Assembly: GCA_963720545.1 (NCBI GenBank)
Contig: OY970399.1
Coordinates: 2,438,908-2,502,907, forward strand
DNA: 64,000 nt
DNA from: an uncultured Acidobacteriota bacterium
GTDB lineage: Bacteria; Acidobacteriota; Vicinamibacteria; Fen-336
Reading direction: 5' to 3'
Shown here: in pieces, positions 1-64,000 of the stretch
How positions within the stretch are numbered: the stretch's first letter is position 1
How the letters are laid out: each line of letters starts with the position of its first letter
Program-made: the position numbers and the translations under genes
The notes under the pieces: generated by a model
Databases searched by the model: none
Told to the model about the DNA's origin: nothing
What the model saw: the letters and a program-made list of their open reading frames with translations, nothing else

Positions 1-564
1 AGCCGCATCGCGGCGCGGAAGGCGCCGGCTGCGGCGAGCGGCCTGCCGTGGCGCGCGATCCTGGTGCCGGTCGCCGCCGCCGCCGTGCTCGCAGCCTGGC
101 TGGTGGTGCCGCCGCTCGTGCGGCGCGTGCAGCAGCCCGAGTTCGCGGCAACGCCGGCGCCGGCGGCGCAGCCCCGGCAGATCGTGCTCTCGGCAGATTC
201 CATGGAGCGGCTCGAGCGCAACCTCAGCCGCGAGCACGCGGCGCGGTACCTGAGCGAGGCCCAGGACCTGCTCGTGACCGTGGCCGAGACGCTGCCGCGC
301 TGCACGCGCAAGGGCCACGTGGACGTTGGCGACGAGGCGGCGCGCAGCCGCGCGCTGCTGCGCAGCCGCGCCTTCCTCGTCGACGACTCCGAGGCGCTCG
401 CGAGCGTGCGTCCGGTGCTCGACGACGTGGACAACTTGCTGCGCGAGGTGGCGGCGCTCGACCCGTGCGCGCGCCGCTCGCAGATCGAGTCGATCAGCGC
501 CGCGCTCACCAGCCGGCGGCTGCTGATGAAGATGGACCTCATGGCCCGCGAGCTCGACGGATGA
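1..564 (+). CDS. membrane-anchored hypothetical protein, C-terminal fragment (one TM helix then a helical domain; possibly anti-sigma-factor-like). The gene starts upstream of the window.
   Basis: Frame 1 is open from nt 1 to the stop at 562-564. It contains the hydrophobic helix ILVPVAAAAVLAAWLVVPPLV followed by a soluble domain. GC3 is high. Its stop overlaps the next start (ATGA). Confidence 0.5.
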   Translation, partial: SRIAARKAPAAASGLPWRAILVPVAAAAVLAAWLVVPPLVRRVQQPEFAATPAPAAQPRQIVLSADSMERLERNLSREHAARYLSEAQDLLVTVAETLPRCTRKGHVDVGDEAARSRALLRSRAFLVDDSEALASVRPVLDDVDNLLREVAALDPCARRSQIESISAALTSRRLLMKMDLMARELDG

Positions 565-1397
565 CGATGCAAGCCCTGCGCCGCGCGCTCGCGGCCTTCT
601 GCGTCGCAGCCTGCGTGGCAACCGTCTTGTCGCGCCCGGCCGTGGCCCAGGGTGGCGATGCCGCGACTGCCGCGAAGGCCCTGTACTTCGACCGCAAGTA
701 CGATGCCGCGCGCCAGGCATGGAGCGCGGTTGCCCGCGGCACCGGCAGCGAAGGCATCACCGCGCTCTACTGGGTCGCGCAGTGCAGCGAAAAGCTGGGT
801 GACGACGAGCGCGCGCTCGGCGAGTACCTCAAGTACATCCAGAAGCGGCCGGCAGGACAGCTCTCGGAAGACGCGCGCACCAGCCGGGTGCGCATCGCGA
901 CGCGGCTGGTGAAAGCCGGCAAGGAACAGCACATGGCGCTGCTCACCCAGGGCCTTGCCGATTCCAACCGCACGGTGCGCTACTACTCGGCGCTGCAGAT
1001 GTGCAGCCTCGGCGCGCCGAAAGGCAGCCCGGCAATCGGCGCGCTGCAGGCGCTGGTGCGCGACGAGCGCGATTCCGACCTCGTGGAGCGCGCCCAGCTG
1101 TGCCTGGTGAAGCTTGGTGCTGCGAGCCAGGCGCGCAGCAGCGCGCCGCAGGGCGAAGCCGGCCGCTGGTTCCGCGTCGAGGTGGTGCGCGCCGGCAAGA
1201 AGGAGGTTTCGGTGAGCATGCCGCTCGGGCTCGCCGACCTGGTGCTGAAGAGCCTGCCCGAGGACGCGCTCGTCGAACTGCGCAAGAAGGGATTCAACAC
1301 CGAGAACTTCATGGGCAATCTCAAGAACTATTCCGGCGGCCCGCTCGTCGACATCGTGGGCGATGACGGCGAACGGATTCGCATCTGGATCGAATAG
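561..1397 (+). CDS. secreted TPR/HEAT-repeat protein with a conserved C-terminal domain ending in RIWIE
   Basis: ATG at 561 overlaps the upstream stop. Signal peptide MTMQALRRALAAFCVAACVATVLSRPAVAQG. TPR-like and HEAT-like repeats (DSNRTVRYYSALQMCSLG...). The C-terminal roughly 80 aa are homologous to the next gene. Confidence 0.7.
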   Translation: MTMQALRRALAAFCVAACVATVLSRPAVAQGGDAATAAKALYFDRKYDAARQAWSAVARGTGSEGITALYWVAQCSEKLGDDERALGEYLKYIQKRPAGQLSEDARTSRVRIATRLVKAGKEQHMALLTQGLADSNRTVRYYSALQMCSLGAPKGSPAIGALQALVRDERDSDLVERAQLCLVKLGAASQARSSAPQGEAGRWFRVEVVRAGKKEVSVSMPLGLADLVLKSLPEDALVELRKKGFNTENFMGNLKNYSGGPLVDIVGDDGERIRIWIE

Positions 1398-1401
1398 GAG
1401 A

Positions 1402-1869
1402 ATGAAGATGATGAACGGCAAGAGTGGAATTTCATGGGCTATCGCCGCCACGCTGGCAATCGGCGTGGGCGCTGCGATCGCGTTCGCGGCCGACGACGAT
1501 CTCGACGTGGTGAAGAAGGCGGTCGCGTCCAACGCGGCGCAGGCGAGCGCGGCACCGTCGCAGTCCGCGGCGCCCGCAGCGCGCCCCGCCGCCAAGGCCA
1601 GGTCCGAGGCACAGTGGTTCAAGGTGCGCGTCAGCGAGCGCGAGAACAACCGGAAGGTGACGATCAACCTGCCGCTCAGCCTGGTGCGCGCGCTCGGCGA
1701 CGAGCTGCCGATCGATATCGGTTGCGACCACGACCGCGACCATGACCGCGGGCGCCGCCTGCTGCCATGCGGCATCAGCCTCGCGAAGGTGCTCGCCGAA
1801 CTCGATGCCGGGCAGAGCCTCGTCGAAATCGACAGCGACGAAGAGACCGTCCGCGTCTGGATCGAGTAA
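1402..1869 (+). CDS. secreted hypothetical protein; its C-terminal domain is paralogous to the previous gene and ends in VRVWIE
   Basis: AGGAG RBS at about 1396-1400 and ATG at 1402. Signal peptide, then an Ala/Ser/Gln-rich linker. The C-terminus WFKVRVSE...VTINLPLSLVRAL...VRVWIE aligns with WFRVEVVR...VSVSMPLGLADLV...IRIWIE of the previous gene. Confidence 0.7.
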   Translation: MKMMNGKSGISWAIAATLAIGVGAAIAFAADDDLDVVKKAVASNAAQASAAPSQSAAPAARPAAKARSEAQWFKVRVSERENNRKVTINLPLSLVRALGDELPIDIGCDHDRDHDRGRRLLPCGISLAKVLAELDAGQSLVEIDSDEETVRVWIE

Positions 1870-1998
1870 GGGGCGCCAGGCAGCCGTTGTCCTGAACGGG
1901 CGACGGTGCCGGGGCCGCACCATCCTCGTAAGTCATTGATCCATAAGGCGGCGATCTGGAACGCCGCTTGCACATAACCAGGGCAGGAGGACTCTCCC

Positions 1999-2391
1999 GT
2001 GATGCTTCGAAAAGCAGCCCTTGTTCTTGCAGCGGCGGCCGCGCTCACTCTCCCCATCGCTGCCGAGGCCGGTGACCGCTATTCGCGCGGTCGCGGCCAC
2101 GGCGACCGGGGCTACTCGCGCGGTTACCACTCGAGCTACAACTACCGCTACCGCGCCCCCGCCTACCGCAGCTATGCGCCACGCTATTACCCGCGCTACT
2201 ACCCGCGTTACTACGCGCCGGCCCGGGCGTACTACGCGCCGCCGCCGGTTTACTACGGGGGCTATTACGACAGCGGCTACTACGACAGCGGCTACTACCC
2301 CGGCTATTACCGCGAGCCGGCCGTAGCCCTTCACTATCACTCGGGCCGGGCGTGCAGCCGGTTCCACGTGGGCCTCAACTTCCGCTTCTGA
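1999..2391 (+). CDS. secreted Tyr/Arg-rich low-complexity tandem-repeat protein
   Basis: GAGGA RBS and a signal peptide MMLRKAALVLAAAAALTLPIAAEA. Mature region has YYPRYYPRYY and GYYDSGYYDSGYY repeats. Underlying 12-15 nt DNA direct repeats fall at roughly 2170-2300. Confidence 0.55.
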   Translation: MMLRKAALVLAAAAALTLPIAAEAGDRYSRGRGHGDRGYSRGYHSSYNYRYRAPAYRSYAPRYYPRYYPRYYAPARAYYAPPPVYYGGYYDSGYYDSGYYPGYYREPAVALHYHSGRACSRFHVGLNFRF

Positions 2392-2421
2392 CGCGCTCCG
2401 CGGCTGCGCGCGCCGCCTGTG

Positions 2422-3354
2422 TCAGGCGCGCGCGGCGAAGTAGCCGAGCTTGTGGCGGACCACCAGGTCCTCGCGGCTCGCCACGCGCAGCACGATCCGT
2501 CGCCAGCGCCCGTCCTTGCGGGCGTTGGATGAGACATAGCCGACGCTGTACTGGGTGCGCAGTTCCTCGGCGATGCGGTCGTAGACGGCATCGAGTTCCG
2601 AGATCGAGCCGGGGAAGTGAACCTGGCCGCCGGTGTCGCGCGACAGCGCCGTCAGCAGGTAGGCGGCTTGCGAAAAGTTGGCCGACTCGCGCTGCTGCCG
2701 CTGACGGATGCTGATCGCGTAGATCGCGATTTCGGTGCGCCGCGCCAGTTCCAGCACCTGGTCGTCGGTGACGATCGAGCAGGTGTCCTCGCCGTCCGAG
2801 AGCAGCACGATGGCGCGCCGCCGCAGCTCGCCCGCCTTCTTCTGCTTCGACAACTCCTTGAGCGCGACGTAGAGGGCGTTGTGCAGCGCCGTCGCGCCCG
2901 CGGCGAGCGTGCGCTTCACCGCGGACTCGAGCTGCTCCTGGTTCTCGGTGAAGTCCTGCAGGATCACCGGCCGGTCGTTGAACTGGATGATCTGCGCGAG
3001 GTCCTGCTGGCGCAGCGTCTTGACGAAACGGATGGCGGCCGACTGCGCCTGCTTCAGCTTGTCGTCCATCGACGCCGAGGTGTCGATGAGCAGCGACAAC
3101 GAAATCGGCAGGTTTTCGTGGGTGAACAGCGAAATCGACTGGCGGATGCCGTCCTCGTACGCGACGAAGTCGTCCTGGACGAGGTCGGTGACGAAGCGGC
3201 CGCGGCCGTCGGTCACCGAGACGGTCAGGTTGATGAGGTCGATGCCGGTCTCGAACGTCGGCGTCTGCGCCTGGCCAGCGGCGAACAGCGGCCGCGCGAA
3301 CGGCGCGGCGAGCGCCGCGGCCAGGAACGAGCGGCGGCGCAGCGAAGGTTTCAG
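2422..3354 (-). CDS. VWA (von Willebrand factor type A) domain secreted protein; start codon uncertain
   Basis: VWA domain with MIDAS-like motif LLIDTSASM. N-terminus reads LRRRSFLAAALAAPFARPLFAAG (Tat/Sec-like). No ATG, GTG or TTG lies in frame near the N-terminus. The only candidate is CTG at 3354-3352, which overlaps the upstream stop. Confidence 0.7.
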   Translation of the reverse strand: MKPSLRRRSFLAAALAAPFARPLFAAGQAQTPTFETGIDLINLTVSVTDGRGRFVTDLVQDDFVAYEDGIRQSISLFTHENLPISLSLLIDTSASMDDKLKQAQSAAIRFVKTLRQQDLAQIIQFNDRPVILQDFTENQEQLESAVKRTLAAGATALHNALYVALKELSKQKKAGELRRRAIVLLSDGEDTCSIVTDDQVLELARRTEIAIYAISIRQRQQRESANFSQAAYLLTALSRDTGGQVHFPGSISELDAVYDRIAEELRTQYSVGYVSSNARKDGRWRRIVLRVASREDLVVRHKLGYFAARA

Positions 3355-4226
3355 CGCACCGCTCCCAGCACCCGCGCCCGCGCGCCAGGCTGCGCGATCG
3401 TCACCAGCAGCTTGCGCTTCTCGGCATCGCCGGATTCGCTGTAGGTGAGCCGGTAGTGGGCGTTCAGGTCCGCCGCCACCTTGTTGAGGTTGAACTCCAT
3501 GCCCATCGCCGTCATCAGCCGCAGCTGCATGCCGCCGCTCTTGTCGGTGAGGTTCGCGAGCGCGTACTGCAGGTTGAAGGGCACGTCGCCGCCCTCGTTG
3601 ATCTCGAGCACGTAGAAGATGTCGGCTTTGCCCAGCGACTCGTCGACCGCCTGCTCCTTGGTGCGGCTCGAGAAGTCGATGCCGGAGCCGGTGATCACCA
3701 CCACCGCGGTGCGCGCCGCTTCCTTCTTCGCGAGCTCCTTCGTCACCTCGACGATCCCGTCGAGGAGCGTGTTGCCGCCCTGCGGGTAAACGCGCCGCAA
3801 CGCGGCGGTCGCCGCCGCGGGGTCGTCGCTCCATTCCACGCGCCGCGTCGGCCGGTCGCCGGTGGTCCACAGCATGTAGCGCGAGCCTTCCGGCAGCGAG
3901 CGCAGGAACGGCGCTATCGCCGGCACGATGTTGAGCCGGTATGCGCTGCTCAGAGCCTCGCTGCTGTCGATGATGAGCGCCAGCGACAGCGGCCGGGTGT
4001 CGATCGCGAGGTCCACCACTTCGCGGGCGATGCCGTTCTCCTCGACCGCGAGGTCGGTGGTCGACACCGACTTCACCGCGGCGCCGTCCTTGTCGGTGAG
4101 CGCCACCGACACCACCCGGTCCGAGGCGGCGGCCGCGGCGGCCGCCGACGCGAAGAGGGTCATTCCGAGCGCGCCGTTTCGCCCAAGCGCCAGTATCATC
4201 CTTTTAATGGCCATGCCAATGCTCAT
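3351..4226 (-). CDS. VWA domain secreted protein (paralog of the downstream gene)
   Basis: VWA fold with MIDAS-like motif LIIDSSEAL. N-terminal hydrophobic signal. Sits in tandem with the second VWA gene. Confidence 0.75.
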   Translation of the reverse strand: MSIGMAIKRMILALGRNGALGMTLFASAAAAAAASDRVVSVALTDKDGAAVKSVSTTDLAVEENGIAREVVDLAIDTRPLSLALIIDSSEALSSAYRLNIVPAIAPFLRSLPEGSRYMLWTTGDRPTRRVEWSDDPAAATAALRRVYPQGGNTLLDGIVEVTKELAKKEAARTAVVVITGSGIDFSSRTKEQAVDESLGKADIFYVLEINEGGDVPFNLQYALANLTDKSGGMQLRLMTAMGMEFNLNKVAADLNAHYRLTYSESGDAEKRKLLVTIAQPGARARVLGAVR

Positions 4227-4274
4227 GTTGAGACGGGTGAGGATCGTCCGTCAAACTGCCGGAAGTAAAGAAGC

Positions 4275-4775
4275 GTGAAGCGCGCCATCGTCATCACCGT
4301 GAGCGACTCGGTGCGTGCCGGCCGGCGCACCGACCTTTCGGGCGCCGCGGCACGCCGCTTCCTGGAGCAGGCGGGCCTCGCGGTGGGCGAGCCGGTGGTG
4401 GTCGCCGACGACCGTTCCGACGTCGCGGCAGCCATCCTCGCGGCGGCGGCCGCCGCCGAGCTGGTGGTGACGACCGGCGGCACCGGGCTGTCGCCGCGCG
4501 ACCTGACGCCCGAAGCGACCTTCGACGTGATCGACCGGGAAGTCCCCGGCCTCGCCGAACAGATGCGCGCCAGCGGGCTCACCAGGACCCCGTTCGCCTC
4601 GTTGTCGCGGGGTGTCTGCGGCCTCATCGGCGCCACCCTCGTCATCAACCTGCCGGGCAGCCCTGCAGGCGTTGCGAGCGGGCTGGAGGCGATCCGCAGC
4701 GTCCTGCGCCACGCCCTCGAGATCGCCGCGGGCAACACCGCGCACAGCGATGTTCCGGACCCGCCGCAGGGGTGA
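4275..4775 (+). CDS. mogA: molybdenum cofactor biosynthesis protein MogA/MoaB family
   Basis: GTG start. Carries the MogA/MoaB motifs VVTTGGTGLSPRD and INLPGSP. Confidence 0.8.
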   Translation: MKRAIVITVSDSVRAGRRTDLSGAAARRFLEQAGLAVGEPVVVADDRSDVAAAILAAAAAAELVVTTGGTGLSPRDLTPEATFDVIDREVPGLAEQMRASGLTRTPFASLSRGVCGLIGATLVINLPGSPAGVASGLEAIRSVLRHALEIAAGNTAHSDVPDPPQG

Positions 4776-4806
4776 GCCCGTGCGCTAGAGTGCCTGCGAG
4801 TACGCG

Positions 4807-5940
4807 ATGAGCGATCCAGGCGTCCTGCCGCAGCCGCTGCCGCCCGTGCCGCCAACGCGGCGCCGCGACACCATTGCGCTGGTGGTGGCGATGGCGGTCA
4901 TCCTGCTGCTCTCGTACCTCGTGTTCCGGTCGTTCCTCATCGACATCGCCGTCGCGGGATCGGTGGCGGTGCTGCTCAACCCGCTGCACGTCCGCCTCAC
5001 GCGGCTGCTGCGCCGCCAGGCGTGGGCTTCGGCGCTGCTGTTGTCATTTGCCTGCGTCGCCGCGCTACTGCTGCCGGTGTTGACCGCGGTGACGGTGATG
5101 GGCCGCCAGGCGGTGGGCTTCGTCGAATGGTCAGCGCCCAAGCTGCAGCCCGACGAGCTGCGCGCGCTCATCCAGGAGCGCTTGCCGGAACGCTACCCGT
5201 CGCTGCGGCGCATCGACTCGAACACCGTGAGCCAGGTGGTCTCGGGCGCGCTGTCGCGGCTCGTCAGCGGGCTCAACCAGTTGGTGCAGGGCATCGTCGG
5301 CCGGCTGACCTCGGCGCTCCTCGATTTCCTGCTGTTCGCGATGCTCGTGTTCTTCTTCCTGCGCGACGGGCCGCCCATCCGCCAGGTCATCCGCGCCATC
5401 TCGCCGCTCTCCGAGCAGCAGGAACACGACATCTTCGAGCACCTCGGGCGCACCGTGAAAGGCGTGGTGCAGGCCATGGTGCTGGTGCCGCTCGCCCAGG
5501 GCATCGTCGCCTGGCCGGCGTTTGCCATGCTGGGTGTGCCGTCGCCGCTCCTCTGGTCGTTCGGCGTGGTGCTCGCGGCGTTCGTCCCCATCCTCGGCAG
5601 CCCGCTCGGCTGGGTGCCGGCGGTCGTCTACCTGTTCCTGAACGGCGCCACCAGCAGCGCCACCATCCTGCTCGTGTACGGGGTCGTCGTCATCAGCGGC
5701 ATCGACAACGTGGTGAAGCCGATGGTGCTGCGCGGCGCGGCGCAGATCCATCCGCTGCTGGCGTTCCTCGCGACGATCGGCGGCTTGTTGTCGTTCGGCG
5801 CGGCCGGCTTCCTCGTGGGGCCGGTGGTGCTGTCGCTGCTGCTCTCGGCGCTCAGGATCTACACGGAGTTCATCAACCCCCGCCGCGTGGTCGCCGTCGG
5901 CGCACCAGCGCCCGGACCGATCGAAGTCGCCACCGAGTAG
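4807..5940 (+). CDS. AI-2E family transporter (PerM/UPF0118)
   Basis: Eight predicted TM helices and the typical AI-2E C-terminal core (GIDNVVKPMVL). Confidence 0.85.
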   Translation: MSDPGVLPQPLPPVPPTRRRDTIALVVAMAVILLLSYLVFRSFLIDIAVAGSVAVLLNPLHVRLTRLLRRQAWASALLLSFACVAALLLPVLTAVTVMGRQAVGFVEWSAPKLQPDELRALIQERLPERYPSLRRIDSNTVSQVVSGALSRLVSGLNQLVQGIVGRLTSALLDFLLFAMLVFFFLRDGPPIRQVIRAISPLSEQQEHDIFEHLGRTVKGVVQAMVLVPLAQGIVAWPAFAMLGVPSPLLWSFGVVLAAFVPILGSPLGWVPAVVYLFLNGATSSATILLVYGVVVISGIDNVVKPMVLRGAAQIHPLLAFLATIGGLLSFGAAGFLVGPVVLSLLLSALRIYTEFINPRRVVAVGAPAPGPIEVATE

Positions 5941-5942
5941 CA

Positions 5943-6206
5943 ATGAAAGCCCGAGACCTGCTGACCGACGAGCTCGCGCGCGCCCGCGCCTTCAGGGACG
6001 CAACCCCCTACGCGCAGATCGCCGCGAGTTTCCTCATCAGCCTGCTGCTCTTCCTCAGCGGCGGACCGTGGCTCGATCACAAACTCGGCAGCGAGCCGGT
6101 GCTCTTCTGGACCGGCATCGTCGCTACGCTCTTCTCGTTCGGATTCCATCTCTGGCGGGTGTACCTGCAGGTCATCCAGCCGAAGCGGCGCAAGCGCCGC
6201 CACTAG
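5943..6206 (+). CDS. AtpZ/AtpI-like small membrane protein (ATP-synthase-associated)
   Basis: Two TM helices with the motif GGPWLDHKLGSEP...Y, which is typical of AtpZ. Located immediately upstream of the F0 genes. Confidence 0.5.
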   Translation: MKARDLLTDELARARAFRDATPYAQIAASFLISLLLFLSGGPWLDHKLGSEPVLFWTGIVATLFSFGFHLWRVYLQVIQPKRRKRRH

Positions 6207-6319
6207 TCGCTTGCGCAGTCGCCGGTCGTCATGGGGCTGTGGTAGTCTGCGCCTCGCTGTCGGACGCCCCGGACTGGCGTGCGAGGCTTCAAGGCAAGTT
6301 GCAACCAGATCGAGGCAAG

Positions 6320-6526
6320 ATGCGCGGCGTCAGCGACATAGCGCCTTATCTGTGGATCGGAAGCAGCTTGGCGGGAAGTGTCCTCGCGTGTGTGGCCGGC
6401 GGGTATGGCCTCGACCGGTTGCTGGGTACGGATCCCGCGTTCTTGCTCGCGGGTTCGGCTCTGGGGCTGGTGGCGGTTTTCTACCATCTCCGACGCATCT
6501 ACTTTGAGATGAGCCGCCGAACTTGA
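6320..6526 (+). CDS. atpZ: AtpZ/ATP synthase protein I family small membrane protein
   Basis: Motif GSSLAGSVLACVAGGYGLDRLLGTDPAFLLAGSALGLVAVFYHL matches the AtpZ consensus. Overlaps the atpB ORF start by 4 nt. Confidence 0.55.
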   Translation: MRGVSDIAPYLWIGSSLAGSVLACVAGGYGLDRLLGTDPAFLLAGSALGLVAVFYHLRRIYFEMSRRT

Positions 6527-7761
6527 AACCGGAACGCTACATGTTTGCCGTGGTCGCCGTGGTCGCTGCCGTGATGATCGCCGCCGCCTGCGGCGCGCCC
6601 TCCGCGGCCGACCGCACCGCCGTCATGGCTGCGGCCGCGCTCTGCGGGTTCAACACACTCGTGGCGCATGGACTCACGGCCTGGGGAGCGCGCCGCTCCA
6701 ACAAGACGTTCTTCACCGCAGTGCTGGTCGGCACGCTCCTGCGCCTCGCGCTTGTGCTCGGGTTCGTGTACCTGGCGCTCGGCGTCTTCAACCTGCCGCG
6801 CACACCGTTCGTCGCCACGCTGCTTGGACTCTTCACCTTGTTCATGGTGGCGGAGCTGAAGGTGCAGGCAAACGCGCTGAAGCGCGCGGCCGCAGCCATC
6901 TTTTTCACGGGCGCGCTCGCGAGCACGCAGGCCTTCGCCCAGGAACCGGCCGCCGCACCGCACCAGGAAGCGGCGCCACACCAGGAAGCTGCCGAGCATG
7001 GTGGCGGCCACGACGATCCGGCCGCGATCCTCATGCACCACGTGACCGACCAGCCGATCTTCGGCTTCCGCTCCAAGCACCTGCTGTTCTTTGCCCTGGT
7101 CGCCGGTCTGGTGCTGATCGCGGCGCGCGTGGCGGTCTCGAACTACGACCACAAGAAGGTGCCCAAGGGTCCCGCGGCGCTAGTCGAGACCATCGTGTTG
7201 TTCATCCGCGACGAGATCGCCGAACGCAACATCGGCCACGGCGAGGGGACGCGCTGGACCCCCCTGCTCGCGAGCTTCTTCTTCTTTATTCTGACCGCCG
7301 CGTTCGTCGGCCTGCTGCCGTTTTCGGCGACCTCCACCGGCAACATCGCGGTCACGGCCGCGCTCGCCACGGTCTCGCTGCTCGCCCAGCAGTGGGGCGG
7401 CATCGCCAAGCACGGCGTCTTCGGCCATTTCAAGAACCTCATCCCACACGGCATGCCCTGGCCGATCACGATCATCATGGTGCCAATCGAGATCATCGGC
7501 GTGTTCACCAAGCCATTTGCGCTGATGATCCGGTTGTTCGCCAACATGATCGCCGGTCACATGGTGATCACCGCGCTGCTGCTGCTGATTCCGCTGATGG
7601 CGCGCATCAGCCTGGCGATGGGCCTGGTGACCTCGCCGGTCAGCATCGGCATCGCGCTCTTCATTATGGTGCTCGAGGTTCTTGTGGCGTTCATCCAGGC
7701 TTATATTTTCACCCTGCTCACGGCGATCTTCATCGGGATGTACGTTCATCCCTCACACTAG
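6523..7761 (+). CDS. atpB: F0F1 ATP synthase subunit a with a roughly 113-aa hydrophobic N-terminal extension (AtpI-like); alternative start at GTG 6862
   Basis: The C-terminal 290 aa match subunit a (RLFANMIAGHM, IFTLLTAIFIG). No stop separates the AtpI-like N-terminal region. An in-frame GTG at 6862 preceded by GGAG would give a signal-peptide-like start MQANALKRAAAAIFFTGALASTQAFA. A duplicated AAPHQEA motif follows. Confidence 0.85.
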   Translation: MKPERYMFAVVAVVAAVMIAAACGAPSAADRTAVMAAAALCGFNTLVAHGLTAWGARRSNKTFFTAVLVGTLLRLALVLGFVYLALGVFNLPRTPFVATLLGLFTLFMVAELKVQANALKRAAAAIFFTGALASTQAFAQEPAAAPHQEAAPHQEAAEHGGGHDDPAAILMHHVTDQPIFGFRSKHLLFFALVAGLVLIAARVAVSNYDHKKVPKGPAALVETIVLFIRDEIAERNIGHGEGTRWTPLLASFFFFILTAAFVGLLPFSATSTGNIAVTAALATVSLLAQQWGGIAKHGVFGHFKNLIPHGMPWPITIIMVPIEIIGVFTKPFALMIRLFANMIAGHMVITALLLLIPLMARISLAMGLVTSPVSIGIALFIMVLEVLVAFIQAYIFTLLTAIFIGMYVHPSH

Positions 7762-7788
7762 GCGCGATTTCAAGGAGGACTGAAGTTC

Positions 7789-8016
7789 ATGGATCCCAAA
7801 GGTCTTGCGTATCTCTCGGCGGGTATCGGCGCCGGTCTCGCGATCATAGGCGGCGGTCTCGGTATCGGCCGGCTGGCCGCGTCGGCCATGGAAGGAATCG
7901 CGCGCCAACCCGGCGCCACCGGCGACATTCGAGGCGCGATGATCGTTGCCGCCGGCCTCATCGAAGGCGTGACCTTCCTCGCTCTCATCGTTTCGATCCT
8001 GCTTGCGACCAAGTAG
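7789..8016 (+). CDS. atpE: F0F1 ATP synthase subunit c
   Basis: 75-aa hairpin protein with the conserved carboxylate in LIEGVTFLALIV. Confidence 0.9.
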   Translation: MDPKGLAYLSAGIGAGLAIIGGGLGIGRLAASAMEGIARQPGATGDIRGAMIVAAGLIEGVTFLALIVSILLATK

Positions 8017-8025
8017 GACCGCGCC

Positions 8026-8571
8026 ATGATGTCGGTGGTGTGGACCTTAGCCGCCGCGGCGGCGGAAGGCGGCGGCCAGGGTGGGTTGATGGACTTCAAC
8101 GTCACCCTGTTCTGGGCGACCCTCGTGCTATTCGCGCTGTTCGCGTTCATCCTCGGCAAGTTCGGGTGGAAGCCCCTGCTGGCCATGGTCGAGGAACGCG
8201 AGGGCTTCGTGCGCAATGCGGTCGACAGCGCGGAGAAGGCGAATGCCGAGGCGCATTCCCTGCTCGAGAAGCACAAGGAGATGCTGCGCCAGGCCGGCCG
8301 CGAGCGCGAGGAGATCCTGAAGCGCACGCTGCAGGACGCCGAGGCGCTCAAGGCCGACCTCGCCGCCAAGGCGCGCGCCGAAAGCGAGAGCATCGTCGCT
8401 CGCGCCCGCGAGCAGGTCGAGCGCGAGAAGAACCTCGCCATCCAGGAACTGCGCGGCCAGGTCGCCGACCTCGCCGTCGAAGCCGCGTCGCGGATCGTCA
8501 AGTCCTCGATGACCCCCGACGCCCAGCGCCAGCTGGTCTCGGACTTTGTCACCAACCTTCCAAAAAGCTAA
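8026..8571 (+). CDS. atpF: F0F1 ATP synthase subunit b
   Basis: N-terminal TM helix then a long charged coiled coil. Sits immediately after atpE. Confidence 0.85.
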   Translation: MMSVVWTLAAAAAEGGGQGGLMDFNVTLFWATLVLFALFAFILGKFGWKPLLAMVEEREGFVRNAVDSAEKANAEAHSLLEKHKEMLRQAGREREEILKRTLQDAEALKADLAAKARAESESIVARAREQVEREKNLAIQELRGQVADLAVEAASRIVKSSMTPDAQRQLVSDFVTNLPKS

Positions 8572-8642
8572 CGGATAGGAAGGGCAGCATCTTTTAGGCG
8601 GCGCTCACGCGCCGCGCTTCCGGGGAGAAGGAAAAGAACGGC

Positions 8643-8680
8643 ATCGTGAGTCGCGTTGGTTGCGACGCGCGACTCACGAT
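8643..8680. terminator. perfect 13-bp inverted repeat (ATCGTGAGTCGCG...CGCGACTCACGAT) between the convergent atpF and amidohydrolase genes; candidate bidirectional terminator
   Basis: Read directly from the sequence. The 3-prime arm abuts the amidohydrolase stop. There is no clear U-tract. A weaker GC hairpin lies at about 8600-8625. Confidence 0.4.
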
Positions 8681-10413
8681 TACTTCTCGTACACAACCTT
8701 CCCGTTCCACACCGTCAGCTCGCACTTCATGTCCTTGATGCGAGCCGGCGGCACCGCATACGGGTCGACATCCCAGACCGCGATGTCGGCGTACTTGCCA
8801 ATTTCGAGCGACCCGGTCTTGTCCTCCAGGAACATCTGGCGCGCCACGTTGATCGTCTGAGCGCGCAGCGCCTGGTGCACGTCGATCGCCTCGGCGGTGC
8901 CGAACGGCGTCTTGCCGTAGACGCCGAGAAGCGTCTCGCGCGCCGTCGACGCCCAGATGCCGTACTGTGCCGGGAATGGCGTCACGGAATAGTCGGATGA
9001 GTTCGCCCACTTGATGCCGCGGGCGAGGAACGTCCTGAACGGGTTGAGCCGGGGCGAACGCGCTGCGCCGAACGTGCCCGCGTAGGTGTCGCCGATCCAC
9101 CAGAGGAAGGTCGCGGACGGCTCCGGATAGCCGGCGTCCATGTCCTTCTGCAGGCGGGCCAGCACGTCCAGCGCGTGGTCGGTGGGCGCGACGGCGTGGA
9201 TCAGGCCGTGGCGCAGGCCGCGCTTCGGCGCCGCGGCAAGCGCTTGGTCGTAGCTGTCGAGCACCCAGTCGAGGGCACGGTCGCCGACCGCATGCGTGCT
9301 CACGTGCAGGCCGGCCTCGTGGACGGCGCGGATCTGCCGGCGGATGACCTGCGGATCGTAGGCGGGATAGCCGCTGTTGCCCTTGTCGGGTTCGGTGCGG
9401 TTCCTGAACCAGTCGCTCCACATCCAGGCGGTGCGCGCGCCGCCGCTGCCGTCCGAATAGAGCTTGACGCCGCCGAGGAACAGCTGGTCGTCGCCGGTCG
9501 CTTCCGGCGGGTGCGGCACGGACCGGACTTTTGCGATCGCCGCTGCTGCGGACGCTTCGGTCTGGCCGCCGCCCCAGAGCGCCATGACGCGCACCGTGAG
9601 CGTGCCCTGCGCGTGCGCCTTGCCGTACGCCGTCCAGATCGCTTCGCCAATGTCGGGATCCTTGGCGCCGGTCATGCCGGAGCGGTTGAACTCCTTTGCC
9701 TGCGCCGCGATCGCCGCCACCCACTCGTCGGGGGTTGCGTCGGGGATGAGTTTGGTGACGAGATTCAACGCCGATTCCTTGAGGACGCCGGTCGGCGTGC
9801 CGTCGGCATCGCGGTCGATGGTGCCGCCTGGAGGGTCGGGCGTTTCCTTGCTGATCCTCGCGAGTGCCAGGGCCGCGCTGTTGGCGACTCCGTAGTGGCC
9901 GGTGGTGTGGCCCAGCCACATCGGCCGTCCCGCGGAAGCGGCGTCGAGATCGGAGGCACGCAGGTAGCGCCGCTCGGCCAGCTTGCTCTCGTCCCAGCCA
10001 GCGCCGAGGATCCAGCCGCCCGCGGGCGTCTTCGCAGCGCGTTCCTTCACCAGCGCCACCGCATCCGCCACGCTCTTGACGTTGGGGTAGGACATCTGGA
10101 TATTGAGCAGCACGTCGAGCCCGCTGCTCGCGAGGTGGTTGTGCGCGTCCATCAACCCCGGGGTGACGCCGCGGCCCGCAAGGTCGATGACGCGGGTCCT
10201 GGGGCCGATGAACGGCTTGACCTCAGCATCGGTGCCCACCGCGACGATGCGCTCGCCGCGCACCGCGAGCGCCTGGACAACGCTGTCCTGCGCGTCCACC
10301 GTGATCACCCGCCCGTTCGTGAGCACGAGGTCCGCCGGCTCGTCAGGCGCGGCGCCGAGCGTGGCGGCGAACAGGAAGAGCGCGACCGGCATCGTCATCA
10401 AGTGGTTTTTCAT
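8680..10413 (-). CDS. amidohydrolase family protein (Amidohydro_3/YtcJ-like), secreted
   Basis: Metal-binding motifs (DAHNHL, HAVGD). Signal peptide MKNHLMTMPVALFLFAATLGA. The ORF track extends 44 aa further upstream; I judge that extension spurious. Confidence 0.85.
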   Translation of the reverse strand: MKNHLMTMPVALFLFAATLGAAPDEPADLVLTNGRVITVDAQDSVVQALAVRGERIVAVGTDAEVKPFIGPRTRVIDLAGRGVTPGLMDAHNHLASSGLDVLLNIQMSYPNVKSVADAVALVKERAAKTPAGGWILGAGWDESKLAERRYLRASDLDAASAGRPMWLGHTTGHYGVANSAALALARISKETPDPPGGTIDRDADGTPTGVLKESALNLVTKLIPDATPDEWVAAIAAQAKEFNRSGMTGAKDPDIGEAIWTAYGKAHAQGTLTVRVMALWGGGQTEASAAAAIAKVRSVPHPPEATGDDQLFLGGVKLYSDGSGGARTAWMWSDWFRNRTEPDKGNSGYPAYDPQVIRRQIRAVHEAGLHVSTHAVGDRALDWVLDSYDQALAAAPKRGLRHGLIHAVAPTDHALDVLARLQKDMDAGYPEPSATFLWWIGDTYAGTFGAARSPRLNPFRTFLARGIKWANSSDYSVTPFPAQYGIWASTARETLLGVYGKTPFGTAEAIDVHQALRAQTINVARQMFLEDKTGSLEIGKYADIAVWDVDPYAVPPARIKDMKCELTVWNGKVVYEK

Positions 10414-10459
10414 TGGCAATCCGGTCCGTAAGCTATCATTCGCCGCCAGCGAGGTGCTC

Positions 10460-10795
10460 GTGTCCCAACGTGAGGTCGAGGTCGCGAAAATCTTCAAGGG
10501 GCTGCCGAAGCTCTTCCAGAAGGGCGTGGTCACGACACCGCGCACCTTCTATTTCTCGCTGGATGACGACGCGAAGTGGAGCGTCTCGCTCGGCACGGAC
10601 AAGTGCGAAGTGAAGGAAGGCAAGCCGTCGCAGGACGCCGACTGCTTCTTCAAGAGCACGAAGGAGCTGTTCCTCGAGGTCTGGGCCGGCAAGCACACGC
10701 CGTCCGCCAGCGACTTCCTCATGGGCCGCATCAAGAGCAACAACCCGCTGCTCCTCAAGGACTTCGTCGCCGCGTTTCGCAAGAAGGCGAAGTAG
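10460..10795 (+). CDS. SCP2 sterol-carrier-like domain protein
   Basis: GTG start at 10454 or 10460. About 112 aa. SCP2 fold signature (...FYFSLDDD...GKPSQDADCFFKSTKELFLEVWAGK...). Confidence 0.7.
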   Translation: MSQREVEVAKIFKGLPKLFQKGVVTTPRTFYFSLDDDAKWSVSLGTDKCEVKEGKPSQDADCFFKSTKELFLEVWAGKHTPSASDFLMGRIKSNNPLLLKDFVAAFRKKAK

Positions 10796-10842
10796 CGGCG
10801 TTAGACTTGCAGGGGATACGCCAGGAATGCGGGTGAGAGTCG

Positions 10843-13017
10843 ATGACGCAGTTCGAAGACGTCTACGAAACGGTCAGGAGCAATCACCCCGGTTCGCCTG
10901 ACCTCGAGCTGCTGCGCAAGGCGTACGTCTTTTCCGCCGTCGAGCACAAGGGGCAGACCCGGGCCTCAGGCGAGCCCTACCTCACGCACCCGCTCGAGGT
11001 CGCCGCCATCCTCGCCGACATGCGCTCCGACCCGTCGTGCGTCGCGGTCGGCCTGCTGCACGACGTGCTCGAGGACACGCTCACCGAACCCGACCGGCTG
11101 AAGGAGAACTTCGGCCCGCAGATCTTCCACCTGGTCGAGGGCGTCACCAAGATCAGCCAGATCCCGTTCTCGTCCACCGAGGAGCGACAGGCCGAGAACT
11201 TCCGCAAGCTGCTGCTCGCCATGGTGGACGACGTGCGCGTCATCCTGGTGAAGCTCGCCGACCGCCTCCACAACATGCGCACGCTGCAGTACCTGCCCGA
11301 GGACCGCAGGCAGCGCGTGGCGCGCGAGACGATGGACATCTATGCGCCGCTCGCCGGCCGGCTCGGCATGAGCCTGGTGAAGAACGAGCTCGAGGAGCTG
11401 TCGTTCCAGTACCTCGAGCAGGACGCCTACCAGGAGCTCGCGGCACGGGTCGAGGAGCGCCGCAAGAGCGCCGAGGACTTCATCGACAAGATCCGCGCGA
11501 GCTGCGCCGACAAGCTGGCGCTGGCCGGCATCGAGCTGATGTCGATCGACGGCCGCATCAAGCGCCTGTACTCGATCCACCAGAAACTGGAGCGCCAGCA
11601 CATCCAGCTCGACCAGGTCTACGACTTCGTCGCCCTGCGGGTGCTGGTCACCAGCGTCAGCGACTGCTACGCGGCGCTCGGCGTGTTCCACAATGCCTGG
11701 CGGCCGATCCCGGGGCGCATCAAGGACTTCATCGCGATGCCGCGCCCCAACGGCTACCGCTCGTTGCACACCTCGGTGATCAGCGAGGACGGCCAGCCGT
11801 TCGAGATCCAGATCCGCACCACCGAGATGCACCGCGTCGCCGAGGAAGGCATCGCCGCCCACTGGAAATACAAGGAAGGCCGCGCCGGCCTCGACAAGGA
11901 CGACCAGGCGTTCGCCTGGCTGCGCCAGGTGCTCGAATGGCAGCACGAGGTGCAGGACCCGCACGAGTTTCTCGCTTCGCTGAAGCTCGACCTCTATCCG
12001 GAGGAGGTCTACTGCTTCACGCCCAAGGGGCTCGTGAAGACGCTGCCGCGCAACGCGACGCCGCTCGACTTCGCCTACGCGGTGCATACCGAAGTGGGCC
12101 ACCAGTGCGTGGGCGTGCGCGTCAACGGCAAGATGGTGGCGCTTCGCTACACGCTGAAGAACGGCGACATCGTCGAGGTGCTGACCTCGCCCGGGCACAA
12201 GCCGAGCCGCGACTGGCTGAGCCTCGTGGTCACGAACTCGGCGCGCCAGAAGATTCGCCGCTACCTCAACAACGCCGAGCGGCAGCAGGCGATAGACATC
12301 GGCCGCAAGCACCTCGAGCGCGAACTGAAGCGTTACGACCTCACCTTGAAGCGGGCGATCCCGGACGCCGCCAAGGGCAGTAGCCTCGCGCAGCAGCTCG
12401 GCGTCGGCAGCCAGGGCGACGACGTCTACGCCGCGATCGGTTATGGCAAGCTGCCGATCCGCCAGGCGCTGACCCTGCTGGTGCCGGCCGAGTCGCTTGA
12501 AGCGCCGCCGCCGGAGCGCCGCCGGCCGCTGAGCGACGCGGTCAAGAAGCTGTTCCGCCTCGACGGCGACCAGATCCGGGTGCGCGGCACCGACGACCTG
12601 CTCATCTACCGGGCGAAGTGCTGCAACCCGATTCTCGGCGAACCGATCGTCGGCTACATCACCCGCGGCCGCGGCATCTCGGTGCACGCGCAGGCCTGCC
12701 CCAACGTCCGCAACCTCGCCTACGCGGCCGAGCGGCGCATCGACGTGGAGTGGGAGACGAGCGGCGAAGCGGCCTACGAGGTGGAGATCGCCGTGCGCGT
12801 CGAAGACCGGCCCGGCCTCCTGGCCGGCATCACCGCGGTGATCGCCGGGATGCAGGCAGACATCAGGAACGCCGAGGCCCGCACCTTCGACGACCACTCC
12901 GCGGCCATCGAGTTCACCCTCAAGGTGAAGGATTTAAAGCACTTGGAAAAGGTGGTGCGTTCGGTGCGCGGCGTTTCCGGCGTGCTGGGCGTGGAGCGCC
13001 AGGGCCAGCGGCATTAG
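10843..13017 (+). CDS. rel: bifunctional (p)ppGpp synthetase/hydrolase RelA/SpoT (Rel)
   Basis: HD domain (HDVLEDT), synthetase domain, TGS and ACT domains. Length 724 aa. Confidence 0.95.
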   Translation: MTQFEDVYETVRSNHPGSPDLELLRKAYVFSAVEHKGQTRASGEPYLTHPLEVAAILADMRSDPSCVAVGLLHDVLEDTLTEPDRLKENFGPQIFHLVEGVTKISQIPFSSTEERQAENFRKLLLAMVDDVRVILVKLADRLHNMRTLQYLPEDRRQRVARETMDIYAPLAGRLGMSLVKNELEELSFQYLEQDAYQELAARVEERRKSAEDFIDKIRASCADKLALAGIELMSIDGRIKRLYSIHQKLERQHIQLDQVYDFVALRVLVTSVSDCYAALGVFHNAWRPIPGRIKDFIAMPRPNGYRSLHTSVISEDGQPFEIQIRTTEMHRVAEEGIAAHWKYKEGRAGLDKDDQAFAWLRQVLEWQHEVQDPHEFLASLKLDLYPEEVYCFTPKGLVKTLPRNATPLDFAYAVHTEVGHQCVGVRVNGKMVALRYTLKNGDIVEVLTSPGHKPSRDWLSLVVTNSARQKIRRYLNNAERQQAIDIGRKHLERELKRYDLTLKRAIPDAAKGSSLAQQLGVGSQGDDVYAAIGYGKLPIRQALTLLVPAESLEAPPPERRRPLSDAVKKLFRLDGDQIRVRGTDDLLIYRAKCCNPILGEPIVGYITRGRGISVHAQACPNVRNLAYAAERRIDVEWETSGEAAYEVEIAVRVEDRPGLLAGITAVIAGMQADIRNAEARTFDDHSAAIEFTLKVKDLKHLEKVVRSVRGVSGVLGVERQGQRH

Positions 13018-13071
13018 CCGCAAGGGCGCGAAGTCGGCTAGAATCAGGGCTTTTCGGGAGACGATCAGACG

Positions 13072-13287
13072 ATGGCGATGCGATGTGAAATCTGCGGCAA
13101 GGGCCCCCAGTTCGGCAGCCGGATCAGCCATGCCCACAACGTGACGCACCGCCGCTTCAACCCGAACCTGCAGAAGGTGCGCGCTGTCGTCAACGGCACC
13201 CGCAGGCGCGTCAAGGTCTGCACCGGCTGCATCCGCTCGGGCAAGATCACCAAGCCGCCCGTGCGCACCCGCACCGCCGTCGCCTAA
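13072..13287 (+). CDS. rpmB: 50S ribosomal protein L28
   Basis: 71 aa with an L28 signature (C.ICGK..QFG..ISHAHN.T.RRF.PNLQ). A TAGAAT -10-like element lies upstream. Confidence 0.85.
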   Translation: MAMRCEICGKGPQFGSRISHAHNVTHRRFNPNLQKVRAVVNGTRRRVKVCTGCIRSGKITKPPVRTRTAVA

Positions 13288-13668
13288 CTAAAAGGCGGCG
13301 ATCACGTCGATCTCGACGCGCGCTCCTGCCTTGGGCAGGGCCGCGGCCTGGATGGTGGAGCGTACCGGCGGATGCTGGCCCAGGTGGCGCGCATACACCT
13401 CGTTCATCGCGGCGAACTCCGCCATGTCGGCGAGATACACGGTCGCCTTCACGACGTGCTCGGCGCCGAGCTTGGCTTCCTTGAGGATCGCGAGCAGGTT
13501 TTTCAGCACCTGTTCGGTCTGCTCCGAGATGCCGCCCTCCACCAGGTTGCCGGTCTTCGGATCGATCGCCACCTGGCCGGAGACGAACATCAGGCCGCCG
13601 GCGATGATCGCCTGCGAATATGGCCCGATGGGCTTCGGCGCGTCGCTCGAGGTGATGAACTTCTGCAC
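13288..13668 (-). CDS. ridA: RidA/YjgF family reactive intermediate deaminase
   Basis: GTG start with GGAGAAG RBS. YjgF signature (PARS..EV..LP.GA.VEIDVIA). Upstream ORF extension rejected. Confidence 0.85.
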   Translation of the reverse strand: MQKFITSSDAPKPIGPYSQAIIAGGLMFVSGQVAIDPKTGNLVEGGISEQTEQVLKNLLAILKEAKLGAEHVVKATVYLADMAEFAAMNEVYARHLGQHPPVRSTIQAAALPKAGARVEIDVIAAF

Positions 13669-13777
13669 GTTTTCTCTTCTCCGATCATGTGCGGCGGGGG
13701 GATGAACTTGCGAAGTCTGCAGCACGCGGGCCCCGGCCGCAACACTGGCGCCCTGCGTCACAACGGCTGACGGCACG

Positions 13778-14125
13778 TCAGCGCGAAGCGACCGCCGTGT
13801 CCGAATGCTTGCTGAGCAGGCTCGCGAGATCGGTCTTGGAAAGTGCCCCCACGCGCTGCTCGGCCACCTGGCCGTTCTTGAAGACGAGGAGAGTGGGGAT
13901 GGAGCGGATCGCGTACTTCATGGCGATCTCGCCCTGCTCGTCCACGTTCAGCTTGCCGACCTTCACGCGGCCCGCAAAGTCGTTGGCGACGGCTTCGACG
14001 AACGGCGAAATCATCCGGCACGGCGCGCACCATTCGGCCCAGAAATCGACGAGCACCGGCTGCGCCGACTTCAGCACTTCCGCTTCCCAGTTCTGCGTGG
14101 TGAATTCGCTGACGTTGGGGTTCAC
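13778..14125 (-). CDS. trxA: thioredoxin
   Basis: WCAPC active site. About 115 aa. GTG start with GGGAGG RBS. Overlaps the upstream gene stop (GTGA). Confidence 0.9.
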
Positions 14126-14487
14126 TGACGACCTCCCGTTAGTGTCAAGTTCTCGTCCAGGCCGGCGGCCACGTCCGCGGCGGTGATGTCCCAGTTGTCG
14201 CGGTCGAACACGGCCTTGCTGTCCTTGAAAAGGATGAATTGCGGGGATTCGTGGGCTATCCCGGTCAAGGAGGCGACACGGTCGCTCGCCGGCCGCCACT
14301 CGACCACGCGGATGATCCCGAGCGGCAGGCCTTCGCGCGCTTCCAGGTTCCCCTGGACGTGGGTGAAGGTTTCCTGGGTCTTGTGGCAGGTGCCAGCCTT
14401 GAAGATCGCGGCCTCGGGGTTTGAAGCGAGAAAAGAATCGACCTCTTCGGGCGTCTTCAGGAACTGGATGCGATCCTTGAGGGTCAT
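14122..14487 (-). CDS. thioredoxin-like YtxJ/DUF2847 family protein
   Basis: 121 aa with a single Cys in GTCHKTQ and a thioredoxin-like fold pattern. Translationally coupled to trxA. Confidence 0.55.
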
Positions 14488-14518
14488 GAATTCATTGTAG
14501 CGCGGACCTGCGCGGGCA

Positions 14519-15307
14519 CTAGCTGGAGGGGTTTTCCTGGTCCTGGCGGGCCAGCAGCACCGCCAGTTCGGCGAGGTTCTCGACCACCTGGTGCGGCCGG
14601 TAGGCGTAGCGGCCGAGATCCTCTTTCTGGCTCACCCCGGTCAGCACCAGCGCCGTCTCCATGCCGGCCTGGATGCCGGCGATGATGTCGGTGTCCATGT
14701 TGTCGCCCACCATCAGGGTGTTGTCTGTGCGGGTCTGCAGGTGGTGGAGCGCGGCGCGGATCATGAACGAGCTGGGCTTGCCGACGTAGAACGGCTGCAT
14801 GCGCGTGATCTTCTCGATCGGCGTCGCCAGGGCGCCGCAGCTCGGCCGGCCGTGCGGCCCGGAGACGTCGGGGTTGGTGGCGACGAAGCGCGCGCCGGCG
14901 TTGATGAGCTGCACCGCGCGCTGGATCATGTCGAAGTTGTAGGAACGGGTCTCGCCGAGGATCACGAAGTCGGCTTCGGATTCCACCAGGCTGAAGCCGA
15001 TCTGGTAGAGCGCATGCACCAGGGCGCCCTCGCCGATCACGTACGCCTTGCGCGAGGTGCCTGCCTGCTGGTCGAGGAATTCCGCCGTCGCCATCGCCGA
15101 GGTGTAGAAGCGGTCGGCGGACGCCTCGATGCCCGCGCGCAGGAAGCGGTTGCGCAGGTCGCCGGGTGTCTGCGACGAGTAGTTGGTGAGGAACAGGAAC
15201 GGCCGCCCGGCGGCGGTGAACTCCGCCACCATCTCGCGCGCGCCCGGCAGGGCCGTGTCGTCGCGCAGGATCACCCCGTCGATGTCGAGGATCGCGGCCT
15301 TCCTCAT
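14519..15307 (-). CDS. HAD-superfamily subfamily IIA hydrolase (NagD-like)
   Basis: DIDGV motif I, LTN motif II, and GDNMDTDI motif IV. Confidence 0.85.
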
Positions 15308-16716
15308 CGTGCCGAGACGAACTCCCCGGCGCTCGCGAGGTCGTAGGTTTCGTTCATGCCGGGCACGGTGGTGGCGAAGCCGCGCTCGTTCCTGATCTTG
15401 GCGGCAAGCGACTCGGCGGCCACCGCCTCACCGTGCGTCACGAAGATACGCGCCGGCGGCTGCTGCACGGCCGACAGCCAGCGCACCATCTCGAAGGCGT
15501 CGCCGTGTCCCGACATGCCCTTGAGGCTCGCGATCTCGGCGCGCACCGCCACCTCGCCCTTGTGGATGCGCACCGTGCGCTTGCCCTCGACCAGCGAGCG
15601 GCCGAGCGTGTTCTCGGCCTGGTAGCCGGTGATCACGAGCGTGTTGCGCCAGTCGGGCAGGCGCTGGCGGCAGTGGTGCAGGATGCGGCCGCCGGTCAAC
15701 ATGCCGGAGGACGAGATGATGACCGCCGGGCCCTTGACGTCGTTGAGCTTTTCCGACTCGGCGCGGGTGCGGCTGAAGTGCACCCACTGGCCATAGAGCA
15801 GGCTGCGCCCGCCGATACCGGTGAGGCTCTCGCCGTGTGCGTCAGGATAGTTCGCGTAGATGCGGGTCGCGTCGATCGCCATCGGGCTGTCGAGATAGAT
15901 CTGGAACGGCCGCAGGTGGCCTTCGCTCACCAGCTTGTCCATCAGCCAGATCACCTGTTGCGCACGGCCCACCGCGAACGCCGGCACCAGCACGATGCCG
16001 CCCTTCGCGAAGGTGCGCTCGAGGATGCCGAGGAGCTGCTCCTCGATCGGCACCGCCTCGTGCACGCGGTTGCCGTAGGTGCTTTCCACGACCATGTAGT
16101 CGGCGGCGGTCGCGAGGTCGGGCGGCCGGGTGAGGATCGGCGCGAAACGGCCGACGTCGCCGCTGAACAGGATGCTCGTCTCCTTGCCGGCTTCGGTGAC
16201 CTGCACCCGCGCCGAGGCCGCGCCCAACAGGTGGCCCGCGTTGGTGTACGAAAAGGCGACATCGGGCGCCACCGCCGTCGTCTCGCCGAAGTTCGCGGTG
16301 CGGAACAGCTTCAGCGCCGCCTCGACGTCGGCGCTGTCGAAAAGCGGCAGCGCCGGCTTGTGGCTCGTCAGCCCCTTGCGGTTCAGATACTCCGCGTCTT
16401 CTTCCTGCAGGTGCGCCGCATCCTTCAGCAGCACCTCGGCGAGGTCGCGGGTCGCCGGCGTGCAGTAGACCGGCGCGCGCAGGCCCTGCTTCACGAGCCT
16501 CGGGATGCGGCCGATGTGGTCGAGGTGCGTGTGGGTGACGACCAGCGCCGTGATGCGGGCGGGGTCGAAGCCGGGTGCCTGCCAGTTGCGGTCGCGCAAC
16601 TCTTTCGGGCCCTGGAACATGCCCGAATCGACGAGCACCGACGAGCCTGCGGTGCGCAGCAGGTATTGGGAACCGGTGACCGTGCGCGCTGCGCCGAGAA
16701 ACGTGAGTGTCGGCAT
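15304..16716 (-). CDS. MBL-fold metallo-hydrolase with beta-CASP/RNA-metabolising domain
   Basis: HTHLDH motif. The beta-CASP arrangement and a C-terminal RMMBL-like region are present. 4-nt overlap (ATGA) with the HAD gene. Confidence 0.85.
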   Translation of the reverse strand: MPTLTFLGAARTVTGSQYLLRTAGSSVLVDSGMFQGPKELRDRNWQAPGFDPARITALVVTHTHLDHIGRIPRLVKQGLRAPVYCTPATRDLAEVLLKDAAHLQEEDAEYLNRKGLTSHKPALPLFDSADVEAALKLFRTANFGETTAVAPDVAFSYTNAGHLLGAASARVQVTEAGKETSILFSGDVGRFAPILTRPPDLATAADYMVVESTYGNRVHEAVPIEEQLLGILERTFAKGGIVLVPAFAVGRAQQVIWLMDKLVSEGHLRPFQIYLDSPMAIDATRIYANYPDAHGESLTGIGGRSLLYGQWVHFSRTRAESEKLNDVKGPAVIISSSGMLTGGRILHHCRQRLPDWRNTLVITGYQAENTLGRSLVEGKRTVRIHKGEVAVRAEIASLKGMSGHGDAFEMVRWLSAVQQPPARIFVTHGEAVAAESLAAKIRNERGFATTVPGMNETYDLASAGEFVSAR

Positions 16717-16782
16717 TGGGCCATCCGAGTATATGCGCGCTTGAAGCCGCTATAGTTGCCGGCGATAGAGCGGAGGACTGCC

Positions 16783-17637
16783 ATGACCTTGAGCCACTGG
16801 CCGCGGAACGTTCTTGCCGGCGCCTGTCTCGTCCTCGCAACCGCGGGCGCCGTTTCCGCCGCCGAGCCGCTGCCGCCGCTGATGCGCATCCCGGCCGGCG
16901 ACTTCATCATGGGTTCGGACGCGGGCGCGCCCGACGAGCATCCGGCGCACAAGGTGGCGGTGGCCGAATTCCTGATCGGCGTCCACGAGGTGACTCAGGC
17001 GGAGTACGCGCGCTTCGTCGCGGCCACTTCGCACCGCCTGCCCGGTTCGCAGCCGGTGCCGTCGATCGTGGCGCCCGAGCGCCTCGCGAGCTTCCGCGAG
17101 ATCGCCGCGAACTACGCGTGGGAAAACGGCAAGCCGCCCGCGGGCAAGGAGAACCATCCCGTGGTGCTCGTCGGCATGGACGACGCTCTCGCCTACTGCG
17201 CCTGGCTCGGCAAGGAAACGGGGCAGGAGGTGCGGCTGCCGAGCGAAGCGGAATGGGAGAAGGCCGCGCGCGGCGGCCTGGTCGGGGCTCGCTACCCCTG
17301 GGGCAACGAGGAACTCAGCGGCCGCGCCAACTACCTGCCCGACGTCAAGCTGAAGCCGACGCGCGGCACCGAGCCCGTCGGCAAGTATGCCGCCAACGGC
17401 TACTCGCTCTTCGACATGTCGGGGAACGCCTGGGAATGGGTGGCCGACGTCTATGCGCCCTATCCCGGCGGGAAGTTTCCAGAAGGCGCCCCCACCGACA
17501 ACCGCCTGGTGCGCGGCGGCGCCTGGCTCGACGACAACCCCGACCTGCTCACCGTGAGCCACCGCCACGAGACGCCGCCCGACACGTTCTCGTACAGCAT
17601 CGGGTTTCGCGTCGCGGTCAGTGCTGCGCGGAAGTAG
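16783..17637 (+). CDS. formylglycine-generating enzyme family protein (FGE-sulfatase domain)
   Basis: Signal peptide. FGE motifs (RLPSEAEWE, RGG.W, GFR). The ORF track starts at 16756. Confidence 0.85.
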   Translation: MTLSHWPRNVLAGACLVLATAGAVSAAEPLPPLMRIPAGDFIMGSDAGAPDEHPAHKVAVAEFLIGVHEVTQAEYARFVAATSHRLPGSQPVPSIVAPERLASFREIAANYAWENGKPPAGKENHPVVLVGMDDALAYCAWLGKETGQEVRLPSEAEWEKAARGGLVGARYPWGNEELSGRANYLPDVKLKPTRGTEPVGKYAANGYSLFDMSGNAWEWVADVYAPYPGGKFPEGAPTDNRLVRGGAWLDDNPDLLTVSHRHETPPDTFSYSIGFRVAVSAARK

Positions 17638-20346
<2,709 letters not shown>

Positions 20347-20367
20347 AGTCGCTGTCTCCGTTCTGGA

Positions 20368-20853
20368 TCATCCCGCGCGGCGGCTGGCGACCAGCAGGAT
20401 GAGGGCGAGGAATACGACACTTTCGACGACCATGCGCCCGGGGTCGAAGAGGGCGATCCCGGGTGCCAGCACGAAGGCGGCGGCCGCCAGGCCAAACACC
20501 AGCCCCGCCTGCACCAGCGCGCAGAGCCGCGGCGTCGTGCGCGTCAGCACCCAGACGGCGAGCAGCACCTGCAGTGCACCGATGCCGAGGCGCCAGTCGT
20601 CGGCGTAGGAGAACCAGCGGCCGGGCAGCGCCACCAGCATCGCGTCGTCGGACGCGCAGCCGTGCAGCAGCTTGCACCACAGGCCGTTGTAGAGCCAGGC
20701 GAACGCAAGCGCCAGTTCGGCGAAGAACAGCACCGGGCCGCCGCGGCGCTCGCGTGCCCGGCGGGCGGCGGCGATCGCTTCGGGCGTGAGCGGCTCGAAA
20801 CCATCGGGAGGCGTGTCGTCGCTGTGCCGCAGGCTGAGATCGAGATCCGTCAT
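20368..20853 (-). CDS. DoxX-like family membrane protein
   Basis: 162 aa with 4 TM helices and a DoxX-like pattern (LALAFAWLYNGLWCKLL...). 21-nt gap to acnA. Confidence 0.6.
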   Translation of the reverse strand: MTDLDLSLRHSDDTPPDGFEPLTPEAIAAARRARERRGGPVLFFAELALAFAWLYNGLWCKLLHGCASDDAMLVALPGRWFSYADDWRLGIGALQVLLAVWVLTRTTPRLCALVQAGLVFGLAAAAFVLAPGIALFDPGRMVVESVVFLALILLVASRRAG

Positions 20854-20917
20854 CGAAGCGCCTCTATCGTCGCATACTTGACGCGGTGTAGCGTGGTTGC
20901 GGAGGCACAGGAAAGTC

Positions 20918-21895
20918 ATGGAAAAGCGGATCGCGGCCAGCGCCTTGCTGGCGAGCCTGCTGTTGGCCGACGCCGCTGTGGCGGCGGTCAAGGTGCAGGA
21001 AAAAACCGAAGCGAAGTTCGGCGGCCTGATCGGTGCGATGGCCGGTGCGATGGGCGGCGGCGCCAACGCACCAACGCTCAGCACGGTGGCGGTGCTCGGC
21101 GACCGCAAGCTGTCGCTCAGCGCGATGAGCGGCGAGATCATCGACTTGCAGGAAGAAAAGGTCTATCGGCTCGACCCGCGCAACAAGACCTACACCGTCC
21201 TGAGCTTCGCGGCGATCCGCAAGCAGATGGAAGACGCGCGCGCCCGCATGCAGGGCAAGAAGCCGCAGGCCGAGCCGCCTGCGGCCGCCGCGCCGGGCAA
21301 GGACCCGAACGTCGAAGTCGATTACGACGTGAAGGATACCGGCCAGGCGAAGGCGATCAACGGCTTCGACGCGAAGCAGATGGTCCTGACCATCAGCGTG
21401 CGCCAGAAGGGCAAGACGCTCGAACAGGGCGGCGGCATGGTGATGCGCTCGGACATGTGGATGAGCGACGCGCTCGGCGCGCGCAAGGAGGTCGCCGACT
21501 TCGACCGGCGCTACGCGCAGAAGCTCTACGGCGGCGCCGACCTGGGCGCGGCGCTGGCGTCCATGGGACAGATGGCTTCCGCCGCGATGATGAATCCCGG
21601 CATCGGCCCGGCGATGGCGAAGCTGCGCGCCGAGACGGACAAGATGCACGGCTCGCCGGTGCTGACCACCACAACCATGGAGTCGGTGCGCAACCCCGAG
21701 CAGCCGGCGGGCGGGGATGCGGCGGCGGCCGGCGGCTTCGCGGCGCTCCTGGCGCAAAAGATGAAGAAGGGCGGCGGCGGTGGCGGCGACGAAGCGCGCA
21801 GCGTCCTGATGACGACCACCCACGAGGTGCTGAGCGTCTCGTCGCAGGTGACGCCGCAGGACGTCGCGCTGCCCGCGGGATACACCGCGAAGTAG
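20918..21895 (+). CDS. secreted hypothetical protein
   Basis: Signal peptide MEKRIAASALLASLLLADAAVAA. No recognisable domain. Gly-rich C-terminal region. Confidence 0.6.
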   Translation: MEKRIAASALLASLLLADAAVAAVKVQEKTEAKFGGLIGAMAGAMGGGANAPTLSTVAVLGDRKLSLSAMSGEIIDLQEEKVYRLDPRNKTYTVLSFAAIRKQMEDARARMQGKKPQAEPPAAAAPGKDPNVEVDYDVKDTGQAKAINGFDAKQMVLTISVRQKGKTLEQGGGMVMRSDMWMSDALGARKEVADFDRRYAQKLYGGADLGAALASMGQMASAAMMNPGIGPAMAKLRAETDKMHGSPVLTTTTMESVRNPEQPAGGDAAAAGGFAALLAQKMKKGGGGGGDEARSVLMTTTHEVLSVSSQVTPQDVALPAGYTAK

Positions 21896-21907
21896 CCCGC
21901 GCGGCCG

Positions 21908-22609
21908 TCAGAGGGCCGGGTGCGGCAGGCGTCCCGCAACCTCGAACTGCGCGCGCGGGAAAGCGAACGCGGTGCGCGCGAAGACGTCTTTCTTGCGCAG
22001 CTCGACCCGCTCGCGCGTCGCGACACAGTGCCACGCCTGCGGCGGCGTCGGCCGCGCCGCGGCAAAACCCTGTGGCGAGAAGAGCGCGAGGCAGACGCCG
22101 CCTTCGCGGTCGCGTGCCGAGCGGTAGCGAAACGCGACCACCGCGGCGGCGCGCATCTCGGCGCCGAGCTGCTGCGAAGCGGCATAGGAGACGGGCGACG
22201 AGATGGCGGCGGCGTGCGCCGCGAACGGCGGGCGCGTGAGGTCGATGCCTTTTTCCGTGCGCACCACCGCCTGGAACGCCGACAGCTCGAGCACCAGCGG
22301 CGCGAGTGGCGCCGCCGACCCTTCGAGGAAGAGCAACCGGTAGTAAGCCGCCTCGGCGAAGGCAGTGCGCGGCTCGTCGGCGCCGTACCAGAGGGCCCGC
22401 TCCTGGCGGGTGCCGAAGCGCGAACCGTGCCGCAGCGGCGGATAGCGAAAGGGCGTCGCCAGCAGATAGTGGAGCGCGCGGCCCTTCTCGAGCGGCGGCT
22501 TCACGCCTTCGATGAGCTCCTCGAGCAGGTGCTGCTCCGCATCCGTGTCGACGAGCTTGCGGGTCGCGACCAGGTACTGCGATTCGACTACGCGCCAGGG
22601 CCGCGCCAC
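21908..22609 (-). CDS. RES domain toxin (RES-Xre toxin-antitoxin family)
   Basis: RES signature residues in context (RHGSRFG, LWYGADEPRTAFAE, FRYRSARDREGGVCLALF). Proposed GTG start at 22609 with a GAGG RBS, 13 nt after the antitoxin stop. The alternative ATG at 22663 would overlap the antitoxin by 41 nt. Confidence 0.8.
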   Translation of the reverse strand: MARPWRVVESQYLVATRKLVDTDAEQHLLEELIEGVKPPLEKGRALHYLLATPFRYPPLRHGSRFGTRQERALWYGADEPRTAFAEAAYYRLLFLEGSAAPLAPLVLELSAFQAVVRTEKGIDLTRPPFAAHAAAISSPVSYAASQQLGAEMRAAAVVAFRYRSARDREGGVCLALFSPQGFAAARPTPPQAWHCVATRERVELRKKDVFARTAFAFPRAQFEVAGRLPHPAL

Positions 22610-22622
22610 GAGGCGCCTCGCC

Positions 22623-22997
22623 CTAGAGCTTCCCGCGCATCGCGTCCAGATACTCGACGACATGCACCAGTCCGGGGATGGTCAGGACGAGTTGCGCCGG
22701 CACTCCGCCGACATGGGCGTTGCGGCTGCGGAACCAGTCCCTGGCCTTGGCGGCGTCGCCGCCCACCAGGGAGTCGAGGCTGCGGTAGAGGCGCAGCAGG
22801 AGGAGTGCGATCTCGCCCTCCTTGGACAACGGATCGAGGCGCCGGCGGGGCAGCCGCGAGATCGAGGCCTGGCTGACGCCGAGGATCCTGCCGAGGTCGC
22901 GCTGCGCGAGGCCCAGGTGGTCGGCCGCCCGCATCACCGCCTTGGTGAGCACTGCCGCCGGCTCGGGCCTGCCGGGTTGTGCGGCGCCTTGCAGCAT
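22623..22997 (-). CDS. Xre/MbcA/ParS-type antitoxin (HTH plus DUF2384 toxin-binding domain)
   Basis: HTH LGLAQRDLGRILGVSQASISR. C-terminal DUF2384-like segment (ARDWFRSRNAHVGGVPAQLVL). Sits immediately upstream of the RES gene. Confidence 0.8.
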   Translation of the reverse strand: MLQGAAQPGRPEPAAVLTKAVMRAADHLGLAQRDLGRILGVSQASISRLPRRRLDPLSKEGEIALLLLRLYRSLDSLVGGDAAKARDWFRSRNAHVGGVPAQLVLTIPGLVHVVEYLDAMRGKL

Positions 22998-22999
22998 GA

Positions 23000-23035
23000 T
23001 GCAAGTGAATCACAAGACCTTGTTTATTGCAAGTG
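23000..23035 (-). promoter_or_regulatory. candidate autoregulatory operator and promoter of the RES-Xre operon
   Basis: TGCAAGTG direct repeats (23000-07 and 23028-35) flank the palindrome ACAAG-AC-CTTGT (23012-23). On the minus strand this reads TTGCAA-N17-TTCACT, ending 6 nt before the antitoxin ATG. The region is locally AT-rich. Confidence 0.35.
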
Positions 23036-23076
23036 CATGGAGCCGGTCGGGGCCGGCCCCGCTACAATCCCCGCAC

Positions 23077-24747
23077 ATGCTCAAAACCTGCCTGCGCCTG
23101 GCCGTGTTCGTGGCCGCCACAGCGCCTCTCCACGCCGACACCTATCCGCGCCAAAGCGGCGTCGACATCGCGCGCTACGTGTTCAAGCTGTCGCTCCAGG
23201 ATGGCAGCGACGAGATCGCGGCAGAGGCCCGGATCGACGGCGAGCGCACCACTGCACTTCCGCCGCCGCAGGCTCTGGTCCTCGACCTGGTGAAGCAGTC
23301 GGCGGCGCGCGCCGGCAAGGGCATGGCCGTCCGCGCCGTCGAGGTGAACGGCGCACTCGCCGCGTTCAGCCACGAACAGGACCGGCTCAGCGTGCCGCTG
23401 CCGCCGGGGGCACCGCACACGCGCTTCAGCGTGCTGGTGCGCTACCACGGCGTGCCGGCCGAAGCGCTGCGCATCGGCCCGAATCGCTATGGCGAGCGCA
23501 CCTTCTTCAGCAGCAACTGGCCGGACCTGGCACGCAATTGGCTGCCGGTCGTGGACCATCCCTACGACAAGGCGGCGTGCGAATTCGACATCGAGGCGCC
23601 GGCGCACTACCAGGTGCTCGCGAGCGGCGTGCTGGTCGAGGAGACCGACCTCGACGGCGACCGGCGGCGCACCCGCTGGCGGCAGGATGTGCCGATTGCG
23701 CCGTGGCTCTACGGCATAGGCGTCGCGCGCTTCGCGGTGGAACAGCTCGGCACCGTGCGCGGCACGCCCCTCTCGACCTGGGTCTACGCCCGCGACCGCG
23801 ACCACGGCTTTGGCACCTTCGCCCATCCGACGCCCGAAGCGTTCTCTTTCTTCAGCGAGAACGTCGGCCCTTACGCCTACGGCAAGCTCGCGAACGTGCA
23901 GGCGGCGGGCGTGCGCGGCGGCATGGAGCTCGCCGGCAACATCTTCTACGGCGAGGATTCGGTCGCGGGCCCGCGCGTCACCGAGCGCTGGCACGACGTC
24001 ATCGTCCATGAGATCGCCCACCAGTGGTTCGGCGACTCGGTCACCGAAAACGACTGGGACGACGTCTGGCTGAGCGAAGGCTTCGCCACTTACTTCACGC
24101 TGCTCTTCAACGAGCGCACCTACGGGCGCGACGTGTTCCTCGCCAAGCTGGAGGCAAGCCGCAGGCAGGTGCTCGAGTTCGCCGCCGCCAATCCCGGCTA
24201 CCGGGTGATCCACGAGAACCTCGCCGACATGACGAAGGTGCTGAGCGGGCAGATCTACCAGAAGGGCGCCTGGACGCTGCACATGCTGCGCGGCGTGGTG
24301 GGCGACGACGCCTTCTGGCGTGGCGTGCGCGAGTATTACCGGCGCTACGCGGGTGGCAACGCGACCACCGCCGACTTCGAGCGTTGTCTCGAGGACGCAT
24401 CGGGCCAGGAGCTCGGCTTCATGTTCGACCAGTGGCTGCGCCGCGCCGACATTCCGCAGGTGAGCGCCGGCTGGAGCTACGACGAGGCCGTGCACCAGGT
24501 GCGGCTCGAGATGACGCAGGGGGCTGCCGCCTCCGACCCGGGCGCCGCCGCCTTCAAGCCGCTCCGCTTGCCGATGCAGGTCGAGATCCGCGCGGCCGAT
24601 GGCAGCACCCGCCGCGAGGCGGTGACCTTCGATCGCGAGCGCCAGGAATTCACGTTCGCGGCGCCAGCGCGGCCGGCCGCTGTTGTCTTCGACCCGGACA
24701 ATTTCGTGCTGATGGCCGCTGCGTCGCGCACCGCCGAAGCGCGCTAG
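23077..24747 (+). CDS. M1 family zinc aminopeptidase, secreted
   Basis: HEIAHQWFG with a downstream E (WLSEGFATY). Signal peptide MLKTCLRLAVFVAATAPLHA. Confidence 0.9.
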   Translation: MLKTCLRLAVFVAATAPLHADTYPRQSGVDIARYVFKLSLQDGSDEIAAEARIDGERTTALPPPQALVLDLVKQSAARAGKGMAVRAVEVNGALAAFSHEQDRLSVPLPPGAPHTRFSVLVRYHGVPAEALRIGPNRYGERTFFSSNWPDLARNWLPVVDHPYDKAACEFDIEAPAHYQVLASGVLVEETDLDGDRRRTRWRQDVPIAPWLYGIGVARFAVEQLGTVRGTPLSTWVYARDRDHGFGTFAHPTPEAFSFFSENVGPYAYGKLANVQAAGVRGGMELAGNIFYGEDSVAGPRVTERWHDVIVHEIAHQWFGDSVTENDWDDVWLSEGFATYFTLLFNERTYGRDVFLAKLEASRRQVLEFAAANPGYRVIHENLADMTKVLSGQIYQKGAWTLHMLRGVVGDDAFWRGVREYYRRYAGGNATTADFERCLEDASGQELGFMFDQWLRRADIPQVSAGWSYDEAVHQVRLEMTQGAAASDPGAAAFKPLRLPMQVEIRAADGSTRREAVTFDRERQEFTFAAPARPAAVVFDPDNFVLMAAASRTAEAR

Positions 24748-24757
24748 TATCGAAGGG

Positions 24758-25660
24758 TTGACCCCCACCGAACAGCATCATCAGGGCTTCGTCGAGTGGC
24801 TCGACGCGCATCGCCGGCTGCTGGTGATCACCGGCGCCGGTTGCAGCACCGCTTCGGGCATCCCCGACTACCGCGACCGCAACGGCGACTGGAAGCACAA
24901 GCGCCCGGTGTCCTACGGCGACTTCGTCGGCAGCGCCGCGGTGCGCCAACGCTACTGGGCGCGCAGCCTGGTCGGCTTCGCGCGCGTCGCCGCCGCCGAA
25001 CCGAACGTGGCGCACCGCGCACTGGCGCGCCTCGAAGCCATGGGCCGCGTCGAGCGCGTCGTCACCCAGAACGTGGATGGCCTGCATCAGCGCGCCGGCA
25101 GCCGCGCTGTCATCGACCTGCACGGACGGCTCGACGCGGTGGGCTGCCTCGACTGCGGGCAGCGCGTGGCGCGCGCCGATGTGCAGACGCTGCTCGTCGC
25201 CTGGAACCCGCGCTTTGCCGCGGTGGCGGCGATGGCGGCTGCCGGTGCGGCACCCGACGGCGATGCCGTGCTCGAAGGGCCGTTCGACGACCTCGCGGTT
25301 CCCGACTGTCCCGCGTGCGGCGGCGTGCTCAAGCCCGCGGTGGTGTTCTTCGGCGAGAGCGTGCCGAAGCCGGTGGTGGCCGACGCTTACAGCGCCCTGC
25401 AGCGAGCGGACGCCGTGCTGGTCGTGGGTTCGTCGCTGATGGTCTATTCGAGCTTCCGCTTCTGCACGGCCGCAGCGCAGGCCGGCAAGCCGTTGGCACT
25501 GCTGAACCTCGGGCGTACGCGCGCCGACGACATCGCGTCCGCGCGCTTCGCGCTCGAATGCGGCGCCGCCCTCAGCGCCGCGGTCGAGGAACTTCGCTAT
25601 CCCGGCACCTTCCAGGCGACGGTGCCGCGCGGCGGGTCGTACCAGCCCGGATCGCCGTAG
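24758..25660 (+). CDS. cobB: NAD-dependent protein deacylase, Sir2/CobB family
   Basis: TTG start with an AAGGG RBS. GAGCSTASGIPDYR, QNVDGLH and a Zn ribbon (CLDCG...CPACGG). Confidence 0.85.
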   Translation: MTPTEQHHQGFVEWLDAHRRLLVITGAGCSTASGIPDYRDRNGDWKHKRPVSYGDFVGSAAVRQRYWARSLVGFARVAAAEPNVAHRALARLEAMGRVERVVTQNVDGLHQRAGSRAVIDLHGRLDAVGCLDCGQRVARADVQTLLVAWNPRFAAVAAMAAAGAAPDGDAVLEGPFDDLAVPDCPACGGVLKPAVVFFGESVPKPVVADAYSALQRADAVLVVGSSLMVYSSFRFCTAAAQAGKPLALLNLGRTRADDIASARFALECGAALSAAVEELRYPGTFQATVPRGGSYQPGSP

Positions 25661-26823
25661 CCGCGCAGCCCGGCGCGGATCTTGATGATCGTGAACATCC
25701 CGCCCATCTCGATGTTGCCGTAGGGTCCCGCGCCGGTCATCATCGGCAGCGTGTTCGGCAGCGTGCCGAGGTGCTCGGCATGCGCCGCGTGCTCGGACAT
25801 CCCCGCGGTGCCCATCGCCATCGAGCCCGGCACGAGCGCATCAAGCTGCTTCTGCAGCTCCTTCTGGTCCACACCGAGGACGTTCGGCAGCGTGTGATTC
25901 ATGGCGTTCATCGCGTGATGCGCCTTGTGGCAGTGGAACGGCCAATCGCCCTCGAGGTTGGCGTCGAACTCCACGGTGCGGGTGGTGCCGGGCGGCACGT
26001 TGACCGTGCTCTGCGGCCACTGCGCCGACTGCGGGATGGCACCGGCATCGGTGCCGGTGAGCCACAGGTGATGGCCGTGGATGTGCAGCGGATGGCTGTC
26101 CATGCTGACGTTGGCGGCGCGAATGCGCACCCGCTGGCCCTGCCGCACCACCAGCGGCGCCGTGCCGGGAAACGCCCGCCCGTTGAAGGTGAAGATGTTG
26201 AAGTCGCTCATCACGTTCGGGTTTGGGGTGGCGGTGCCCGGCTCGACCGACCACTCGTGCGGGAACAGGCAGAAGTCGCGTGCCACGCGCGGGCCTGCGG
26301 CGGCGCGCGGGTGGATGACGAAGAAGCCCATCATCCCCATGGCCATCTGCACGGTCTCGTCGGCGTGCGGGTGATACATGTAGGTGCCGTGCTGCCGGAG
26401 CGTGAACTCGTAGGCGAACGTTTCGCCCGGCTTGATCGCAGGCTGCGTCAGCCCGGCGACGCCGTCCATGCCGTTCGGCAGGAGGATGCCGTGCCAGTGG
26501 ATGCTCGTGTGTTCCGCGAGGCGATTGGTGACCAGCAGGCGCACGCGATCGCCTTCGACCGCCTCGATCGTCGGACCCGGCGTCTGGCCGTTGTAGCCCC
26601 AGCAGTTCACCACCATCCCGGGCGCGAATTCGCGCGCCACCGGTTCGGCGACCAGATGGAATTCCTTGACCCCGCCCTGCATCGTGAACGGCAGCGTCGT
26701 GCCGTTCGGTGTCACCACCGGCGTATACCCGGCTGCCGGGGATGCGGCGCCGAGCCGGTTCATGAATGCGGTTGCGCCCGCGAACAGGCCGCCGCTCGCG
26801 AGGATCCTGCGCCTGGTAGTCAT
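25597..26823 (-). CDS. multicopper oxidase (CopA/CueO-like), Tat-secreted
   Basis: Tat motif MTTRRRILASGG. Copper-binding motifs HWHG, HPH, HCH and HLWL. Start overlaps the upstream stop (ATGA). Convergent 64-nt overlap with cobB. Confidence 0.85.
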   Translation of the reverse strand: MTTRRRILASGGLFAGATAFMNRLGAASPAAGYTPVVTPNGTTLPFTMQGGVKEFHLVAEPVAREFAPGMVVNCWGYNGQTPGPTIEAVEGDRVRLLVTNRLAEHTSIHWHGILLPNGMDGVAGLTQPAIKPGETFAYEFTLRQHGTYMYHPHADETVQMAMGMMGFFVIHPRAAAGPRVARDFCLFPHEWSVEPGTATPNPNVMSDFNIFTFNGRAFPGTAPLVVRQGQRVRIRAANVSMDSHPLHIHGHHLWLTGTDAGAIPQSAQWPQSTVNVPPGTTRTVEFDANLEGDWPFHCHKAHHAMNAMNHTLPNVLGVDQKELQKQLDALVPGSMAMGTAGMSEHAAHAEHLGTLPNTLPMMTGAGPYGNIEMGGMFTIIKIRAGLRGYGDPGWYDPPRGTVAWKVPG

Positions 26824-28184
26824 CGCTTCTCTCCTTCGGAAGTGGCTCCGCCGGGCAGCGCGCCGCCGAGTGCGGCCTCGAGCTCGGCGCGCGCGATCCA
26901 GTAGTCGCGCCACGCGCCGACATAGGCGCGCTCCGCCTCCACTTCCGCGCGCTTCGCGAGCAGCAGGTCGTAGGCCGAGGCGAACATCGAGTTGTAGTGC
27001 TGCAGCGTCAATGCCAGGACGCGGCGGCGCTGGGGCAGCAGCGTGTCTCGCCAGGACCTGGCGAGCTCGCGGTTCGCAAGCACCTTCGCGCCGGCCTCGC
27101 GCACCTCGGAACGCGCCGTGAGCGCCGCTGCCTCGAGCAGGCGCTGGGCGCGGCGATGCTCGGCTTCGAGGCGCCGCAGCGAGGCGCTGCCGGTGTTGAA
27201 GATCGGCAGCTGCAGCGCCACTTCCGGCCCGGTGACGCGCGGCCCGCCCGCGGCGTCGCGCTCGGTGCTGATCCCAGCGTGCAGGCCCGCGGGGAAGAAG
27301 CGCGTCCTGCGCCGCGCCGCGAGCGCGCGGCCGACGAGGTCGACGCCGAAGCGCGCCGCCGCCACGTCCTGCCGCTGGCTCACCGCGGTTTCCTCCAGGC
27401 CGGCCTGTTCGAGTTCGACAGGCGGCAGTTCCGGCAGCGGGCCGCCAAGCAGCCAGGCGGTGTCGCCGCCCCACAACCCGAGCAGGCGATTGACGCGCTC
27501 GCGGCCAAGCACGGCATCGGCACGGGCCCTCGTCAGGTCGAGCCGCGCTTCCATCTGCAATGCCGCCTGGTTCTCGGCTTCGAGAGCGCCGAGCGTGCCC
27601 GCCGCGAGCTGCCGCTGCGCGAAATCGGCGCCGGTCGTGGCCAGAGCCTCGATGGTGGCAAGCCGCCGCACCAGTTCTTCCTGCGCCTGCAGCTGCAGGA
27701 CCGCGGTGCGCGCTTCGGTCGCGAGTGTCAGCACCTGGTACGAGAGCCGGGCGCGGGCGCGCTCCAGTTCGACCGCGGCGATGCCCTTGCGCGCCGGGCG
27801 CGCGAACACGTCGAAGATGTTCGCGAGCAGCGAGAACTCGGTGTTGGTGCCGCCGCCGAAGCGGACGAGTCCGGTGAACTCGGGGTTTTCGAGGGCCGAG
27901 GCTTCTGCGAGCGCCGCGCGCGACACCCCGACTTCCTCGAACCCGGCGAGGAGTTGCGGGTTGTTGAGCACGGCGATGCGCGCGGCGGCCGCGGGTTGCA
28001 GGCCGCCTTCGAGCAGGCGGCGCACGTCGTCGGGCGCGGCGCGCAGCGCGGCGCCCGGCGCCTGGGGCAGCGACGGATCGACGGGCGAGAGCCTGGGCGG
28101 CGGGGTGGTCCCGGCACAGCCGGCTACGGTTACGACCAACAGGCCGGTGGCGCAAAACGGCAGGATGGTGCTGCGATTCGGCAT
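26820..28184 (-). CDS. TolC-family outer-membrane efflux lipoprotein (CusC/OprM-like)
   Basis: Lipobox VAGC. Two TolC repeats. Sits in an operon with the multicopper oxidase. Confidence 0.85.
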   Translation of the reverse strand: MPNRSTILPFCATGLLVVTVAGCAGTTPPPRLSPVDPSLPQAPGAALRAAPDDVRRLLEGGLQPAAAARIAVLNNPQLLAGFEEVGVSRAALAEASALENPEFTGLVRFGGGTNTEFSLLANIFDVFARPARKGIAAVELERARARLSYQVLTLATEARTAVLQLQAQEELVRRLATIEALATTGADFAQRQLAAGTLGALEAENQAALQMEARLDLTRARADAVLGRERVNRLLGLWGGDTAWLLGGPLPELPPVELEQAGLEETAVSQRQDVAAARFGVDLVGRALAARRRTRFFPAGLHAGISTERDAAGGPRVTGPEVALQLPIFNTGSASLRRLEAEHRRAQRLLEAAALTARSEVREAGAKVLANRELARSWRDTLLPQRRRVLALTLQHYNSMFASAYDLLLAKRAEVEAERAYVGAWRDYWIARAELEAALGGALPGGATSEGEKR

Positions 28185-28247
28185 CGTGAAAACCCTCGGC
28201 GAGAGACGGCGGCTGCTGCGGCGGGAGAGGGGGCGCTTATGCGCCGA

Positions 28248-28643
28248 TCAGACGCGGAGGATGGCGAACGCGGGGGGGCGGGGAAGGGGCTGCAGGTCGG
28301 CGGGCGGGAACGTGTCCTGGATGTAAGGCAGCCCCCGCGGGTCGCCCAGCGAAGCGGGCTGCAGTACGGCGAGCGCGGCAGCCGGCGCCGGCGTCGCGGC
28401 GGTCGTGCGCGCGGACCAATCGGGGCGCGCCGCGCCGCAGCAGCAAGCCGCTTCGATTGCGGCGCTCGCGACCGCGTTCGCGGACGCGTTGTCTTCGCAG
28501 TGACTGGCACCGGCCGCGGACTGCGCCGCTGCCGCCGCGCACCCGCAGGGCGCGACGAGCGAAACCGCGAGCACCGCCGCGAGGGCAAGCGCCGTGAAGC
28601 GGGTGCGGTTGCGGGCCGGGGTCGCTCTGCCAGTCGCCATCAC
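28248..28643 (-). CDS. small secreted Cys-rich hypothetical protein (possible metal-binding)
   Basis: Signal peptide RTRFTALALAAVLAVSLVAPCGC, then HCED and ACCCG cysteine motifs. GC3 is about 88%. It fills an otherwise 510-bp gap upstream of the TolC/MCO operon. The call is uncertain. Confidence 0.35.
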   Translation of the reverse strand: MMATGRATPARNRTRFTALALAAVLAVSLVAPCGCAAAAAQSAAGASHCEDNASANAVASAAIEAACCCGAARPDWSARTTAATPAPAAALAVLQPASLGDPRGLPYIQDTFPPADLQPLPRPPAFAILRV

Positions 28644-28695
28644 CCTGCCAGTCTAGGGCCGGGCGCGGCCGGAGCGCTATAGACTTCGCCGCAAC

Positions 28696-30270
28696 ATGAT
28701 TCATTACATTGCCTCTTTGCTCCTCGCCGCCGCACCCGCCGCGGCGCCCGCCAGGATCCCCGCGACCGCAATCCCTCCCGGCCTCGACGCCTACGTCGAC
28801 AGGGCGCTGGCTGCCTTCGGCACGCCCGGCGCGGCACTCGCGATCGTGAAGGACGGCAAGGTCGTGCTCTCGAAGGGCTACGGCGTGCGCCGCCAGGGTG
28901 GCACCGAGCGGGTGGACGGCGGCACCGTCTTCGGCATCGCCTCCAACACCAAGGCGTTCACGGCGGCGGCATTCGCGATTCTCGCCGACGAGGGCAAGCT
29001 GCGCTGGGACGACCCCGTGGTCAAGCACCTGCCCGGATTCCAGATGTGGGATCCGTGGGTGACCCGTGAGATTTCGGTGGCGGAGCTGTTGCCGCACCAC
29101 AGCGGGCTCGGCCTCGGGCAGGGCGATCTCCTCTACTTCCCGGCGTCGAACCTGAACCGGGACGAGATCGTGCGCCGCGTGCGCTACCTGCAGCCCGCGA
29201 CCAGCTTCCGCAGCGGCTATGCATACGACAACATCCTCTATGTCGTCGCCGACCAACTGGTGGAGGCGGTGGCTGGCAAGCCGTGGGACGCGTTCGTCAA
29301 GGAGCGGATCCTCACCCCGCTCGGCATGACCGGCTGCACCACCACATCCGTCTCGGCGCTCGCCGGCAGGCAGGACGTGTCCACCCCGCACGCGTTCGTC
29401 GCCGGCAAGGTGGTGCCCACGACCCGCTCGTCGATAGACGCCCTGCAGGCTGCGGGCGGCATCAACTCCTGCAGCGACGAGATGGCGCGCTGGCTCATGG
29501 CCCAGCTCGGCCGCGGCCAGCTGCCGGGTGCCGCCGGCCGGCTGTTCACCGAGAAGCAGTCCGACTGGATGTGGACGCCGCAGACCATCCTGCCGATGGG
29601 GCCGATGCCGCCGGGGCTCGAGTCGCTGCGCGCCAACTTCACCGCCTATGGTTCGGGCTGGGCTTTCTTCGACTTCGCTGGCCGCAAGATCGTCACGCAC
29701 GATGGCGGGCTCATCGGCGAGGTGTCGCGCGTGGTCCTGGTACCGAGCGAGAACCTCGGCATCGTCCTGCTGACGAACGGCGAACTCACCGGAGCGCTGC
29801 ACGCGATCAGCTGGCGACTCCTCGACTTCTACCTCAAGGGCGAGGCGCGCGACTGGATCGCGCCGTTCCGCAAGCTGCGCGATACCGAGGAGGCCGAGGC
29901 CGCAAAAGTGGAAGGCGCCGCCGACTCGGGCCGGATGGCGGGCTCGCGCCCGTCGCTGGAACCGGCCCGTTATGCTGGCACCTACCGCGACCAGTGGTTC
30001 GGCGACGTCACGCTGAGCCTTGCCGAAGGCGGGCTGCACTTCGCGGCGGCAGCCACGCCGAAACTGAGCGGCCGGCTCGAGCACTGGCAGCACGACACCT
30101 TCCGCGTGAAATGGGAGGACCCGGTGATTCCCGACGCGTTCCTGACGTTTGCCCTCACCCCCGAGGGCGGCATCGATACTTTCAGGATGAAGGCGGTATC
30201 GCCGCTCGCCGACTTCAGCTTCGACTACCAGGACCTCCTGTTCCGGCCGGTGGCGCCAGCGGCCAGGTAG
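28696..30270 (+). CDS. serine hydrolase, class C beta-lactamase/PBP family, with a C-terminal DUF3471-like domain
   Basis: SxxK motif ASNTK, YxN motif (YAYDN) and HxG (THDGG). N-terminal signal peptide. Confidence 0.85.
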   Translation: MIHYIASLLLAAAPAAAPARIPATAIPPGLDAYVDRALAAFGTPGAALAIVKDGKVVLSKGYGVRRQGGTERVDGGTVFGIASNTKAFTAAAFAILADEGKLRWDDPVVKHLPGFQMWDPWVTREISVAELLPHHSGLGLGQGDLLYFPASNLNRDEIVRRVRYLQPATSFRSGYAYDNILYVVADQLVEAVAGKPWDAFVKERILTPLGMTGCTTTSVSALAGRQDVSTPHAFVAGKVVPTTRSSIDALQAAGGINSCSDEMARWLMAQLGRGQLPGAAGRLFTEKQSDWMWTPQTILPMGPMPPGLESLRANFTAYGSGWAFFDFAGRKIVTHDGGLIGEVSRVVLVPSENLGIVLLTNGELTGALHAISWRLLDFYLKGEARDWIAPFRKLRDTEEAEAAKVEGAADSGRMAGSRPSLEPARYAGTYRDQWFGDVTLSLAEGGLHFAAAATPKLSGRLEHWQHDTFRVKWEDPVIPDAFLTFALTPEGGIDTFRMKAVSPLADFSFDYQDLLFRPVAPAAR

Positions 30271-30299
30271 CCGCCAACCTTTTCCGCCGGGCCGCCGTC

Positions 30300-30342
30300 C
30301 AAGGGACAAGCATCAGGTGTGCTATATGATGCCTTCCTATAT
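30300..30342 (+). promoter_or_regulatory. AT-rich segment upstream of padR with an inverted repeat (CATCA-N11-TGATG) and CTATAT direct repeats; candidate promoter/operator
   Basis: Sequence gtgctatatgatgccttcctatatatggac stands out from the 70% GC background. Confidence 0.3.
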
Positions 30343-30699
30343 ATGGACATCCAAACGGCCGCACCGGCGACCATCGAGGCGGCGAAGAAGGGCAGCGCCG
30401 ACCTCCTCATCCTGGCACTCGTGGACGAGCGGCCGCTGCACGGTTACGACATCGCCCGCCTGATCGAGGCGCGCTCGGGCGGCACGCTGCGCTTCACTCT
30501 CGCGTCCCTGTACGCGACCCTCTACCGGCTGGAGGAGCGCGAGCAGCTCAAGGGCGCGTGGCTCGAGAAGGCGGGGCAGCGCCGCCGCCGCTACTACCGC
30601 ATCACGCTGAAGGGCCGGAAGCTGCTGGCCGAGCAGCGCGCCGACTGGACGCGCTTCATCGCGGCACTGAGCGCCGTTGCCGGGCTCAACCAGGCATGA
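30343..30699 (+). CDS. PadR family transcriptional regulator
   Basis: PadR winged-HTH (DLLILALVDERPLHGYDIARLIE...LYATLYRLEE). ATG at 30343 is preferred over the track GTG at 30319. Stop overlaps the next start (ATGA). Confidence 0.8.
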   Translation: MDIQTAAPATIEAAKKGSADLLILALVDERPLHGYDIARLIEARSGGTLRFTLASLYATLYRLEEREQLKGAWLEKAGQRRRRYYRITLKGRKLLAEQRADWTRFIAALSAVAGLNQA

Positions 30700-33446
30700 G
30701 CGACTGGCGCGAGCTGGTGGCGCAACAGGCGCGGCACGACGGCATCTCGCTGCCGTCCGCAACCTGCGACGAGATCGCGCTGCACCTCGAAGACCTGCAC
30801 GAAGCGGCGCTTGGCGCCGGCTGCGATGCCGCCGAGGCGCGGCAGCGCGTGGTCGCAGCACTTGCCGAAGCGCCGCTCGCCGAGCTGCGCCGCCATGCGG
30901 CAAGCGATCCTTCCCTGCGCCGCGAACGAGCGGCGAACGACCTCGCCGCAGCCGCGAGCGGCCGGAGCCTGCAGCTGTGGAGCAACGTGCGCACCGCGGT
31001 GCGCCAGTTCCGGCAGCATCCGGGTTTCGCGCTCGCCGCGATCCTGGTCCTCGGGCTCGGCACCGGCGCCGCCACCGTCGTCTACAGCCTGGTCGACTCG
31101 ATCGTGCTGCGGCCGCTGCCTTACGCCGCGCCCGATCGGCTGGTGACGATGTGGGATACGAACTACGAGAAGGGCCTCGGGCGCGATCCCATTTCGCCCG
31201 TGAACTTCATGGACCAGCGTGCGCTGCCGGTGTTCAAGGACGCGGCAGCGTGGTGGCGGCCGGGCATCAACCTCACCGACTCCGGCCTCGAGCCGGTGCG
31301 CGTGAAGACGATCGAGGTCAGCGGCAACCTGTTCTCGGTGCTGGGCGTCAGCCCGCAGCTTGGCGCCGGCTTTCCCGCCGGCGGGCCGCTGTTCGTCGCG
31401 GGCGAGCGGATAGCGGTCGTCAGCGACCGCCTCTGGCGCACGCGCTACAACGCCGATCCCGGGCTCGTCGGCCGGCACCTGATCCTGAACGACACGCCTT
31501 ATCAGGTCGTCGGCATCATGCCGCCCGGCTTTCACTATCCGGACAGCGTAGACATCTGGCAGCGGCTGACGTGGGACATGACCCTGCACAGCCGCCACGC
31601 GCACTTCATGGAAGCGGTGCTGCGGCTCGGCGACGGCAAGAGTCTCGAGGAGGCGCGCGCCGCGAGCGATGCGCTGGCGCTGCGCCTCGCCGCCGATTAT
31701 CCGGCCAGCAACAAGGCCTGGGGGACGCGCCTGACGCCGCTGCTCGAGGACAAGCTCGGCTACTACCGCCCGGCACTCGTGGTGCTGTTCGGCGCCGTCG
31801 CGCTGCTGCTGGTCATCGGCTGCCTCAACGTCGCTTCGCTGATGCTGACGCGCGCGCTGTCGCGCGAGAAGGAGATTGCGGTGCGGATCGCGCTCGGCGC
31901 CGCACCCCGCCAGCTGGTCACGCAGCTGTTGTGCGAGGGGCTCGTGCTCTCGCTCGGCGGCGCCCTCCTCGGCCTGCTGCTCGCCGCCACCGCGCTGCCG
32001 CTCGCGGTGCGGCTCAGTCCGGTGTCGGTGCCGCGCCTCGAGGAGGCGTCGCTGCGCTTCGGGGCGCTGGGCATTGGCGTGGCCGTGGTGGTTGCGACGA
32101 CGCTGCTCTTCGGGCTGATCCCGGCCGCGCTGCTGGTGAAGCGCCGGCTCGCGAGCGACCTGAAAGCCGGCGAGCGCGGCAGTTCGCGCGGCGCGCGGCG
32201 CACCTACTCCGTGCTGGTTGCCGGCGAGGTGGCGCTCGCGTGCGTGCTGCTCGTCAGCTCGGCGTTGTTGGTGCGCACGGTGACGCGCATGATCGAGACG
32301 CCCACCGGCGTCGATGCCGACGCCGTCGTCACCACCACCGTCCTCATCGAGGCGCAGACCGGCGCCTTCGAGGAATGGCTGAAGGTGGAAAGGACGCAGG
32401 AAGCGATCCTGGACGCGATCCGCAGCCAGCCGGGAGTGCTGGCCGCAGGCGCCGCGAACCGCCTGCCGCTCGACATCGGCTGGCGCACGCCGTTCGGCAT
32501 CGAAGGCGTGCCGGCACCCGCGCGCCCCGAGGATGCGCCGCTCGCGCAGTTCCTGAGCGTCAGCGACGGGTTCTTCGAGAGCATGGGCGCGCGGCTCGGC
32601 GCGGGCCGCACGTTCGCCAGGTTCGACACCGACGAGGCGGCGCCCATCGTGATGGTCAACGAGACCTTCGCGCAGCGTTTCCTTGCCGGCAGCGATCCGC
32701 TGACTCGCGTGATCACCAGCGAAGCCAGCGGCATCGGTCCGCTGGGACGCAACCTGCTGAGAATCCGCGGACCGCGGCCGCCGGGGGGCAGGCCGCCGTC
32801 GCCACCCACCCGCTACCAGGTGATCGGCGTCGTCAGGGACGTGCGCAACGTGCCGCTCGGCCAGGCGATGGAGCCGGCCATCTACTTCACCACCCGCCAG
32901 TTTCCATTCCAGGAGGTGTTCGTCACCGTGCGCGCCACGAGCACCGGGGCCGCCACCGCGGCGCTGCGCGCGGCACTACGCACGGCCGCGCCGCAGGTGC
33001 CGATGGCGCCGGCCGTTACGTGGGGTGAACGGTTCGCGGAGCGCTCGGCGGAGCCGCGGCTGCTGATGGCGATCCTGGTGTTGTTCGGCAGCCTCGCCGG
33101 GCTGCTCGCCGCGATCGGCGTCTATTCGATGTTTTCCTGGAGCGTCGCGCTGCGCGGCCGCGAGCTCGCGATCCGCCTGGCGCTCGGGGCGCGGCCGGCT
33201 CTCGTCGGCCGGATGATCGTGCGGCAGAGTGCCTTGCTCGTGGGCGCGGGACTCGCCGCCGGCCTGCTGCTGGTGCGCGCCGGCCACGGCGCCCTCGAGC
33301 GGGTGCTCTTCGAGGTGTCGCCCGGCGACCTGCGCGCGACCATGGCTGCGAGCGCGGTGCTGGTGCTGGTCGCCCTGTGCGCCTGCCTGGCGCCGGCGCT
33401 GCGCGCGATGCACGTCGATCCGGCCGCGGGACTGCGCTCGGAGTAA
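30696..33446 (+). CDS. FtsX/MacB-type ABC transporter permease with duplicated FtsX domains (PadR-associated, ADOP-like)
   Basis: 917 aa with two repeats of a 4-TM FtsX domain and large periplasmic loops. N-terminal PadR-associated region. Confidence 0.85.
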   Translation: MSDWRELVAQQARHDGISLPSATCDEIALHLEDLHEAALGAGCDAAEARQRVVAALAEAPLAELRRHAASDPSLRRERAANDLAAAASGRSLQLWSNVRTAVRQFRQHPGFALAAILVLGLGTGAATVVYSLVDSIVLRPLPYAAPDRLVTMWDTNYEKGLGRDPISPVNFMDQRALPVFKDAAAWWRPGINLTDSGLEPVRVKTIEVSGNLFSVLGVSPQLGAGFPAGGPLFVAGERIAVVSDRLWRTRYNADPGLVGRHLILNDTPYQVVGIMPPGFHYPDSVDIWQRLTWDMTLHSRHAHFMEAVLRLGDGKSLEEARAASDALALRLAADYPASNKAWGTRLTPLLEDKLGYYRPALVVLFGAVALLLVIGCLNVASLMLTRALSREKEIAVRIALGAAPRQLVTQLLCEGLVLSLGGALLGLLLAATALPLAVRLSPVSVPRLEEASLRFGALGIGVAVVVATTLLFGLIPAALLVKRRLASDLKAGERGSSRGARRTYSVLVAGEVALACVLLVSSALLVRTVTRMIETPTGVDADAVVTTTVLIEAQTGAFEEWLKVERTQEAILDAIRSQPGVLAAGAANRLPLDIGWRTPFGIEGVPAPARPEDAPLAQFLSVSDGFFESMGARLGAGRTFARFDTDEAAPIVMVNETFAQRFLAGSDPLTRVITSEASGIGPLGRNLLRIRGPRPPGGRPPSPPTRYQVIGVVRDVRNVPLGQAMEPAIYFTTRQFPFQEVFVTVRATSTGAATAALRAALRTAAPQVPMAPAVTWGERFAERSAEPRLLMAILVLFGSLAGLLAAIGVYSMFSWSVALRGRELAIRLALGARPALVGRMIVRQSALLVGAGLAAGLLLVRAGHGALERVLFEVSPGDLRATMAASAVLVLVALCACLAPALRAMHVDPAAGLRSE

Positions 33447-33464
33447 CGCCTGTAACCTCGAGGC

Positions 33465-34802
33465 GTGGCCGACCCGCGCGCGGTGCGCGCCCTGCGGGAG
33501 CACGGTGCCGACGCCGTCTCGTTCCAGGGCCTCGAATCCGGCATGTCGTGGTGGCACGCGCCGCACGGCGACGCCGCGGTCGCGTACCTCGACACCGGCA
33601 GGTCGTGGATCGCGGCCGGCCGGCCGCTGACGGCGTCCGCGCGGTGCGCGCCAGCGGCCGCCGCCTTCGCCGCGGCCGCGAAGTGCGCCGGACGGCGCCC
33701 GGTCTTCTTCGGCGTCGAGAGCCTCGCGCCCTTCGCCGGCATGAAAAGGCTGCAGATCGGGCTGCAGTCGGTGCTCGATCCGGCGCAGTGGCAAGGCACA
33801 TTGAGGCGCAGCGCCAAGCTGCGCGAACAGCTGCGGCGAGCGCGCGCCAAGGGCGTCACCATCCGCCTCGTCGCCGCCGCAGAGCTCGCCCCCGGCGCGC
33901 CGCTGCGCGCTGCGGTTATGGCGCTGGCGCGCGCGTGGCTGGCTTCGCGGCGCATGGAGCCGATGACGTTCCTGGTCGCGGTCGAGCCCTTCCATGAGCC
34001 GCATGAGCACGTCTATCTCGCAGCCGAGCACCGCGGCGCCCTGGTGCAGTTCCTCTCTGCGGTGCCGATCTACGCGCGCGGGGCATGGCTCATCGAAGAC
34101 ATGTTGCGTGGCAGGGCGGCGCCGAACGGCACCACCGAACTCCTCCTCGACCGGCTGATGCGCGAAGTCGGTGCGCGCTCTTCGTTCCTCACTCCCGGCC
34201 TGACGCCACTCACCGGCGGGCTGCCGCCCTGGCTCGCCGCCGCGCGCTTCGCCCTGCGGCCGCTCTACGACTTCGATGGTCTGCGCCGCTTTCGCGCGCG
34301 GCTTTTGCCCGCGCGCTGGGAGCCGGTGTGGATGGCGTGGGACCGCGGCATGGCGCCGCTGGTGCTGCTCGACGTGCTGCGCGCCTTCGCCGGCGGGCGT
34401 CTGCTGGAGTTCGGCTGGCGCACGCTGGTGCGCCGTCCCAACGGCCCGCCGTTCGCGCTGGCGCTGCCGCTCGTCGCATGGACGGCGGCGCTCGCGCTCA
34501 TCGCCGCCGCCGGGCGACAGCAGCTCCTCGCCTTCAGCGCGCCGGCGCTCTGGGCCTGGGTCGCCTACGACATCGCGCTCCTGGCGATGCTGTTTCGTGC
34601 AGCGAGCCGGCCGTCCGCCGCGCGGCTGCTCGCCGTCACCGCGATGGCGGCACTCGACGCGGTGCTCTCCACTCGTCACCTGGCTGTTACCGGCCTGGGC
34701 GGCGCGGCACTGCCGGCGGCGCTGCGCCTCGCAGCAACCGCCGGGCCGGTCTTCGGCACGCTCGGCCTCGGCCTGACCCTGCTGCGCCTGCGCAAGTCGT
34801 GA
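33465..34802 (+). CDS. DUF2156 (phosphatidylglycerol lysyltransferase C-terminal-like) domain protein with a C-terminal TM region
   Basis: GTG start. N-terminal 300 aa resemble the MprF C-terminal aminoacyl-transferase domain. The final 120 aa are hydrophobic helices. Confidence 0.7.
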   Translation: MADPRAVRALREHGADAVSFQGLESGMSWWHAPHGDAAVAYLDTGRSWIAAGRPLTASARCAPAAAAFAAAAKCAGRRPVFFGVESLAPFAGMKRLQIGLQSVLDPAQWQGTLRRSAKLREQLRRARAKGVTIRLVAAAELAPGAPLRAAVMALARAWLASRRMEPMTFLVAVEPFHEPHEHVYLAAEHRGALVQFLSAVPIYARGAWLIEDMLRGRAAPNGTTELLLDRLMREVGARSSFLTPGLTPLTGGLPPWLAAARFALRPLYDFDGLRRFRARLLPARWEPVWMAWDRGMAPLVLLDVLRAFAGGRLLEFGWRTLVRRPNGPPFALALPLVAWTAALALIAAAGRQQLLAFSAPALWAWVAYDIALLAMLFRAASRPSAARLLAVTAMAALDAVLSTRHLAVTGLGGAALPAALRLAATAGPVFGTLGLGLTLLRLRKS

Positions 34803-34847
34803 GCCGCGCCAAGTCGTGGGAGGATTGGCGGCTGGAGGCTATTCGCG

Positions 34848-35423
34848 ATGGCGGGACTGATCGAGGCGATCGACATCAAGCGGCGCACCTTTTTCGAGAG
34901 CGAGGGGGTGCCGTTCACTGCCATCGACGTCGAGATCTCCCGGCCCACGGCGCGCGGCGGCCAGACACTGGTGCGCATCAAGATGCGCAACCTCATCACC
35001 CGTGCGGTCTTCGACCGCACCTACAAGGCCGGCGAGAAGTTCCAGGAGCCCGACCTGGAGATGGTGCCGGCGTCCTATCTCTACGGCGGCAACGACGGCT
35101 ACAACTTCATGGACCAGAACACCTACGACACCCTGACGCTCGGCGCGGACATGATCGGCGACGACCGGCAGCTGCTGGTCGAGAACATGCTGGTGCAGAT
35201 CCAGAAATTCAACGGCCGCCCCATCGGCGTGTCTTTGCCGCAGCACGTCGAGCTCAGCGTCGCCTCCACCGAGCCGGCCGTGCGCGGCGACACCGCGAGC
35301 GGCGGGGCCACCAAGATCGCGGTGCTCGAGACCGGGCTTGCGGTGCGCGTGCCGCTGTTCATCGAGGAAGGCGAGCGCGTGCGCGTGCACACCGAGACGC
35401 GCGAGTTCGTCGGCCGGGCCTAG
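34848..35423 (+). CDS. efp: elongation factor P
   Basis: GGAGG RBS. KOW/OB architecture. Modification loop reads SRPTARGGQTL. Confidence 0.9.
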   Translation: MAGLIEAIDIKRRTFFESEGVPFTAIDVEISRPTARGGQTLVRIKMRNLITRAVFDRTYKAGEKFQEPDLEMVPASYLYGGNDGYNFMDQNTYDTLTLGADMIGDDRQLLVENMLVQIQKFNGRPIGVSLPQHVELSVASTEPAVRGDTASGGATKIAVLETGLAVRVPLFIEEGERVRVHTETREFVGRA

Positions 35424-35427
35424 CCCG

Positions 35428-37569
35428 CTAGCGGCCGCCGGTCTCGCTGCCGCGCAGCCCGCGCAACAGCTCGGCGTTGCGCCGCACTGCGGCTTCGAGG
35501 GTGTTCGCCTGCTGCTGCGCGACCGGCCAGTTCGACGCCTCGACCGCTTCGGTCAGCCCCGGCAGCTCCAGGTGCGCGTAGGTGAAGCGCGCCGCGTACA
35601 CCATGTGCTTGAACCACGGCCGGCCCGGAATGCCGTCGGGGTTCAGCCAGTTGCCTTCGACCGCCATCAGCGCCTTGTTGAGCGCGGCTTTCGACTCGTC
35701 GCTTAGCGGCGCGCGCAGCGACGCCGCCAGGTACGCGTTGGCGTCGGCGCCAGCCGTCTCGAACGCGGTGAGCGCCGTGAGCAGCGGCTTGAAGTCGACC
35801 TTCGCCGCGGCCCCGGGCTTCGCCGCGACCTCGTTCGTGAAGGCGCGCATGTGCTTCGCGTACAGCGCGAAGTCGAACGGCAGGAGCTCGGCATTCGCGA
35901 GGCGCAGGCCCACCACGCCCCAGAGCTGCGCCATCAGCGTGTGGTACTTGTAGCCGGGATCGCCAAAGCGGTTCATCCAGTAGAAGTTGTCGTAGGCCGA
36001 GTGGTAGACGCCGTAGTCGCCGTCGAAGCCGAGCAGCATGGTGGGCCGGCCGAGGAAGTTGAGGAACACCGTGTGGTCGGAGCCGCTGCCGATCCTGGTG
36101 TCGGTGAGCTCGTCGTCGCCGATCGACTTCGCGCCGCGCCGCGCCGCGGCACTCTTCTTCCAGGCGTCGTAGAGCGAGCTTCCCGAAGGATCCTTGAGCG
36201 TCCTGGTGGCCTCGACCAGCATCGGCGCCAGCGACGGCACGCTGCTCGCGTCGAGCCGCGGACCCGAGGTGGACGAGTCGACGTTGAGGTACGCGACCAT
36301 CTTTTCCCTGAGTGCGTCCGCGAACTGCTCGCCCCATTCGGTCGAGCCGGTGAGGCCGACCTCCTCGCCGTCCCAGCTGCAGAAGACCAGCGTGCGCCGC
36401 GGCCGCACGCCGACCCTCAGCAGCGCGCCGAGCCCGCGTGTCAGCTCCATCATCGACGCCGTGCCGCTCGACGGGTCGACGCCGCCGAACTCCCAGGCGT
36501 CGCGGTGATTGCCGAACACCACCCAGTCGTCGGGCAGCTCGCTGCCACGAATGCGCGCCTCGACCACGTAGTTGGGCAGGATGTTCGTGTCCATGTCGAT
36601 CTTGAGGTGCACGCGGCCGACGCCGCCGAGCCGGTAGCGGATGGGCAGCCCGCCCTGCCAGTCTTTCGGCGCCAGCGGACCGCCCATGTTCGCGAGCAGC
36701 GGCCTGGCGTCGCGCCACGACAGCGCCAGCGCCATGATCTTCGGCAGCGACTGCGCTTCGCTGCCCGCCACCCGCACGGCGGTCTCGACCGAGGCATAGC
36801 CGGGCGTCAGCGGGTCGCCGGGCACGATGAAGTCGTAGGTGATGGCGCCGCGCTGGATGTGGCTCTCCGGACCCCACGGCCCGTTGGGATAGACCTTGCC
36901 CCTCTTGAAGCCGTCCTCGGCCGGATCGGAATAGATGAGGATGGCCGCCGCGCCTTCGCGCTGCGCCGTCAGCGCCTTGAAGCCGCGGTAACTGTACGGG
37001 TTCGAGTAGCGCACCAGCACGATCTTGCCGCGCACGTCGATGCCGCTCATCTTCAGGTGCGCGTAGTCCTCGGGGTTGCCGCCGCGCGCGTACACGATCG
37101 GCGCCGTGACCTCGCCGGAGCGCGACATGCCGAGGTAGGCGCCGCGGATCCGCGGGTTGGCGGTGTCGGGATCTTCCGGGTAAACGTCCTCGCGCAGGCT
37201 CGCGACGTACCTGACCGGCGACACCATGTCGAGGGCGATCTCGCGCGGGTACGAGTTGAGGACGTCGTAGCGGCGGATGACGATGTCCTCGAGCCCCTGG
37301 TCTTTCCACGTGTCGGCGATGTACTGGGCCAGCTCGTTGTTGCGCGTCGAGCCCGCCGGGTGCGGTTCGGACGTGAACACGCGGTGGAAGTCGCGCGCCG
37401 ACTCGGGCGTCGGGATCGCCGTGAAACGGGCCTCCACGGCCAGCTGGCGGGCCGCGGCCGCCGTGCCGAAGCCGAGGATGCCGGCACTCGCCGGCGCGGC
37501 CGCGTCCTGCGCGGAACCCGCGGGCAGGACCGCCGCCGCGAACAACACGAGTGCTGCGGGAATTCTCAA
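35428..37569 (-). CDS. M28 family peptidase with PA and transferrin-receptor-like dimerisation domains (glutamate carboxypeptidase II-like), secreted
   Basis: TTG start giving signal peptide [23 protein letters not shown]. Zn ligands of M28 (HxD, DGEE, H). PA domain insert. Confidence 0.85.
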
Positions 37570-38477
37570 CTGGTGGCCACCTGTTCGGCGAGGGCAATGG
37601 CGCCGAGCGAGCCGGCACGGTTGCCGAGGCCCGGCGCGACGATGAAATTGTCGAGGTCCGCGAGCAGCTGCGGCGCGCGGATGTAATTGTTGAGCCACGC
37701 GGCCACCGCGGCGCGGATCGCGGGGAACAGGGCCGCATTCGCCATCACGCCGCCGCCGAGGACGATGCGCTGCGGCGACAGCGTGCACACGAACGTGGCG
37801 AGCGCCGACGCGAGATAGCCGGCTTCGAGCGCCCAAGCGGGATGATCGGCGGGGAGCGTTTCGGCCGGCACACCCCAGCGCTCCTTCATCGCGGTACCGC
37901 TCGCGAGTCCCTCGAGGCAGTCGCCGTGATAGGGGCAGCACCCCGGATACGGGTCCTGCGTGCGGTCGTGGCGAACCGGGATGTGGCCCATTTCCGGGTG
38001 CACGAGGCCGTGCATCCTCTGCCCGTCGAGGACGCCGCCGCCGCCGATGCCGGTGCCTATCGTCATATAGAGGAACGAATCGAGGCCTTGCGCGGCGCCC
38101 CAGCGCCCCTCCGCCAGCGCGGCCCCGTTCACGTCGGTGTCGAATCCTACTGGAACGCCGAGCGCGCGGCGCGCGGCCTCGACGATCGCCACATTCGCCC
38201 AGCCGGGCTTGGGGGTCGAGGTGATGCATCCGTAGCTGGGCGAGGCGGCTCGCAGGTCGATCGGCCCGAACGATGCGATGCCCACGGCCCGCAGGCGGCC
38301 GTGCTGCGCGTGCTGGGCGGCAAGGAACTCGAGCGAGCGGGCGAGGGTCTCGGCCGGGGTGGTGGTGGGGAAGCGAGCCTCGGCGCGGATGTCGTCGGGC
38401 CCGGTGCCCACGAGGCAGACGAACTTGGTGCCGCCCGCCTCGATGCCGCCGAAGGGCTCCTGCGTCATTTCCGTCAC
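37566..38477 (-). CDS. ROK family sugar kinase (fructokinase/glucokinase-like)
   Basis: ROK motifs including the Zn site CxCGxxGCxE-like ([11 protein letters not shown]). N-terminal ATP site GIEAGGTKF. Confidence 0.8.
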
Positions 38478-39091
38478 TCGGCTTCGTCGAACGAGACGAG
38501 ACCGGTTTCGAGCGAATACTCGGCGCCCACCACCAGCAGCCCCTGGTCGCGGATCAGTTGCTCGATGATCTGCGACCCGCGCCGCAGGTGGCGCACCGAC
38601 TCGCGGATGTTGGCGCGCACCCCCTGCGCGACCAGCTGCTCGAAGTCGCCACCCCAGCCCGACTGCAGCAGCGCGCCCACCGAAGGCCGCACGAAGTCGA
38701 CGATCGAGCGGATGCTCTCCGAGTGGCTGGTCTCCGGCCGCAGCAGCTGTTCGAGGGTCGCGAGCACCACGCCGCAGCGGGAATGGCCGAGCACCACCAC
38801 CAGCCGCGTGCCGAAGCGCGCGGCCGCGAACTCGACGCTGCCGACCTGCGACGGCGCCACGATGTTGCCGGCGACGCGGATGACGAACAGGTCGCCGAGG
38901 CCCTGGTCGAAGACGATCTCGGCGGGCACCCGCGAGTCGGAGCAGCCGAGGATGATGGCGAATGGCTCCTGGCTTTGCGCGAGCTCGGCGCGCCGCGCCT
39001 GGCTGAGGTAGGAAGAAGCGCCGCCGCGGTTCGCGGCGAACCGCTCGTTGCCTTCGCGGAGTTGCCGGAGGGCGTCGCGGGCGTTGACCAT
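38474..39091 (-). CDS. beta-class carbonic anhydrase
   Basis: CSDSR, HSRCG and GAEYS motifs. Overlaps the ROK start (ATGA). Confidence 0.85.
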
Positions 39092-39115
39092 GCTGCCGCG
39101 CAGTCTACTAAGAGG

Positions 39116-42100
39116 TCAGAGTCCGAGCGGCGCCTGGACGAACACCGTGGTGCCGCGGCCGGGGCTGCTCTCGATCTCGAGGCGGCCGCCGATGAAGGCG
39201 GCGCGCTCGTGCATGCCGAGGAGGCCGATGCCGCGCTCCTGCGCGCCGGTGGCGCTCTCGCCCTTCTGGAAGCCGACGCCGTCGTCCTCGATCACCAGCA
39301 CCACCTCGTCGCCGCGCCGCTCGAGGATCACGCCCACCCGCGCCGCATGCGCGTGCTTGTAGACGTTGTTGAGGGCCTCCTGCGCGATGCGGTAGAGGTT
39401 CGTCTCCACCTCGAAGGCGAGCCGCACCGAGTCGAGGCCGCTGCCGTGGTAGTCGGCCGGGATGCCGAATTCCTTCGACCATTCGCGCACGAAGTCGGCG
39501 AGCGTCGCGACCAGGCCGAGGTCGTCGAGCGCCGCGGGCCGCAGCTCCCAGGTGAAGAAGTCGAGGTCGCGGTCGAGGCGCGCGATGGTCTTGCGCGCCT
39601 CGGCGATCGCCGCGCGCAGCGCCGGGTCCTGCGGCGACAGCTCGTTCAGTGCGTCGATGCGCAAGCCGAGGCCGGCAACCTGCTGGCCCAGGTGATCGTG
39701 CAGGTCGCGGGCGATGCGGCTGCGTTCGTCCTCCTGCACGGTGATCAGCCGCCGCATCAGGCTTCGGATCTCGTCCTCGGCCGCGTGCCGCTCCTGCAGC
39801 TTGGCATCGAGCTCCGCGTTCGCCGCGCCGAGCTCGGCGGTGCGCTGCTCGACGCGCGTCTCGAGCTCGCCGTGCGCCTCGAGCAGGGTGTCTTCGAGGC
39901 GCTTGCGCTCCGTGAGGTCGCGCGCGATGGTGACGAAACCGACGAGCGCGCCGCCGCTGTCGCGCAGCGCCACGATCTCGCCGCTCGCGAAGAAGCGCGA
40001 GCCGTCCTCGCGCAGGAGCCAGCGCTCGTTGCTCGCCTGGCCCTCGCTCCCGGCGCGTGCCAGCTCGGCGCGCGGCACCTCCGCGAGGCGGTCCTCGGGG
40101 GTGAACAGCACGTCGATGGGCCGGCCCACCGCCTGGTCCTCGCGGTAGCCGAACATGCGCTCGGCGCCCGGGTTCCAGCTGTCGATGCGGCCGCCGAGGT
40201 CGGTGGTGAAGATCGCGTAGTCGGTGGCGCTCTCGAGGATGAGGCGCAGGCGCCGTTCGCTGCCTTGCAGCTCTTCGGCGCGGCGCTGCTCGCTCAGGTC
40301 GATCACGAAGCCGACCGCCTCGTCCGGACCGAGGCGGGTGGCCGTGAACAGGCTCCACCAGCGGCTGCCGTCGCGGCGCAGCAGCAGCTGTTCGCGCGGC
40401 GCGATCCTGCCGGTGTCCAAAAGCTGCCGCATCGCGGCGCCGGTGCGCGCGCGCTCCTCGGGCGGAATCATCGCCTGCCATTGCACCCGGCGGTGGCTGA
40501 GGTCCGCCGAGTCATGGCCGGTCATGCGCAGGAAGGCCTCGTTGGCGTCGATCACCACGCCGGTGCTGGTGAAGAACAAGACGCCCACGGTCTCGATGCC
40601 GATGGCGCGCCGCAGCCGCTCTTCCGAGGCGCGCAGCGCCTGTTCGGTGCGCCGGCGCTCGGTGATGTCGACGAACGTCAGCACCACGCCGCCGATGCGT
40701 TCCTCGGCGGTGCGGTAAGGAAGGATGCGCATGAGCTGCCAGCGGCCGTCGCGCGTCGCGACCTCGCGCTCGACGCGTTCCAGGCGCTCCAGCACCAGGG
40801 CGATGTCGTCCTGGAGTTCGGGGGCGACCAGCCAGCTGTTGATGTCGGAGAGCGGCCGGCCGCGATCGGCAGGTATCAGCGTGAACACGTCGCGCGCGCG
40901 CGGCGTGAACAGCTTCACGTGCGACTGGCGGTCGAGGAAGATGGTGCCGATCTCGGTGGAGTTGATCAGGTTGCGAATGTCGTCGTTCGCCTGGACTTGC
41001 TCCTCGACCTTGATCTTCAGCTCCTGGTTGACGGTGCGCAGCTCCTCGTTCAGCGACTGCAGTTCTTCCTTGCTCGTCTCCAGCTCCTCGGCCGACGAGC
41101 GCATCTCTTCGTTGATCGCCTGCAGCTCCTCGTTCGACGCCTGCAGTTCCTCGGCCTGGGTCTCATGATGCTCGACGGTGGCGCGGTGCAGTGCCTGCAG
41201 GCGCTGCAGCTCCGCCTCGAGATGGCGCACGGCGTCGTCGCCGCCGAGTTGCTCCGCCTTCGTGGCGGGCGTGAGCAGCGCGTCCGATGCCAGCTCGTGG
41301 AACAAGACCAGGAAGAAGCCCGCCGCGGGATCGCCGGCGCCCAGCACCGGCCGCACCGTGAGGTCGACGACCACCTGCCCCGAGTCGAGTTCCAGCGTGA
41401 GCCCCCGGGCCTCGACGGTCACGCGCTGCTGCGCGGCGTGGTGGAGCGCGGTGCGCAATTCGAGGCGCAGCGCGGGACGGACGGCGCGCAGCAGGTTGTA
41501 AGTCGGGTCGCCGCCGGCGATCTGCAGGTAACGGCCGGCGCGGTCGGACACGTGGACGATGTCGAACCGCTCGTTGACCACGACCGACGGCGGCGCGTAC
41601 TGCTCCAGGAGGCGCTGGTGCAGTTCCGCCGTCGACATGTGTTCCCGGGCGCCGTGCATCGCGAGCGCCGGCGCGAGGCCGGGCACCCGGTTCTCGCCAG
41701 CGACCCGCAGTTCCGGGATGACCACGTTGAGGCGCGGCGCGGCCGCGCGGCTGTTGAAGAGGCATGCCTCCTTGTCGACCGTGGCGAACAGGTCGCCGGC
41801 ACCCTCGATCGACTCGGAGGAGCCGAGGAACAGGAACCCGCCGGCGTTCAGCGCGAAGTGCGACATCTCCAACACCTGCTGCTGCGCGGTGCGGTTCAGG
41901 TAGATGAGCAGGTTGCGGCACGAAATGAGGTCGAGGTGCGAGAACGGCGGATCCTTGACCACGTTGTGGTGGGCGAACAGGACCATTTCGCGCAGCTCCT
42001 TGCGCACGCGGTAGCGCTCGCCCTCCTTGGCGAAGAAGCGCCGCAGCCGCTCGGGGGCCACGTCGGCGCAGTCGTTGAGCGTGTAGAGGCCATCGCGGGC

Positions 42101-43159
42101 GCGCGCCACCGCATCGCCATCGAGATCGGACGCGAACACCTGGATGGCCGGCGGCGCCGACAGCTCCGCGGCCGCCTCGGCCAGCAGCATAGCCAGCGAA
42201 TAGGCCTCCTCACCGGTGGCGCAGCCGGCGCTCCACACGCGCACGTGGTCGTTTTCGCCTTTGCCCGCGAACAGCCGCGGGACGACCGCTTTCTCGAGCG
42301 CCGCAAACGCTGCTGGGTCGCGAAAGAAGCTGGTGACACTGACGAGCAGGTCCTTGAGGAGCGCCTGCGCTTCCCCGGGTTGGTCGCGCAGGTAGACAGC
42401 GTAGCCCGGCAGGTCGTGGATGCCGCGCAGCCCCATGCGCCGCGCCAGCCGCCGCAGGACCGTCGCCTGCTTGTAGTTGGCGAAGTCGTGACCGGTGCTG
42501 CCGCGCAGCAGGGCGAAGATGTCGCGCAGCGCCTCTTCGTCGCTCGGCGGCGGATCGGCGGACGGCTCGGGGAGCCGCACTTCGCCGAGGCTGCGCTTGT
42601 ACGCCAGGATCGCTGCGGGCATGGCCGCGACTCCCAGCACGTGATCGGCGAGGCCGGTGGCGATCGAGTTCTGCGGCATCTCCGCGAACTCCGCTTCACC
42701 GGGATCCTGCACCAGGCAGACGCCGCCCAGCTCCTTGACCCGCTTCAGGCCCATCGAGCCGTTGGCGCCCGTGCCGGAGAGCACCACCGCCACTGCGTGC
42801 GCGTGCTGCGACTCGGCCAGCGTGCGGAAGAAGATGTCGACCGGCGCGCGCCGCTCCGCGAAGCCCTCGATCTCGGCGAGGGACAAGTGGCCGTCGGCGA
42901 GCGTCAGGCTGCGGTTGGGTGAGATGACGTAGACGTGGTCGGGCGCAACCGCCACGCGTCCCTCGACCTGGGTCACCGCAATCGAGCTGGAGAGCTGCAC
43001 GACCTCCGCCAGCTTGCTGTCGTGGTCGGGCGACAGGTGCAGCACCACGACGAACGCCATGCCGCTGTCCGCGGGCACATTCTCGAAGAAGCGTCTGATG
43101 GCCTGGATGCCGCCAGCCGATGCGCCGATGCCGACGATCACGAAATCAGTCGCAGCCAT
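39116..43159 (-). CDS. hybrid signalling protein: CheB methylesterase, CheR methyltransferase, EEL-heptad coiled coil, two PAS domains, then a HisKA_3/HATPase_c histidine kinase; no REC domain
   Basis: ATG at 43159 (MAATDFVIVGIGASAGG is a CheB catalytic domain). CheR SAM-binding region. Eight EE[L/M] heptads at residues 738-796 of the ORF track. PAS domains. H-box RIARDLHDHLGQ. ATPase G-boxes. The ORF track N-terminal extension is rejected. Confidence 0.85.
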   Translation of the reverse strand: MAATDFVIVGIGASAGGIQAIRRFFENVPADSGMAFVVVLHLSPDHDSKLAEVVQLSSSIAVTQVEGRVAVAPDHVYVISPNRSLTLADGHLSLAEIEGFAERRAPVDIFFRTLAESQHAHAVAVVLSGTGANGSMGLKRVKELGGVCLVQDPGEAEFAEMPQNSIATGLADHVLGVAAMPAAILAYKRSLGEVRLPEPSADPPPSDEEALRDIFALLRGSTGHDFANYKQATVLRRLARRMGLRGIHDLPGYAVYLRDQPGEAQALLKDLLVSVTSFFRDPAAFAALEKAVVPRLFAGKGENDHVRVWSAGCATGEEAYSLAMLLAEAAAELSAPPAIQVFASDLDGDAVARARDGLYTLNDCADVAPERLRRFFAKEGERYRVRKELREMVLFAHHNVVKDPPFSHLDLISCRNLLIYLNRTAQQQVLEMSHFALNAGGFLFLGSSESIEGAGDLFATVDKEACLFNSRAAAPRLNVVIPELRVAGENRVPGLAPALAMHGAREHMSTAELHQRLLEQYAPPSVVVNERFDIVHVSDRAGRYLQIAGGDPTYNLLRAVRPALRLELRTALHHAAQQRVTVEARGLTLELDSGQVVVDLTVRPVLGAGDPAAGFFLVLFHELASDALLTPATKAEQLGGDDAVRHLEAELQRLQALHRATVEHHETQAEELQASNEELQAINEEMRSSAEELETSKEELQSLNEELRTVNQELKIKVEEQVQANDDIRNLINSTEIGTIFLDRQSHVKLFTPRARDVFTLIPADRGRPLSDINSWLVAPELQDDIALVLERLERVEREVATRDGRWQLMRILPYRTAEERIGGVVLTFVDITERRRTEQALRASEERLRRAIGIETVGVLFFTSTGVVIDANEAFLRMTGHDSADLSHRRVQWQAMIPPEERARTGAAMRQLLDTGRIAPREQLLLRRDGSRWWSLFTATRLGPDEAVGFVIDLSEQRRAEELQGSERRLRLILESATDYAIFTTDLGGRIDSWNPGAERMFGYREDQAVGRPIDVLFTPEDRLAEVPRAELARAGSEGQASNERWLLREDGSRFFASGEIVALRDSGGALVGFVTIARDLTERKRLEDTLLEAHGELETRVEQRTAELGAANAELDAKLQERHAAEDEIRSLMRRLITVQEDERSRIARDLHDHLGQQVAGLGLRIDALNELSPQDPALRAAIAEARKTIARLDRDLDFFTWELRPAALDDLGLVATLADFVREWSKEFGIPADYHGSGLDSVRLAFEVETNLYRIAQEALNNVYKHAHAARVGVILERRGDEVVLVIEDDGVGFQKGESATGAQERGIGLLGMHERAAFIGGRLEIESSPGRGTTVFVQAPLGL

Positions 43160-43184
43160 GGATTGCTGCCAGATAGTATAGGGA

Positions 43185-43838
43185 ATGGCCCGCGTGCGGA
43201 TCCTGCTCGCCGACGACCACGAGACCGTGCGCGAGGGGCTGAAGGCGATCCTGAACGCGCAGTCCGACATGGAAGTGGTCGGCGAAGCGATCGACGGCAG
43301 GAGCGCTGTCGCGCTCGCCTGCAGGCTCAACCCCGACCTGGTGGTCATGGACGTTTCGATGCCGGACGTCAATGGCCTGCGCGCGACCGAACTGCTGAAA
43401 GAGCGCTGCCCGGCGGTGCGGGTGGTGGCGCTGAGCCGCCACTCCGACGACGGCTACTTGCGCGAGCTGCTGCGCGCCGGCGCCGCTGGCTACGTGCTGA
43501 AGCAGAGCCGCTCGGGCGAGCTGCTGCAGGCGATTCGCGCGGTCGCCGCCGGCGGCAGCTACCTCGACCCCGCGATCACCGCCAACGTGATCCGCGACTT
43601 CGGTGCCCGGCCGGCAACCGCGCGACCGCCTGCCGACGCAAGCCTCAGCCCGCGCGAGGAGGAGACCCTGCGGCTCGTGAGCCTCGGCTACAGCAACAAG
43701 GAAATCGCCTCGCGGCTCACCCTCAGCGTCAAGACGGTGGAAACTCACAAGGCGAACGGCATGCACAAGCTCGGGTTCCGCAGCCGCATCGACATCGTGC
43801 GCTTCGCGGTTCTCAGGGACTGGCTGAAGGACCCGTAG
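43185..43838 (+). CDS. NarL/FixJ family response regulator (REC plus LuxR HTH)
   Basis: Phosphoacceptor in LVVMDVSMPD. C-terminal LuxR HTH (EIASRLTLSVKTVETH). Divergent from the hybrid kinase with a 25-nt gap. Confidence 0.9.
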   Translation: MARVRILLADDHETVREGLKAILNAQSDMEVVGEAIDGRSAVALACRLNPDLVVMDVSMPDVNGLRATELLKERCPAVRVVALSRHSDDGYLRELLRAGAAGYVLKQSRSGELLQAIRAVAAGGSYLDPAITANVIRDFGARPATARPPADASLSPREEETLRLVSLGYSNKEIASRLTLSVKTVETHKANGMHKLGFRSRIDIVRFAVLRDWLKDP

Positions 43839-44418
43839 TCTCAGGCACCAGCGGGCTGGCGAGCAGGCGCCCGAGCAGCGGTGGGATTTCCGCGAGCGTC
43901 GCGATGTGGTCGACGTCGACGTGCGCCGCGGCGCTGCCGGGCATCGACGGGAACTGCGCGTCTTGCGGATCCTGCACGACCGCGATCCCGCCCAGGCGCT
44001 TGATTGCCGCGAGGCCCGCCGTGCCGTCATCGAGGTTGCCGGTGAGGATCACGCCGATCGCCGCCGCGCCATACGCTTGTGCGGCCGAACGGAACAGGGG
44101 ATCGATCGCAGGGCGAAAGCGATTTTCCTTCGGCCCCCTGATCACAGCCAGCGCGCCGGGTTCGATCAGCAGGTGATGGTCGGGCGGCGCGACGTAGAGA
44201 TGCCCCGCCTCGAGACGGGCACCATTCTCAGCATTCGCGACCGGCAGCCGCGTCGCGCGCCGCAGGATTTCGTCGATCACACCGGGCGAGTCGGCTGCGG
44301 TGTGGATGACGACGCAGATGGCGGCGGGCAGGCCTTCGGGCAGAGCGCAGACGATCCGGCGGACGGCATCGATCCCGCCCGAGGAAGCGCCGATGACCAC
44401 GACTCGCCTGGCGTCCAT
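43813..44418 (-). CDS. stand-alone CheB-type methylesterase catalytic domain protein (no REC)
   Basis: CheB_methylest motifs (VVIGASSGG, HLYVAPPDHHL, VILTGNLDDGTAG). Convergent 26-nt overlap with the response-regulator gene. Confidence 0.8.
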   Translation of the reverse strand: MDARRVVVIGASSGGIDAVRRIVCALPEGLPAAICVVIHTAADSPGVIDEILRRATRLPVANAENGARLEAGHLYVAPPDHHLLIEPGALAVIRGPKENRFRPAIDPLFRSAAQAYGAAAIGVILTGNLDDGTAGLAAIKRLGGIAVVQDPQDAQFPSMPGSAAAHVDVDHIATLAEIPPLLGRLLASPLVPETTGPSASP

Positions 44419-44545
44419 CGTCTCACTTCAGTATCAACCTCATTTCTAAACCCGGCCGTCGTTCATTGCACCTCGGGGAAAACCCTGATGAAAGTGTCTG
44501 CCTTCCCGATTTACATGCGCTGCGCGACTGGAGAAACCTGTCTCC

Positions 44546-45358
44546 TTGGAACTCGCCAATCCTTCCCTGCAGCACGTTCCCCTGCCGACCGACGGCAATG
44601 GCGATGCGGCCGCCAGTCACGCGGAGTTGCGCAAGCAACTCGTGGAAGCACAGGCCGCCTTGTCTAGCGCCACCACCGCAGCACGCCTCAAGGATCATTA
44701 CCTCGCGACCTTGTGTCACGAGTTGCGGCAGCCGCTCGCCGCCGGCTATTCCGCGCTCGAGGTGATGCGCCTCAGCCTCAGTCCCGAGCGCCGTCAGCGC
44801 GCGGCCGAGATCATCGAGGCACAACTGCGCCACGTCGCGCGCCTCATCGACTACGCCGCCGAGATGTCGGAAACGAACCGCCGGGACGGTGACGCCGAGC
44901 GGCGCGAAACGGCCGACCTGCGGGAGCTGGTCGAGCGCGGGCTCGCGATGACGGCACCACTCTTCGACCAGCAGCGCCACCGTGTGCAAGTGGCGCTGGG
45001 TGCGGCCCCGGTGTGGCTGCGCGTCGACCCGACGCGCATGGTGCAGGCGTTCGCCAACCTGCTGCGCAACGCCGCGAGCTATACGCCGCCGGGCGGCGAG
45101 ATCGCGGTGATGCTGACGCAGACGCCATCAGAGGTGTGCTTCCGCGTGCGCGACAACGGCATCGGCATCCGCGCGGAGGCCCTGGAGCGGATCTTCGAGC
45201 TGTTCGAGCAGCAGGCGCCGAACACCGCGCCGGCGAGCCGCGGCATCGGCCTCGCGGTCGTGCGCCAGGTGGTGGAGGGCCACGGCGGCACCGTCGCCGC
45301 CCAAAGCGACGGCGACGGCATGGGCAGCGAGTTCGTGGTGGTGCTGCCCTCCGCCTAG
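44546..45358 (+). CDS. cytoplasmic sensor histidine kinase (HisKA plus HATPase_c) with no sensor domain
   Basis: TTG start. H-box LATLCHELRQPL. N, G1 and G2 boxes present. Confidence 0.75.
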   Translation: MELANPSLQHVPLPTDGNGDAAASHAELRKQLVEAQAALSSATTAARLKDHYLATLCHELRQPLAAGYSALEVMRLSLSPERRQRAAEIIEAQLRHVARLIDYAAEMSETNRRDGDAERRETADLRELVERGLAMTAPLFDQQRHRVQVALGAAPVWLRVDPTRMVQAFANLLRNAASYTPPGGEIAVMLTQTPSEVCFRVRDNGIGIRAEALERIFELFEQQAPNTAPASRGIGLAVVRQVVEGHGGTVAAQSDGDGMGSEFVVVLPSA

Positions 45359-46239
45359 TTCCTGGTGCCGAGGCGCGCGGTTTCGGTGAACCGCAGTCGC
45401 AGCACCGTGCCCTCGGGAAGCTCCACGTTCTCGCCCTTGGTGGCCGCGAGCGTACCGCCCCCGCCGACCACGGCGCCGAGCAGGACGCCCTCCTTGCCGC
45501 CGATCACCCCGCCGATCACCCCGCCGAGAAGCGCGCCGAGGCCGCCCTTCTTCGCCGAGCTGCCACCCGAGTGTTGTTCACTCACCGACACGACGGTAGT
45601 GCGAATGCTGGTGGCCGCACCCTCCATGTCGAGGCTGCGGAAATCGAGGGTGAGCCGCCCGTCCCTCTGGACGCGCTCCGCGGTCTGCACGTCGGTCACG
45701 ATCCCCGACACGGGCGTGCCGGCAGGCACCACCTCGCGTCCGGCGACCATGATCGGGTCGAGCGTGGTGGCTTCGGCCCGGTCCTCGATGCGGGCGGTGC
45801 GCGACGACAGCGGCTGGTCGAGGCTCACCTCGAATTCGGTGCCGGCGGGAATTTCCGCATCGCGGCCAGCGTCGGGCTGCGCGGCGCGGTCGAGCGTCGC
45901 GTCGATGTCCCGGCGCAGGGCGGCGGCCGACTGCTGGACCTGCTGCACCTTTTCCACCGTGGCACCGTCGCCGCGACTCGGGTCTTCACGGCGCTGGCGC
46001 ATCTGGCCCTCGAGCCAGGTGACGTCGTCACGGAGGTCCTGGGCGCGCCGCTCGAACTCGGCCCGCCGCGGGTTTTCCGCCGGCAGCGCGTCGAGGGCCT
46101 CGTCGAGGCGCGTCAGCTCCGTCTGGAGCGAGCGCAGGTCTCGCCCGCGCGCCGCTTGTGCATGGGCCGCAATGCTCATCACTCCGAGCAGGATCGCCGT
46201 GAATGCGCTGAGCAACAGGCCAGGATGACGATGCTTCAT
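45355..46239 (-). CDS. secreted coiled-coil protein with a C-terminal glycine-zipper region
   Basis: Signal peptide MKHRHPGLLLSAFTAILLGVMSIAAHAQA. Coiled coil. GGLGALLGGVIGGVIGG glycine zipper. Confidence 0.6.
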   Translation of the reverse strand: MKHRHPGLLLSAFTAILLGVMSIAAHAQAARGRDLRSLQTELTRLDEALDALPAENPRRAEFERRAQDLRDDVTWLEGQMRQRREDPSRGDGATVEKVQQVQQSAAALRRDIDATLDRAAQPDAGRDAEIPAGTEFEVSLDQPLSSRTARIEDRAEATTLDPIMVAGREVVPAGTPVSGIVTDVQTAERVQRDGRLTLDFRSLDMEGAATSIRTTVVSVSEQHSGGSSAKKGGLGALLGGVIGGVIGGKEGVLLGAVVGGGGTLAATKGENVELPEGTVLRLRFTETARLGTRN

Positions 46240-46376
46240 AAGGATATCTCCCCGAAAATGGTCCAAACTTTCCATGAGGAGCAAGGACCATGCCCGTCTT
46301 CGGCCCCGGAAGCCTCCACATCCGGCCCTTCTGGTACCCACTAGCCGGACGAATGTACAAAGGAGATACTCGGCTC

Positions 46377-47330
46377 ATGGGGATGAAGAGATATCGGACC
46401 ACCGCATTCGCCCTCGCCTGTGCTGCGCTGCTTTGTTCGCCGCTGCCCGCGTCCGCGCCCGCGCCACAAGCCGCCGCTCCCGCCACCCAGTCGCGGACAG
46501 CCACCGTGGACGGCGCGCTTGTGCACTACCTCACCGCAGGGCAGGGCCCCGCGGTGCTGCTGCTGCACGGCTATGCCGAAACCTCGCGCATGTGGCGGCC
46601 ACTCATCCCGCGGCTCGCGCCGGGTTTCATGGTGGTCGCACCCGACCTGCCGGGTATCGGCGATTCCGCAGTTCCGGCCGAGGGCGTCGACATGAAGCGC
46701 TCGGCCATTCGCATCCACGGCCTGATGAAGAGCCTCGGTGTCGAGAAGGCGGTGGTGGTGGGTCACGACATCGGCCTCATGGTCGCCTATGCGTACGCCG
46801 CGCAGTTTCCGGCGGAAACCGAAAAGCTGGTGCTGATGGATGCCTTCCTGCCTGGTGTCGAGGGGTGGGAGGCGATCTACGACAATCCGGCGATCTGGCA
46901 TTTCCGTTTTAACGGCCCCACCCCCGAGGCGCTCGTGAAGGGACGCGAGCGCACCTACTTCGAGCACTACTGGAACGATTTCGCGGCGAACCCGAAGCAG
47001 TCGATCCCGGATTCGGAGCGCCAGGCGTATACCGCGGCCTATGCGCGTCCGGGCCGTATGCGCGCGAGCTGGGCCTACTTCATCGACTTCCCGCGCACCG
47101 CGAAGGAGTTCGCGGTCCTGGCGCAGACGAAGCTCAGCATGCCGCTGCTGACGATTGGCGGCGAGAAGGCGAACGGCGAGGCGCTCGCGCAGCAGGCGAA
47201 GCTGGTCGCGACCGATCCGAAGTCGGTGGTCTTGCCCAACACCGGCCATTGGCTCATGGAGGAGAACCAAAGGGCGACGATGGACGCGATCCTGGCGTTC
47301 ATCGGCCCTGCGCCCGAGGCGAAGCGCTGA
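46377..47330 (+). CDS. alpha/beta hydrolase (epoxide hydrolase/haloalkane dehalogenase-like), secreted
   Basis: AAGGAGA RBS. HGYAETS oxyanion region, GHDIG nucleophile elbow (Asp), and C-terminal His. Confidence 0.85.
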   Translation: MGMKRYRTTAFALACAALLCSPLPASAPAPQAAAPATQSRTATVDGALVHYLTAGQGPAVLLLHGYAETSRMWRPLIPRLAPGFMVVAPDLPGIGDSAVPAEGVDMKRSAIRIHGLMKSLGVEKAVVVGHDIGLMVAYAYAAQFPAETEKLVLMDAFLPGVEGWEAIYDNPAIWHFRFNGPTPEALVKGRERTYFEHYWNDFAANPKQSIPDSERQAYTAAYARPGRMRASWAYFIDFPRTAKEFAVLAQTKLSMPLLTIGGEKANGEALAQQAKLVATDPKSVVLPNTGHWLMEENQRATMDAILAFIGPAPEAKR

Positions 47331-47376
47331 ACTGAAAGTACTGGCGCGGCGCCACGCTCGGGGGTACGGTCGAGGT

Positions 47377-48810
47377 ATGGATACCCGGAAGTTGCCGCAA
47401 CTGTTCTGCGTCATCGCTGCAACGCTCACTGTTGCCGCGGCGCCGGCCGTCGCCGCGCCGCTGCCGAACGTCGTCGTAATCATGACCGACGACCAGACGC
47501 TCGACTCGCTGCGCTTCATGCCGAGGGTGCTGTCGCTCCTCGGCAGCGAGGGCACCACTTTCGACAACAACTTCGTGTCGTTCCCGTTGTGCTGCCCGTC
47601 CCGCGCCACCTTCCTGACGGGCCAGTACTCGCACAACCACGGCGTCAACAGCAATAATCCGCCGCTCGGCGGCTACACCCAGCTCGACCACACGAACACT
47701 CTTGCCGTCTGGCTGCAGGCTGCCGGCTATCACACGACGCACATCGGCAAGTACCTGAATGGCTATGGAACCGGCGGCGTGCCGCAGACCGAGATCCCTC
47801 CCGGCTGGAGCGACTGGCAGGCGACCGTCGGCTTCTCCGCCTACAAGATGTACGGCTACACGGTGAACGAGAACGGCACCCTGGTGCAGTACCGCAACGA
47901 GCCGGCCGACTACCAGACCGATGTGCTCGCGGCGCGTGCGGTTGCCGCGCTGCACGCGCGGGCGCTGGCAGGCGGGCCGTTCTTCATGTGGATAGCACCG
48001 CTGGCGCCGCACGCCGAGGCCGGCGGCGACGGGCCGCGCGCGGCGCCTCGCCACGAGGGCGCTTTCGCCGCCGAACCGCTGCCGATGCCGCCCTCGTTCA
48101 ACGAAGCCGACGTCAGCGACAAGCCGCACTCGATTGCCAATCTGCCGTCGCTGACGCCCGCGCAGGTGACGGCGGTGACGGCGCGCTATCGCGATCGCCT
48201 CGAGTCGCTGCTGGCAGTCGACGATCTTGTGGAGGGCGTCTACAACCAGCTTGCCGCGGACGGGCTGCTCGCGAACACGTACCTCATCTTCACCTCGGAC
48301 AACGGTTTCTTCCAGGGCGAGCACCGGGTGAAGCAGGGCAAGACCAAGCTCTACGAAGAGTCGGTGCGCGTGCCGCTCATCGTCCGCGGGCCCGGCTTCG
48401 CCGCGGGTGCCCACAGCAGCGCGCTGGTCGCGAACATCGACTTCGCGGCGTCCCTGGTCGCGTGGACAGGCGCGACGCCGGCACGCGTGCTCGACGGCCG
48501 CAACCTCCGGCTCGCCGCCAACCATCCGGGCACGCTGGCGAGCCGCACCATCCTCCTGGAGAACGGCGACGAGTCGACGGGGGCGCGCTACACCGACGGC
48601 ATCCGCACCAGGCGCTATGTGTATCTCGAATGGCGCTTTCCGACCAAGCCCACCGAGTTCGAGCTTTACGACCTGTCCGCGGACGCGTACCAGCTCACGA
48701 ACCTGCACGGCGACGCCGCGTACGCGGCGATCGAGGCGAGCCTGGCGCAGAAGCTGGGTGAACTGAAGGTGTGTGCCGGCGGTGCCTGCGACAGCGTCCG
48801 CTATCCCTGA
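47377..48810 (+). CDS. Cys-type sulfatase (arylsulfatase family)
   Basis: Signal peptide. CCPSR FGly motif. Sulfatase metal ligands. Confidence 0.85.
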   Translation: MDTRKLPQLFCVIAATLTVAAAPAVAAPLPNVVVIMTDDQTLDSLRFMPRVLSLLGSEGTTFDNNFVSFPLCCPSRATFLTGQYSHNHGVNSNNPPLGGYTQLDHTNTLAVWLQAAGYHTTHIGKYLNGYGTGGVPQTEIPPGWSDWQATVGFSAYKMYGYTVNENGTLVQYRNEPADYQTDVLAARAVAALHARALAGGPFFMWIAPLAPHAEAGGDGPRAAPRHEGAFAAEPLPMPPSFNEADVSDKPHSIANLPSLTPAQVTAVTARYRDRLESLLAVDDLVEGVYNQLAADGLLANTYLIFTSDNGFFQGEHRVKQGKTKLYEESVRVPLIVRGPGFAAGAHSSALVANIDFAASLVAWTGATPARVLDGRNLRLAANHPGTLASRTILLENGDESTGARYTDGIRTRRYVYLEWRFPTKPTEFELYDLSADAYQLTNLHGDAAYAAIEASLAQKLGELKVCAGGACDSVRYP

Positions 48811-48822
48811 CCTTGCGGCGCT

Positions 48823-49881
48823 TCAGGCGTCCGCGACGAAGATGCGCACCTGCCGCGGCTTGACGAAGAAACGATCGCCGGTCACGGGCTGCAGCACTTC
48901 ATAGCGCTCGCGCGTGACGTCCACCTGCACCAGGCCGGTCTCGTCGTCTTCCAGTTCGAGCTTGACGACGGCGCCGCCCGGATTCACGTGGCGCAGCACG
49001 GCCCAGAAGCCGTCGCCGTCCTGCTCGCGCCACAGCTCGAGGTCGTGCGGCCGGGCGAATGCCTTGGCCGGAAGCATTTCGCTCGCCGGGTGCTCGGGGT
49101 AGTCGACCGAGAGCGATCCGAAATGCGCCCGGCCCTCGGCGACGCGGCCCTTGAACACGTTGACGCTGCCGAGGAAGCCCATCACGAACTGCGTCGCCGG
49201 ACGATCGAACACCTCCTGCGGCGTGCCGACCTGTTCGACCTTGCCTTTGTTCATCACCACGACCTGGTCGGCCACTTCGAGCGCCTCTTCCTGGTCATGG
49301 GTGACGAACACCGAGGTGACGCGAATCTCGTCGTGCAGGCGCCGCAGCCAGCGGCGCAGCTCCTGGCGCACCTTGGCGTCGAGCGAACCGAACGGCTCGT
49401 CGAGCAGCAGCACCTTCGGCTCCACCGCGAGCGCGCGGGCCAGCGCGACACGCTGCCGCTGCCCGCCGGAGAGCTGCGAAGGGTAGCGATCGCCGAGCCA
49501 GTCGAGCTGCACCAGCTTCAGCAGGTCGGAAACCTTCCGGCGCACTTCCGCCTCCGGCGGGCGGCTGGCGCGCGGCCGCACCCGCAGGCCAAACGCCACG
49601 TTCTCGAAGACGCTCATGTGGCGAAACAGCGCATAGTGCTGGAACACGAAACCGACGCCGCGGTGGCGGACATCGGCGCGGCTCGTGTCCTCGCCGGCGA
49701 AGAAGATCTGGCCGCGGTCGGGGCGCTCCAGGCCGGCGATGATGCGCAACAGGCTGGTCTTGCCCGACCCCGACGGTCCGAGCAGCGCCACCAGCTCGCC
49801 GGTGGGCACGGTGACGCTGACGTCGTCGAGCGCGACAAACGAACCAAACGTCTTGGTGACGTTGCGGACTTCAATCGACAT
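48823..49881 (-). CDS. cysA: sulfate/thiosulfate ABC transporter ATP-binding protein
   Basis: Walker A GPSGSGKT. Signature LSGGQRQR. C-terminal TOBE-like domain. Confidence 0.9.
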
Positions 49882-50740
49882 GAATGTTCTCCAGTGGACT
49901 GGTGGAACGTACGGCGGCCGAACGCCATTCGACCGCGGTCTTGGCGACCAGCGTCACGAGCGCGAGCAGGGTGAGGAGCGATGCCACCGCGAAGGCGGCC
50001 TGGAAGTTGTATTCGTTGTAGAGGATCTCGACGTGCAGCGGCAGGGTGTTGGTCTTGCCGCGGATGTGGCCGGAGACGACCGACACCGCGCCGAATTCGC
50101 CCATCGCGCGCGCGTTGCAGAGGATGACGCCGTACAGCAGTCCCCATTTCAGGTTGGGGACGGTGACGCGCCAGAACATCTGCCAGCCCGACGCGCCCAG
50201 CACCCGCGCCGCTTCCTCCTCGTCGGCGCCCTGCGCTTGCATCAGCGGGATCAGCTCGCGCGCCACGAACGGGAACGTGACGAAGATGGTGGCGAGCACC
50301 AGGCCGGGCACGGCGAACACCACGTGTATGCCGAGATTCTGCAGCGTGGGCCCGAGCAGGCTGGTGCGGCCGAAGAGCAGGATGAAGACCACACCGGAAA
50401 TCACGGGCGAGACGCCGAACGGCAGGTCCACGAGCGTGACCAGGACGTTCTTGCCGGGGAACTCGAACCGGGCAATGGCCCAGGACGCGGCGACGCCGAA
50501 AACCAGGTTGAGCGGCACCGCGATCGCGGCGGTGATCAGCGTCAGCTTGAGCGCGGAGAGCGCCATGGGTTCGGTCAGTGCCGTGAAGTAGGCGTTCATC
50601 CCCTTCTGCAGCGCCTCGGTGAACACCGAGACCAGCGGCACCACCAGGAACAAGGCGAGGAACCCGAGCGCCGTGGCGCCCAGCAGGAGCTTGACGGCGA
50701 GCGGCTCGGTGACCGTGCGGCGGCTGTCGCTCATGGTCAT
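49871..50740 (-). CDS. cysW: sulfate ABC transporter permease CysW
   Basis: EAA-loop permease. Start overlaps the cysT stop (ATGA). Confidence 0.85.
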
Positions 50741-51570
50741 TCCGCCGTGCCGAGCCGCGCGCTCCACGACTGCAGCCGGTTGACGCCGAGCAGGATGACG
50801 AACGACGCGAGCAGCGTCACCGTGGCGATCGCCGCCGCGCCGCCGTAGTCGTATTGCTCCAGCTTGGTGATGATGATGAGCGGCGTGATCTCGGTCTTCA
50901 TCGGCATGTTGCCGGCGATGAAGACAACGCTGCCGTATTCGCCGAGCGCGCGCGCAAAGGCGAGCGAGACGCCGGTGAGCCACGCCGGCATGAGGCTCGG
51001 CATCACCACGCGGCGCACCGTTTCGAAGCGCCCGGCACCGAGACTGGCGGCGGCCTCTTCCACTTCGGGGTCGAGGCTCTCGAGCACCGGTTGCAGCGTG
51101 CGCACCACGAACGGCAGGCCGATGAAGGTGAGGGCGATCATGATGCCGAGCGGTGTAAACGCCGCCTTGATGCCGAGCCGGCCGAGGGGTTCGCCGAGCC
51201 AGCCGTTGGGGGCGTAGAGGGTGGTGAGCGCGATGCCCGCGACCGCGGTGGGCAGCGCGAACGGCAGGTCGACGAGCGCGTCGATGAGGCGACGCCCGGG
51301 AAAGCGGTAGCGCACCAGTACCCAGGTGACGATGAGCCCGAACACGCCGTTGATCGCCGCGGCCACCAGCGAGGCGCCGAAGGTGAGCTTGTAGGAAGCG
51401 ACCACGCGCGGCGCCGTCACCGCCGCCCAGAACCCGGCAGCCCCGAGGCTGGTGCTGCGCACGAACAGGGCCGCGAGCGGCACCAGCACGATCAGCGACA
51501 GGTAGAGGAGCGTGTAGCCGAGCGATAGCCCGAAGCCCGGCAGCACGCTGTGGCGCTTGCGAAAGAGCAT
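50737..51570 (-). CDS. cysT: sulfate ABC transporter permease CysT
   Basis: EAA-loop permease paralog of CysW. Confidence 0.85.
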
Positions 51571-51582
51571 GGAATCGGGCCC

Positions 51583-52584
51583 TTACTTCGGCTGGTATAT
51601 CTGGTCGAACACGCCGCCGTCGGCGAAGTGCGTCTTCTGCGCGTTACCCCAGCCGCCGAAGGCGCCGTCGATCGTGACCAGGTTGACCTTGGGGAACGTG
51701 GACGCGTACTTTTGCGCGACGGCCGCGAGCCGCGGGCGGTAGTAGTGCCGCGCCGCGATCTCCTGGCCTTCCGGGGTGTAGAGGAATTCCAGGTACGCCT
51801 GCGCGGCGGCGCGCGTACCCTTGCGGTCCACGACCTTGTCGACCACGGTCACCGGCGGCTCGGCAAGGATGCTGAGTGACGGCACCACCACGTCCACCTT
51901 GCCCGGCCCCAGCTCCTTGATGGAGAGGAAAGCCTCGTTCTCCCAGGCGAGCAGCACGTCGCCGATGCCGCGCTGGACGAAGGTGTTGGTGGCGCCGCGC
52001 GCGCCGGAGTCGAGCACCGGGACGTTGCGGAACAAGGCGCTCACGAATTCGCGCGCCTTGGCGTCGCTGCCGCCCGGCTGCTTCATGGCGTAAGCCCAGG
52101 CCGCCAGATAGTTCCAGCGCGCACCGCCCGAAGTCTTCGGGTTGGGGGTGATCACCTGGATGCCCGGCTTCACCAGGTCGTTCCAGTCCTTGATGCCCTT
52201 GGGGTTGCCCTTGCGCACCAGGAACACGATCGTCGAGGTGTAGGGCGCCGAGTTGTTGCCGAGCCGCTTCTGCCAGGCCTTGTCGAGGAGCCCGGCGGAC
52301 GCGATGGCATCGATGTCGTACGCGAGCGCCAGCGTCACGACGTCCGCTTCGAGGCCGTCGATCACGGCGCGTGCCTGCTTGCCCGAGCCGCCGTGCGACT
52401 GCTGCACGGTCACGTCCTTGCCGGTCTTCGCCTTGTACTGCTTCGCGAATGCGGCGTTCACGTCCTGGTACAGCTCGCGGGTCGGGTCGTAGGAAACGTT
52501 CAACAGCTCCTGTGCTGCGGCCGGCCCCGCGACCGTGCTGGCAAGGGCCAACGCGGCTGCGGCAATCGTTCTGGCTATGGACAT
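51583..52584 (-). CDS. sbp: sulfate/thiosulfate ABC transporter substrate-binding protein
   Basis: Signal peptide [24 protein letters not shown]. Sbp/CysP fold signature. GGAG RBS. Confidence 0.85.
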
Positions 52585-52595
52585 GGGATGACTCC

Positions 52596-53846
52596 TTAGA
52601 AACTGATCTGCGTGCGGATGAAGATGGTGTTCTCGGCATCGCGGTTGCCGCCGTCGGCGGCGCCGCCCTTGAAATTGACGTGCTCGAAATCGAAAACCTG
52701 CTTGACGTTGCGGGTGAGCGACCAGTTGACGCCGAGCGTCCACGCCGACATGCTGCGCGGCGACTTGGCGGGATCGACGAGCGCCGCCGCAATGGTGCTT
52801 TCGCCCAGCTCGAACTTGTGGACGCGCGCCGCGAGCTCAATGGCGCCCCACTGGCCCTTCGAAGGATCGAACGGATTCTTCGGCCGCACGCCGGCGAACG
52901 ACGCCTTCTCGCCGGTGAGGACGAAAGTGGCCGACGTCTGCCACGCCTTGGAACGGAAGTCGAAGTGGTCGCCGGCGACGTTGCGGACCCGCGAGCGGGA
53001 CCGCGCGTATTCGGCGAGCAGGCCGAAGGGCCCCGTGTAGTACGAAAGCTGCGGCGAATAGCGCCGGCGCGTGCCGTCGGCGGTGATGCCGGTGGCTGCC
53101 GTGATGACGCTGATCTGGCCGCCCGAGCGGTAGGCGGGCAGGGTGCCCGTCTGCTTGCCGGTGGTGCCCGAGACGCCGAAGCTCAGGTCCTTGAGCGCCG
53201 ACTTGCCCCTGGCGAACGGCGACAGCATCACCCGGCCCGCGAGGTCCTTGCCGTCCTCCGTGTCGCCGTCGACGCTGCCGCCGTCGGGAGCGCCGTCGAG
53301 CACCGCGGCCGCGTAGTTCACGAGGCCCTTGCCGAGTTCGCCGTGGACCATGATGCCGAGGTCGCGGTTGGGGAGGACGTTCGTGGGAAAGGCGCGTTCC
53401 ACGAACGAGATCGCCGTGGCCGACTGCAGCCGCTCGAGGCCCACCGGCGACTTGTACTTGCCGACCTGGACCGAGAACGCGGGCGAGGGCTTGAAGTCGA
53501 GCCACGCCTCCTGCAGCACGGTCGTGCCCTGGCCGAAGTCGGGCATGATGCGGAAATCGAAGTACTTGCCCAGGGCGCCTTGCAGGATGGGGCGCACGCG
53601 ACGCAGCAGGAAGGTGTCGGTGGCGAGCGAGCCGTCGTCGCCCATGAAGAAGCGGCCGTCGAAGTGCACGTAGCCGCGCAGCTGCAGGCGGAACTCGCCG
53701 TCGGCGCTTTGCAGGGTGAAGCCGTCGGCACCGGCAGATGCGGCGGGTTTCGCCGGAGCCGGTGTTGGCGACGGCGCCGGGTCTTGGGCGCGGCCGGGCG
53801 CGGCCGTGAGCAGCGCAGCGGCCAGGAACAGGGGTACGGATCTCAT
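52596..53846 (-). CDS. OprO/OprP-family anion-selective outer-membrane porin
   Basis: Signal peptide. Porin_O_P-like beta-barrel with C-terminal Phe. Confidence 0.75.
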
Positions 53847-54100
53847 TCGTTCGTCTCCTCAGCAGTGGGCGCGGCGCCGCCGCCTTTGCGGTGGGCCCGG
53901 CCGTCGTTGTCGTGCTGCAGCCTCCGGTTGACCGGCCGGCTTTCCTCCGTGAAGCGAATCTTTTCGCGCGTCTCCACCTGCACCACGCGCCCGTCGTGCA
54001 CCACCACTTCGACGGAGCCGTAGCGCAGGGAATCCACGGCGCGGCGCACTGCCACTTCCCACATTGCCGAGTCGTTATTATCTACAGAGGTTATAGACAT
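53843..54100 (-). CDS. YezD-like small protein (DUF2292)
   Basis: 85 aa carrying the motif YGSVEVVVHDGRVVQVETREKIR that is characteristic of DUF2292. Overlaps the porin start by 4 nt. Confidence 0.6.
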   Translation of the reverse strand: MSITSVDNNDSAMWEVAVRRAVDSLRYGSVEVVVHDGRVVQVETREKIRFTEESRPVNRRLQHDNDGRAHRKGGGAAPTAEETNE

Positions 54101-54115
54101 AAGTTCACAGACCCT

Positions 54116-54574
54116 TCAGGAACGCGCCTGCCTGCGCCGCGCGCGCGCCGCGAGCACGCGCCGGTTGCGCGCCACGAGGTCGGCGAGGCTGGTGTGGTCG
54201 ATGATCTTCGAGGCGGCGTTGCGCACGTCGAGGAACAGGTCGAAGAGCCCGGCGTGGCGCCGCTCGGTCCGCACCCGGCTCGCCAGCTCGTCGGCGTCGC
54301 CGAACGGCGCCAGCGGCCCGTCGACGCTGCGCACGATCTCGCCCACATAGATCTCCTCGGGCGGGCGCCGCAGTCGGTACCCGCCCTCGCGGCCGCGCTG
54401 GCTCGCGAGCATGCGGGCGTTCTTCAGGGTGACGAGGATTCCCTCGAGAAACTTCTCCGGAATGTCCTCGCGCGAGGCGATCTCATGGATCTTCACCAGG
54501 CCACCGCCGCCATGGGCCTCGGCCAGGTGCGTGAGCGCCTTCAGGGCATAAAGCCCCCGGCTCGAGATCTTCAC
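54116..54574 (-). CDS. Rrf2 family transcriptional regulator (CymR/IscR-like, no Cys cluster ligands)
   Basis: GTG start. Rrf2 winged HTH (SSRGLYALKALTHLA...IHEIASREDIPEKFLEGILVTLKNARML). Confidence 0.8.
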   Translation of the reverse strand: MKISSRGLYALKALTHLAEAHGGGGLVKIHEIASREDIPEKFLEGILVTLKNARMLASQRGREGGYRLRRPPEEIYVGEIVRSVDGPLAPFGDADELASRVRTERRHAGLFDLFLDVRNAASKIIDHTSLADLVARNRRVLAARARRRQARS

Positions 54575-54669
54575 CCTTTAATGTCCATCGACTTACTACA
54601 CTAAACACAAGTCTGGCGAAAAGCGAGCACCGGCCTGAGTGGGCGCAGAAGGCCGTGAACGTCAAGGAC

Positions 54670-56031
54670 TTAGGGGATGGTGACGCTCTTGCTGGTGATG
54701 CTCCGGCTCGGATTGAAGGTGTACTGCGACAGCACGATGTTCACGACCTGCAGGGTGTAAACGCCGCTGCGGCCTTTTGTGGAAGAAACCGCTACGCCCT
54801 TCGAGTTGGTGAAAACGTTGTCGTCCTCGCTCGTGCCGTTCGGTTTCGTCCAGCGAACCACCACCAGCGCCCCGGCCAGCGCTGCTGCGTTCTCGTCGCG
54901 CACCAGTACCCTGCCCTTGACGGCGAAACCATTGCCAGCGGGTTCGCTCAGGAACGAGATGTGCGTTGAACGCGCGCAATTGACGGTGCACTCCGGCGGC
55001 GGGGTGTTCTGCGGCGTCAACCTGACGGCGTGCGTCTGCCCGGTGAAGCTGTTCGATGCGTAGCCGACGATCTGTCCCGCGTCGTTGATGTCGTTGGCGC
55101 CGAGGAGGAACCAGCCGAGCGACGGATCGATCAGCTCATTGAGGTCGCGCAGCGTGCCCGCGTCGGTCGAGACGAATGCACGCTCCAACCCGGCGGTGGG
55201 CCGGCCTCGGCCCACCACGCGGCCGGCGGCGTTGATGCCCAGGGCAACGTTGCTCTCGCCCACGCCGCCGAGGTTCGACAAGGTGTTCCCCTCGTTGGAA
55301 ACGACCGCCCGCTGGCTGTTGGCCGAAGCCGTCGTCGAGCTGCCGGCGACCCGGCCCGCCGCATTGATGTCCCAGCCAAAGCTGTGAGCGAAGCCGGGAA
55401 GCACCCCGAGGTCGGTAAAAGTTCCGTTCCGCCAGCGAAACGCGTGATAGCCGCCGGGAGCGGTCTTGTAGCCGGCGACCTGGCCGGCGTCGTTGATGCC
55501 GAGCGCGAAACCGCTGTCGCTGTTGGGCGTGATGTCCCTGAGTCCGTCCTGTTGGGTATAGAGGAACGCGTGGACTCTGCCGTTCGTGTCCGACCGGCCG
55601 ACAATCTGTCCCGCGTTATTGATGCCCCAGGCTTCGCTGTAGGAACCGGTGCCAAGCGTTCCAAGGTCCGCGATCGCGCCGCCGCTCCACATCACGGCGT
55701 GGCCAAGGTCGGTCCCGCCGGCGTTGGCCGAGCCGACGATGGCGCCGGCTTCATTGATGTCGCGCGCCAGGGTGCGCGGCCGGTCCGGCAAGCCCGGGAG
55801 CGCCACCATGCCATCGGCGTCGGTATAGATGAACGCCCGCGTGCCGGCCGGACCCGCGGACCATCCGACCACGTTCCCGGACGCATTGATGGCTTGGGCA
55901 ACGCTGCTCGTGTCGCCGGCCAGCGCGCCAAGATCCTCGACGACGTAGCTGCCCTGCGCGAGCGCGGCCCGCGCCGCGCCTGACGCCAGCAGCAGCGCAC
56001 CTGCCAAAGCGACGATTCGAGTGCATTGCAT
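54670..56031 (-). CDS. secreted HAF-family extracellular repeat protein
   Basis: Signal peptide. At least 8 repeats of the GIN[DA][AS]GQ[IV]VG type. Confidence 0.7.
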   Translation of the reverse strand: MQCTRIVALAGALLLASGAARAALAQGSYVVEDLGALAGDTSSVAQAINASGNVVGWSAGPAGTRAFIYTDADGMVALPGLPDRPRTLARDINEAGAIVGSANAGGTDLGHAVMWSGGAIADLGTLGTGSYSEAWGINNAGQIVGRSDTNGRVHAFLYTQQDGLRDITPNSDSGFALGINDAGQVAGYKTAPGGYHAFRWRNGTFTDLGVLPGFAHSFGWDINAAGRVAGSSTTASANSQRAVVSNEGNTLSNLGGVGESNVALGINAAGRVVGRGRPTAGLERAFVSTDAGTLRDLNELIDPSLGWFLLGANDINDAGQIVGYASNSFTGQTHAVRLTPQNTPPPECTVNCARSTHISFLSEPAGNGFAVKGRVLVRDENAAALAGALVVVRWTKPNGTSEDDNVFTNSKGVAVSSTKGRSGVYTLQVVNIVLSQYTFNPSRSITSKSVTIP

Positions 56032-56099
56032 GGCCTGGGCTCCTGATCCGTTTTTCGGGATGTGCAGCCATGTTGGGCCGTTGTCTGCTTCGCAGCCAG

Positions 56100-57263
<1,164 letters not shown>

Positions 57264-57390
57264 CGCGCGTATTTTGCGTCATTTCATCGGGCCGCAGTGG
57301 GCCCCTGTCAGGAATCAGGCGCCTTTCGTCGGCCGTTGGATGCCGCTTGTGCGCCACCAGCAGACACTCGTTCAAAAGGAGGGCAGCACG

Positions 57391-58185
57391 ATGCGAGTGA
57401 GCAGCATTGCGGTGGCGATGGCCGTACTCGTCCAGTCCTGGACCTTGCCCCAGGGGACGGCAGTGAAGGACAGCGGGCCCCGCCCGTACCGTTTTACGGT
57501 CGACCATACGGTTACCGATACGACCGGCCAGGTGGTGCAGCGGCAGCGCATCATGGGCGATTACACGCGCGGGCTTCCCGGTGGCGAGGCGATGTGGTCG
57601 AACGTCACGGTCGCGGAATCGAACGGCGCGGCGGAGATTGCGGTGCCCGGACAGAAACGCGAGTTCATGGAAGGGCTTCGCTACCACACGGGCCCGAAGA
57701 GCCTGGACGAGAGCATGAAGCCCGAGTTCTTCAAGAGCTTCCCTGCGACAGCCGTGTTCGAGCGTAATCTCGTCTGGGACACCGGCATGATCGAGATGTT
57801 CGGCCAGGATCAGTTCGCGCACCTGAGGCTGAACGCGCCCTATCGTCTGTTGTCGGCGGAAGACGTGAGCATGCCGGGAGTCGGCACCTTCCACAATAAG
57901 GATGTGCAGCTCACCTGGATCGGGCGCTCGCAACGCAACGGCAAGGAGTGCGCGGTGATCCTGTACCGCGCACTGTTCAATCCGCTCCTTGTCGACAACG
58001 GCGGCATGACCCTGAAAGGCCGCAGCCACTACTGGGGAGAGATCTGGGTGTCGCTGTCGACGAAACAGGTCGAATACGCGACGCTCCAGGAAGACGTGCT
58101 GGGAGAAATGAAGCTTCCTGGCCAGGAAGCGCCGCACACGATCAGCATCTTTCGCAGCGGCATCTTCGCGCCGCTGAAGCAATGA
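57391..58185 (+). CDS. secreted hypothetical protein
   Basis: AAGGAGGG RBS. Signal peptide MRVSSIAVAMAVLVQSWTLP. Stop overlaps the LytS-type kinase start (ATGA). Confidence 0.55.
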   Translation: MRVSSIAVAMAVLVQSWTLPQGTAVKDSGPRPYRFTVDHTVTDTTGQVVQRQRIMGDYTRGLPGGEAMWSNVTVAESNGAAEIAVPGQKREFMEGLRYHTGPKSLDESMKPEFFKSFPATAVFERNLVWDTGMIEMFGQDQFAHLRLNAPYRLLSAEDVSMPGVGTFHNKDVQLTWIGRSQRNGKECAVILYRALFNPLLVDNGGMTLKGRSHYWGEIWVSLSTKQVEYATLQEDVLGEMKLPGQEAPHTISIFRSGIFAPLKQ

Positions 58186-59231
58186 CGCCAACCGGGCGCG
58201 CGAAGCTGCTGCTGGCGCTGAACGCGTCCACCGTGGTCGCGGTGCCCCTGATGGGCCTGGGCAGCAGCCGCACGGCGGCGGAACTCCTGCAGGGATGGGC
58301 GTTCGCGCTCGTCTACACGAACGTCACCGGCATTCCCGCGCTGTTCGCAGGACCGTCGATCGTGCAGCAGCTGGCGCTGCGCCGTTGGCCTCTTCCTGCC
58401 GCAGTGCTGGCGGCGGCGATCCCGCTCGCCGCGGTGGGGTGCCTGGCGGCGCAAGCGCTTCTCATGGGGACCGGCGTGGCCGTGCCGGAGCACTTCTGGC
58501 GGCAATACCTCCACACGCTGAGCGGGGCGCTGCTGCTAGCCGTGGTGTTCGCGCTCGGCGCTCTTACCTACGACTCGATGCGTGACCAGCTGCGCCGCAC
58601 CGAAGAGAAGCTGCACGAGAAGGAAGTCGCCGAGGAGCGCACCGCGAAGCTGGTTGCCGAGGCGCGCCTGCAATCCCTCGAGTCGCGCCTGCATCCGCAC
58701 TTCCTCTTCAACACGCTCAACTCGATCAGCGCGCTTGTCAGGATCGATGCGGTGCGGGCCGAACAGATGGTCGGCCGTTTGTCGGCGCTGTTGCGCGCGT
58801 CGCTCGACAACAGCTCACGTTCGCTCATTCCCCTCGACCAGGAACTCGCGATGGTCGAGGACTACGTCGCCATCGAGCGCGCGCGCTTCGGCGACCGGCT
58901 GCGCGGCCGCTTCGAGGTGCCGGCGGAACTGCGGGATGCGCAGGTCCCGCCGCTCTCCATCCAGTCGCTGGTGGAGAACGCCGTGAAGCACGGCATCACG
59001 CCGCAGCGCGATGGTGGCGAGGTGCTGGTGGCCGCAGTGGCGCGGAACGGGCAGGTCACGATCGAGGTGTCCGACACCGGCGCCGGCTTCGACCTCACCG
59101 CCTTGCGCGCCGGCCACGGCCTCGACTCGCTCGTCAGGCGCCTCGACGCCTTGTTCGGCGAGCGCGCACGCCTCGACGTCTCGCGGCGCGGCGGCCGGTG
59201 TGTCGTGCAGATGGTGCTGCCGCGGTCATGA
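58182..59231 (+). CDS. LytS/YehU-type sensor histidine kinase (His_kinase plus HATPase_c) with a 4-5 TM N-terminus
   Basis: HPHFLFNTLNSI H-box of the LytS family. GxGxG ATPase motifs. Confidence 0.8.
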   Translation: MTPTGRAKLLLALNASTVVAVPLMGLGSSRTAAELLQGWAFALVYTNVTGIPALFAGPSIVQQLALRRWPLPAAVLAAAIPLAAVGCLAAQALLMGTGVAVPEHFWRQYLHTLSGALLLAVVFALGALTYDSMRDQLRRTEEKLHEKEVAEERTAKLVAEARLQSLESRLHPHFLFNTLNSISALVRIDAVRAEQMVGRLSALLRASLDNSSRSLIPLDQELAMVEDYVAIERARFGDRLRGRFEVPAELRDAQVPPLSIQSLVENAVKHGITPQRDGGEVLVAAVARNGQVTIEVSDTGAGFDLTALRAGHGLDSLVRRLDALFGERARLDVSRRGGRCVVQMVLPRS

Positions 59232-59998
59232 AGCTGCGCGCCTACCTCGTGGACGACGAGCCGCTCGCGATCGCGCGCCTCACCCGGCTGCTGGCCGAGA
59301 CCGGCCGCGTGGACGTGATCGGCAGCGCGACCGTACCGGAGGACGCCGTGGCGGCGCTCACCGTTGCGCCGCCCGACGTCTGTTTCCTCGACATCCGGAT
59401 GCCGCGGCTCAACGGCTTCGAGGTGCTGGCGCGGCTCCCGGTGCAGCCGAGCGTCGTGTTCACGACCGCGCACGACGAGTACGCGCTCGAGGCATTCGCC
59501 GTGAACTCGGTGGACTACCTTCTCAAGCCGGTCGATCCGGGCCAGCTCGATCGCGCGCTCGGCCGGGTGGAACACCTGCGCCGCCGCGAGCTCGAGGCCC
59601 CCGACCTGCAGGCGCTGCTTCGGACTCTCGCAGACACACTGCGCACCTCCGCAAGCGAGTATCCCGAGCGAATAGCCTCGCGGCTGGGCGACCGCGTGTG
59701 GTTCATCGACCTCGCCCAGGTGACCCATTTCTACGCCGCCAACAAGCTGACCTACGCCGCCTCGGCGGGGAAGTCGCACAGTGTTGACCACACGATCGCG
59801 CAGCTCGAGAACCTGCTCGACCCCAAGCGCTTCCTCCGCATCCACCGCGGCACTATCGTCAACGCAGCGTGGATCAGCAACGTCACGACCCTGCCCGGCG
59901 GCAGCCTCAACCTGCGCCTGAAAGACGCAGGCGGCACCGACCTGGTCGTTTCCCGCGACCGTGCCCGGGAGTTCAAGGCACGGCTCTTCGTCAGCTGA
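59228..59998 (+). CDS. LytTR family response regulator (REC plus LytTR DNA-binding)
   Basis: REC Asp in VCFLDIRMP. C-terminal LytTR domain. Start overlaps the kinase stop (ATGA). Confidence 0.85.
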   Translation: MKLRAYLVDDEPLAIARLTRLLAETGRVDVIGSATVPEDAVAALTVAPPDVCFLDIRMPRLNGFEVLARLPVQPSVVFTTAHDEYALEAFAVNSVDYLLKPVDPGQLDRALGRVEHLRRRELEAPDLQALLRTLADTLRTSASEYPERIASRLGDRVWFIDLAQVTHFYAANKLTYAASAGKSHSVDHTIAQLENLLDPKRFLRIHRGTIVNAAWISNVTTLPGGSLNLRLKDAGGTDLVVSRDRAREFKARLFVS

Positions 59999-60953
59999 GT
60001 CGGCGTGCGCGGATACGAAGCACGATGCGCCCGACCACCTTGCCCTGCTCGAGGCGTCGATGCGCCGCTGCCGCAGCACCGAGTGGATAGACAGCCGCGA
60101 CCGGCACCCGCAGCTTCACACGCTCGACCGCGGATCCAAGCTGTGCGAACTCGCGCGGCTCCGCGACTCCGTCGAAGGCGGTGATGCGGAACTTCCGGCG
60201 CTTCCCGGGCACGGATTCGACGCCATTCGGATAGGCGATCCGTCCACCGTCGCGCACGAAGTCCAGGCACCTTTCGAGTTCCTTGCCACCGGCCAGAGCG
60301 AGGACGGCATCGATACCGTCGGGTGCCAGGCTGCGGATTTGCTCGGGCGCCTTCGGGTCCCTGGCGTCGATGACCGCCTCGGCGCCAAGCCGCCGAAGGA
60401 GCGTCGTCACCTGTCGGCCCGAACCGGTAGCCAGCACGCGCGCACCGCGCTCTTTCGCGAACTGCACCGCCAGCGTACCCACGGCTCCGGATGCTCCAAA
60501 GACCAGCAGCACCTCCCGCTTGCGAACGCGCAGCACACGTTCGATCCCCTGAAGTGCGGTCAGGGCCGTCACGGCGCCGGCCGCAGCCTGCATGAGATCG
60601 AGCCCGCGGGGCACATGGCCCGCGGCGCGCTCGTCGATCGCGATGTACTCGGCATAAAAACCGCCCTTCGGATTTCCCGCCTTGAAGGCATAGACGCGAT
60701 CGCCAACGGCGAAACGCCTGACCCGCGCTCCCTTCGCTACCACGACCCCCGCGCCGTCCGTCCCGAGAACCAGTGGGAATTTCGTGCGTCCCGCAGGTTT
60801 CCACACACCCGTGCGGATGACCGGATCCCAGCTGCCGACACCGGCGGCGTGCAGTGCGATGAGGATCTCTCGCGGGCCGGGACGCGGCACCGGCAGGCTC
60901 TCGACCTTGATCGCCGACGGCGGCCCGAACCGGCGGATCGCAGCCGCACGCAT
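59991..60953 (-). CDS. NADPH:quinone oxidoreductase, zinc-type alcohol dehydrogenase-like (MDR) family
   Basis: GASGAVG NAD(P)-binding motif. MDR fold. Start taken at MRAAAIRRFG. Confidence 0.8.
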   Translation of the reverse strand: MRAAAIRRFGPPSAIKVESLPVPRPGPREILIALHAAGVGSWDPVIRTGVWKPAGRTKFPLVLGTDGAGVVVAKGARVRRFAVGDRVYAFKAGNPKGGFYAEYIAIDERAAGHVPRGLDLMQAAAGAVTALTALQGIERVLRVRKREVLLVFGASGAVGTLAVQFAKERGARVLATGSGRQVTTLLRRLGAEAVIDARDPKAPEQIRSLAPDGIDAVLALAGGKELERCLDFVRDGGRIAYPNGVESVPGKRRKFRITAFDGVAEPREFAQLGSAVERVKLRVPVAAVYPLGAAAAAHRRLEQGKVVGRIVLRIRARRLS

Positions 60954-61134
60954 CGTTACGGGCACCAGTGCTCCGGCAGTCATCGCAGCCATGAAAGTCT
61001 CCTCGTCAGCGATTTCTGGGAATGCGAAAGGTCAGGTGAGTGACACCCGTTGACGAAGGAATCACGTTGATGCGCTCGAGCTCGATGCATCGAGCGAGAT
61101 GCTCATGTGCACGCGCACCGGGCCCACGCCCGGA

Positions 61135-61614
61135 TCATTTGCCACGTCGTGCCGCCTCGATGGCGGCGATGTCGATCTTCTTCATCGGCATCATCGCCTC
61201 GAAAGCACGCTGTGCCTCGGCACCCCCGGCCGCCATCGCGTCGGTCAGCACACGCGGCGTGATTTGCCAGGAGAGGCCCCAGCGATCCTTGCACCAGCCG
61301 CACTGGCTCTCCTGCCCGCCGTTGCCAACAATCGCGTTCCAGTAGCGGTCGGTCTCTTCCTGGGTATCGGTCGCGATCTGGAATGAAAAGGCCTCGCTGT
61401 GCTTGAACTCGGGGCCGCCGTTCAGCCCGAGACAAGGAATGCCCACAACGGTGAACTCCACCGTCAAGACTTCGCCCTCTTTGCCTCCCGGATAGTCGCC
61501 CGGCGCCTTGCGCACGGCGGTCACCTTGCTGTCTGGAAAAGTAGCGGCGTAGAAACGTGCCGCCTCCTCCGCGTCCTTGTTGAACCAGAGACAAATCGTG
61601 TTCTTTGGCGTCAT
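61135..61614 (-). CDS. VOC/PhnB-like (glyoxalase-bleomycin resistance fold) protein
   Basis: 159 aa with a PhnB-like pattern (ICLWF...AEEAARFY...). The ORF track extension upstream is rejected. Confidence 0.65.
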   Translation of the reverse strand: MTPKNTICLWFNKDAEEAARFYAATFPDSKVTAVRKAPGDYPGGKEGEVLTVEFTVVGIPCLGLNGGPEFKHSEAFSFQIATDTQEETDRYWNAIVGNGGQESQCGWCKDRWGLSWQITPRVLTDAMAAGGAEAQRAFEAMMPMKKIDIAAIEAARRGK

Positions 61615-61894
61615 GCAGTGCGCTCCTTTGCGTTTCGACCAGAATCCCAGATTCGCCCGTTGAATTCCAGGCCCGCTTGCGGATGTGCGATCGATGAGCG
61701 TGAGAGACATTCTTTTGCTTCTGGTCGCTGCCGTTGTTCCTGACCAAAGAGTCGAGGCGCAGCCGCGGCGCATCGAGGAGGCATCTTTCGTCAGGATCGG
61801 CGGCATCGAGCAGTGGGTGGCGATCCGCGGGGACGACGACCGCAAGCCCGTGCTGCTCCTCACCAGTCGCACGTCATCGGCGCGTTGCAGCAGA

Positions 61895-64000
61895 TCAACC
61901 CGTAAGGATCTCGACGTAGCCGTCCGTTCCGTTGACGCGGATCCGTTGCCCGTCCCGGATCAGCACAGTGGCACGCTCCACCCCTACGACGGCGGCCAGG
62001 CCGTACTCGCGTGCGATCACGGCGCCGTGTGTCATGAGGCCTCCGACCTCCGTCACCAGGCCCTTGATGCCGACGAACAGCGGCGTCCAGCTGGGGTCCG
62101 TGTAAGCCGTGACCAGAATGTCGCCCGCTTCGAGATCCGCTTTTGCGACGTCCAGGATCACGCGGGCGCGCCCCGTGACGGTCCCCGCGGAAACCGCTAA
62201 GCCCACCAGCGCTCCAGGCGGCAAGGCGTCGCGTCGATACGAGGCAGCGAGGACCTCGCCGTCCGACGTCATCACGCGCGGCGGGGTGAGCGCTTGATAC
62301 GACCGGAAAGCTACCTTGCGTTCGCGGATCAGCTCGTCATGCGCAGCCCGGCCGGTGCGCACGACGTCGTGCAGCTCCTGGAACCTTAGGTAGAAGGCGT
62401 CTTCCTTCTTGCCGAGCACGTGGGACTGCACGAGGCGTTCCGCTTCCTGCATCAAGGCTTGCTTGTAAAGGAAAGTGCGGCTGACCAAACCGTACTTCGG
62501 ATACTCCCGGTAGCCGATGAACGTCCGGACGCGGTCGATCATCCGCTTGGTCTCTTCGGCCTTTTGCTCCCCGTTCGGCAAGGCTCGCAAGCGTGCAAGC
62601 ACTTCCTGCTCCTTTCTCGCGGCCGCCTGCAGTCCTTCTTCGAAACGCCGCTTGCCTGCGCCAGGCTCGAACTTCCTCACGTTGCCGAGGATCATGGGCA
62701 CGAGCATGGCGGGACGTTCGTTCCAGCGCGGCCTCGTGATGTCGATCTCGCCGGGGCCGCGCATGCCGTACTTGTCGAGCCAGGCCCGGATCGCATCTCG
62801 CGCTTCCGGTCCGCCTCCAAGTCTGGCCATGTCCTCGAGGAAGCCGTCACCGTCCTGGTCGCGTTGCAAGTTCTGAAGAAAAGCCACCACTTCGGGGTGC
62901 GGACGGATCGCGTCCGCAACATCCAGCAGCGCCAGCCCCATCTCCGACGTGACGTTGTTGGCGACGGACTGGGTAAGCGTGTCGGCCGCGTTTTTCTCGC
63001 CGAGCCACGTTTGCAGATGCTCGTTGAGCCACCCGGTCGCGTCGATCGCCGCCATGAATACCTGGCTGCTTCGCGGATCGAACAGGATCCGCTTCAGCTC
63101 CTGCAGGTCCGCGACAATGAAGTCGAGCAGCGCCGCTCCGGATTTGCCCTGGATGTCGCGCTTCAGGGTAGCGACCGATGCCTGGTTACGGCCGATCAGT
63201 TCGCCAACGATGGCCGAATCGGTTTCGATCGGAGCCGGCGCAGCAGCCGCCCCGCTGGCACCCGCGTCCAGCAGCGGCCGAATGAAGCCGCGTTCGAGGA
63301 CTGTATTGAGCGCATCACCGATCAGCGGATCGTGGTTGCCTACCATCTGGAGAAAGGCCGCGCGGCTCGCCGACGACGCCAGACGCGGAGCGACATCGAC
63401 GAACAGTCTCCCGCCGGCCTCGTGCATCGTCCCCGCGGCTATCAACTGGTGGAGCGACAACCCCAGCGGCTTCATCGCGTCCGTCATCATTTGCTGGTGC
63501 CCGACGGAAAGGTAGACGTGGTTCTCCTGGTCCGCGACTACAGGAATGGGAAACAGTGTCGTGATCGGCCGGCTCTGGACGACCTGGAAGTCATCGTCGA
63601 CCAGGCACCACTCGATGTCCTGCGGCAGGCCGAAGTGCGCTTCGATTCGCCGGCCCAGCTGCACGAGCCGCACCACCTGCGTATCTGTCAGTGCGGGCTT
63701 GCCGGCAACCGACCTGGCAAAGACGTCGCCGTCCCGCACCTTGTACACGTCGGCGTTGACCAGGCCGGAGACCAGCGACTCGCCGAGGCCGAGAGTCGCC
63801 TCCACCGAGGCGACTCTCCGGTTGCCGGTGACTGGATCGGCGGTGAACAGGATGCCGGCCGCCTGCGCGAGGACCATCTGCTGCACGACAACGGCCATCT
63901 GCACCTTGCGGTGATCGAAGCCGTTCCGCAGGCGATACGTCACGGCCCGGTCGGTGAAGAGCGACGCCCAGCACCGGCTGAGGTGCTCGAGGATCGCCTC
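61895..64000 (-). CDS. PEP-utilising enzyme family protein, rifampicin phosphotransferase/PpsA-like; N-terminus lies beyond the window
   Basis: C-terminal swivel phosphohistidine domain (GGLMTHGAVIAREYGLAAVVG). ATP-grasp region at the window edge. The frame stays open upstream of the first in-window start. No TIM-barrel PEP/pyruvate domain is present. Confidence 0.8.
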   Translation of the reverse strand, partial: EAILEHLSRCWASLFTDRAVTYRLRNGFDHRKVQMAVVVQQMVLAQAAGILFTADPVTGNRRVASVEATLGLGESLVSGLVNADVYKVRDGDVFARSVAGKPALTDTQVVRLVQLGRRIEAHFGLPQDIEWCLVDDDFQVVQSRPITTLFPIPVVADQENHVYLSVGHQQMMTDAMKPLGLSLHQLIAAGTMHEAGGRLFVDVAPRLASSASRAAFLQMVGNHDPLIGDALNTVLERGFIRPLLDAGASGAAAAPAPIETDSAIVGELIGRNQASVATLKRDIQGKSGAALLDFIVADLQELKRILFDPRSSQVFMAAIDATGWLNEHLQTWLGEKNAADTLTQSVANNVTSEMGLALLDVADAIRPHPEVVAFLQNLQRDQDGDGFLEDMARLGGGPEARDAIRAWLDKYGMRGPGEIDITRPRWNERPAMLVPMILGNVRKFEPGAGKRRFEEGLQAAARKEQEVLARLRALPNGEQKAEETKRMIDRVRTFIGYREYPKYGLVSRTFLYKQALMQEAERLVQSHVLGKKEDAFYLRFQELHDVVRTGRAAHDELIRERKVAFRSYQALTPPRVMTSDGEVLAASYRRDALPPGALVGLAVSAGTVTGRARVILDVAKADLEAGDILVTAYTDPSWTPLFVGIKGLVTEVGGLMTHGAVIAREYGLAAVVGVERATVLIRDGQRIRVNGTDGYVEILTG

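Follow-up and report, generated by a model that had tools for sequence, protein, structure and literature searches.

Two adjacent secreted proteins near the start of the 64,000-nucleotide stretch of DNA analysed here (the window) end in a C-terminal domain that the initial annotation could not place, directly behind a membrane-anchored protein that it took for a possible anti-sigma factor. The locus raises two questions: whether this domain represents a genuine family, and what exported proteins that carry it might do beside a candidate regulator of transcription.

Two secreted proteins share a C-terminal domain

Gene 2 (561..1397, plus strand) encodes a secreted 278-amino-acid protein whose signal peptide, MTMQALRRALAAFCVAACVATVLSRPAVA (561..647, plus strand), was assigned by inspection of the sequence, with cleavage before Q (AVA/Q). 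A putative TPR region (aa 37-98) and a HEAT-like region (aa 107-181) follow (together 669..1103, plus strand), both scoring below the Pfam gathering score: TPR_16 with E=7.4e-5 and 23.5 bits (cut-off 32.7), and HEAT_2 with E=0.013 and 16.2 bits (cut-off 27.7). Many of the 102 gene 2 homologues have precomputed PF13432, PF13174 or PF13646 hits. The shared domain occupies aa 202-278 (1164..1394, plus strand), supported by BLASTP, by AlphaFold2 and by a 96.9-bit match to A2, a broad profile of the domain.

Gene 3 (1402..1869, plus strand) encodes a small secreted protein made up of a signal peptide (cleavage AFA/A), a DDLxVVKKAVA helix, the Ala/Ser/Gln linker described at the outset, which is indeed present in the sequence, and the shared domain at aa 71-155 (1612..1866, plus strand; BLASTP, hhalign and AlphaFold2). 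Its true start is probably ATG 1408, 7 nt after a GGAG, rather than ATG 1402; the 96%-identical P0001 is called as 153 amino acids. The N-terminal motif of the mature protein, DDDLDVVKKAVA (1492..1527, plus strand), stands out by its conservation and coincides with a predicted helix (30-47): across 108 sequences D33, A40 and V41 never vary, and conservation reaches 90% or more at D32, L34, V37, K38 and K39. The gene 3 copy of the domain contains an inserted loop with a Cys pair, C108 and C122.

The two C-terminal regions align end to end over 88 columns in BLASTP (E=1e-5, 28% identity), and the corresponding family alignments match in hhalign with 98.4% probability (E=7.9e-15). The similarity of about 80 residues first noticed in the sequence exceeds chance and is recovered by profile methods. 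Its signature motifs read as originally described: WFRVEV...VSVSMPLGL...RIRIWIE plus the stop in gene 2, and WFKVRV...VTINLPLSL...VRVWIE plus the stop in gene 3. In a scan of the whole 64-kb window these two proteins held the only copies. Conservation falls on hydrophobic residues, Pro, Gly, Trp and alternating basic residues, with no catalytic signature among them.

The W-x-E ending is kept across homologues, as [KR][VI]W[VIL][ED] plus the stop in 120 of 120 gene 3 family proteins and as W[ITLM]E or WTEE in about 100 of the 102 in the gene 2 family. We considered whether W-x-E-COOH serves as a signal at the C-terminus, either for sorting or as a ligand of a PDZ protease or TPR clamp, and rejected this. 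The motif is internal or tailed in proteins with tandem copies of the domain, and VWL[RSKQ] takes its place in a related lipoprotein family, as [FY][IV][ED] does in cytoplasmic relatives; we therefore read W-x-E as the last beta-strand of the fold.

A predicted fold without a credible match in the libraries searched

AlphaFold2 predicted one topology for both copies, a beta-hairpin, two or three helices and a second beta-hairpin, although the models were built on shallow alignments. The gene 2 domain model has a pLDDT of 83, with strands at 7-14, 17-25, 64-70 and 76-81 and helices at 26-35, 38-46 and 54-60; the gene 3 model reaches a pLDDT of 70-80 in the domain and 60 overall.

The domain stayed unrecognised in every library searched. 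Pfam-A 2025 and NCBIfam 20.0 gave no credible domain match for the window proteins, 27 gene 3 homologues or 10 tandem-copy proteins. Foldseek found no credible fold in the PDB (best E=0.5, TM below 0.4), and its matches in BFVD were to uncharacterised proteins only (best E=9e-3). A PDB profile search with the domain returned only partial WD40 matches (to the designed proteins Tako8 and Ika), repeated 20-residue alignments to the last hairpin, 'vkvW', that we regard as an artefact. For this reason false matches may be present among the 1400 that one profile search gave with E-values of up to 1e-3; the 150 best are without exception short proteins aligned over their whole length.

Two further candidate identities were rejected. 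PepSY models (NF051432 on gene 3, E=2e-4; PepSY_TM on five homologues) align to the signal peptide and Ala-rich linker and leave out the domain, and we treated these matches as compositional. The other was the SHOCT-like or YvlB/LiaX N-terminal domain: PF22746 spans only a bihelical motif of about 30 residues that precedes the domain in cytoplasmic relatives, and the domain by itself does not match LiaX (below). We rate the domain as a real new family within a known type of system.

Genes 1 to 3 are the distal part of a conserved five-gene operon

Gene 1, which encodes a ZAS-type anti-sigma factor, is cut by the start of the window, so that its last 187 codons (1..564, plus strand) are included. 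This part comprises a linker, one transmembrane helix, WRAILVPVAAAAVLAAWLVVPPLV (49..120, plus strand; a hydrophobic stretch read by eye from the translation), and a periplasmic domain of helical character (aa 41-187 of this part); the anti-sigma domain at the N-terminus is encoded before the window begins. A full-length orthologue of 266 amino acids is found on L001, a 96%-identical contig, at 8348-9148. Directly before it, with a 4-nt overlap, is an extracytoplasmic function (ECF) sigma factor gene (7767-8351), a position equivalent to just upstream of the window. The encoded protein consists of sigma-70 regions 2 and 4 only (Sigma70_r2, E=2.5e-17; r4, E=2.5e-18) and matches TIGR02937 with 106.6 bits (cut-off 42.9). 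The motif H-x3-C-x2-C, likewise in the part of the anti-sigma factor outside the window, is present in 20 of 20 orthologues, with a conserved His about 27 residues upstream. The sigma factor that the anti-sigma proposal called for is thus in place, and the motif and gene overlap bear out the identity of gene 1. Searches with the full-length protein from L001 found no match to any Pfam family, zf-HC2 (PF13490) included, at E-values of up to 1, and none to a PDB sequence; nor did the periplasmic part of gene 1 match Pfam or the PDB.

The gene order lipoprotein, ECF sigma factor, anti-sigma factor, gene 2, gene 3 is identical at every locus with enough flank, namely 19 GTDB Vicinamibacteria/Acidobacteriota loci and L001. 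The anti-sigma gene lies directly downstream of the sigma gene at all 19 loci that hold the region, gene 2 homologues always sit between the anti-sigma gene and gene 3, and 18 of 19 loci have the lipoprotein gene, L011 retaining a remnant of it. Sigma and anti-sigma genes overlap by ATGA, as do anti-sigma gene and gene 2 (in the window, the TGA of gene 1 falls within ATGA and gene 2 starts at ATG 561, as first described), and gene 3 starts 4-10 nt past the gene 2 stop. In the lipoprotein the domain occurs a third time, in a divergent form, which matches the gene 3 family with 95.2% probability (E=2.8e-8) and profile A2 with 93.8% (E=1.8e-7) in hhalign. The initial proposal of a three-gene envelope-associated operon was right in grouping genes 1 to 3 and too short in extent: the operon has five genes and begins with this lipoprotein.

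A putative ECF-type promoter, GGAAC-N17-CGTT, with AAC in its -35 and CGT in its -10 element at fixed spacing, precedes the lipoprotein start by 48-74 nt at 13 of 15 loci; L008, L011 and L014 have the motif too, and L001 has a CGTC variant. The operon is probably autoregulated. We looked for extra regulon members in the window and found none: GGAAC-N16-18-CGTT occurs elsewhere three times, against 1.05 expected, which is chance level, and all three matches apparently fall inside coding sequence. At the distal end, gene 4 (1999..2391, plus strand) encodes a 130-amino-acid Tyr/Arg/Pro-rich protein with a signal peptide that is also present on L001. We detected it weakly downstream of gene 3 at only 3 of 21 loci and found no terminator-like site between genes 3 and 4; its membership of the operon is uncertain.

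The domain recurs in tandem-copy and cytoplasmic proteins

The domain was initially described from secreted proteins; this holds for genes 2 and 3, and it is not confined to such proteins. Some secreted proteins contain two copies in tandem; at 65 of 80 metagenome loci their genes stand side by side in pairs, and a sigma factor lies nearby in only 2 of the 80. The domain therefore has no need of sigma/anti-sigma partners. No conserved neighbours of these gene pairs emerged, the clustering of open reading frames being muddled by antisense frames in high-GC DNA.

A further version of about 120-135 amino acids consists of a SHOCT-like motif (PF22746) followed by the domain. It has no signal peptide and is presumably cytoplasmic, and its family matches the gene 2 and gene 3 families in hhalign with 98.9-99.0% probability (E=1e-17 to 1e-18). 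Strand-4 Arg is replaced by Glu in this family, and Trp by Phe or Tyr. Genes 2 and 3 bear signal peptides and lack the SHOCT-like motif. All three contexts of the cytoplasmic version that we examined are operons with DUF2089, a zinc-ribbon HTH protein, and two of them (L024/L025 and L027/L028, not L026) also hold a DUF4097/Toastrack gene. Such operons have been interpreted as envelope-stress signalling systems, and SHOCT-like motifs have been proposed to be membrane-proximal (PMC11237479). In these DUF2089 operons the domain is again linked to membrane signalling and a transcription factor. On L001, no DUF2089 or DUF4097 gene lies within 10 kb.

Cytoplasmic relatives such as P0479 match the model NF038025 of the LiaX/YvlB N-terminal region (residues 1-126, E=1.7e-5). 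Six domain-only sequences gave no match to this LiaX model at E up to 10, so the match depends on the SHOCT-like motif. The 'SHOCT-like+X' small proteins of DUF2089 operons, for which Bacillus megaterium BMQ_3692 is listed (PMC11237479, Table S4), hold the same operon position as the fusion proteins found here, and we infer that their 'X' is the shared domain; unlike these fusions, the products of genes 2 and 3 are exported and have no SHOCT-like motif.

Comparison with known sigma factor systems

The Vicinamibacteria operon resembles SigmaE-RseA-RseB (AlgU-MucA-MucB) and CnrH-CnrY-CnrX in that one probably autoregulated operon brings together an ECF sigma factor, an anti-sigma factor with a single membrane pass and exported accessory proteins, and in its proposed logic, by which periplasmic partners would act on the outer domain of the anti-sigma factor. 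It differs in having three paralogous accessory proteins rather than one, the first of them a lipoprotein encoded before the sigma gene. The domain proteins share no sequence or fold similarity with RseB, MucB or CnrX, and the anti-sigma factor, unlike RseA, has a ZAS zinc motif.

A second relative is a four-gene system (PMC11237479, mSystems 2024, Text S2.4) that comprises a sigma factor, a zf-HC2 anti-sigma factor whose HEAT repeats are extracellular, Toastrack and DUF2089. Both systems pair a sigma factor with an H-x3-C-x2-C anti-sigma factor and place HEAT or HEAT-like repeats outside the membrane, and the shared domain recurs in DUF2089/Toastrack operons. In the operon described here, by contrast, the putative HEAT and TPR repeats belong to the separate secreted gene 2 protein and are not fused to the anti-sigma factor, and Toastrack (DUF4097), DUF2089 and SHOCT-like genes are absent.

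A possible periplasmic sensor complex

All three non-regulator proteins of the operon are exported and end in the shared domain. We tentatively favour, at a little below even confidence, a reading in which the domain is a non-catalytic module for protein-protein interaction and oligomerisation, and in which the three proteins assemble in the periplasm as an accessory or sensor complex. Their domains would join the lipoprotein, the putative TPR/HEAT scaffold (gene 2) and the small gene 3 protein to one another, and the resulting complex would tune release of the sigma factor by acting on the anti-sigma factor's periplasmic domain, in a manner functionally analogous to RseB/MucB or CnrX. Tandem copies encoded in adjacent gene pairs would fit domains that pair with each other. 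As the periplasmic domain of the anti-sigma factor belongs to no recognisable family, no known docking surface is indicated for this contact.

Genes that share a transcript with an ECF sigma factor often belong to its output and not to its regulators. The three proteins might accordingly be envelope-protective or structural periplasmic proteins that become abundant upon sigma release, which we consider somewhat unlikely though plausible. They share an operon and a putative autoregulated promoter, the chance-level occurrence of the promoter motif elsewhere in the window leaves the operon as perhaps its main target, and the tandem-copy relatives, mostly with no sigma factor nearby, suggest a function of the domain apart from regulators. 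Strict co-linearity in every genome, with starts that overlap the anti-sigma gene, instead suggests stoichiometric partners, and TPR/HEAT scaffolds and a lipoprotein are typical of sensor complexes; moreover, output and regulator are not mutually exclusive, RseB and CpxP being both. A role as ligand sensors or carriers seems improbable to us. Here the domain would bind lipid head groups, an LPS-like glycolipid or a glycan through the side of strands 1 and 4 that carries conserved Trp and Arg/Lys residues and would face the solvent. The most conserved residues, W72, K74, R76, R151, W153 and E155, would lie on one face of the sheet, a placement taken from the strand pattern W-F-K-V-R-V / V-R-V-W-I-E and not from coordinates, and the cytoplasmic relatives are fused to motifs of proposed membrane-proximal location (PMC11237479). 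That face could equally be a dimer interface, the cytoplasmic family exchanges its strand-4 Arg and Trp, and the Foldseek searches against PDB and BFVD revealed no likeness to any known lipid- or glycan-binding fold.

High-GC DNA contains many long spurious open reading frames, and the domain profile also matches WD40-like 'VKVW' strands in designed PDB proteins, so that fortuitous or compositional similarity, or frames that are not real genes, had to be considered. This is refuted by hundreds of homologues in which length, signal peptides and synteny are conserved, by profile-profile E-values of 1e-8 to 1e-18 across the domain families and by a confident structure prediction consistent in both copies.

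A bolder reading, which we regard as doubtful, is that the domain is a new fold and defines a new, widespread family of adaptors for envelope signalling on both sides of the inner membrane. In the periplasm three copies would work alongside an ECF sigma/ZAS anti-sigma pair, and others in the tandem-copy gene pairs; in the cytoplasm SHOCT-like motifs would tether it in DUF2089/Toastrack systems. The Vicinamibacteria operon would then be an undescribed three-protein ECF sensor, spanning from lipoprotein to anti-sigma factor and controlling the ECF sigma factor.

Significance

ECF sigma factors rank among the main routes by which bacteria transduce signals but, to our knowledge, no input mechanism is known for most ECF groups of poorly cultured phyla. 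The domain, absent from the libraries searched, gains sequence boundaries, a predicted topology, homology relationships and a link to DUF2089/Toastrack envelope-stress operons; together with the findings on the operon, these justify a Pfam-style family definition and structure determination. For the Vicinamibacteria, an abundant soil class, the analysis defines a conserved and probably autoregulated ECF module, with a testable promoter motif and three paralogous periplasmic partners as its candidate sensors.

A new domain family shared by adjacent secreted proteins

Two adjacent secreted proteins encoded at the left edge of the window end in the same domain of about 80 residues. Three closely packed plus-strand genes lie here: the 3' part of gene 1 (window left edge to 564), gene 2 (561-1397), encoding a putative TPR/HEAT protein, and gene 3, encoding a small protein, which ends at 1869 and starts at 1402 or, more likely, at 1408, where GGAG lies 7 nt before the ATG. 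An ATGA overlap at 561-564 joins the gene 1 stop to gene 2, as noted in the initial annotation. Genes 2 and 3 both encode typical N-terminal signal peptides (AVA-Q and AFA-A, respectively), and both contain the motifs described there, namely WF[RK]V.V, V.[VI][SN][ML]PL.L and a terminal R[IV]WIE directly before the stop.

At the level of sequence, the proposed similarity is statistically real. The C-termini align end to end by BLASTP (28% identity, E=1e-5), and hhalign comparison of the gene 2 and gene 3 family domain alignments recovered the relationship with 98.4% probability (E=7.9e-15). Members of both families (165 matches for gene 3, 102 for gene 2) are nearly all labelled 'hypothetical', and the aromatic-x-acidic terminus is conserved in all of 120 gene 3 relatives and, for gene 2, in about 100 of 102. 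Beyond genes 2 and 3, no further copy of the domain was found in the window.

The initial annotation did not recognise the domain, and neither did the databases. Pfam-A and NCBIfam gave no match to it in the window proteins, in 27 gene 3 homologues scanned individually, in 10 distant relatives or, with a cut-off as loose as E=10, in the isolated domains. Among all PDB sequences, a domain profile picked up only artefacts, in which repeated 20-residue stretches of designed WD40 propellers matched the last hairpin. AlphaFold2 modelling of a 25-sequence domain alignment gave a beta-hairpin, three short helices and a second beta-hairpin (pLDDT 83), and the full-length gene 3 model has this topology with a cysteine-pair loop in place of the middle helix. 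Foldseek with the domain found nothing credible in PDB (best E=0.5, TM below 0.4); in BFVD its matches were weak and confined to unnamed phage proteins. The family is new, with no entry in Pfam (2025 copy) or NCBIfam (June 2026) and no counterpart in the PDB by sequence or fold.

Gene 3 proteins have two features of their own. A nearly invariant cysteine pair (residues 108 and 122; window about 1723-1767), located in an inserted domain loop and not present in the gene 2 copy, is consistent with a periplasmic disulfide. Directly after the signal peptide, all gene 3 relatives carry the invariant acidic-amphipathic motif DDLxVVKKAVA (residues 31-42; window 1492-1527), which is predicted to be helical and may serve as a docking peptide.

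A five-gene operon with an ECF sigma factor

To the left of the region equivalent to the window, contig L001, whose gene 2 and gene 3 products are 96% identical to those of the window, carries genes for a 142-residue lipoprotein, a 194-residue ECF sigma factor and a 266-residue full-length gene 1 product, in that order, and continues with gene 2, gene 3 and a tyrosine-rich gene 4. The sigma factor, anticipated by the initial annotation, has regions 2 and 4 (TIGR02937, 106.6 bits versus a cut-off of 42.9), and its gene overlaps gene 1. H-x3-C-x2-C is present in all 20 gene 1 orthologues and an upstream histidine is conserved; gene 1, suspected of encoding an anti-sigma factor, therefore encodes one of the ZAS-type single-pass class. 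Within the window lies its helical periplasmic domain, which has no known counterpart. With one genome scanned per GTDB species, 21 loci emerged, every one in a metagenome-assembled genome of Vicinamibacteria or Acidobacteriota. Wherever a locus includes this region, the sigma gene is followed by the anti-sigma gene, gene 2 and gene 3 without exception. Genes 1-3 belong together in an operon, as proposed, but the unit comprises five genes rather than three, with the lipoprotein and sigma genes ahead.

The lipoprotein gene, first in the operon (L001 7321-7749, outside the window), encodes the lipobox LVSSGC, the family's own N-terminal motif AF..AR.EA.R..GRPGPAH and a VLVWMK terminus. The shared domain is present here a third time, in divergent form, as supported by reciprocal HMM matches and by hhalign against a mixed profile of the domain (93.8%, E=1.8e-7) and against the gene 3 family (95.2%, E=2.8e-8). 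Of 19 loci, 18 encode a member of the lipoprotein family, and one more retains a remnant. In 13 of 15 loci the fixed-spacing motif GGAAC-N17-CGTT, a classic ECF promoter shape, precedes the lipoprotein start codon by 48-74 nt; L001 has a CGTC variant (about 7255-7285), and three further loci are also positive. This motif suggests that the whole five-gene unit is autoregulated. Within window 1-2700, neither a sigma-70-like promoter nor an intrinsic terminator was predicted.

Gene 4 (1999-2391, plus strand) encodes a 130-residue secreted protein in which Tyr, Arg and Pro are extremely abundant; it contains YYPRYY and GYYDSGYY repeats and matches no protein family. Conservation downstream of gene 3 is only weak, in 3 of 21 loci. 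Two neighbouring von Willebrand factor A-domain genes (about 2422-4226, minus strand; annotated PF00092/PF13519 on L001) converge on the operon. In three database proteins (P0313, P0321 and P0225), the anti-sigma factor is joined to gene 2, or gene 2 to gene 3; these apparent fusions seem to be products of frameshifts or faulty gene calling in high-GC metagenome contigs rather than genuine.

The domain recurs in putative membrane-stress operons

A domain profile run against 1.84 billion representative proteins returned 239 clusters with E-values of 1e-10 or better; relaxing the threshold to 1e-3 raised the number to 1400, which may include WD40 noise. The top 150 matches are all short proteins aligned end to end. 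Besides single-copy secreted proteins such as those of genes 2 and 3, two architectures recur. Tandem-copy secreted proteins (about 180-215 residues, two copies each), many with a short polar tail after VRIWID, are encoded by two adjacent genes in 65 of 80 metagenome loci, hence four copies; no conserved neighbours of these pairs were found across the 80 loci, of which only 2 have a sigma factor in the vicinity.

The third architecture (about 115-140 residues, no signal peptide and presumably cytoplasmic) joins a SHOCT-like motif (PF22746) to the shared domain and matches the gene 2 and gene 3 families at 98.9-99.0% by hhalign. In all three contexts examined (L024 2549-6417, L026 4021-5387 and L027 2504-5348), a DUF2089 zinc-ribbon HTH gene heads an operon with other SHOCT-like proteins; two (L024/L025 and L027/L028, not L026) include a DUF4097/Toastrack gene. 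DUF2089 operons have been read as membrane-stress signalling systems, and a 'SHOCT-like+X' protein is listed beside DUF2089 (PMC11237479); we infer that X is the shared domain. The same study describes a related system pairing a sigma factor with a zf-HC2 anti-sigma factor bearing extracellular HEAT repeats. An apparent link of the domain to LiaX stems solely from the SHOCT-like motif and was rejected.

A putative periplasmic adaptor

In the domain, conservation falls on hydrophobic core residues, two Trp, a Gly, the Pro that caps a helix and the basic residues that alternate along strand 1; nothing in this pattern suggests catalysis. Judging from strand periodicity, gene 3 residues W72, K74, R76, R151, W153 and E155 would share one open sheet face. 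That this Trp/Arg face binds a ligand seems improbable to us. The main rival, that the domain proteins are the output of the sigma factor, is a better candidate, albeit still an unlikely one. Loci tend to hold the domain in several copies, the genes are tightly packed and overlap with the anti-sigma gene, and membrane-linked transcription regulators recur beside the domain; these observations lead us to favour, tentatively and at slightly under even odds, a protein-protein adaptor and oligomerisation module. The three readings are not mutually exclusive.

Both the observation and the interpretation of the initial annotation are supported, with extensions. Systems of this type, which combine an ECF sigma factor, a ZAS anti-sigma factor and exported partners, are well known; the five-gene architecture with three paralogous domain copies is new. 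As an adaptor, the domain would bring together the lipoprotein, the putative TPR/HEAT scaffold of gene 2 and the small gene 3 protein in the periplasm; the resulting accessory or sensor complex would act on the anti-sigma factor in a role comparable to that of RseB/MucB or CnrX.

Follow-up and report, generated by a model that had tools for sequence, protein, structure and literature searches.

The biochemistry, structure and autoregulation of NatR-NatT (RES/Xre) pairs, a family of type II toxin-antitoxin systems, were reported in 2024. In the Pseudomonas aeruginosa system (PA1029-PA1030; structures 8QNL and 8QNQ), the toxin NatT is a demonstrated phosphorylase and its Flap contacts NatR; Glu29 in the Flap is a hinge residue, and the change E29D activates the toxin (PMC11535050). 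The same work counts Asn193 as one of the conserved residues of the RES active site and shows that the complex binds its own promoter, at a site that it does not define (PMC11535050). The module belongs to the core genome and has no phage association (PMC11535050). A published survey describes NatRT-type pairs as primarily proteobacterial.

Other RES systems offer points of comparison. The Pseudomonas putida Xre-RES complex is a 4:2 antitoxin:toxin repressor with two DNA-binding dimers, which binds a primary imperfect inverted repeat, and a second site has been predicted approximately 20 bp upstream (PMC12204516). Its toxin is without a NatT-type Flap (PMC11535050). Mycobacterium tuberculosis MbcT-MbcA (6FKG) combines a RES fold and NAD+ phosphorylase chemistry with a PF09722 antitoxin. 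The aRES anti-phage proteins also deplete NAD+ to ADP-ribose-1''-phosphate by a RES domain, but these are stand-alone two-domain proteins that are found in defence islands and lack an Xre antitoxin (bioRxiv 10.64898/2026.01.28.702374). The locus described here consists instead of two paired genes with housekeeping neighbours.

A natR-natT pair in an acidobacterial chromosome

The window, i.e. the whole 64-kb stretch of DNA analysed, carries on its minus strand the two-gene cassette that the original prediction had described. The upstream gene, natR (22623..22997), encodes an antitoxin/repressor of 124 aa in which an Xre-like HTH is followed by a toxin-binding domain at the C-terminus; the downstream gene, natT (21908..22663), encodes a RES-domain toxin of 251 aa, a predicted NAD+/NADP+ phosphorylase. 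Each of the two is intact and has its full length. The domain assignments hold up in Pfam searches, where PF20432 (E 7e-13) and PF09722 (DUF2384; E 5e-14) match natR, PF08808 (E 3e-27) matches natT with signature residues R82, E104 and S182, and all three exceed the gathering cut-offs.

To which RES-Xre subfamily does the pair belong? An intact type II pair was correctly predicted, but its placement in the MbcTA/ParST group was not borne out, as the pair is of the NatR-NatT kind with a Flap-type RES toxin. When natR and natT were used as phmmer queries against PDB, the sole matches were 8QNL and 8QNQ, and these extended end to end: natT matches 8qnl_C with E 7e-57 over residues 3-250 and natR matches 8qnl_A with E 6.5e-27 and 48% identity over 117 aa. 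Over their full lengths both proteins are approximately 48% identical to their P. aeruginosa counterparts (PDB 8QNL). The AF2 model of natT (pLDDT 84) finds 8qnq_C and 8qnl_C as its best Foldseek matches, with a TM of 0.86, and close homologues carry the source name ‘RES family NAD+ phosphorylase’. As in P. aeruginosa, the antitoxin gene comes first; the toxin has 251 aa in both and the antitoxin 122 aa there and 124 aa here. Also common to the two are the Flap insertion, the R-E-S triad, both phosphate pockets and the NatR arginines, R70 and R119 of the phosphate pocket and interface being conserved as R72 and R121 of natR. The pair is an ordinary member of an already characterised family. 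A probability of roughly 0.8 is given to the reading that a Vicinamibacteria-like acidobacterium carries, in its chromosome, a relative of the P. aeruginosa system at the level of an orthologue.

The resemblance to MbcT is at the fold level only (6fkg_B, TM 0.45/0.58, 14% identity), with no phmmer match in PDB at E <= 1; MbcT is without the Flap and is a shorter toxin (183 aa chain). The P. putida toxin is likewise absent from the natT matches in the PDB sequence search. The NCBIfam model for ParS-type antitoxins, NF049845, gave natR 34.8 bits, which does not reach the cut-off of 90.

The toxin Flap and active site

The natT Flap, a helix-loop-helix of residues 27-66 (22466..22585, minus strand), keeps the NatT residues E26, D38, E42, E47, K54 and Y66 as E27, D39, E43, E48, K55 and Y66. 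This part of the AF2 model has lower confidence (pLDDT 51-76). The hinge position differs: Glu29 of NatT is Tyr30 in natT here and is His in most of its clade, and hexamer stability may therefore differ from that in P. aeruginosa.

Conserved NatT residues include R23, R82, Y93, E104, Y108, Y162, S184, R186, K54, Y66 and Y74. Nine of the ten active-site and phosphate-coordinating residues that were checked are present in natT, and the one exception is Asn193, replaced by Cys191 (codon 22091..22093, minus strand, by residue mapping to NatT). The same is seen in a narrower set, where seven of eight are kept among R23, R82, Y93, S184 and N193 of the active site and the phosphate ligands Y108, Y162 and R186; N193 again differs. 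Across the family this position is Asn in 71 of 84 sequences and Cys in a minority of seven, the Cys variant being present in the window natT, in its nearest relatives (P0001-P0004) and in P0031.

Could the Cys substitution have attenuated or killed the toxin, so that the pair is kept mainly for NatR as a transcription factor with a non-toxic partner? The listing of N193 as a conserved residue in the P. aeruginosa work and the sharing of Cys by the nearest relatives lend this some weight. All other catalytic and phosphate-binding residues, however, are invariant, genes with the Cys variant have stayed full length in relatives with 71-97% identity as well as in P0031, and Ser, Ala and Gly are found at the position in otherwise intact homologues, which suggests that it tolerates change. 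Attenuation or loss of toxin activity is unlikely.

A further alternative is that natT is a protein ADP-ribosyltransferase similar to ParT and not an NAD+ phosphorylase. RES domains do have an ADP-ribosyltransferase fold, and weak fold matches to pertussis toxin and tankyrase were present. But NatT is the nearest characterised relative by a wide margin, the residues R82, Y108, Y162 and R186 that coordinate phosphate in its active site are all conserved, and ParT is absent from both the phmmer matches in PDB and the Foldseek matches; this alternative is extremely improbable. As a predicted NatT-type phosphorylase, natT very probably acts on NAD+, a chemistry assigned by homology.

Gene overlap, candidate promoter and operator-like boxes

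The original prediction had a short gap between the genes, but the natT start at ATG 22663 creates instead a dual-coding overlap of 41 nt (22623..22663, minus strand), where the DNA of the last 13 natR codons also serves the first 13 codons of natT. The natR side encodes the C-terminal helix that in 8QNL plugs the NatT active site. An overlap of the same 41 nt is present in 82 of 84 related loci, whereas the Pseudomonas loci lack it and have gaps of 134 nt (P. aeruginosa), 37 nt and 0 nt. A GTG at 22609, which would leave a gap of 13 nt, was ruled out as the toxin start: 29 homologues conserve the N-terminus MSSSIWT that is read from ATG 22663, and this sequence matches MSEIW of NatT and aligns from NatT residue 2 onward. 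Because of the overlap, natR and natT are almost certainly co-transcribed.

Where does transcription begin? The predicted TTGCAA-N17-TTCACT is literally present on the minus strand, and the candidate promoter (23004..23032) consists of a -35 TTGCAA (23027..23032), a 17-nt spacer with a TG at 23011..23012, and a -10 TTCACT (23004..23009) that ends 6 nt before the natR ATG (22997), as had been stated. This geometry is conserved in natR-natT orthologues. Judged by its sequence, the candidate promoter is weak and the -10 poor. A generic sigma-70 scan of 21700..23300 found no promoter, because TTCACT has no A at position 2.

An in-frame TGA (23010..23012) makes ATG 22997 the sole natR start upstream of conserved helix 1, and no Shine-Dalgarno sequence is present in the 14 nt between this stop and the ATG. 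With transcription predicted to start at or next to A22997, a leaderless natR mRNA is plausible. Since family-wide scoring of best promoters was too noisy for a count of leaderless loci, Shine-Dalgarno frequencies were contrasted instead. A box (see below) is found no more than 8 nt from the start codon in 56 loci, of which only two show a Shine-Dalgarno-like sequence; GGAGG-type sequences are present in several loci whose boxes are farther upstream.

Two copies of an imperfect 12-bp palindrome, 28 bp apart, coincide with the promoter elements, ATGCACTTGCAA covering the -35 and ATTCACTTGCAT the -10/+1. The distal box, O1 (23027..23038, minus strand; halves ATGCAC and TTGCAA), has the -35 hexamer as its right half; its centre is 28 bp from that of the promoter-proximal box, O2 (22999..23010, minus strand; halves ATTCAC and TTGCAT), which overlaps the -10 and stops 1 nt short of the natR ATG. 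The direct repeats noted in the original prediction are genuine, being 11 nt long with 10 identities and with starts 28 bp apart, and equal these boxes. They are the sole two matches in the window, and shuffling of the 79-bp intergenic region yields a direct repeat as good as this in 0.8% of cases.

The boxes are also conserved. TTGCAA and the O2 block TGTGATTCAnTTGnATCATG persist in orthologues of 70-97% identity, and the spacer is variable. The O2 block is kept in the closest orthologues L081, L083 and L084, where in L084 it is a perfect 16-bp palindrome, and has single substitutions in L090 and L092; in the alignment of closest orthologues, O1 conservation reaches 5' of the -35 hexamer (AT.C.CTTGCAA). 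A family motif, TTKCANNTGMAA, with which O2 agrees at eight of ten positions and O1 at nine of ten, is found in 84 of 84 related upstream regions, this motif having been derived from the same loci as those counted. Two boxes 27-29 bp apart are present in 61 of the 84, versus 0.5 expected from shuffles, a control that ignores shared ancestry. The putative operator elements are the two 12-bp boxes, which had earlier been listed as flanking repeats.

A different operator was originally proposed, as part of a reading in which the locus is a recently acquired addiction or abortive-infection cassette of MbcTA/ParST type whose antitoxin represses through the spacer palindrome ACAAGGTCTTGT. The palindrome does lie between the -35 and the -10. 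Its arms (ACAAG and CTTGT), however, are only 5 nt long around a non-palindromic 2-nt centre (gt), 28% of intergenic shuffles contain its equal, and it is missing in L083, L084, L090 and L092; it is a chance-level feature. Two other repeats were also set aside. The start codon lies at the centre of one, an 18-nt inverted repeat (22988..23005) without conservation in L083 or L084; the other, a GC-rich perfect palindrome of 14 nt (23048..23061), is disrupted even in relatives as close as L081 and L082 (97% identity).

With O1 and O2 as candidate operators, the pair probably represses its own transcription from a promoter directly adjoining the natR ATG. By homology to NatRT, NatR dimers would bind NatT via the Flap, with the C-terminal NatR helix plugging the active site, and an inert 4R:2T hexamer would place its two DNA-binding NatR dimers on O1 and O2 and repress natR-natT. 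A shift of the complex to 2R:1T would derepress the promoter, and from the promoter geometry the resulting mRNA would begin at the natR ATG, or no more than a few nucleotides away, and be leaderless. NatT would then be expected, again by homology, to cleave NAD+ and NADP+ with phosphate to nicotinamide and ADP-ribose-1''-phosphate, leading to growth arrest and tolerance.

The arrangement parallels the primary repeat and predicted upstream site of P. putida, but the sites there are approximately 20 bp apart as against 28 bp here, and the operator sequences appear unrelated. P. aeruginosa differs in the repeat layout upstream of natR and in its GAGGAGG leader, whereas here the ATG abuts the promoter without a Shine-Dalgarno sequence. 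Given these differences and the lack of a gene overlap in P. aeruginosa, the operator model is not directly transferable from the characterised system. The half-site TTKCA recurs in Pseudomonas, but because the layout differs, extension of the motif to that genus was rejected and it is proposed for the Acidobacteriota/Gemmatimonadota clade only.

Chromosomal setting and significance

Is the pair a recent arrival? The flanking genes are indeed unrelated to it, as had been noted: one encodes an M1 peptidase (by Pfam) and the other a protein without a Pfam match that has an N-terminal signal-peptide-like stretch. Such flanks, together with the membership of RES toxins in the MbcT superfamily and the fold-level match to 6fkg_B, are consistent with an acquired cassette. 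Other observations run against this. GC content is uniform across the locus, no integrase, transposase or phage genes are found near the pair, and neither an Rfam nor a tRNA scan gave any match in the whole window. The position is common to relatives with at least 70% identity (L081, L083 and L092, and in part L084). Among the fetched relatives of 70-97% toxin identity, four have contigs that extend far enough, and in each of them DoxX-aconitase adjoins the pair; three of the four have SIR2 on the opposite side. Clustering of open reading frames from 85 loci gave no conserved third gene, with only natT, natR and antisense artefacts as recurrent, although such clustering is crude, and noisy in 70% GC DNA, and so speaks only weakly against one. 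With respect to abortive infection, PADLOC gave no match to either protein and the neighbours are housekeeping genes, so that a role in anti-phage defence is unsupported. Together with the distance from MbcT, the sub-threshold ParS-type score and the chance-level, unconserved spacer palindrome, these data make the acquired-cassette proposal as a whole highly unlikely, and its recent-transfer and operator parts are largely refuted. The natR-natT pair sits stably in the acidobacterial chromosome, and in this, as in the absence of a phage association, it resembles the P. aeruginosa module.

By itself the locus, a further member of a published toxin-antitoxin family, adds little. The wider comparison, a prediction based on sequence, suggests that Acidobacteriota and Gemmatimonadota have many NatRT-type pairs, stably placed in their chromosomes, in contrast to the mainly proteobacterial distribution given in the published survey. 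It also provides a candidate operator at the nucleotide level, TTKCA-NN-TGMAA in two copies 27-28 bp apart, that might be of help to those who work on NatRT.

Among the differences from P. aeruginosa are the host phylum (Acidobacteriota as opposed to Proteobacteria) and Cys and Tyr in place of NatT Asn193 and Glu29. Do the Acidobacteriota/Gemmatimonadota pairs, this one included, represent a distinct architectural variant? It would be defined by two 12-bp operators 27-28 bp apart around a leaderless promoter, a conserved 41-nt stretch that encodes both the NatR plug helix and the NatT N-terminus, and, in the sub-clade of the window pair, a Cys in place of the active-site Asn. This proposal is tentative and rather doubtful. 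Were the differences functional, for example through a redox-sensitive active site or a tighter coupling between the translation of antitoxin and toxin, NAD homeostasis would be regulated by a pair that is fixed in the chromosome and under a control unlike that of the Pseudomonas system.

The NatRT pair and its active site

The natR antitoxin gene (22623..22997, minus strand; ATG start, TAG stop, 124 aa) and the natT toxin gene (21908..22663, minus strand; ATG start, TGA stop, 251 aa) were delimited by reading the open reading frames. By Pfam, the antitoxin has an Xre-like HTH (PF20432, E 7e-13) followed by an Xre/MbcA/ParS C-terminal toxin-binding domain (PF09722, E 5e-14), and the toxin has a RES domain (PF08808, E 3e-27). 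The original prediction of an intact RES-Xre pair, which named RES PF08808 and DUF2384 PF09722 as the domains to look for, is borne out by the two full frames, and is correct because all three matches exceed the Pfam gathering thresholds. Its observation is largely real and its gene identification right, but the mechanism needs correcting on four points: the sub-family, the gap between the genes (an overlap), the operator and horizontal acquisition.

The sub-family proposed was MbcTA/ParST. When all PDB chains were searched by sequence, however, the sole relatives of the toxin (residues 3-250, E 7e-57) and of the antitoxin (residues 8-124, E 6.5e-27) were NatT and NatR in 8QNL/8QNQ, the Pseudomonas aeruginosa NatR-NatT complex (PMC11535050), whose proteins are each 48% identical to those of the window. 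The AlphaFold2 toxin model, based on 29 homologues (mean pLDDT 84, pTM 0.83), has 8qnq_C and 8qnl_C as its top structural matches (TM 0.86, 46-47% identity), whereas MbcT (6fkg_B) is a far weaker match (TM 0.45/0.58, 14% identity); the NCBIfam ParS-type model scores 34.8 bits on the antitoxin, below its cut-off of 90. Because of these sequence matches, structural matches and the sub-cut-off ParS score, the pair is a member of the NatRT (Flap-type) branch, outside the MbcTA and ParST branches.

Residues were mapped onto the numbering of the NatRT paper (PMC11535050) through a MAFFT alignment of 85 sequences. The active-site and phosphate-binding residues R23, R82, Y93, E104, Y108, Y162, S184 and R186 of NatT are all kept in the window protein and are invariant or nearly so among 84 relatives. 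Also kept are the interface-pocket residues K54, Y66 and Y74, the acidic Flap residues E26, D38, E42 and E47, and NatR R70 and R119. The R, E and S signature contexts that had been recognized in the RES domain are R82, E104 and S182 of the window protein. Two positions differ. N193, listed as an active-site residue of NatT, is Cys191 here (codon 22091..22093, minus strand). The 84 relatives have Asn (71) or Cys (7) at this position, with Ser, Ala and Gly also occurring; Cys is found in the nearest toxin homologues (P0001-P0004) and in P0031 as well. Plain gene decay would be one explanation, but the persistence of Cys in intact genes of 71-97% identity argues against it. The hinge residue E29, whose change to Asp activates the P. 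aeruginosa toxin (PMC11535050), is Tyr30 in the window and His in 76 of the 84 relatives.

Overlap of the natR and natT reading frames

In place of the short gap that had been described between the genes there is a 41-nt overlap. The toxin N-terminus read from ATG 22663, MSSSIWTRCAG, is conserved in 29/29 aligned homologues (with I5, W6 and T7 unchanged throughout) and aligns with NatT from residue 2 onward; natT therefore starts inside natR, and the genes have 22623..22663 in common. One frame of the shared segment encodes VEYLDAMRGKL, the C-terminal helix of NatR that in 8QNL plugs the active site of NatT; the other encodes MSSSIWTRCAGSS, the conserved beginning of the NatT protein. An overlap of the same 41 nt length occurs in 82 of 84 related loci, but it is not family-wide: the genes of the acidobacterial locus L036 are non-overlapping with protein termini that are still homologous, and 134 nt lie between natR and natT in P. 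aeruginosa, with distances of 37 and 0 nt in two further Pseudomonas species. Both protein termini lie on separate DNA in Pseudomonas and L036 (L036, 3900..4100; locus L085, 1330..1515), which suggests that the overlap arose, or was resolved, through a short duplication.

A candidate two-box operator and the natR start

Where would the repressor bind? The operator was originally placed in the palindrome ACAAG-gt-CTTGT (23012..23023) of the promoter spacer. Upstream regions of natR were aligned from relatives of decreasing toxin identity (L081 and L082, 97%; L083, 75%; L084, 74%; L090, 71%; L092 and L091, 70%), and this spacer is not conserved outside the 97% relatives; shuffling the 79-bp intergenic region yields a 5+2+5 repeat of equal quality in 28% of cases. 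The palindrome was thus rejected. The blocks that are conserved are AT.C.CTTGCAA and TGTGATTCAnTTGnATCATG, invariant in the closest orthologues and with single substitutions in L090 and L092. Of the two, the second reads as an imperfect palindrome in the window, TGATTCA-ct-TGCATCA; the palindrome is perfect in L083 (TGATTCA-ct-TGAATCA) as well as in L084, where it is the 16-mer TGATTCAATTGAATCA. The wider family of loci L001-L080 (Gemmatimonadota, Acidobacteriota and others) has the same two-block design in clearer form, as in L054, where CTTGCAATTGCAAG is followed after 13 nt by CTTGCAATTGCAATG.

Scoring with the 12-mer TTKCANNTGMAA (threshold 8/10 specified positions), which was defined after inspection of the same 84 loci and with natR starts assigned heuristically, gives at least one box in 84/84 upstream regions and two boxes in 61. 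Composition-preserving shuffles, in which shared ancestry is uncontrolled, give a mean of 0.5 two-box regions. Their spacing is mostly 28 bp (44 regions), with 27 bp in 16 and 29 bp in a single region. In the window, the distal box O1 (ATGCACTTGCAA, 23027..23038, minus strand) and the promoter-proximal box O2 (ATTCACTTGCAT, 22999..23010, minus strand) both match the 12-mer at a spacing of 28 bp. They are exactly the two TGCAAGTG direct repeats of the original prediction, and these are real: they are 11 nt long and 10/11 identical, nothing else in the 64 kb window matches them, and such a pair occurs in 0.8% of shuffles. So strict a spacing across phyla with unrelated spacers is not easily explained by anything but a bipartite protein-binding site.

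Two further inverted repeats are present. A perfect 14-nt GC-rich palindrome, CGGGGCCGGCCCCG (23048..23061), lies midway between the divergent genes, in their 79-bp intergenic region, and is probably non-functional, as it is disrupted already in the 97%-identical L081 and L082. A 9+9 nt repeat, CTTGCAtCA-TGcTGCAAG (22988..23005), is centred on the natR start codon and puts a third TGCAA half-site in natR codons 2-3; it is absent as a conserved feature in L083 and L084.

The NatR-NatT 4R:2T hexamer binds and represses the natR promoter, and the 2R:1T form, the route to toxin activation, does not bind it; the study defined no operator sequence (PMC11535050). Repression by the P. putida Xre-RES system requires a primary imperfect inverted repeat, and a second site ~20 bp upstream is predicted for a second Xre dimer (PMC12204516). 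A complex of this kind would need a pair of sites such as the predicted boxes, one over the -35 and one over the -10/+1. Pseudomonas natR promoters have TTTCA/TTGCA half-sites in common with the window clade, but differ in layout, with a Shine-Dalgarno leader and non-overlapping genes, and the operator model is therefore claimed for the Acidobacteriota/Gemmatimonadota clade only.

The promoter strings originally read are present: TTGCAA (23027..23032), a 17-nt spacer, TTCACT (23004..23009) and 6 nt to ATG 22997. An in-frame TGA (23010..23012) leaves no natR start upstream of this ATG, and starts downstream would drop the conserved first helix. The candidate -10 is weak, with 3/6 consensus positions and without the A at position 2, and a generic sigma-70 scan of 21700..23300 found no promoter. 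A TG at 23011..23012, one base 5' of the hexamer, may provide an extended -10 configuration. Transcription is expected to begin about 7 nt 3' of the -10, at the A of the ATG, and the 14 nt that separate the in-frame stop from the start codon offer no purine-rich Shine-Dalgarno sequence. The centre of the proximal box is at most 8 nt from the start codon in 56 family loci, two of which have a Shine-Dalgarno-like sequence; the boxes are further upstream in 28 loci, seven with such a sequence, which is of a clear GGAGG type in L057, L076 and L001. A -10-like signal ~10 nt before the start codon is an accepted computational mark of leaderless genes (PMC3160421). The balance tips slightly toward a leaderless or near-leaderless natR mRNA, the main doubt being the weak -10 of the window sub-clade.

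For the divergent M1 peptidase gene the most likely start is ATG 23077 (plus strand), which gives a signal-peptide-like MLKTCLRLAVFVAATAPLHA; the gene has a good -10, TACAAT (23063..23068), 8 nt before the ATG, without a Shine-Dalgarno sequence (region 23063..23079, plus strand). This mRNA, too, may lack a leader, and such starts may be common in the host organism.

Probable long residence in the lineage and distribution of the family

The host is a Vicinamibacteria-like acidobacterium, whose aconitase shares ~80% identity with named Vicinamibacteria proteins. Beyond the aconitase gene lie genes for an amidohydrolase, RelA/SpoT, a HAD hydrolase, a beta-CASP nuclease and an FGE-sulfatase-like protein; nearer natT are aconitase, DoxX and a secreted protein without Pfam match. 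Past natR come the M1 peptidase, SIR2, an outer-membrane efflux protein, a beta-lactamase-fold protein and a MacB-type permease, with a multicopper oxidase between SIR2 and the efflux gene in L081 and L083. Very long antisense frames, e.g. 1521 aa (17674..22239, plus strand) opposite aconitase, DoxX and natT, are artefacts of the ~70% GC and no genes. Maximal frames also overextend 5' ends: DoxX has 257 aa vs 161 aa in L081, and the secreted hypothetical protein 332 vs 325 aa.

Is the pair a horizontally acquired addiction or abortive-infection module, as originally proposed? GC content stays within 0.67-0.73 between 15 and 31 kb and shows no jump at the cassette, no integrase, transposase or phage genes are among its neighbours, no tRNA genes or Rfam matches were found in the 64 kb window, and neither protein matches a PADLOC defence model. 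The pair is flanked by SIR2 and DoxX-aconitase in relatives of 97%, 75% and 70% toxin identity and adjoins DoxX-aconitase in the 74% relative; the genes immediately beside it differ among these four. The nearest toxin relatives outside the window sub-clade, among the matches listed, are also from Vicinamibacteria. The flat GC, lack of mobile genes, shared position and Vicinamibacteria toxin relatives point to a pair long resident in the lineage rather than a recently acquired island, a situation likened to that of natRT in P. aeruginosa, where the pair belongs to the core genome. An older horizontal transfer between phyla could still have occurred.

The SIR2-family gene (24758..25660, plus strand; 1.8 kb from natR), presumably for an NAD-dependent deacylase, makes a curious pairing, an NAD+ consumer adjoining an NAD+-degrading toxin. 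SIR2 is on the natR side in three diverged relatives (L081, 1003..1839; L083, 856..1680; L092, 675..1565), but no SIR2-natRT linkage was found across the wider family, and the proximity is probably mere local synteny.

A published survey called the NatRT family primarily proteobacterial. Pairs of this type abound in MAGs of Gemmatimonadota, Vicinamibacteria and Thermoanaerobaculia, with at least 557 confirmed stretches among species-representative genomes. The window locus is an ordinary example of a family characterized in 2024. What would be mildly new, as judged from sequence, are the predicted family-wide two-box operator, the conserved 41-nt dual-coding overlap and the active-site change from Asn to Cys.

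Follow-up and report, generated by a model that had tools for sequence, protein, structure and literature searches.

Gene cluster of the fusion kinase

The window, by which we mean the whole 64-kb stretch of DNA analyzed, contains a two-component system of an Acidobacteriota (Vicinamibacterales-like) genome whose kinase belongs to the widespread CheB/CheR-fusion family. The genes of the cluster and its surroundings are as follows, with the basis of each assignment in parentheses.

35428..37569, minus strand: M28/PA/TFR_dimer peptidase (Pfam, NCBIfam)
37566..38477, minus strand: ROK sugar kinase (Pfam, NCBIfam)
38474..39091, minus strand: beta-carbonic anhydrase, Pro_CA (Pfam, NCBIfam)
39116..43159, minus strand: CheB/CheR-fusion sensor histidine kinase, 1347 aa (open reading frame, translation, Pfam; 98% identical to P0001)
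43160..43184, no strand: divergent gap of 25 nt between the kinase and regulator start codons (direct sequence reading)
43185..43838, plus strand: NarL/LuxR-family response regulator, REC + GerE HTH, 217 aa (Pfam; conserved adjacency)
43813..44418, minus strand: stand-alone REC-less CheB catalytic domain, 201 aa (Pfam, 2.5e-55; PDB 1A2O/1CHD; orthologue alignments)
44546..45358, plus strand: sensorless soluble HisKA + HATPase_c kinase, 270 aa (Pfam; tblastn in related loci)

The fusion kinase had initially been given 1348 residues; with its ATG at position 43159 the length is 1347 residues, as in the homologue P0001. Its domains occur in the order REC-less CheB, CheR, PAS, Glu-rich helix, PAS_10, two further PAS domains, HisKA_3, and HATPase:

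42608..43135, minus strand: REC-less CheB methylesterase domain, residues 9-184 (Pfam; alignment to PDB 1A2O/1CHD; family columns)
41774..42532, minus strand: SAM-dependent methyltransferase, CheR_N (210-261) and CheR (275-462) (Pfam; PDB 1AF7/1BC5/5FTW; motifs)
41291..41632, minus strand: PAS-like domain in the CheR-to-helix interval, residues ~510-623 (precomputed Pfam PAS_4; AlphaFold)
40958..41233, minus strand: single 92-residue Glu-rich helix, residues 643-734 (AlphaFold; conservation in 121 and 269 sequences)
40661..40975, minus strand: PAS_10, residues 729-833 (Pfam, 7e-30; AlphaFold model)
39890..40612, minus strand: two more PAS domains, residues ~850-1090 (Pfam PAS_3, PAS_4, PAS, and PAS_9; TIGR00229, three stretches)
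39125..39727, minus strand: HisKA_3 + HATPase_c, residues 1145-1345 (Pfam; NCBIfam NarX, UhpB, LiaS, and MctS below cut-off)

The Pfam E-values, all far below chance level, were 1.8e-47 for CheB_methylest, 4e-13 for CheR_N, 1.4e-53 for CheR, 7e-30 for PAS_10, 9e-32 for PAS_4, 8e-10 for HisKA_3, and 8e-15 for HATPase_c. The CheB, CheR, and HisKA_3 parts of the initial annotation were borne out by Pfam, but we count four PAS-like domains where two had been listed. One of the four, at residues ~510-623, shows a PAS-type strand/helix pattern in the AlphaFold model with a block pLDDT of mostly 68-83. The pTM of the model was 0.54, so that its interdomain geometry is unreliable. The kinase core is of the NarX/DesK type, and the H-box of its HisKA_3 domain reads DLHDHLGQ. 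In agreement with the earlier description of a cytoplasmic protein, a hydropathy scan revealed no membrane-spanning stretch; because the highest 19-residue Kyte-Doolittle average (1.78) lies inside a PAS strand, the fusion kinase is probably soluble.

The NarL regulator, proposed from the start as the partner, is the probable phosphoryl acceptor of the fusion kinase. Of the 11 related loci whose flanks could be read, 10 have a REC + GerE gene beside the fusion homologue (9 distinct loci among the positives; L007 and L008 are one contig), and pairing with NarL-type regulators is classical for HisKA_3 kinases. The start codons of the two genes are separated by exactly 25 nt, as first read. A TAGTAT element lies 6 nt upstream of the regulator ATG, and a promoter scan detected nothing.

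The stand-alone CheB gene, whose 3′ end runs 26 nt into the regulator gene, also adjoins the fusion gene in related loci (L001, L002, L005, L007/8, L010, L011, and L013) and in those of Deinococcus, Spirosoma, and S. meliloti pSymB. In the case of a fusion variant without a fused CheB, a separate CheB gene overlaps the start of the variant. The combination of fusion kinase, stand-alone CheB, and response regulator is found repeatedly in different phyla, and single-domain REC proteins recur close to several related loci. Pfam confirmed both the second REC-less CheB and the sensorless HisKA kinase. The latter, initially called an orphan, is conserved in the closest relatives only (L001, L002, and L005); its L002 homologue contains a GAF domain.

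Methylation enzymes of the cluster

Alignment of the fused CheB domain to PDB 1A2O/1CHD revealed that it falls short of the canonical Salmonella triad (S164, H190, D286) at the acid position: Ser14 and His41 are kept, but Asn133 (codon AAC, 42761..42763) replaces Asp286. The Ser and His are invariant among 177 sequences; the acid position is Asn in 80 of these 177 fused domains, Asp and Asn alternating across the family. The Asn may cripple the fused CheB. The stand-alone CheB has the full Ser-His-Asp triad in alignments to 1A2O/1CHD and to its orthologues, and it lacks a Cys/His-rich C-terminal domain of ~140 residues present in these orthologues. Two points had escaped the initial annotation, namely that Asn replaces the catalytic Asp of the fused CheB and that the second CheB, truncated in this cluster, is the conserved partner of the family.

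A REC domain was found by Pfam and NCBIfam neither in the fused CheB nor in the 201-residue protein. With the NCBIfam CheB models (NF001965/NF009206), the fused domain scored 92.8 against a cut-off of 342 and 82.5 against 293, and the stand-alone protein 142.5 against 342. An identity as canonical CheB was rejected on both grounds.

The CheR domain aligned to PDB 1AF7/1BC5/5FTW with an E-value of ~1e-31. It preserves in full the motifs FFRD, W-x-x-GCATGEE, ASD-x-D, and CRNLLIYL, which are nearly invariant in 121 sequences. We take the GxGxG-like CATGEE, the acidic ASD-x-D, the Arg of FFRD, and the Tyr of IY to be SAM-binding or catalytic residues. A loss of SAM-binding residues, named at the outset as a finding that would speak against a methylation circuit, was not seen in the comparison with 1AF7/1BC5. 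In NCBIfam NF007902, the fused CheR scored 124.2 against an equivalog cut-off of 435.

Conservation of the glutamate-rich helix

In the AlphaFold model, residues 643-734 form one continuous helix with a pLDDT of ~90 over residues ~670-734. Residues 670-725 consist of eight heptads with EE or QE pairs in the pattern EE-x-x-[A/S/T]-x-x (EELQASN, EELQAIN, EEMRSSA, EELETSK, EELQSLN, EELRTVN, QELKIKV, and EEQVQAN). The core of the helix is almost invariant in 121 sequences and likewise in 269 distinct sequences drawn from clusters at 50% identity. Among the 269, the EE pairs from 677 to 713 vary to Gln only (13 Gln, 0 Asp), unpaired single Glu residues do change to Asp (24, 24, and 59), and position 712 is Gln in 239. 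Where more than 200 residues precede the helix, as in 86 representatives, this upstream part contains CheR without exception. The full domain order was found in 52 of 147 diverse representatives, and 30 more share the order without CheB. Many that comprise only PAS-helix-PAS_10 are probably gene fragments, although some of them may be genuine CheR-less proteins.

The classical consensus of methylation sites in methyl-accepting chemotaxis proteins (MCPs) is Glu-Glu-X-X-Ala-Ser/Thr. The helix motif EELQAS matches this consensus, and the helix fits just the C-terminal half of the later version, [ASTG]2-x2-EE-x2-[ASTG]2. All eight heptads fit the short form E-E/Q-x-x-A-S/T and are candidate sites by sequence. 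Like MCP sites, the helix has Glu-Glu pairs every seven residues, small residues at +3/+4, and one conserved Gln. A purely structural or signaling role could also explain the near-invariance of the coiled coil.

Family spread and occurrence of chemotaxis genes

Homologues of the fusion kinase number at least 8000 at E ≤ 1e-20. The best 120 share its architecture with 47-98% identity (53-98% for those with 99-100% query coverage), and many are named "CheB/CheR fusion protein," which is also the name of KEGG K13924 (PMC11302069). Three traits of K13924 were found in the fusion kinase: the REC-less CheB-CheR_N-CheR part, the PAS-helix-PAS_10 block with an output, and full-length similarity. The helix-PAS_10 block is matched by 16,872 clusters at 50% identity. 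In several phyla, 259 plasmid or chromid records cover at least 80% of residues 1-840, the N-terminal module, the carriers including Sinorhizobium, Rhizobium, Paraburkholderia, Deinococcus, Spirosoma, Dyadobacter, and Azospirillum. The novelty of the architecture implied by the initial annotation did not survive this comparison, as the large family already bears a KEGG orthology number as well as product names in RefSeq/JGI. The cluster is neither rare nor new, but one more member of an annotated, apparently uncharacterized family, and our literature search found no experimental study on any member.

Compared with many members, to which it shows 50-66% identity, the fusion kinase has the same domain order and the same neighboring stand-alone CheB and response regulator, and there is no essential difference. 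Its HisKA_3/NarL output is typical of the acidobacterial relatives, whereas in other members HisKA or hybrid kinases are paired with single REC proteins. Its own traits are the Asn at the CheB acid position, the truncated partner CheB, and the extra small HisKA kinase.

A Pfam scan of about 55 open reading frames covering the whole 64 kb detected no MCPsignal, CheW, CheA-type, CheC/D/Z/V, flagellar, or pilus domain, and the only REC proteins were the NarL regulator and a LytTR regulator (59198..59998). This agrees with the earlier statement that MCP, CheA, CheW, and CheY genes are absent from the window. Searches by tblastn with approximate E. coli Tar and CheW queries gave nothing in the window or in loci L001-L013. 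Because che genes often lie elsewhere, the absence of MCPs from 64 kb is weak evidence by itself, and MCPs may be encoded outside the window. In the Pfam gene tables of 11 related loci (L001, L002, and L006-L015), no MCPsignal, CheW, or CheA was found within ±7-10 kb, and three plasmid loci have no annotated che gene besides CheB/CheR. The fusion kinase itself has no Pfam MCPsignal match and no match to an MCP in the PDB.

Comparison with known systems

The methyltransferase and methylesterase folds are homologous to those of the E. coli/Salmonella CheR/CheB-MCP system, and the catalytic residues of CheR and the triad of the stand-alone CheB are complete. Unlike that system, the cluster lacks an MCP signaling domain, CheA, and CheW, its CheB proteins have no CheA-activated REC domain, the enzymes and their presumed substrate reside on one polypeptide, and the output is a NarL-type transcription factor. 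The presumed substrate would also differ, being a parallel coiled coil between PAS domains. The coil that we propose has two parallel helices, and the structure on which CheR and CheB act in MCPs is an antiparallel four-helix bundle.

With NarX-NarL, DesK-DesR, and LiaS-LiaR the cluster shares HisKA_3, HATPase_c, and a neighboring REC-GerE regulator, but its scores are far below the NarX, NarQ, UhpB, and LiaS family cut-offs (NarX, 71.4 versus 578; NarQ, 57.9 versus 553) and its input would be via PAS and CheB/CheR. No transmembrane, periplasmic, or HAMP part and no hydrophobic segment outside PAS strands was found in the fusion kinase. An identity as NarX/NarQ nitrate sensor was rejected on the basis of these scores and of the missing hydrophobic segment for transmembrane helices.

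Kinases of the HWE/HisKA_2 type with N-terminal CheB/CheR domains were reportedly described in alpha-proteobacteria by Karniol and Vierstra in 2004. Copies on S. meliloti pSymB and in Rhizobium match residues 24-840 of the fusion kinase at 40-48% identity, but their kinase core differs, and their partner is a single-domain REC protein in place of a NarL regulator. Methylation-type adaptation enzymes with non-motility outputs such as transcription or development are also found in Wsp of Pseudomonas and in Che3 of Myxococcus xanthus and Rhodospirillum centenum (PMC3447774, PMC3147164, PMC3868531). In contrast to the cluster, these systems keep MCP, CheW, CheA, and usually a REC domain in CheB, whereas the cluster has its enzymes fused directly to a histidine kinase of the ordinary type.

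Proposed function and alternative explanations

In our judgment, the chances are about even that the Glu-rich helix is the kinase's own methyl-accepting segment. The initial annotation had proposed a self-contained, MCP-independent circuit acting on the kinase itself or on another substrate, and the version with this segment as target now has comparative support from the conservation of the helix, its obligate linkage to CheR, and the lack of che genes near the related loci. The PAS domains would sense cytoplasmic signals and govern autophosphorylation of the HisKA_3 His, and phosphoryl transfer to the NarL regulator would alter transcription. In the dimer, helix 643-734 would form a parallel coiled coil with Leu at d, Asn at a, and EE exposed at b/c, and would be methylated by the attached CheR. 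The fused CheB, the stand-alone CheB, or both would strip the methyl groups and deamidate the conserved Gln712. Neutralization of up to ~15 Glu residues per chain could shift the stability of the coiled coil and alter the coupling of sensor and kinase. The kinase would thereby gain a memory or slow adaptation similar to that of chemoreceptors, but with a transcriptional output. The sensorless HisKA kinase would have been added in this lineage and might feed a second signal into the NarL regulator.

More tentatively, and with somewhat less than even chances, the CheB/CheR-PAS-helix-PAS_10 block may be a portable MCP-independent adaptation device, with which a kinase adds methyl groups to its own inter-PAS coiled coil and removes them again. 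The conserved stand-alone CheB, with the Cys/His-rich tail seen in the orthologues, would then be a dedicated demethylase. The fused CheB might use its Asp/Asn-Gly toggle as a functional switch, e.g., as a timer based on Asn-Gly deamidation or to divide deamidase from esterase roles.

An unlikely alternative is that the fused CheB and CheR are ordinary adaptation enzymes for unlinked chemoreceptors, with the PAS and kinase parts coupling methylation to a cytoplasmic signal or to transcription. The complete CheR motifs, the end-to-end alignment with MCP-specific CheR structures, the chemotaxis classification by KEGG and JGI, and a genome coverage of 64 kb are in line with this view, as is the presence of the family on replicons of Sinorhizobium and Azospirillum, which are chemotactic genera. 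However, no MCP, CheA, or CheW was found near the related loci examined in four phyla, and this view gives no account of why CheR is so strictly linked to the invariant EE helix. Since the REC domain is absent, CheA could not control the fused CheB, and the NCBIfam scores (CheR, 124 versus 435; CheB, 93 versus 342) also speak against this role. Furthermore, the module occurs in Deinococcus, Spirosoma, and Dyadobacter, non-flagellated groups that are not generally known to have Che pathways. A chimeric CheB-CheR gene of Phaeobacter is not co-regulated with the che regulon (bioRxiv 10.1101/2025.03.24.645028).

The enzymes might instead act in trans on a non-MCP protein, for which the small HisKA kinase, the response regulator, and some unlinked protein are candidates; the EE helix would then be only a signaling coil. 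This would fit the retention of a second CheB (and of a second kinase in close relatives), the single-domain REC proteins near several loci, and the long conserved inter-PAS helices that many kinases have without methylation. We give this explanation a low probability, as no neighbor has a comparable run of EE-x-x-A/S/T heptads, the neighbors differ between phyla but the helix does not, and the Gln-only substitution of the EE pairs is expected of an enzyme substrate and not of coiled-coil packing alone.

It is doubtful, and decidedly so, that CheB/CheR is a non-catalytic input module, e.g., a scaffold or a sensor of the SAM/SAH ratio, and that no protein is methylated. Enzyme-derived sensor domains are common among signaling proteins, and the fused CheB of this cluster has Asn where the catalytic Asp is expected, as have 80 of 177 fused domains. 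Yet the CheR motifs and the CheB Ser and His are (nearly) invariant over hundreds of divergent sequences, which argues for retained chemistry, and the conservation of an intact second CheB alongside is hard to explain if there are no methyl esters to hydrolyze.

Carbonic anhydrase, ROK kinase, and M28 peptidase genes had all been described as coupled by 4-nt overlaps. This holds for ROK/M28, but 24 nt separate the kinase stop from the carbonic anhydrase start, and the carbonic anhydrase/ROK junction depends on the start codon: with GTG the genes overlap by 4 nt, and with ATG, the choice of the gene caller in L001, they lie 4 nt apart. A CO2-, sugar-, or peptide-responsive operon of the kinase with these genes is very improbable: the common strand, the 24-nt gap followed by junctions of about 4 nt, and the lack of a terminator-like site beyond chance expectation between the kinase and carbonic anhydrase genes favor it, but L001, the 98%-identical relative of the same species, is the only locus in which the three genes lie beside the kinase, and every other locus is flanked differently. 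They are possibly co-transcribed with the kinase and even then, judging from these flanks, probably incidental neighbors.

Implications

The window alone adds one member to the family, and the comparison yields candidate methylation sites, a partner CheB, and the Asp/Asn toggle as testable points. Metagenome studies label the family "chemotaxis" and count its presence as evidence of chemotaxis (e.g., PMC11316352); this label may be misleading if the fusion proteins work without chemoreceptors. If the helix is methylated by the attached CheR, reversible Glu methylation would not be confined to chemoreceptor arrays, and it would be a general adaptation mechanism in thousands of transcription-controlling kinases of soil- and plant-associated bacteria. 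A portable block, if this reading is true, would give ordinary two-component systems a chemoreceptor-like memory.

Gene organization and domain architecture of the fusion kinase

The G+C content of the window ranged from 64 to 73%, and reading frames were chosen by means of third-position G+C. The initial annotation had described the fusion kinase as a 1348-aa protein with two PAS domains. Its domain reading was retained, but the protein has 1347 aa, and a fourth PAS-like domain was found at residues ~510-623.

Fusion kinase, its domains, and neighboring genes in the window
39116..43159 (-): fusion kinase ORF, 1347 aa, ATG at 43159
Residues 9-184: CheB_methylest (Pfam, E 1.8e-47)
Residues 210-261: CheR_N (Pfam)
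Residues 275-462: CheR (Pfam, E 1.4e-53)
Residues ~510-623: PAS-like domain (annotation precomputed for a protein of 98% identity, and AlphaFold2 model)
Residues 729-833: PAS_10 (Pfam, E 7e-30)
Residues ~850-1090: further PAS matches (Pfam)
Residues 1145-1210: HisKA_3 (Pfam)
Residues 1251-1345: HATPase_c (Pfam)
43185..43838 (+): REC+GerE (NarL-type) regulator (Pfam), start 25 nt from the fusion kinase
43813..44418 (-): CheB_methylest-only protein, 201 aa (Pfam), 3' end overlapping the regulator 3' end by 26 nt
44546..45358 (+): sensorless HisKA+HATPase protein, 270 aa (Pfam)

An AlphaFold2 model of residues 1-840 showed good domains (mean pLDDT 80, pTM 0.54) and a single unbroken helix from residue 643 to 734. 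Pfam detected no REC domain in the protein. Since the 19-residue stretch with the highest hydropathy falls within a PAS strand, the protein was taken to be soluble; from its sequence, it is probably a soluble, PAS-rich HisKA_3 kinase with a NarL regulator next to it. NCBIfam offered no family-specific model for it, the CheR, CheB, NarX, UhpB, LiaS, and MctS models all scoring far below their cut-offs, and the PDB contained separate CheR and CheB chains but no chain of a CheB/CheR fusion.

Pfam and the sequence bore out the neighboring genes named at first, i.e., the regulator 25 nt away, the second CheB, the sensorless kinase, and the three genes on the downstream side. The latter begin with a beta-carbonic anhydrase gene 24 nt downstream of the fusion kinase on the same strand, followed by a ROK kinase gene and an M28/PA/TFR_dimer peptidase gene, the junctions measuring ~4 nt. 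The divergent start codons are separated by 25 nt (43160..43184), and the regulator ATG lies 6 nt past the end of a TAGTAT element. Given this short gap and the position of the element, the mRNA of the kinase, the regulator, or both may be leaderless, and each promoter must be located inside the opposite gene. A promoter and terminator scan of 35000..46600 gave nothing above shuffled expectation.

Several other genes were recorded in the window. A 328-aa protein (45355..46341, -) that has a Gly-rich C-terminus and a single hydrophobic segment at the N-terminus is kept in locus L001, a 98%-identical relative of the same species, and had no Pfam or NCBIfam match. The adjoining region 46290..53858 is sulfur-related (alpha/beta hydrolase, sulfatase, CysA/T/W-type sulfate ABC transporter with binding protein, O/P-type porin), and an FGE-sulfatase-modifying enzyme is encoded at 16756..17637. 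An ADOP-family duplicated MacB/FtsX permease (30330..33446, +) passed its NCBIfam cut-off (693.6 versus 622.3) and is preceded by a PadR-type regulator region (together 30271..33446, +), both being called as one 1034-aa protein in L001; the permease is in keeping with an acidobacterial source. A RES-domain toxin and an Xre/MbcA/ParS-type antitoxin form a pair at 21908..23009 (-). At 57900..59998 (+), a gene for a LytS-type kinase (His_kinase, PF06580) overlaps that of a LytTR response regulator; apart from the cluster, this is the window's only two-component pair.

The fusion kinase belongs to a large annotated family

The unusual architecture implied by the initial annotation did not hold. 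A protein search returned at least 7999 homologues at E<=1e-20, and the family carries the name "CheB/CheR fusion protein" in KEGG (K13924, cheBR); the fusion kinase is a routine member of this huge, already annotated family. The block of helix and PAS_10 alone matched 16,872 clusters (50% identity), 5,527 of them at E<=1e-30. At a coverage of at least 80%, residues 1-840 were matched by 259 records of plasmids or chromids, with hosts including Sinorhizobium, Rhizobium, Paraburkholderia, Azospirillum, Methylocystis, Deinococcus, Spirosoma, and Dyadobacter; RefSeq labels these copies "CheR family methyltransferase," "chemotaxis protein CheB," or "PAS domain S-box protein." In a single-protein search of genome contigs, the closest named relatives (~60% identity) were three loci from metagenome-assembled genomes of Vicinamibacterales and other Acidobacteriota, and further named matches came from Pyrinomonadaceae and Blastocatellia. 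Our literature search, which is no proof of absence, found no functional study of the family; it returned annotation-level mentions of cheBR or K13924 and one remark on Phaeobacter inhibens, in which a chimeric CheB-CheR gene was not down-regulated alongside the che genes in CtrA-phosphorelay mutants (bioRxiv 10.1101/2025.03.24.645028).

Neighborhoods were compared for the acidobacterial loci L001-L013 and three annotated plasmids; L003 has almost no flank, and L007 and L008 are one contig. At every acidobacterial locus with readable flanks, a REC+GerE regulator adjoins the kinase, except for L009, where a TPR-GerE protein takes its place. A stand-alone CheB_methylest gene adjoins the kinase in L001, L002, L005, L007/8, L010, L011, and L013. 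The pairing extends to other phyla: the fusion has a "chemotaxis protein CheB" of 350-368 aa beside or near it on the plasmids of Deinococcus sp. QL22, Spirosoma oryzicola, and S. meliloti (pSymB); a small response regulator is annotated near it in Spirosoma and S. meliloti, and none in the Deinococcus stretch. The small HisKA kinase recurs only in L001, L002 (with GAF), and L005. As the carbonic anhydrase, ROK, and M28 genes lie beside the kinase in no locus other than L001, their proposed operon link appears incidental, and a functional tie to the kinase is very unlikely.

The inter-PAS helix as a candidate methyl-accepting segment

Residues 670-725 of the helix consist of the heptads EELQASN EELQAIN EEMRSSA EELETSK EELQSLN EELRTVN QELKIKV EEQVQAN, and residues 663-720 include 18 Glu versus 5 Lys/Arg. 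We read these heptads as a parallel coiled-coil register with Leu at position d, Asn at position a, and the Glu pairs exposed at b and c. The pattern E-E-x-x-[A/S/T]-[small] recurs every seven residues, and the Glu/Gln sites of the methylation helices of methyl-accepting chemotaxis proteins (MCPs) are likewise seven residues apart. The classical MCP methylation consensus is Glu-Glu-X-X-Ala-Ser/Thr, and the EELQAS of the helix is identical to it.

In 269 distinct sequences drawn from 50%-identity clusters, the core of the helix was almost invariant. The EE pairs between residues 677 and 713 were replaced by Gln 13 times and never by Asp, and position 712 was Gln in 239 of the 269 sequences; the unpaired Glu residues 648, 666, and 719 were exchanged for Asp 24, 24, and 59 times, respectively. 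Replacement of the pairs by Gln only points to a demand for the exact side-chain length of Glu/Gln, which fits a CheR/CheB substrate and is not predicted by helix packing alone.

CheR was found upstream of the helix in all 86 representatives with more than 200 residues in that region. Among the 147 diverse helix representatives, 52 had the order CheB-CheR-PAS-helix-PAS_10 and 30 the order CheR-PAS-helix-PAS_10; the shorter sequences, including those starting at or inside the helix, were mostly gene fragments, and the latter were not tallied as CheR-less proteins. For the CheR-only member at locus L015, a separate CheB gene overlaps its start; the CheR-only variant P0187 sits at a contig edge, so that its upstream side gives no reading on CheB. 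Behind the block, the output differs among members (HisKA_3, HisKA with REC, GAF-containing hybrids), suggesting that the CheB/CheR-PAS-helix-PAS_10 block acts as a portable input module.

We propose that the inter-PAS coiled coil of the kinase dimer would be methylated by its own CheR domain, and that the fused CheB, the stand-alone CheB, or both would demethylate it and deamidate Gln712. The charge state of the helix would then set the passage of PAS-sensed signals to the kinase, an adaptation similar to that of chemoreceptors with transcription as the readout. We regard such self-methylation, reversed by CheB and tuning PAS-to-kinase signaling, as the most likely of the explanations considered, although about equally likely to be right or wrong.

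Chemotaxis genes and other possible substrates

In agreement with the initial annotation, Pfam analysis of ~55 ORFs spanning the window gave no MCPsignal, CheW, CheA-type, CheC/D/Z/V, flagellar, or pilus domains, and the sole REC protein besides the NarL-type regulator was the LytTR regulator beside the LytS-type kinase. When approximate E. coli Tar, CheW, and CheY queries were run against the window by tblastn, they hit REC domains only. MCPsignal, CheW, and CheA domains were likewise missing from the Pfam gene tables of L001, L002, and L006-L015, Tar and CheW (again as approximate queries) had no tblastn match in L001-L013, and the annotation of the three plasmid stretches lists no MCP, CheW, or CheA genes. 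The absence of che genes from 64 kb alone carries little information on the whole genome. The idea of a self-contained circuit was reasonable and is strengthened by the comparison of relatives; its original argument from absence was weak.

That the fused CheB and CheR serve MCPs encoded elsewhere appears unlikely, and we consider it similarly improbable that they act on some other substrate in trans; the Gln-only replacements in the helix fit a substrate within the kinase itself. In L006 (1..3629), 6-10 kb from another family member, genes for a CHASE3-GAF hybrid kinase, CheR, a 207-aa REC-less CheB, and a REC-HisKA kinase follow each other; they make up a second type of CheR/CheB set that lies next to kinases and has no MCP.

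CheR and CheB domains

The CheR domain aligned to solved CheR structures (E~1e-31), and the motifs FFRD, W-x-x-GCATGEE, A-S/T-D-x-D, and CRN-L-L-I-Y, which we take to serve SAM binding and catalysis, showed little or no variation across 121 homologues. As judged from these motifs, CheR is intact. In the alignment of the fused CheB to Salmonella CheB (1A2O), Ser14 and His41 occupy the places of Ser164 and His190, whereas Asp286 is replaced by Asn133 (codon 42761..42763, -). Across 177 fused domains, Ser and His did not vary, and the acid position was Asp in 95 and Asn in 80 with no other residue, always directly followed by Gly. With 120 sequences placed on a UPGMA tree, at least 20 switches between Asp and Asn were needed, some of them between 94%-identical proteins. 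Asn-Gly is the classical context of spontaneous deamidation, and Cys-His-Asn triads exist in papain-type enzymes. A dependence of the Asn form on the presence of a stand-alone CheB was ruled out, as both forms occur with a partner. A purely non-catalytic sensor role of the fused CheB and CheR is, with motifs conserved to this degree, the least probable alternative.

By sequence, the cluster encodes two CheB domains that lack REC, and in one of them the triad is a variant. The 201-aa stand-alone protein, which could contribute to reversing the proposed self-methylation, keeps the Ser-His-Asp triad and is nearer to canonical CheB, scoring 95 bits against 1CHD where the fused domain scores 62; the acid position was Asp in all eight aligned partner CheBs. 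In other Acidobacteriota, Deinococcus, Spirosoma, and S. meliloti, these REC-less partners have an N-terminal catalytic domain followed by a conserved C-terminal domain of ~140-150 aa with the motif CPxCxG...FRC(H/Q)xGHA(Y/F), for which Pfam gave no domain.

Partner CheB proteins with the C-terminal domain
L002 8862..9866: acidobacterial locus
L007 8706..9695: acidobacterial locus
L016 11898..13004: comparison locus
L017 5795..6847: comparison locus
L018 5621..6682: comparison locus

The stand-alone CheB of the window (43813..44418) stops just past the catalytic domain, within the 3' end of the regulator gene, and therefore is a truncated form of the normal partner of the family. The comparison provides concrete testable sites: the EE pairs, Gln712, the Asn/Asp133-Gly position, and the partner CheB, whose tail is unannotated.
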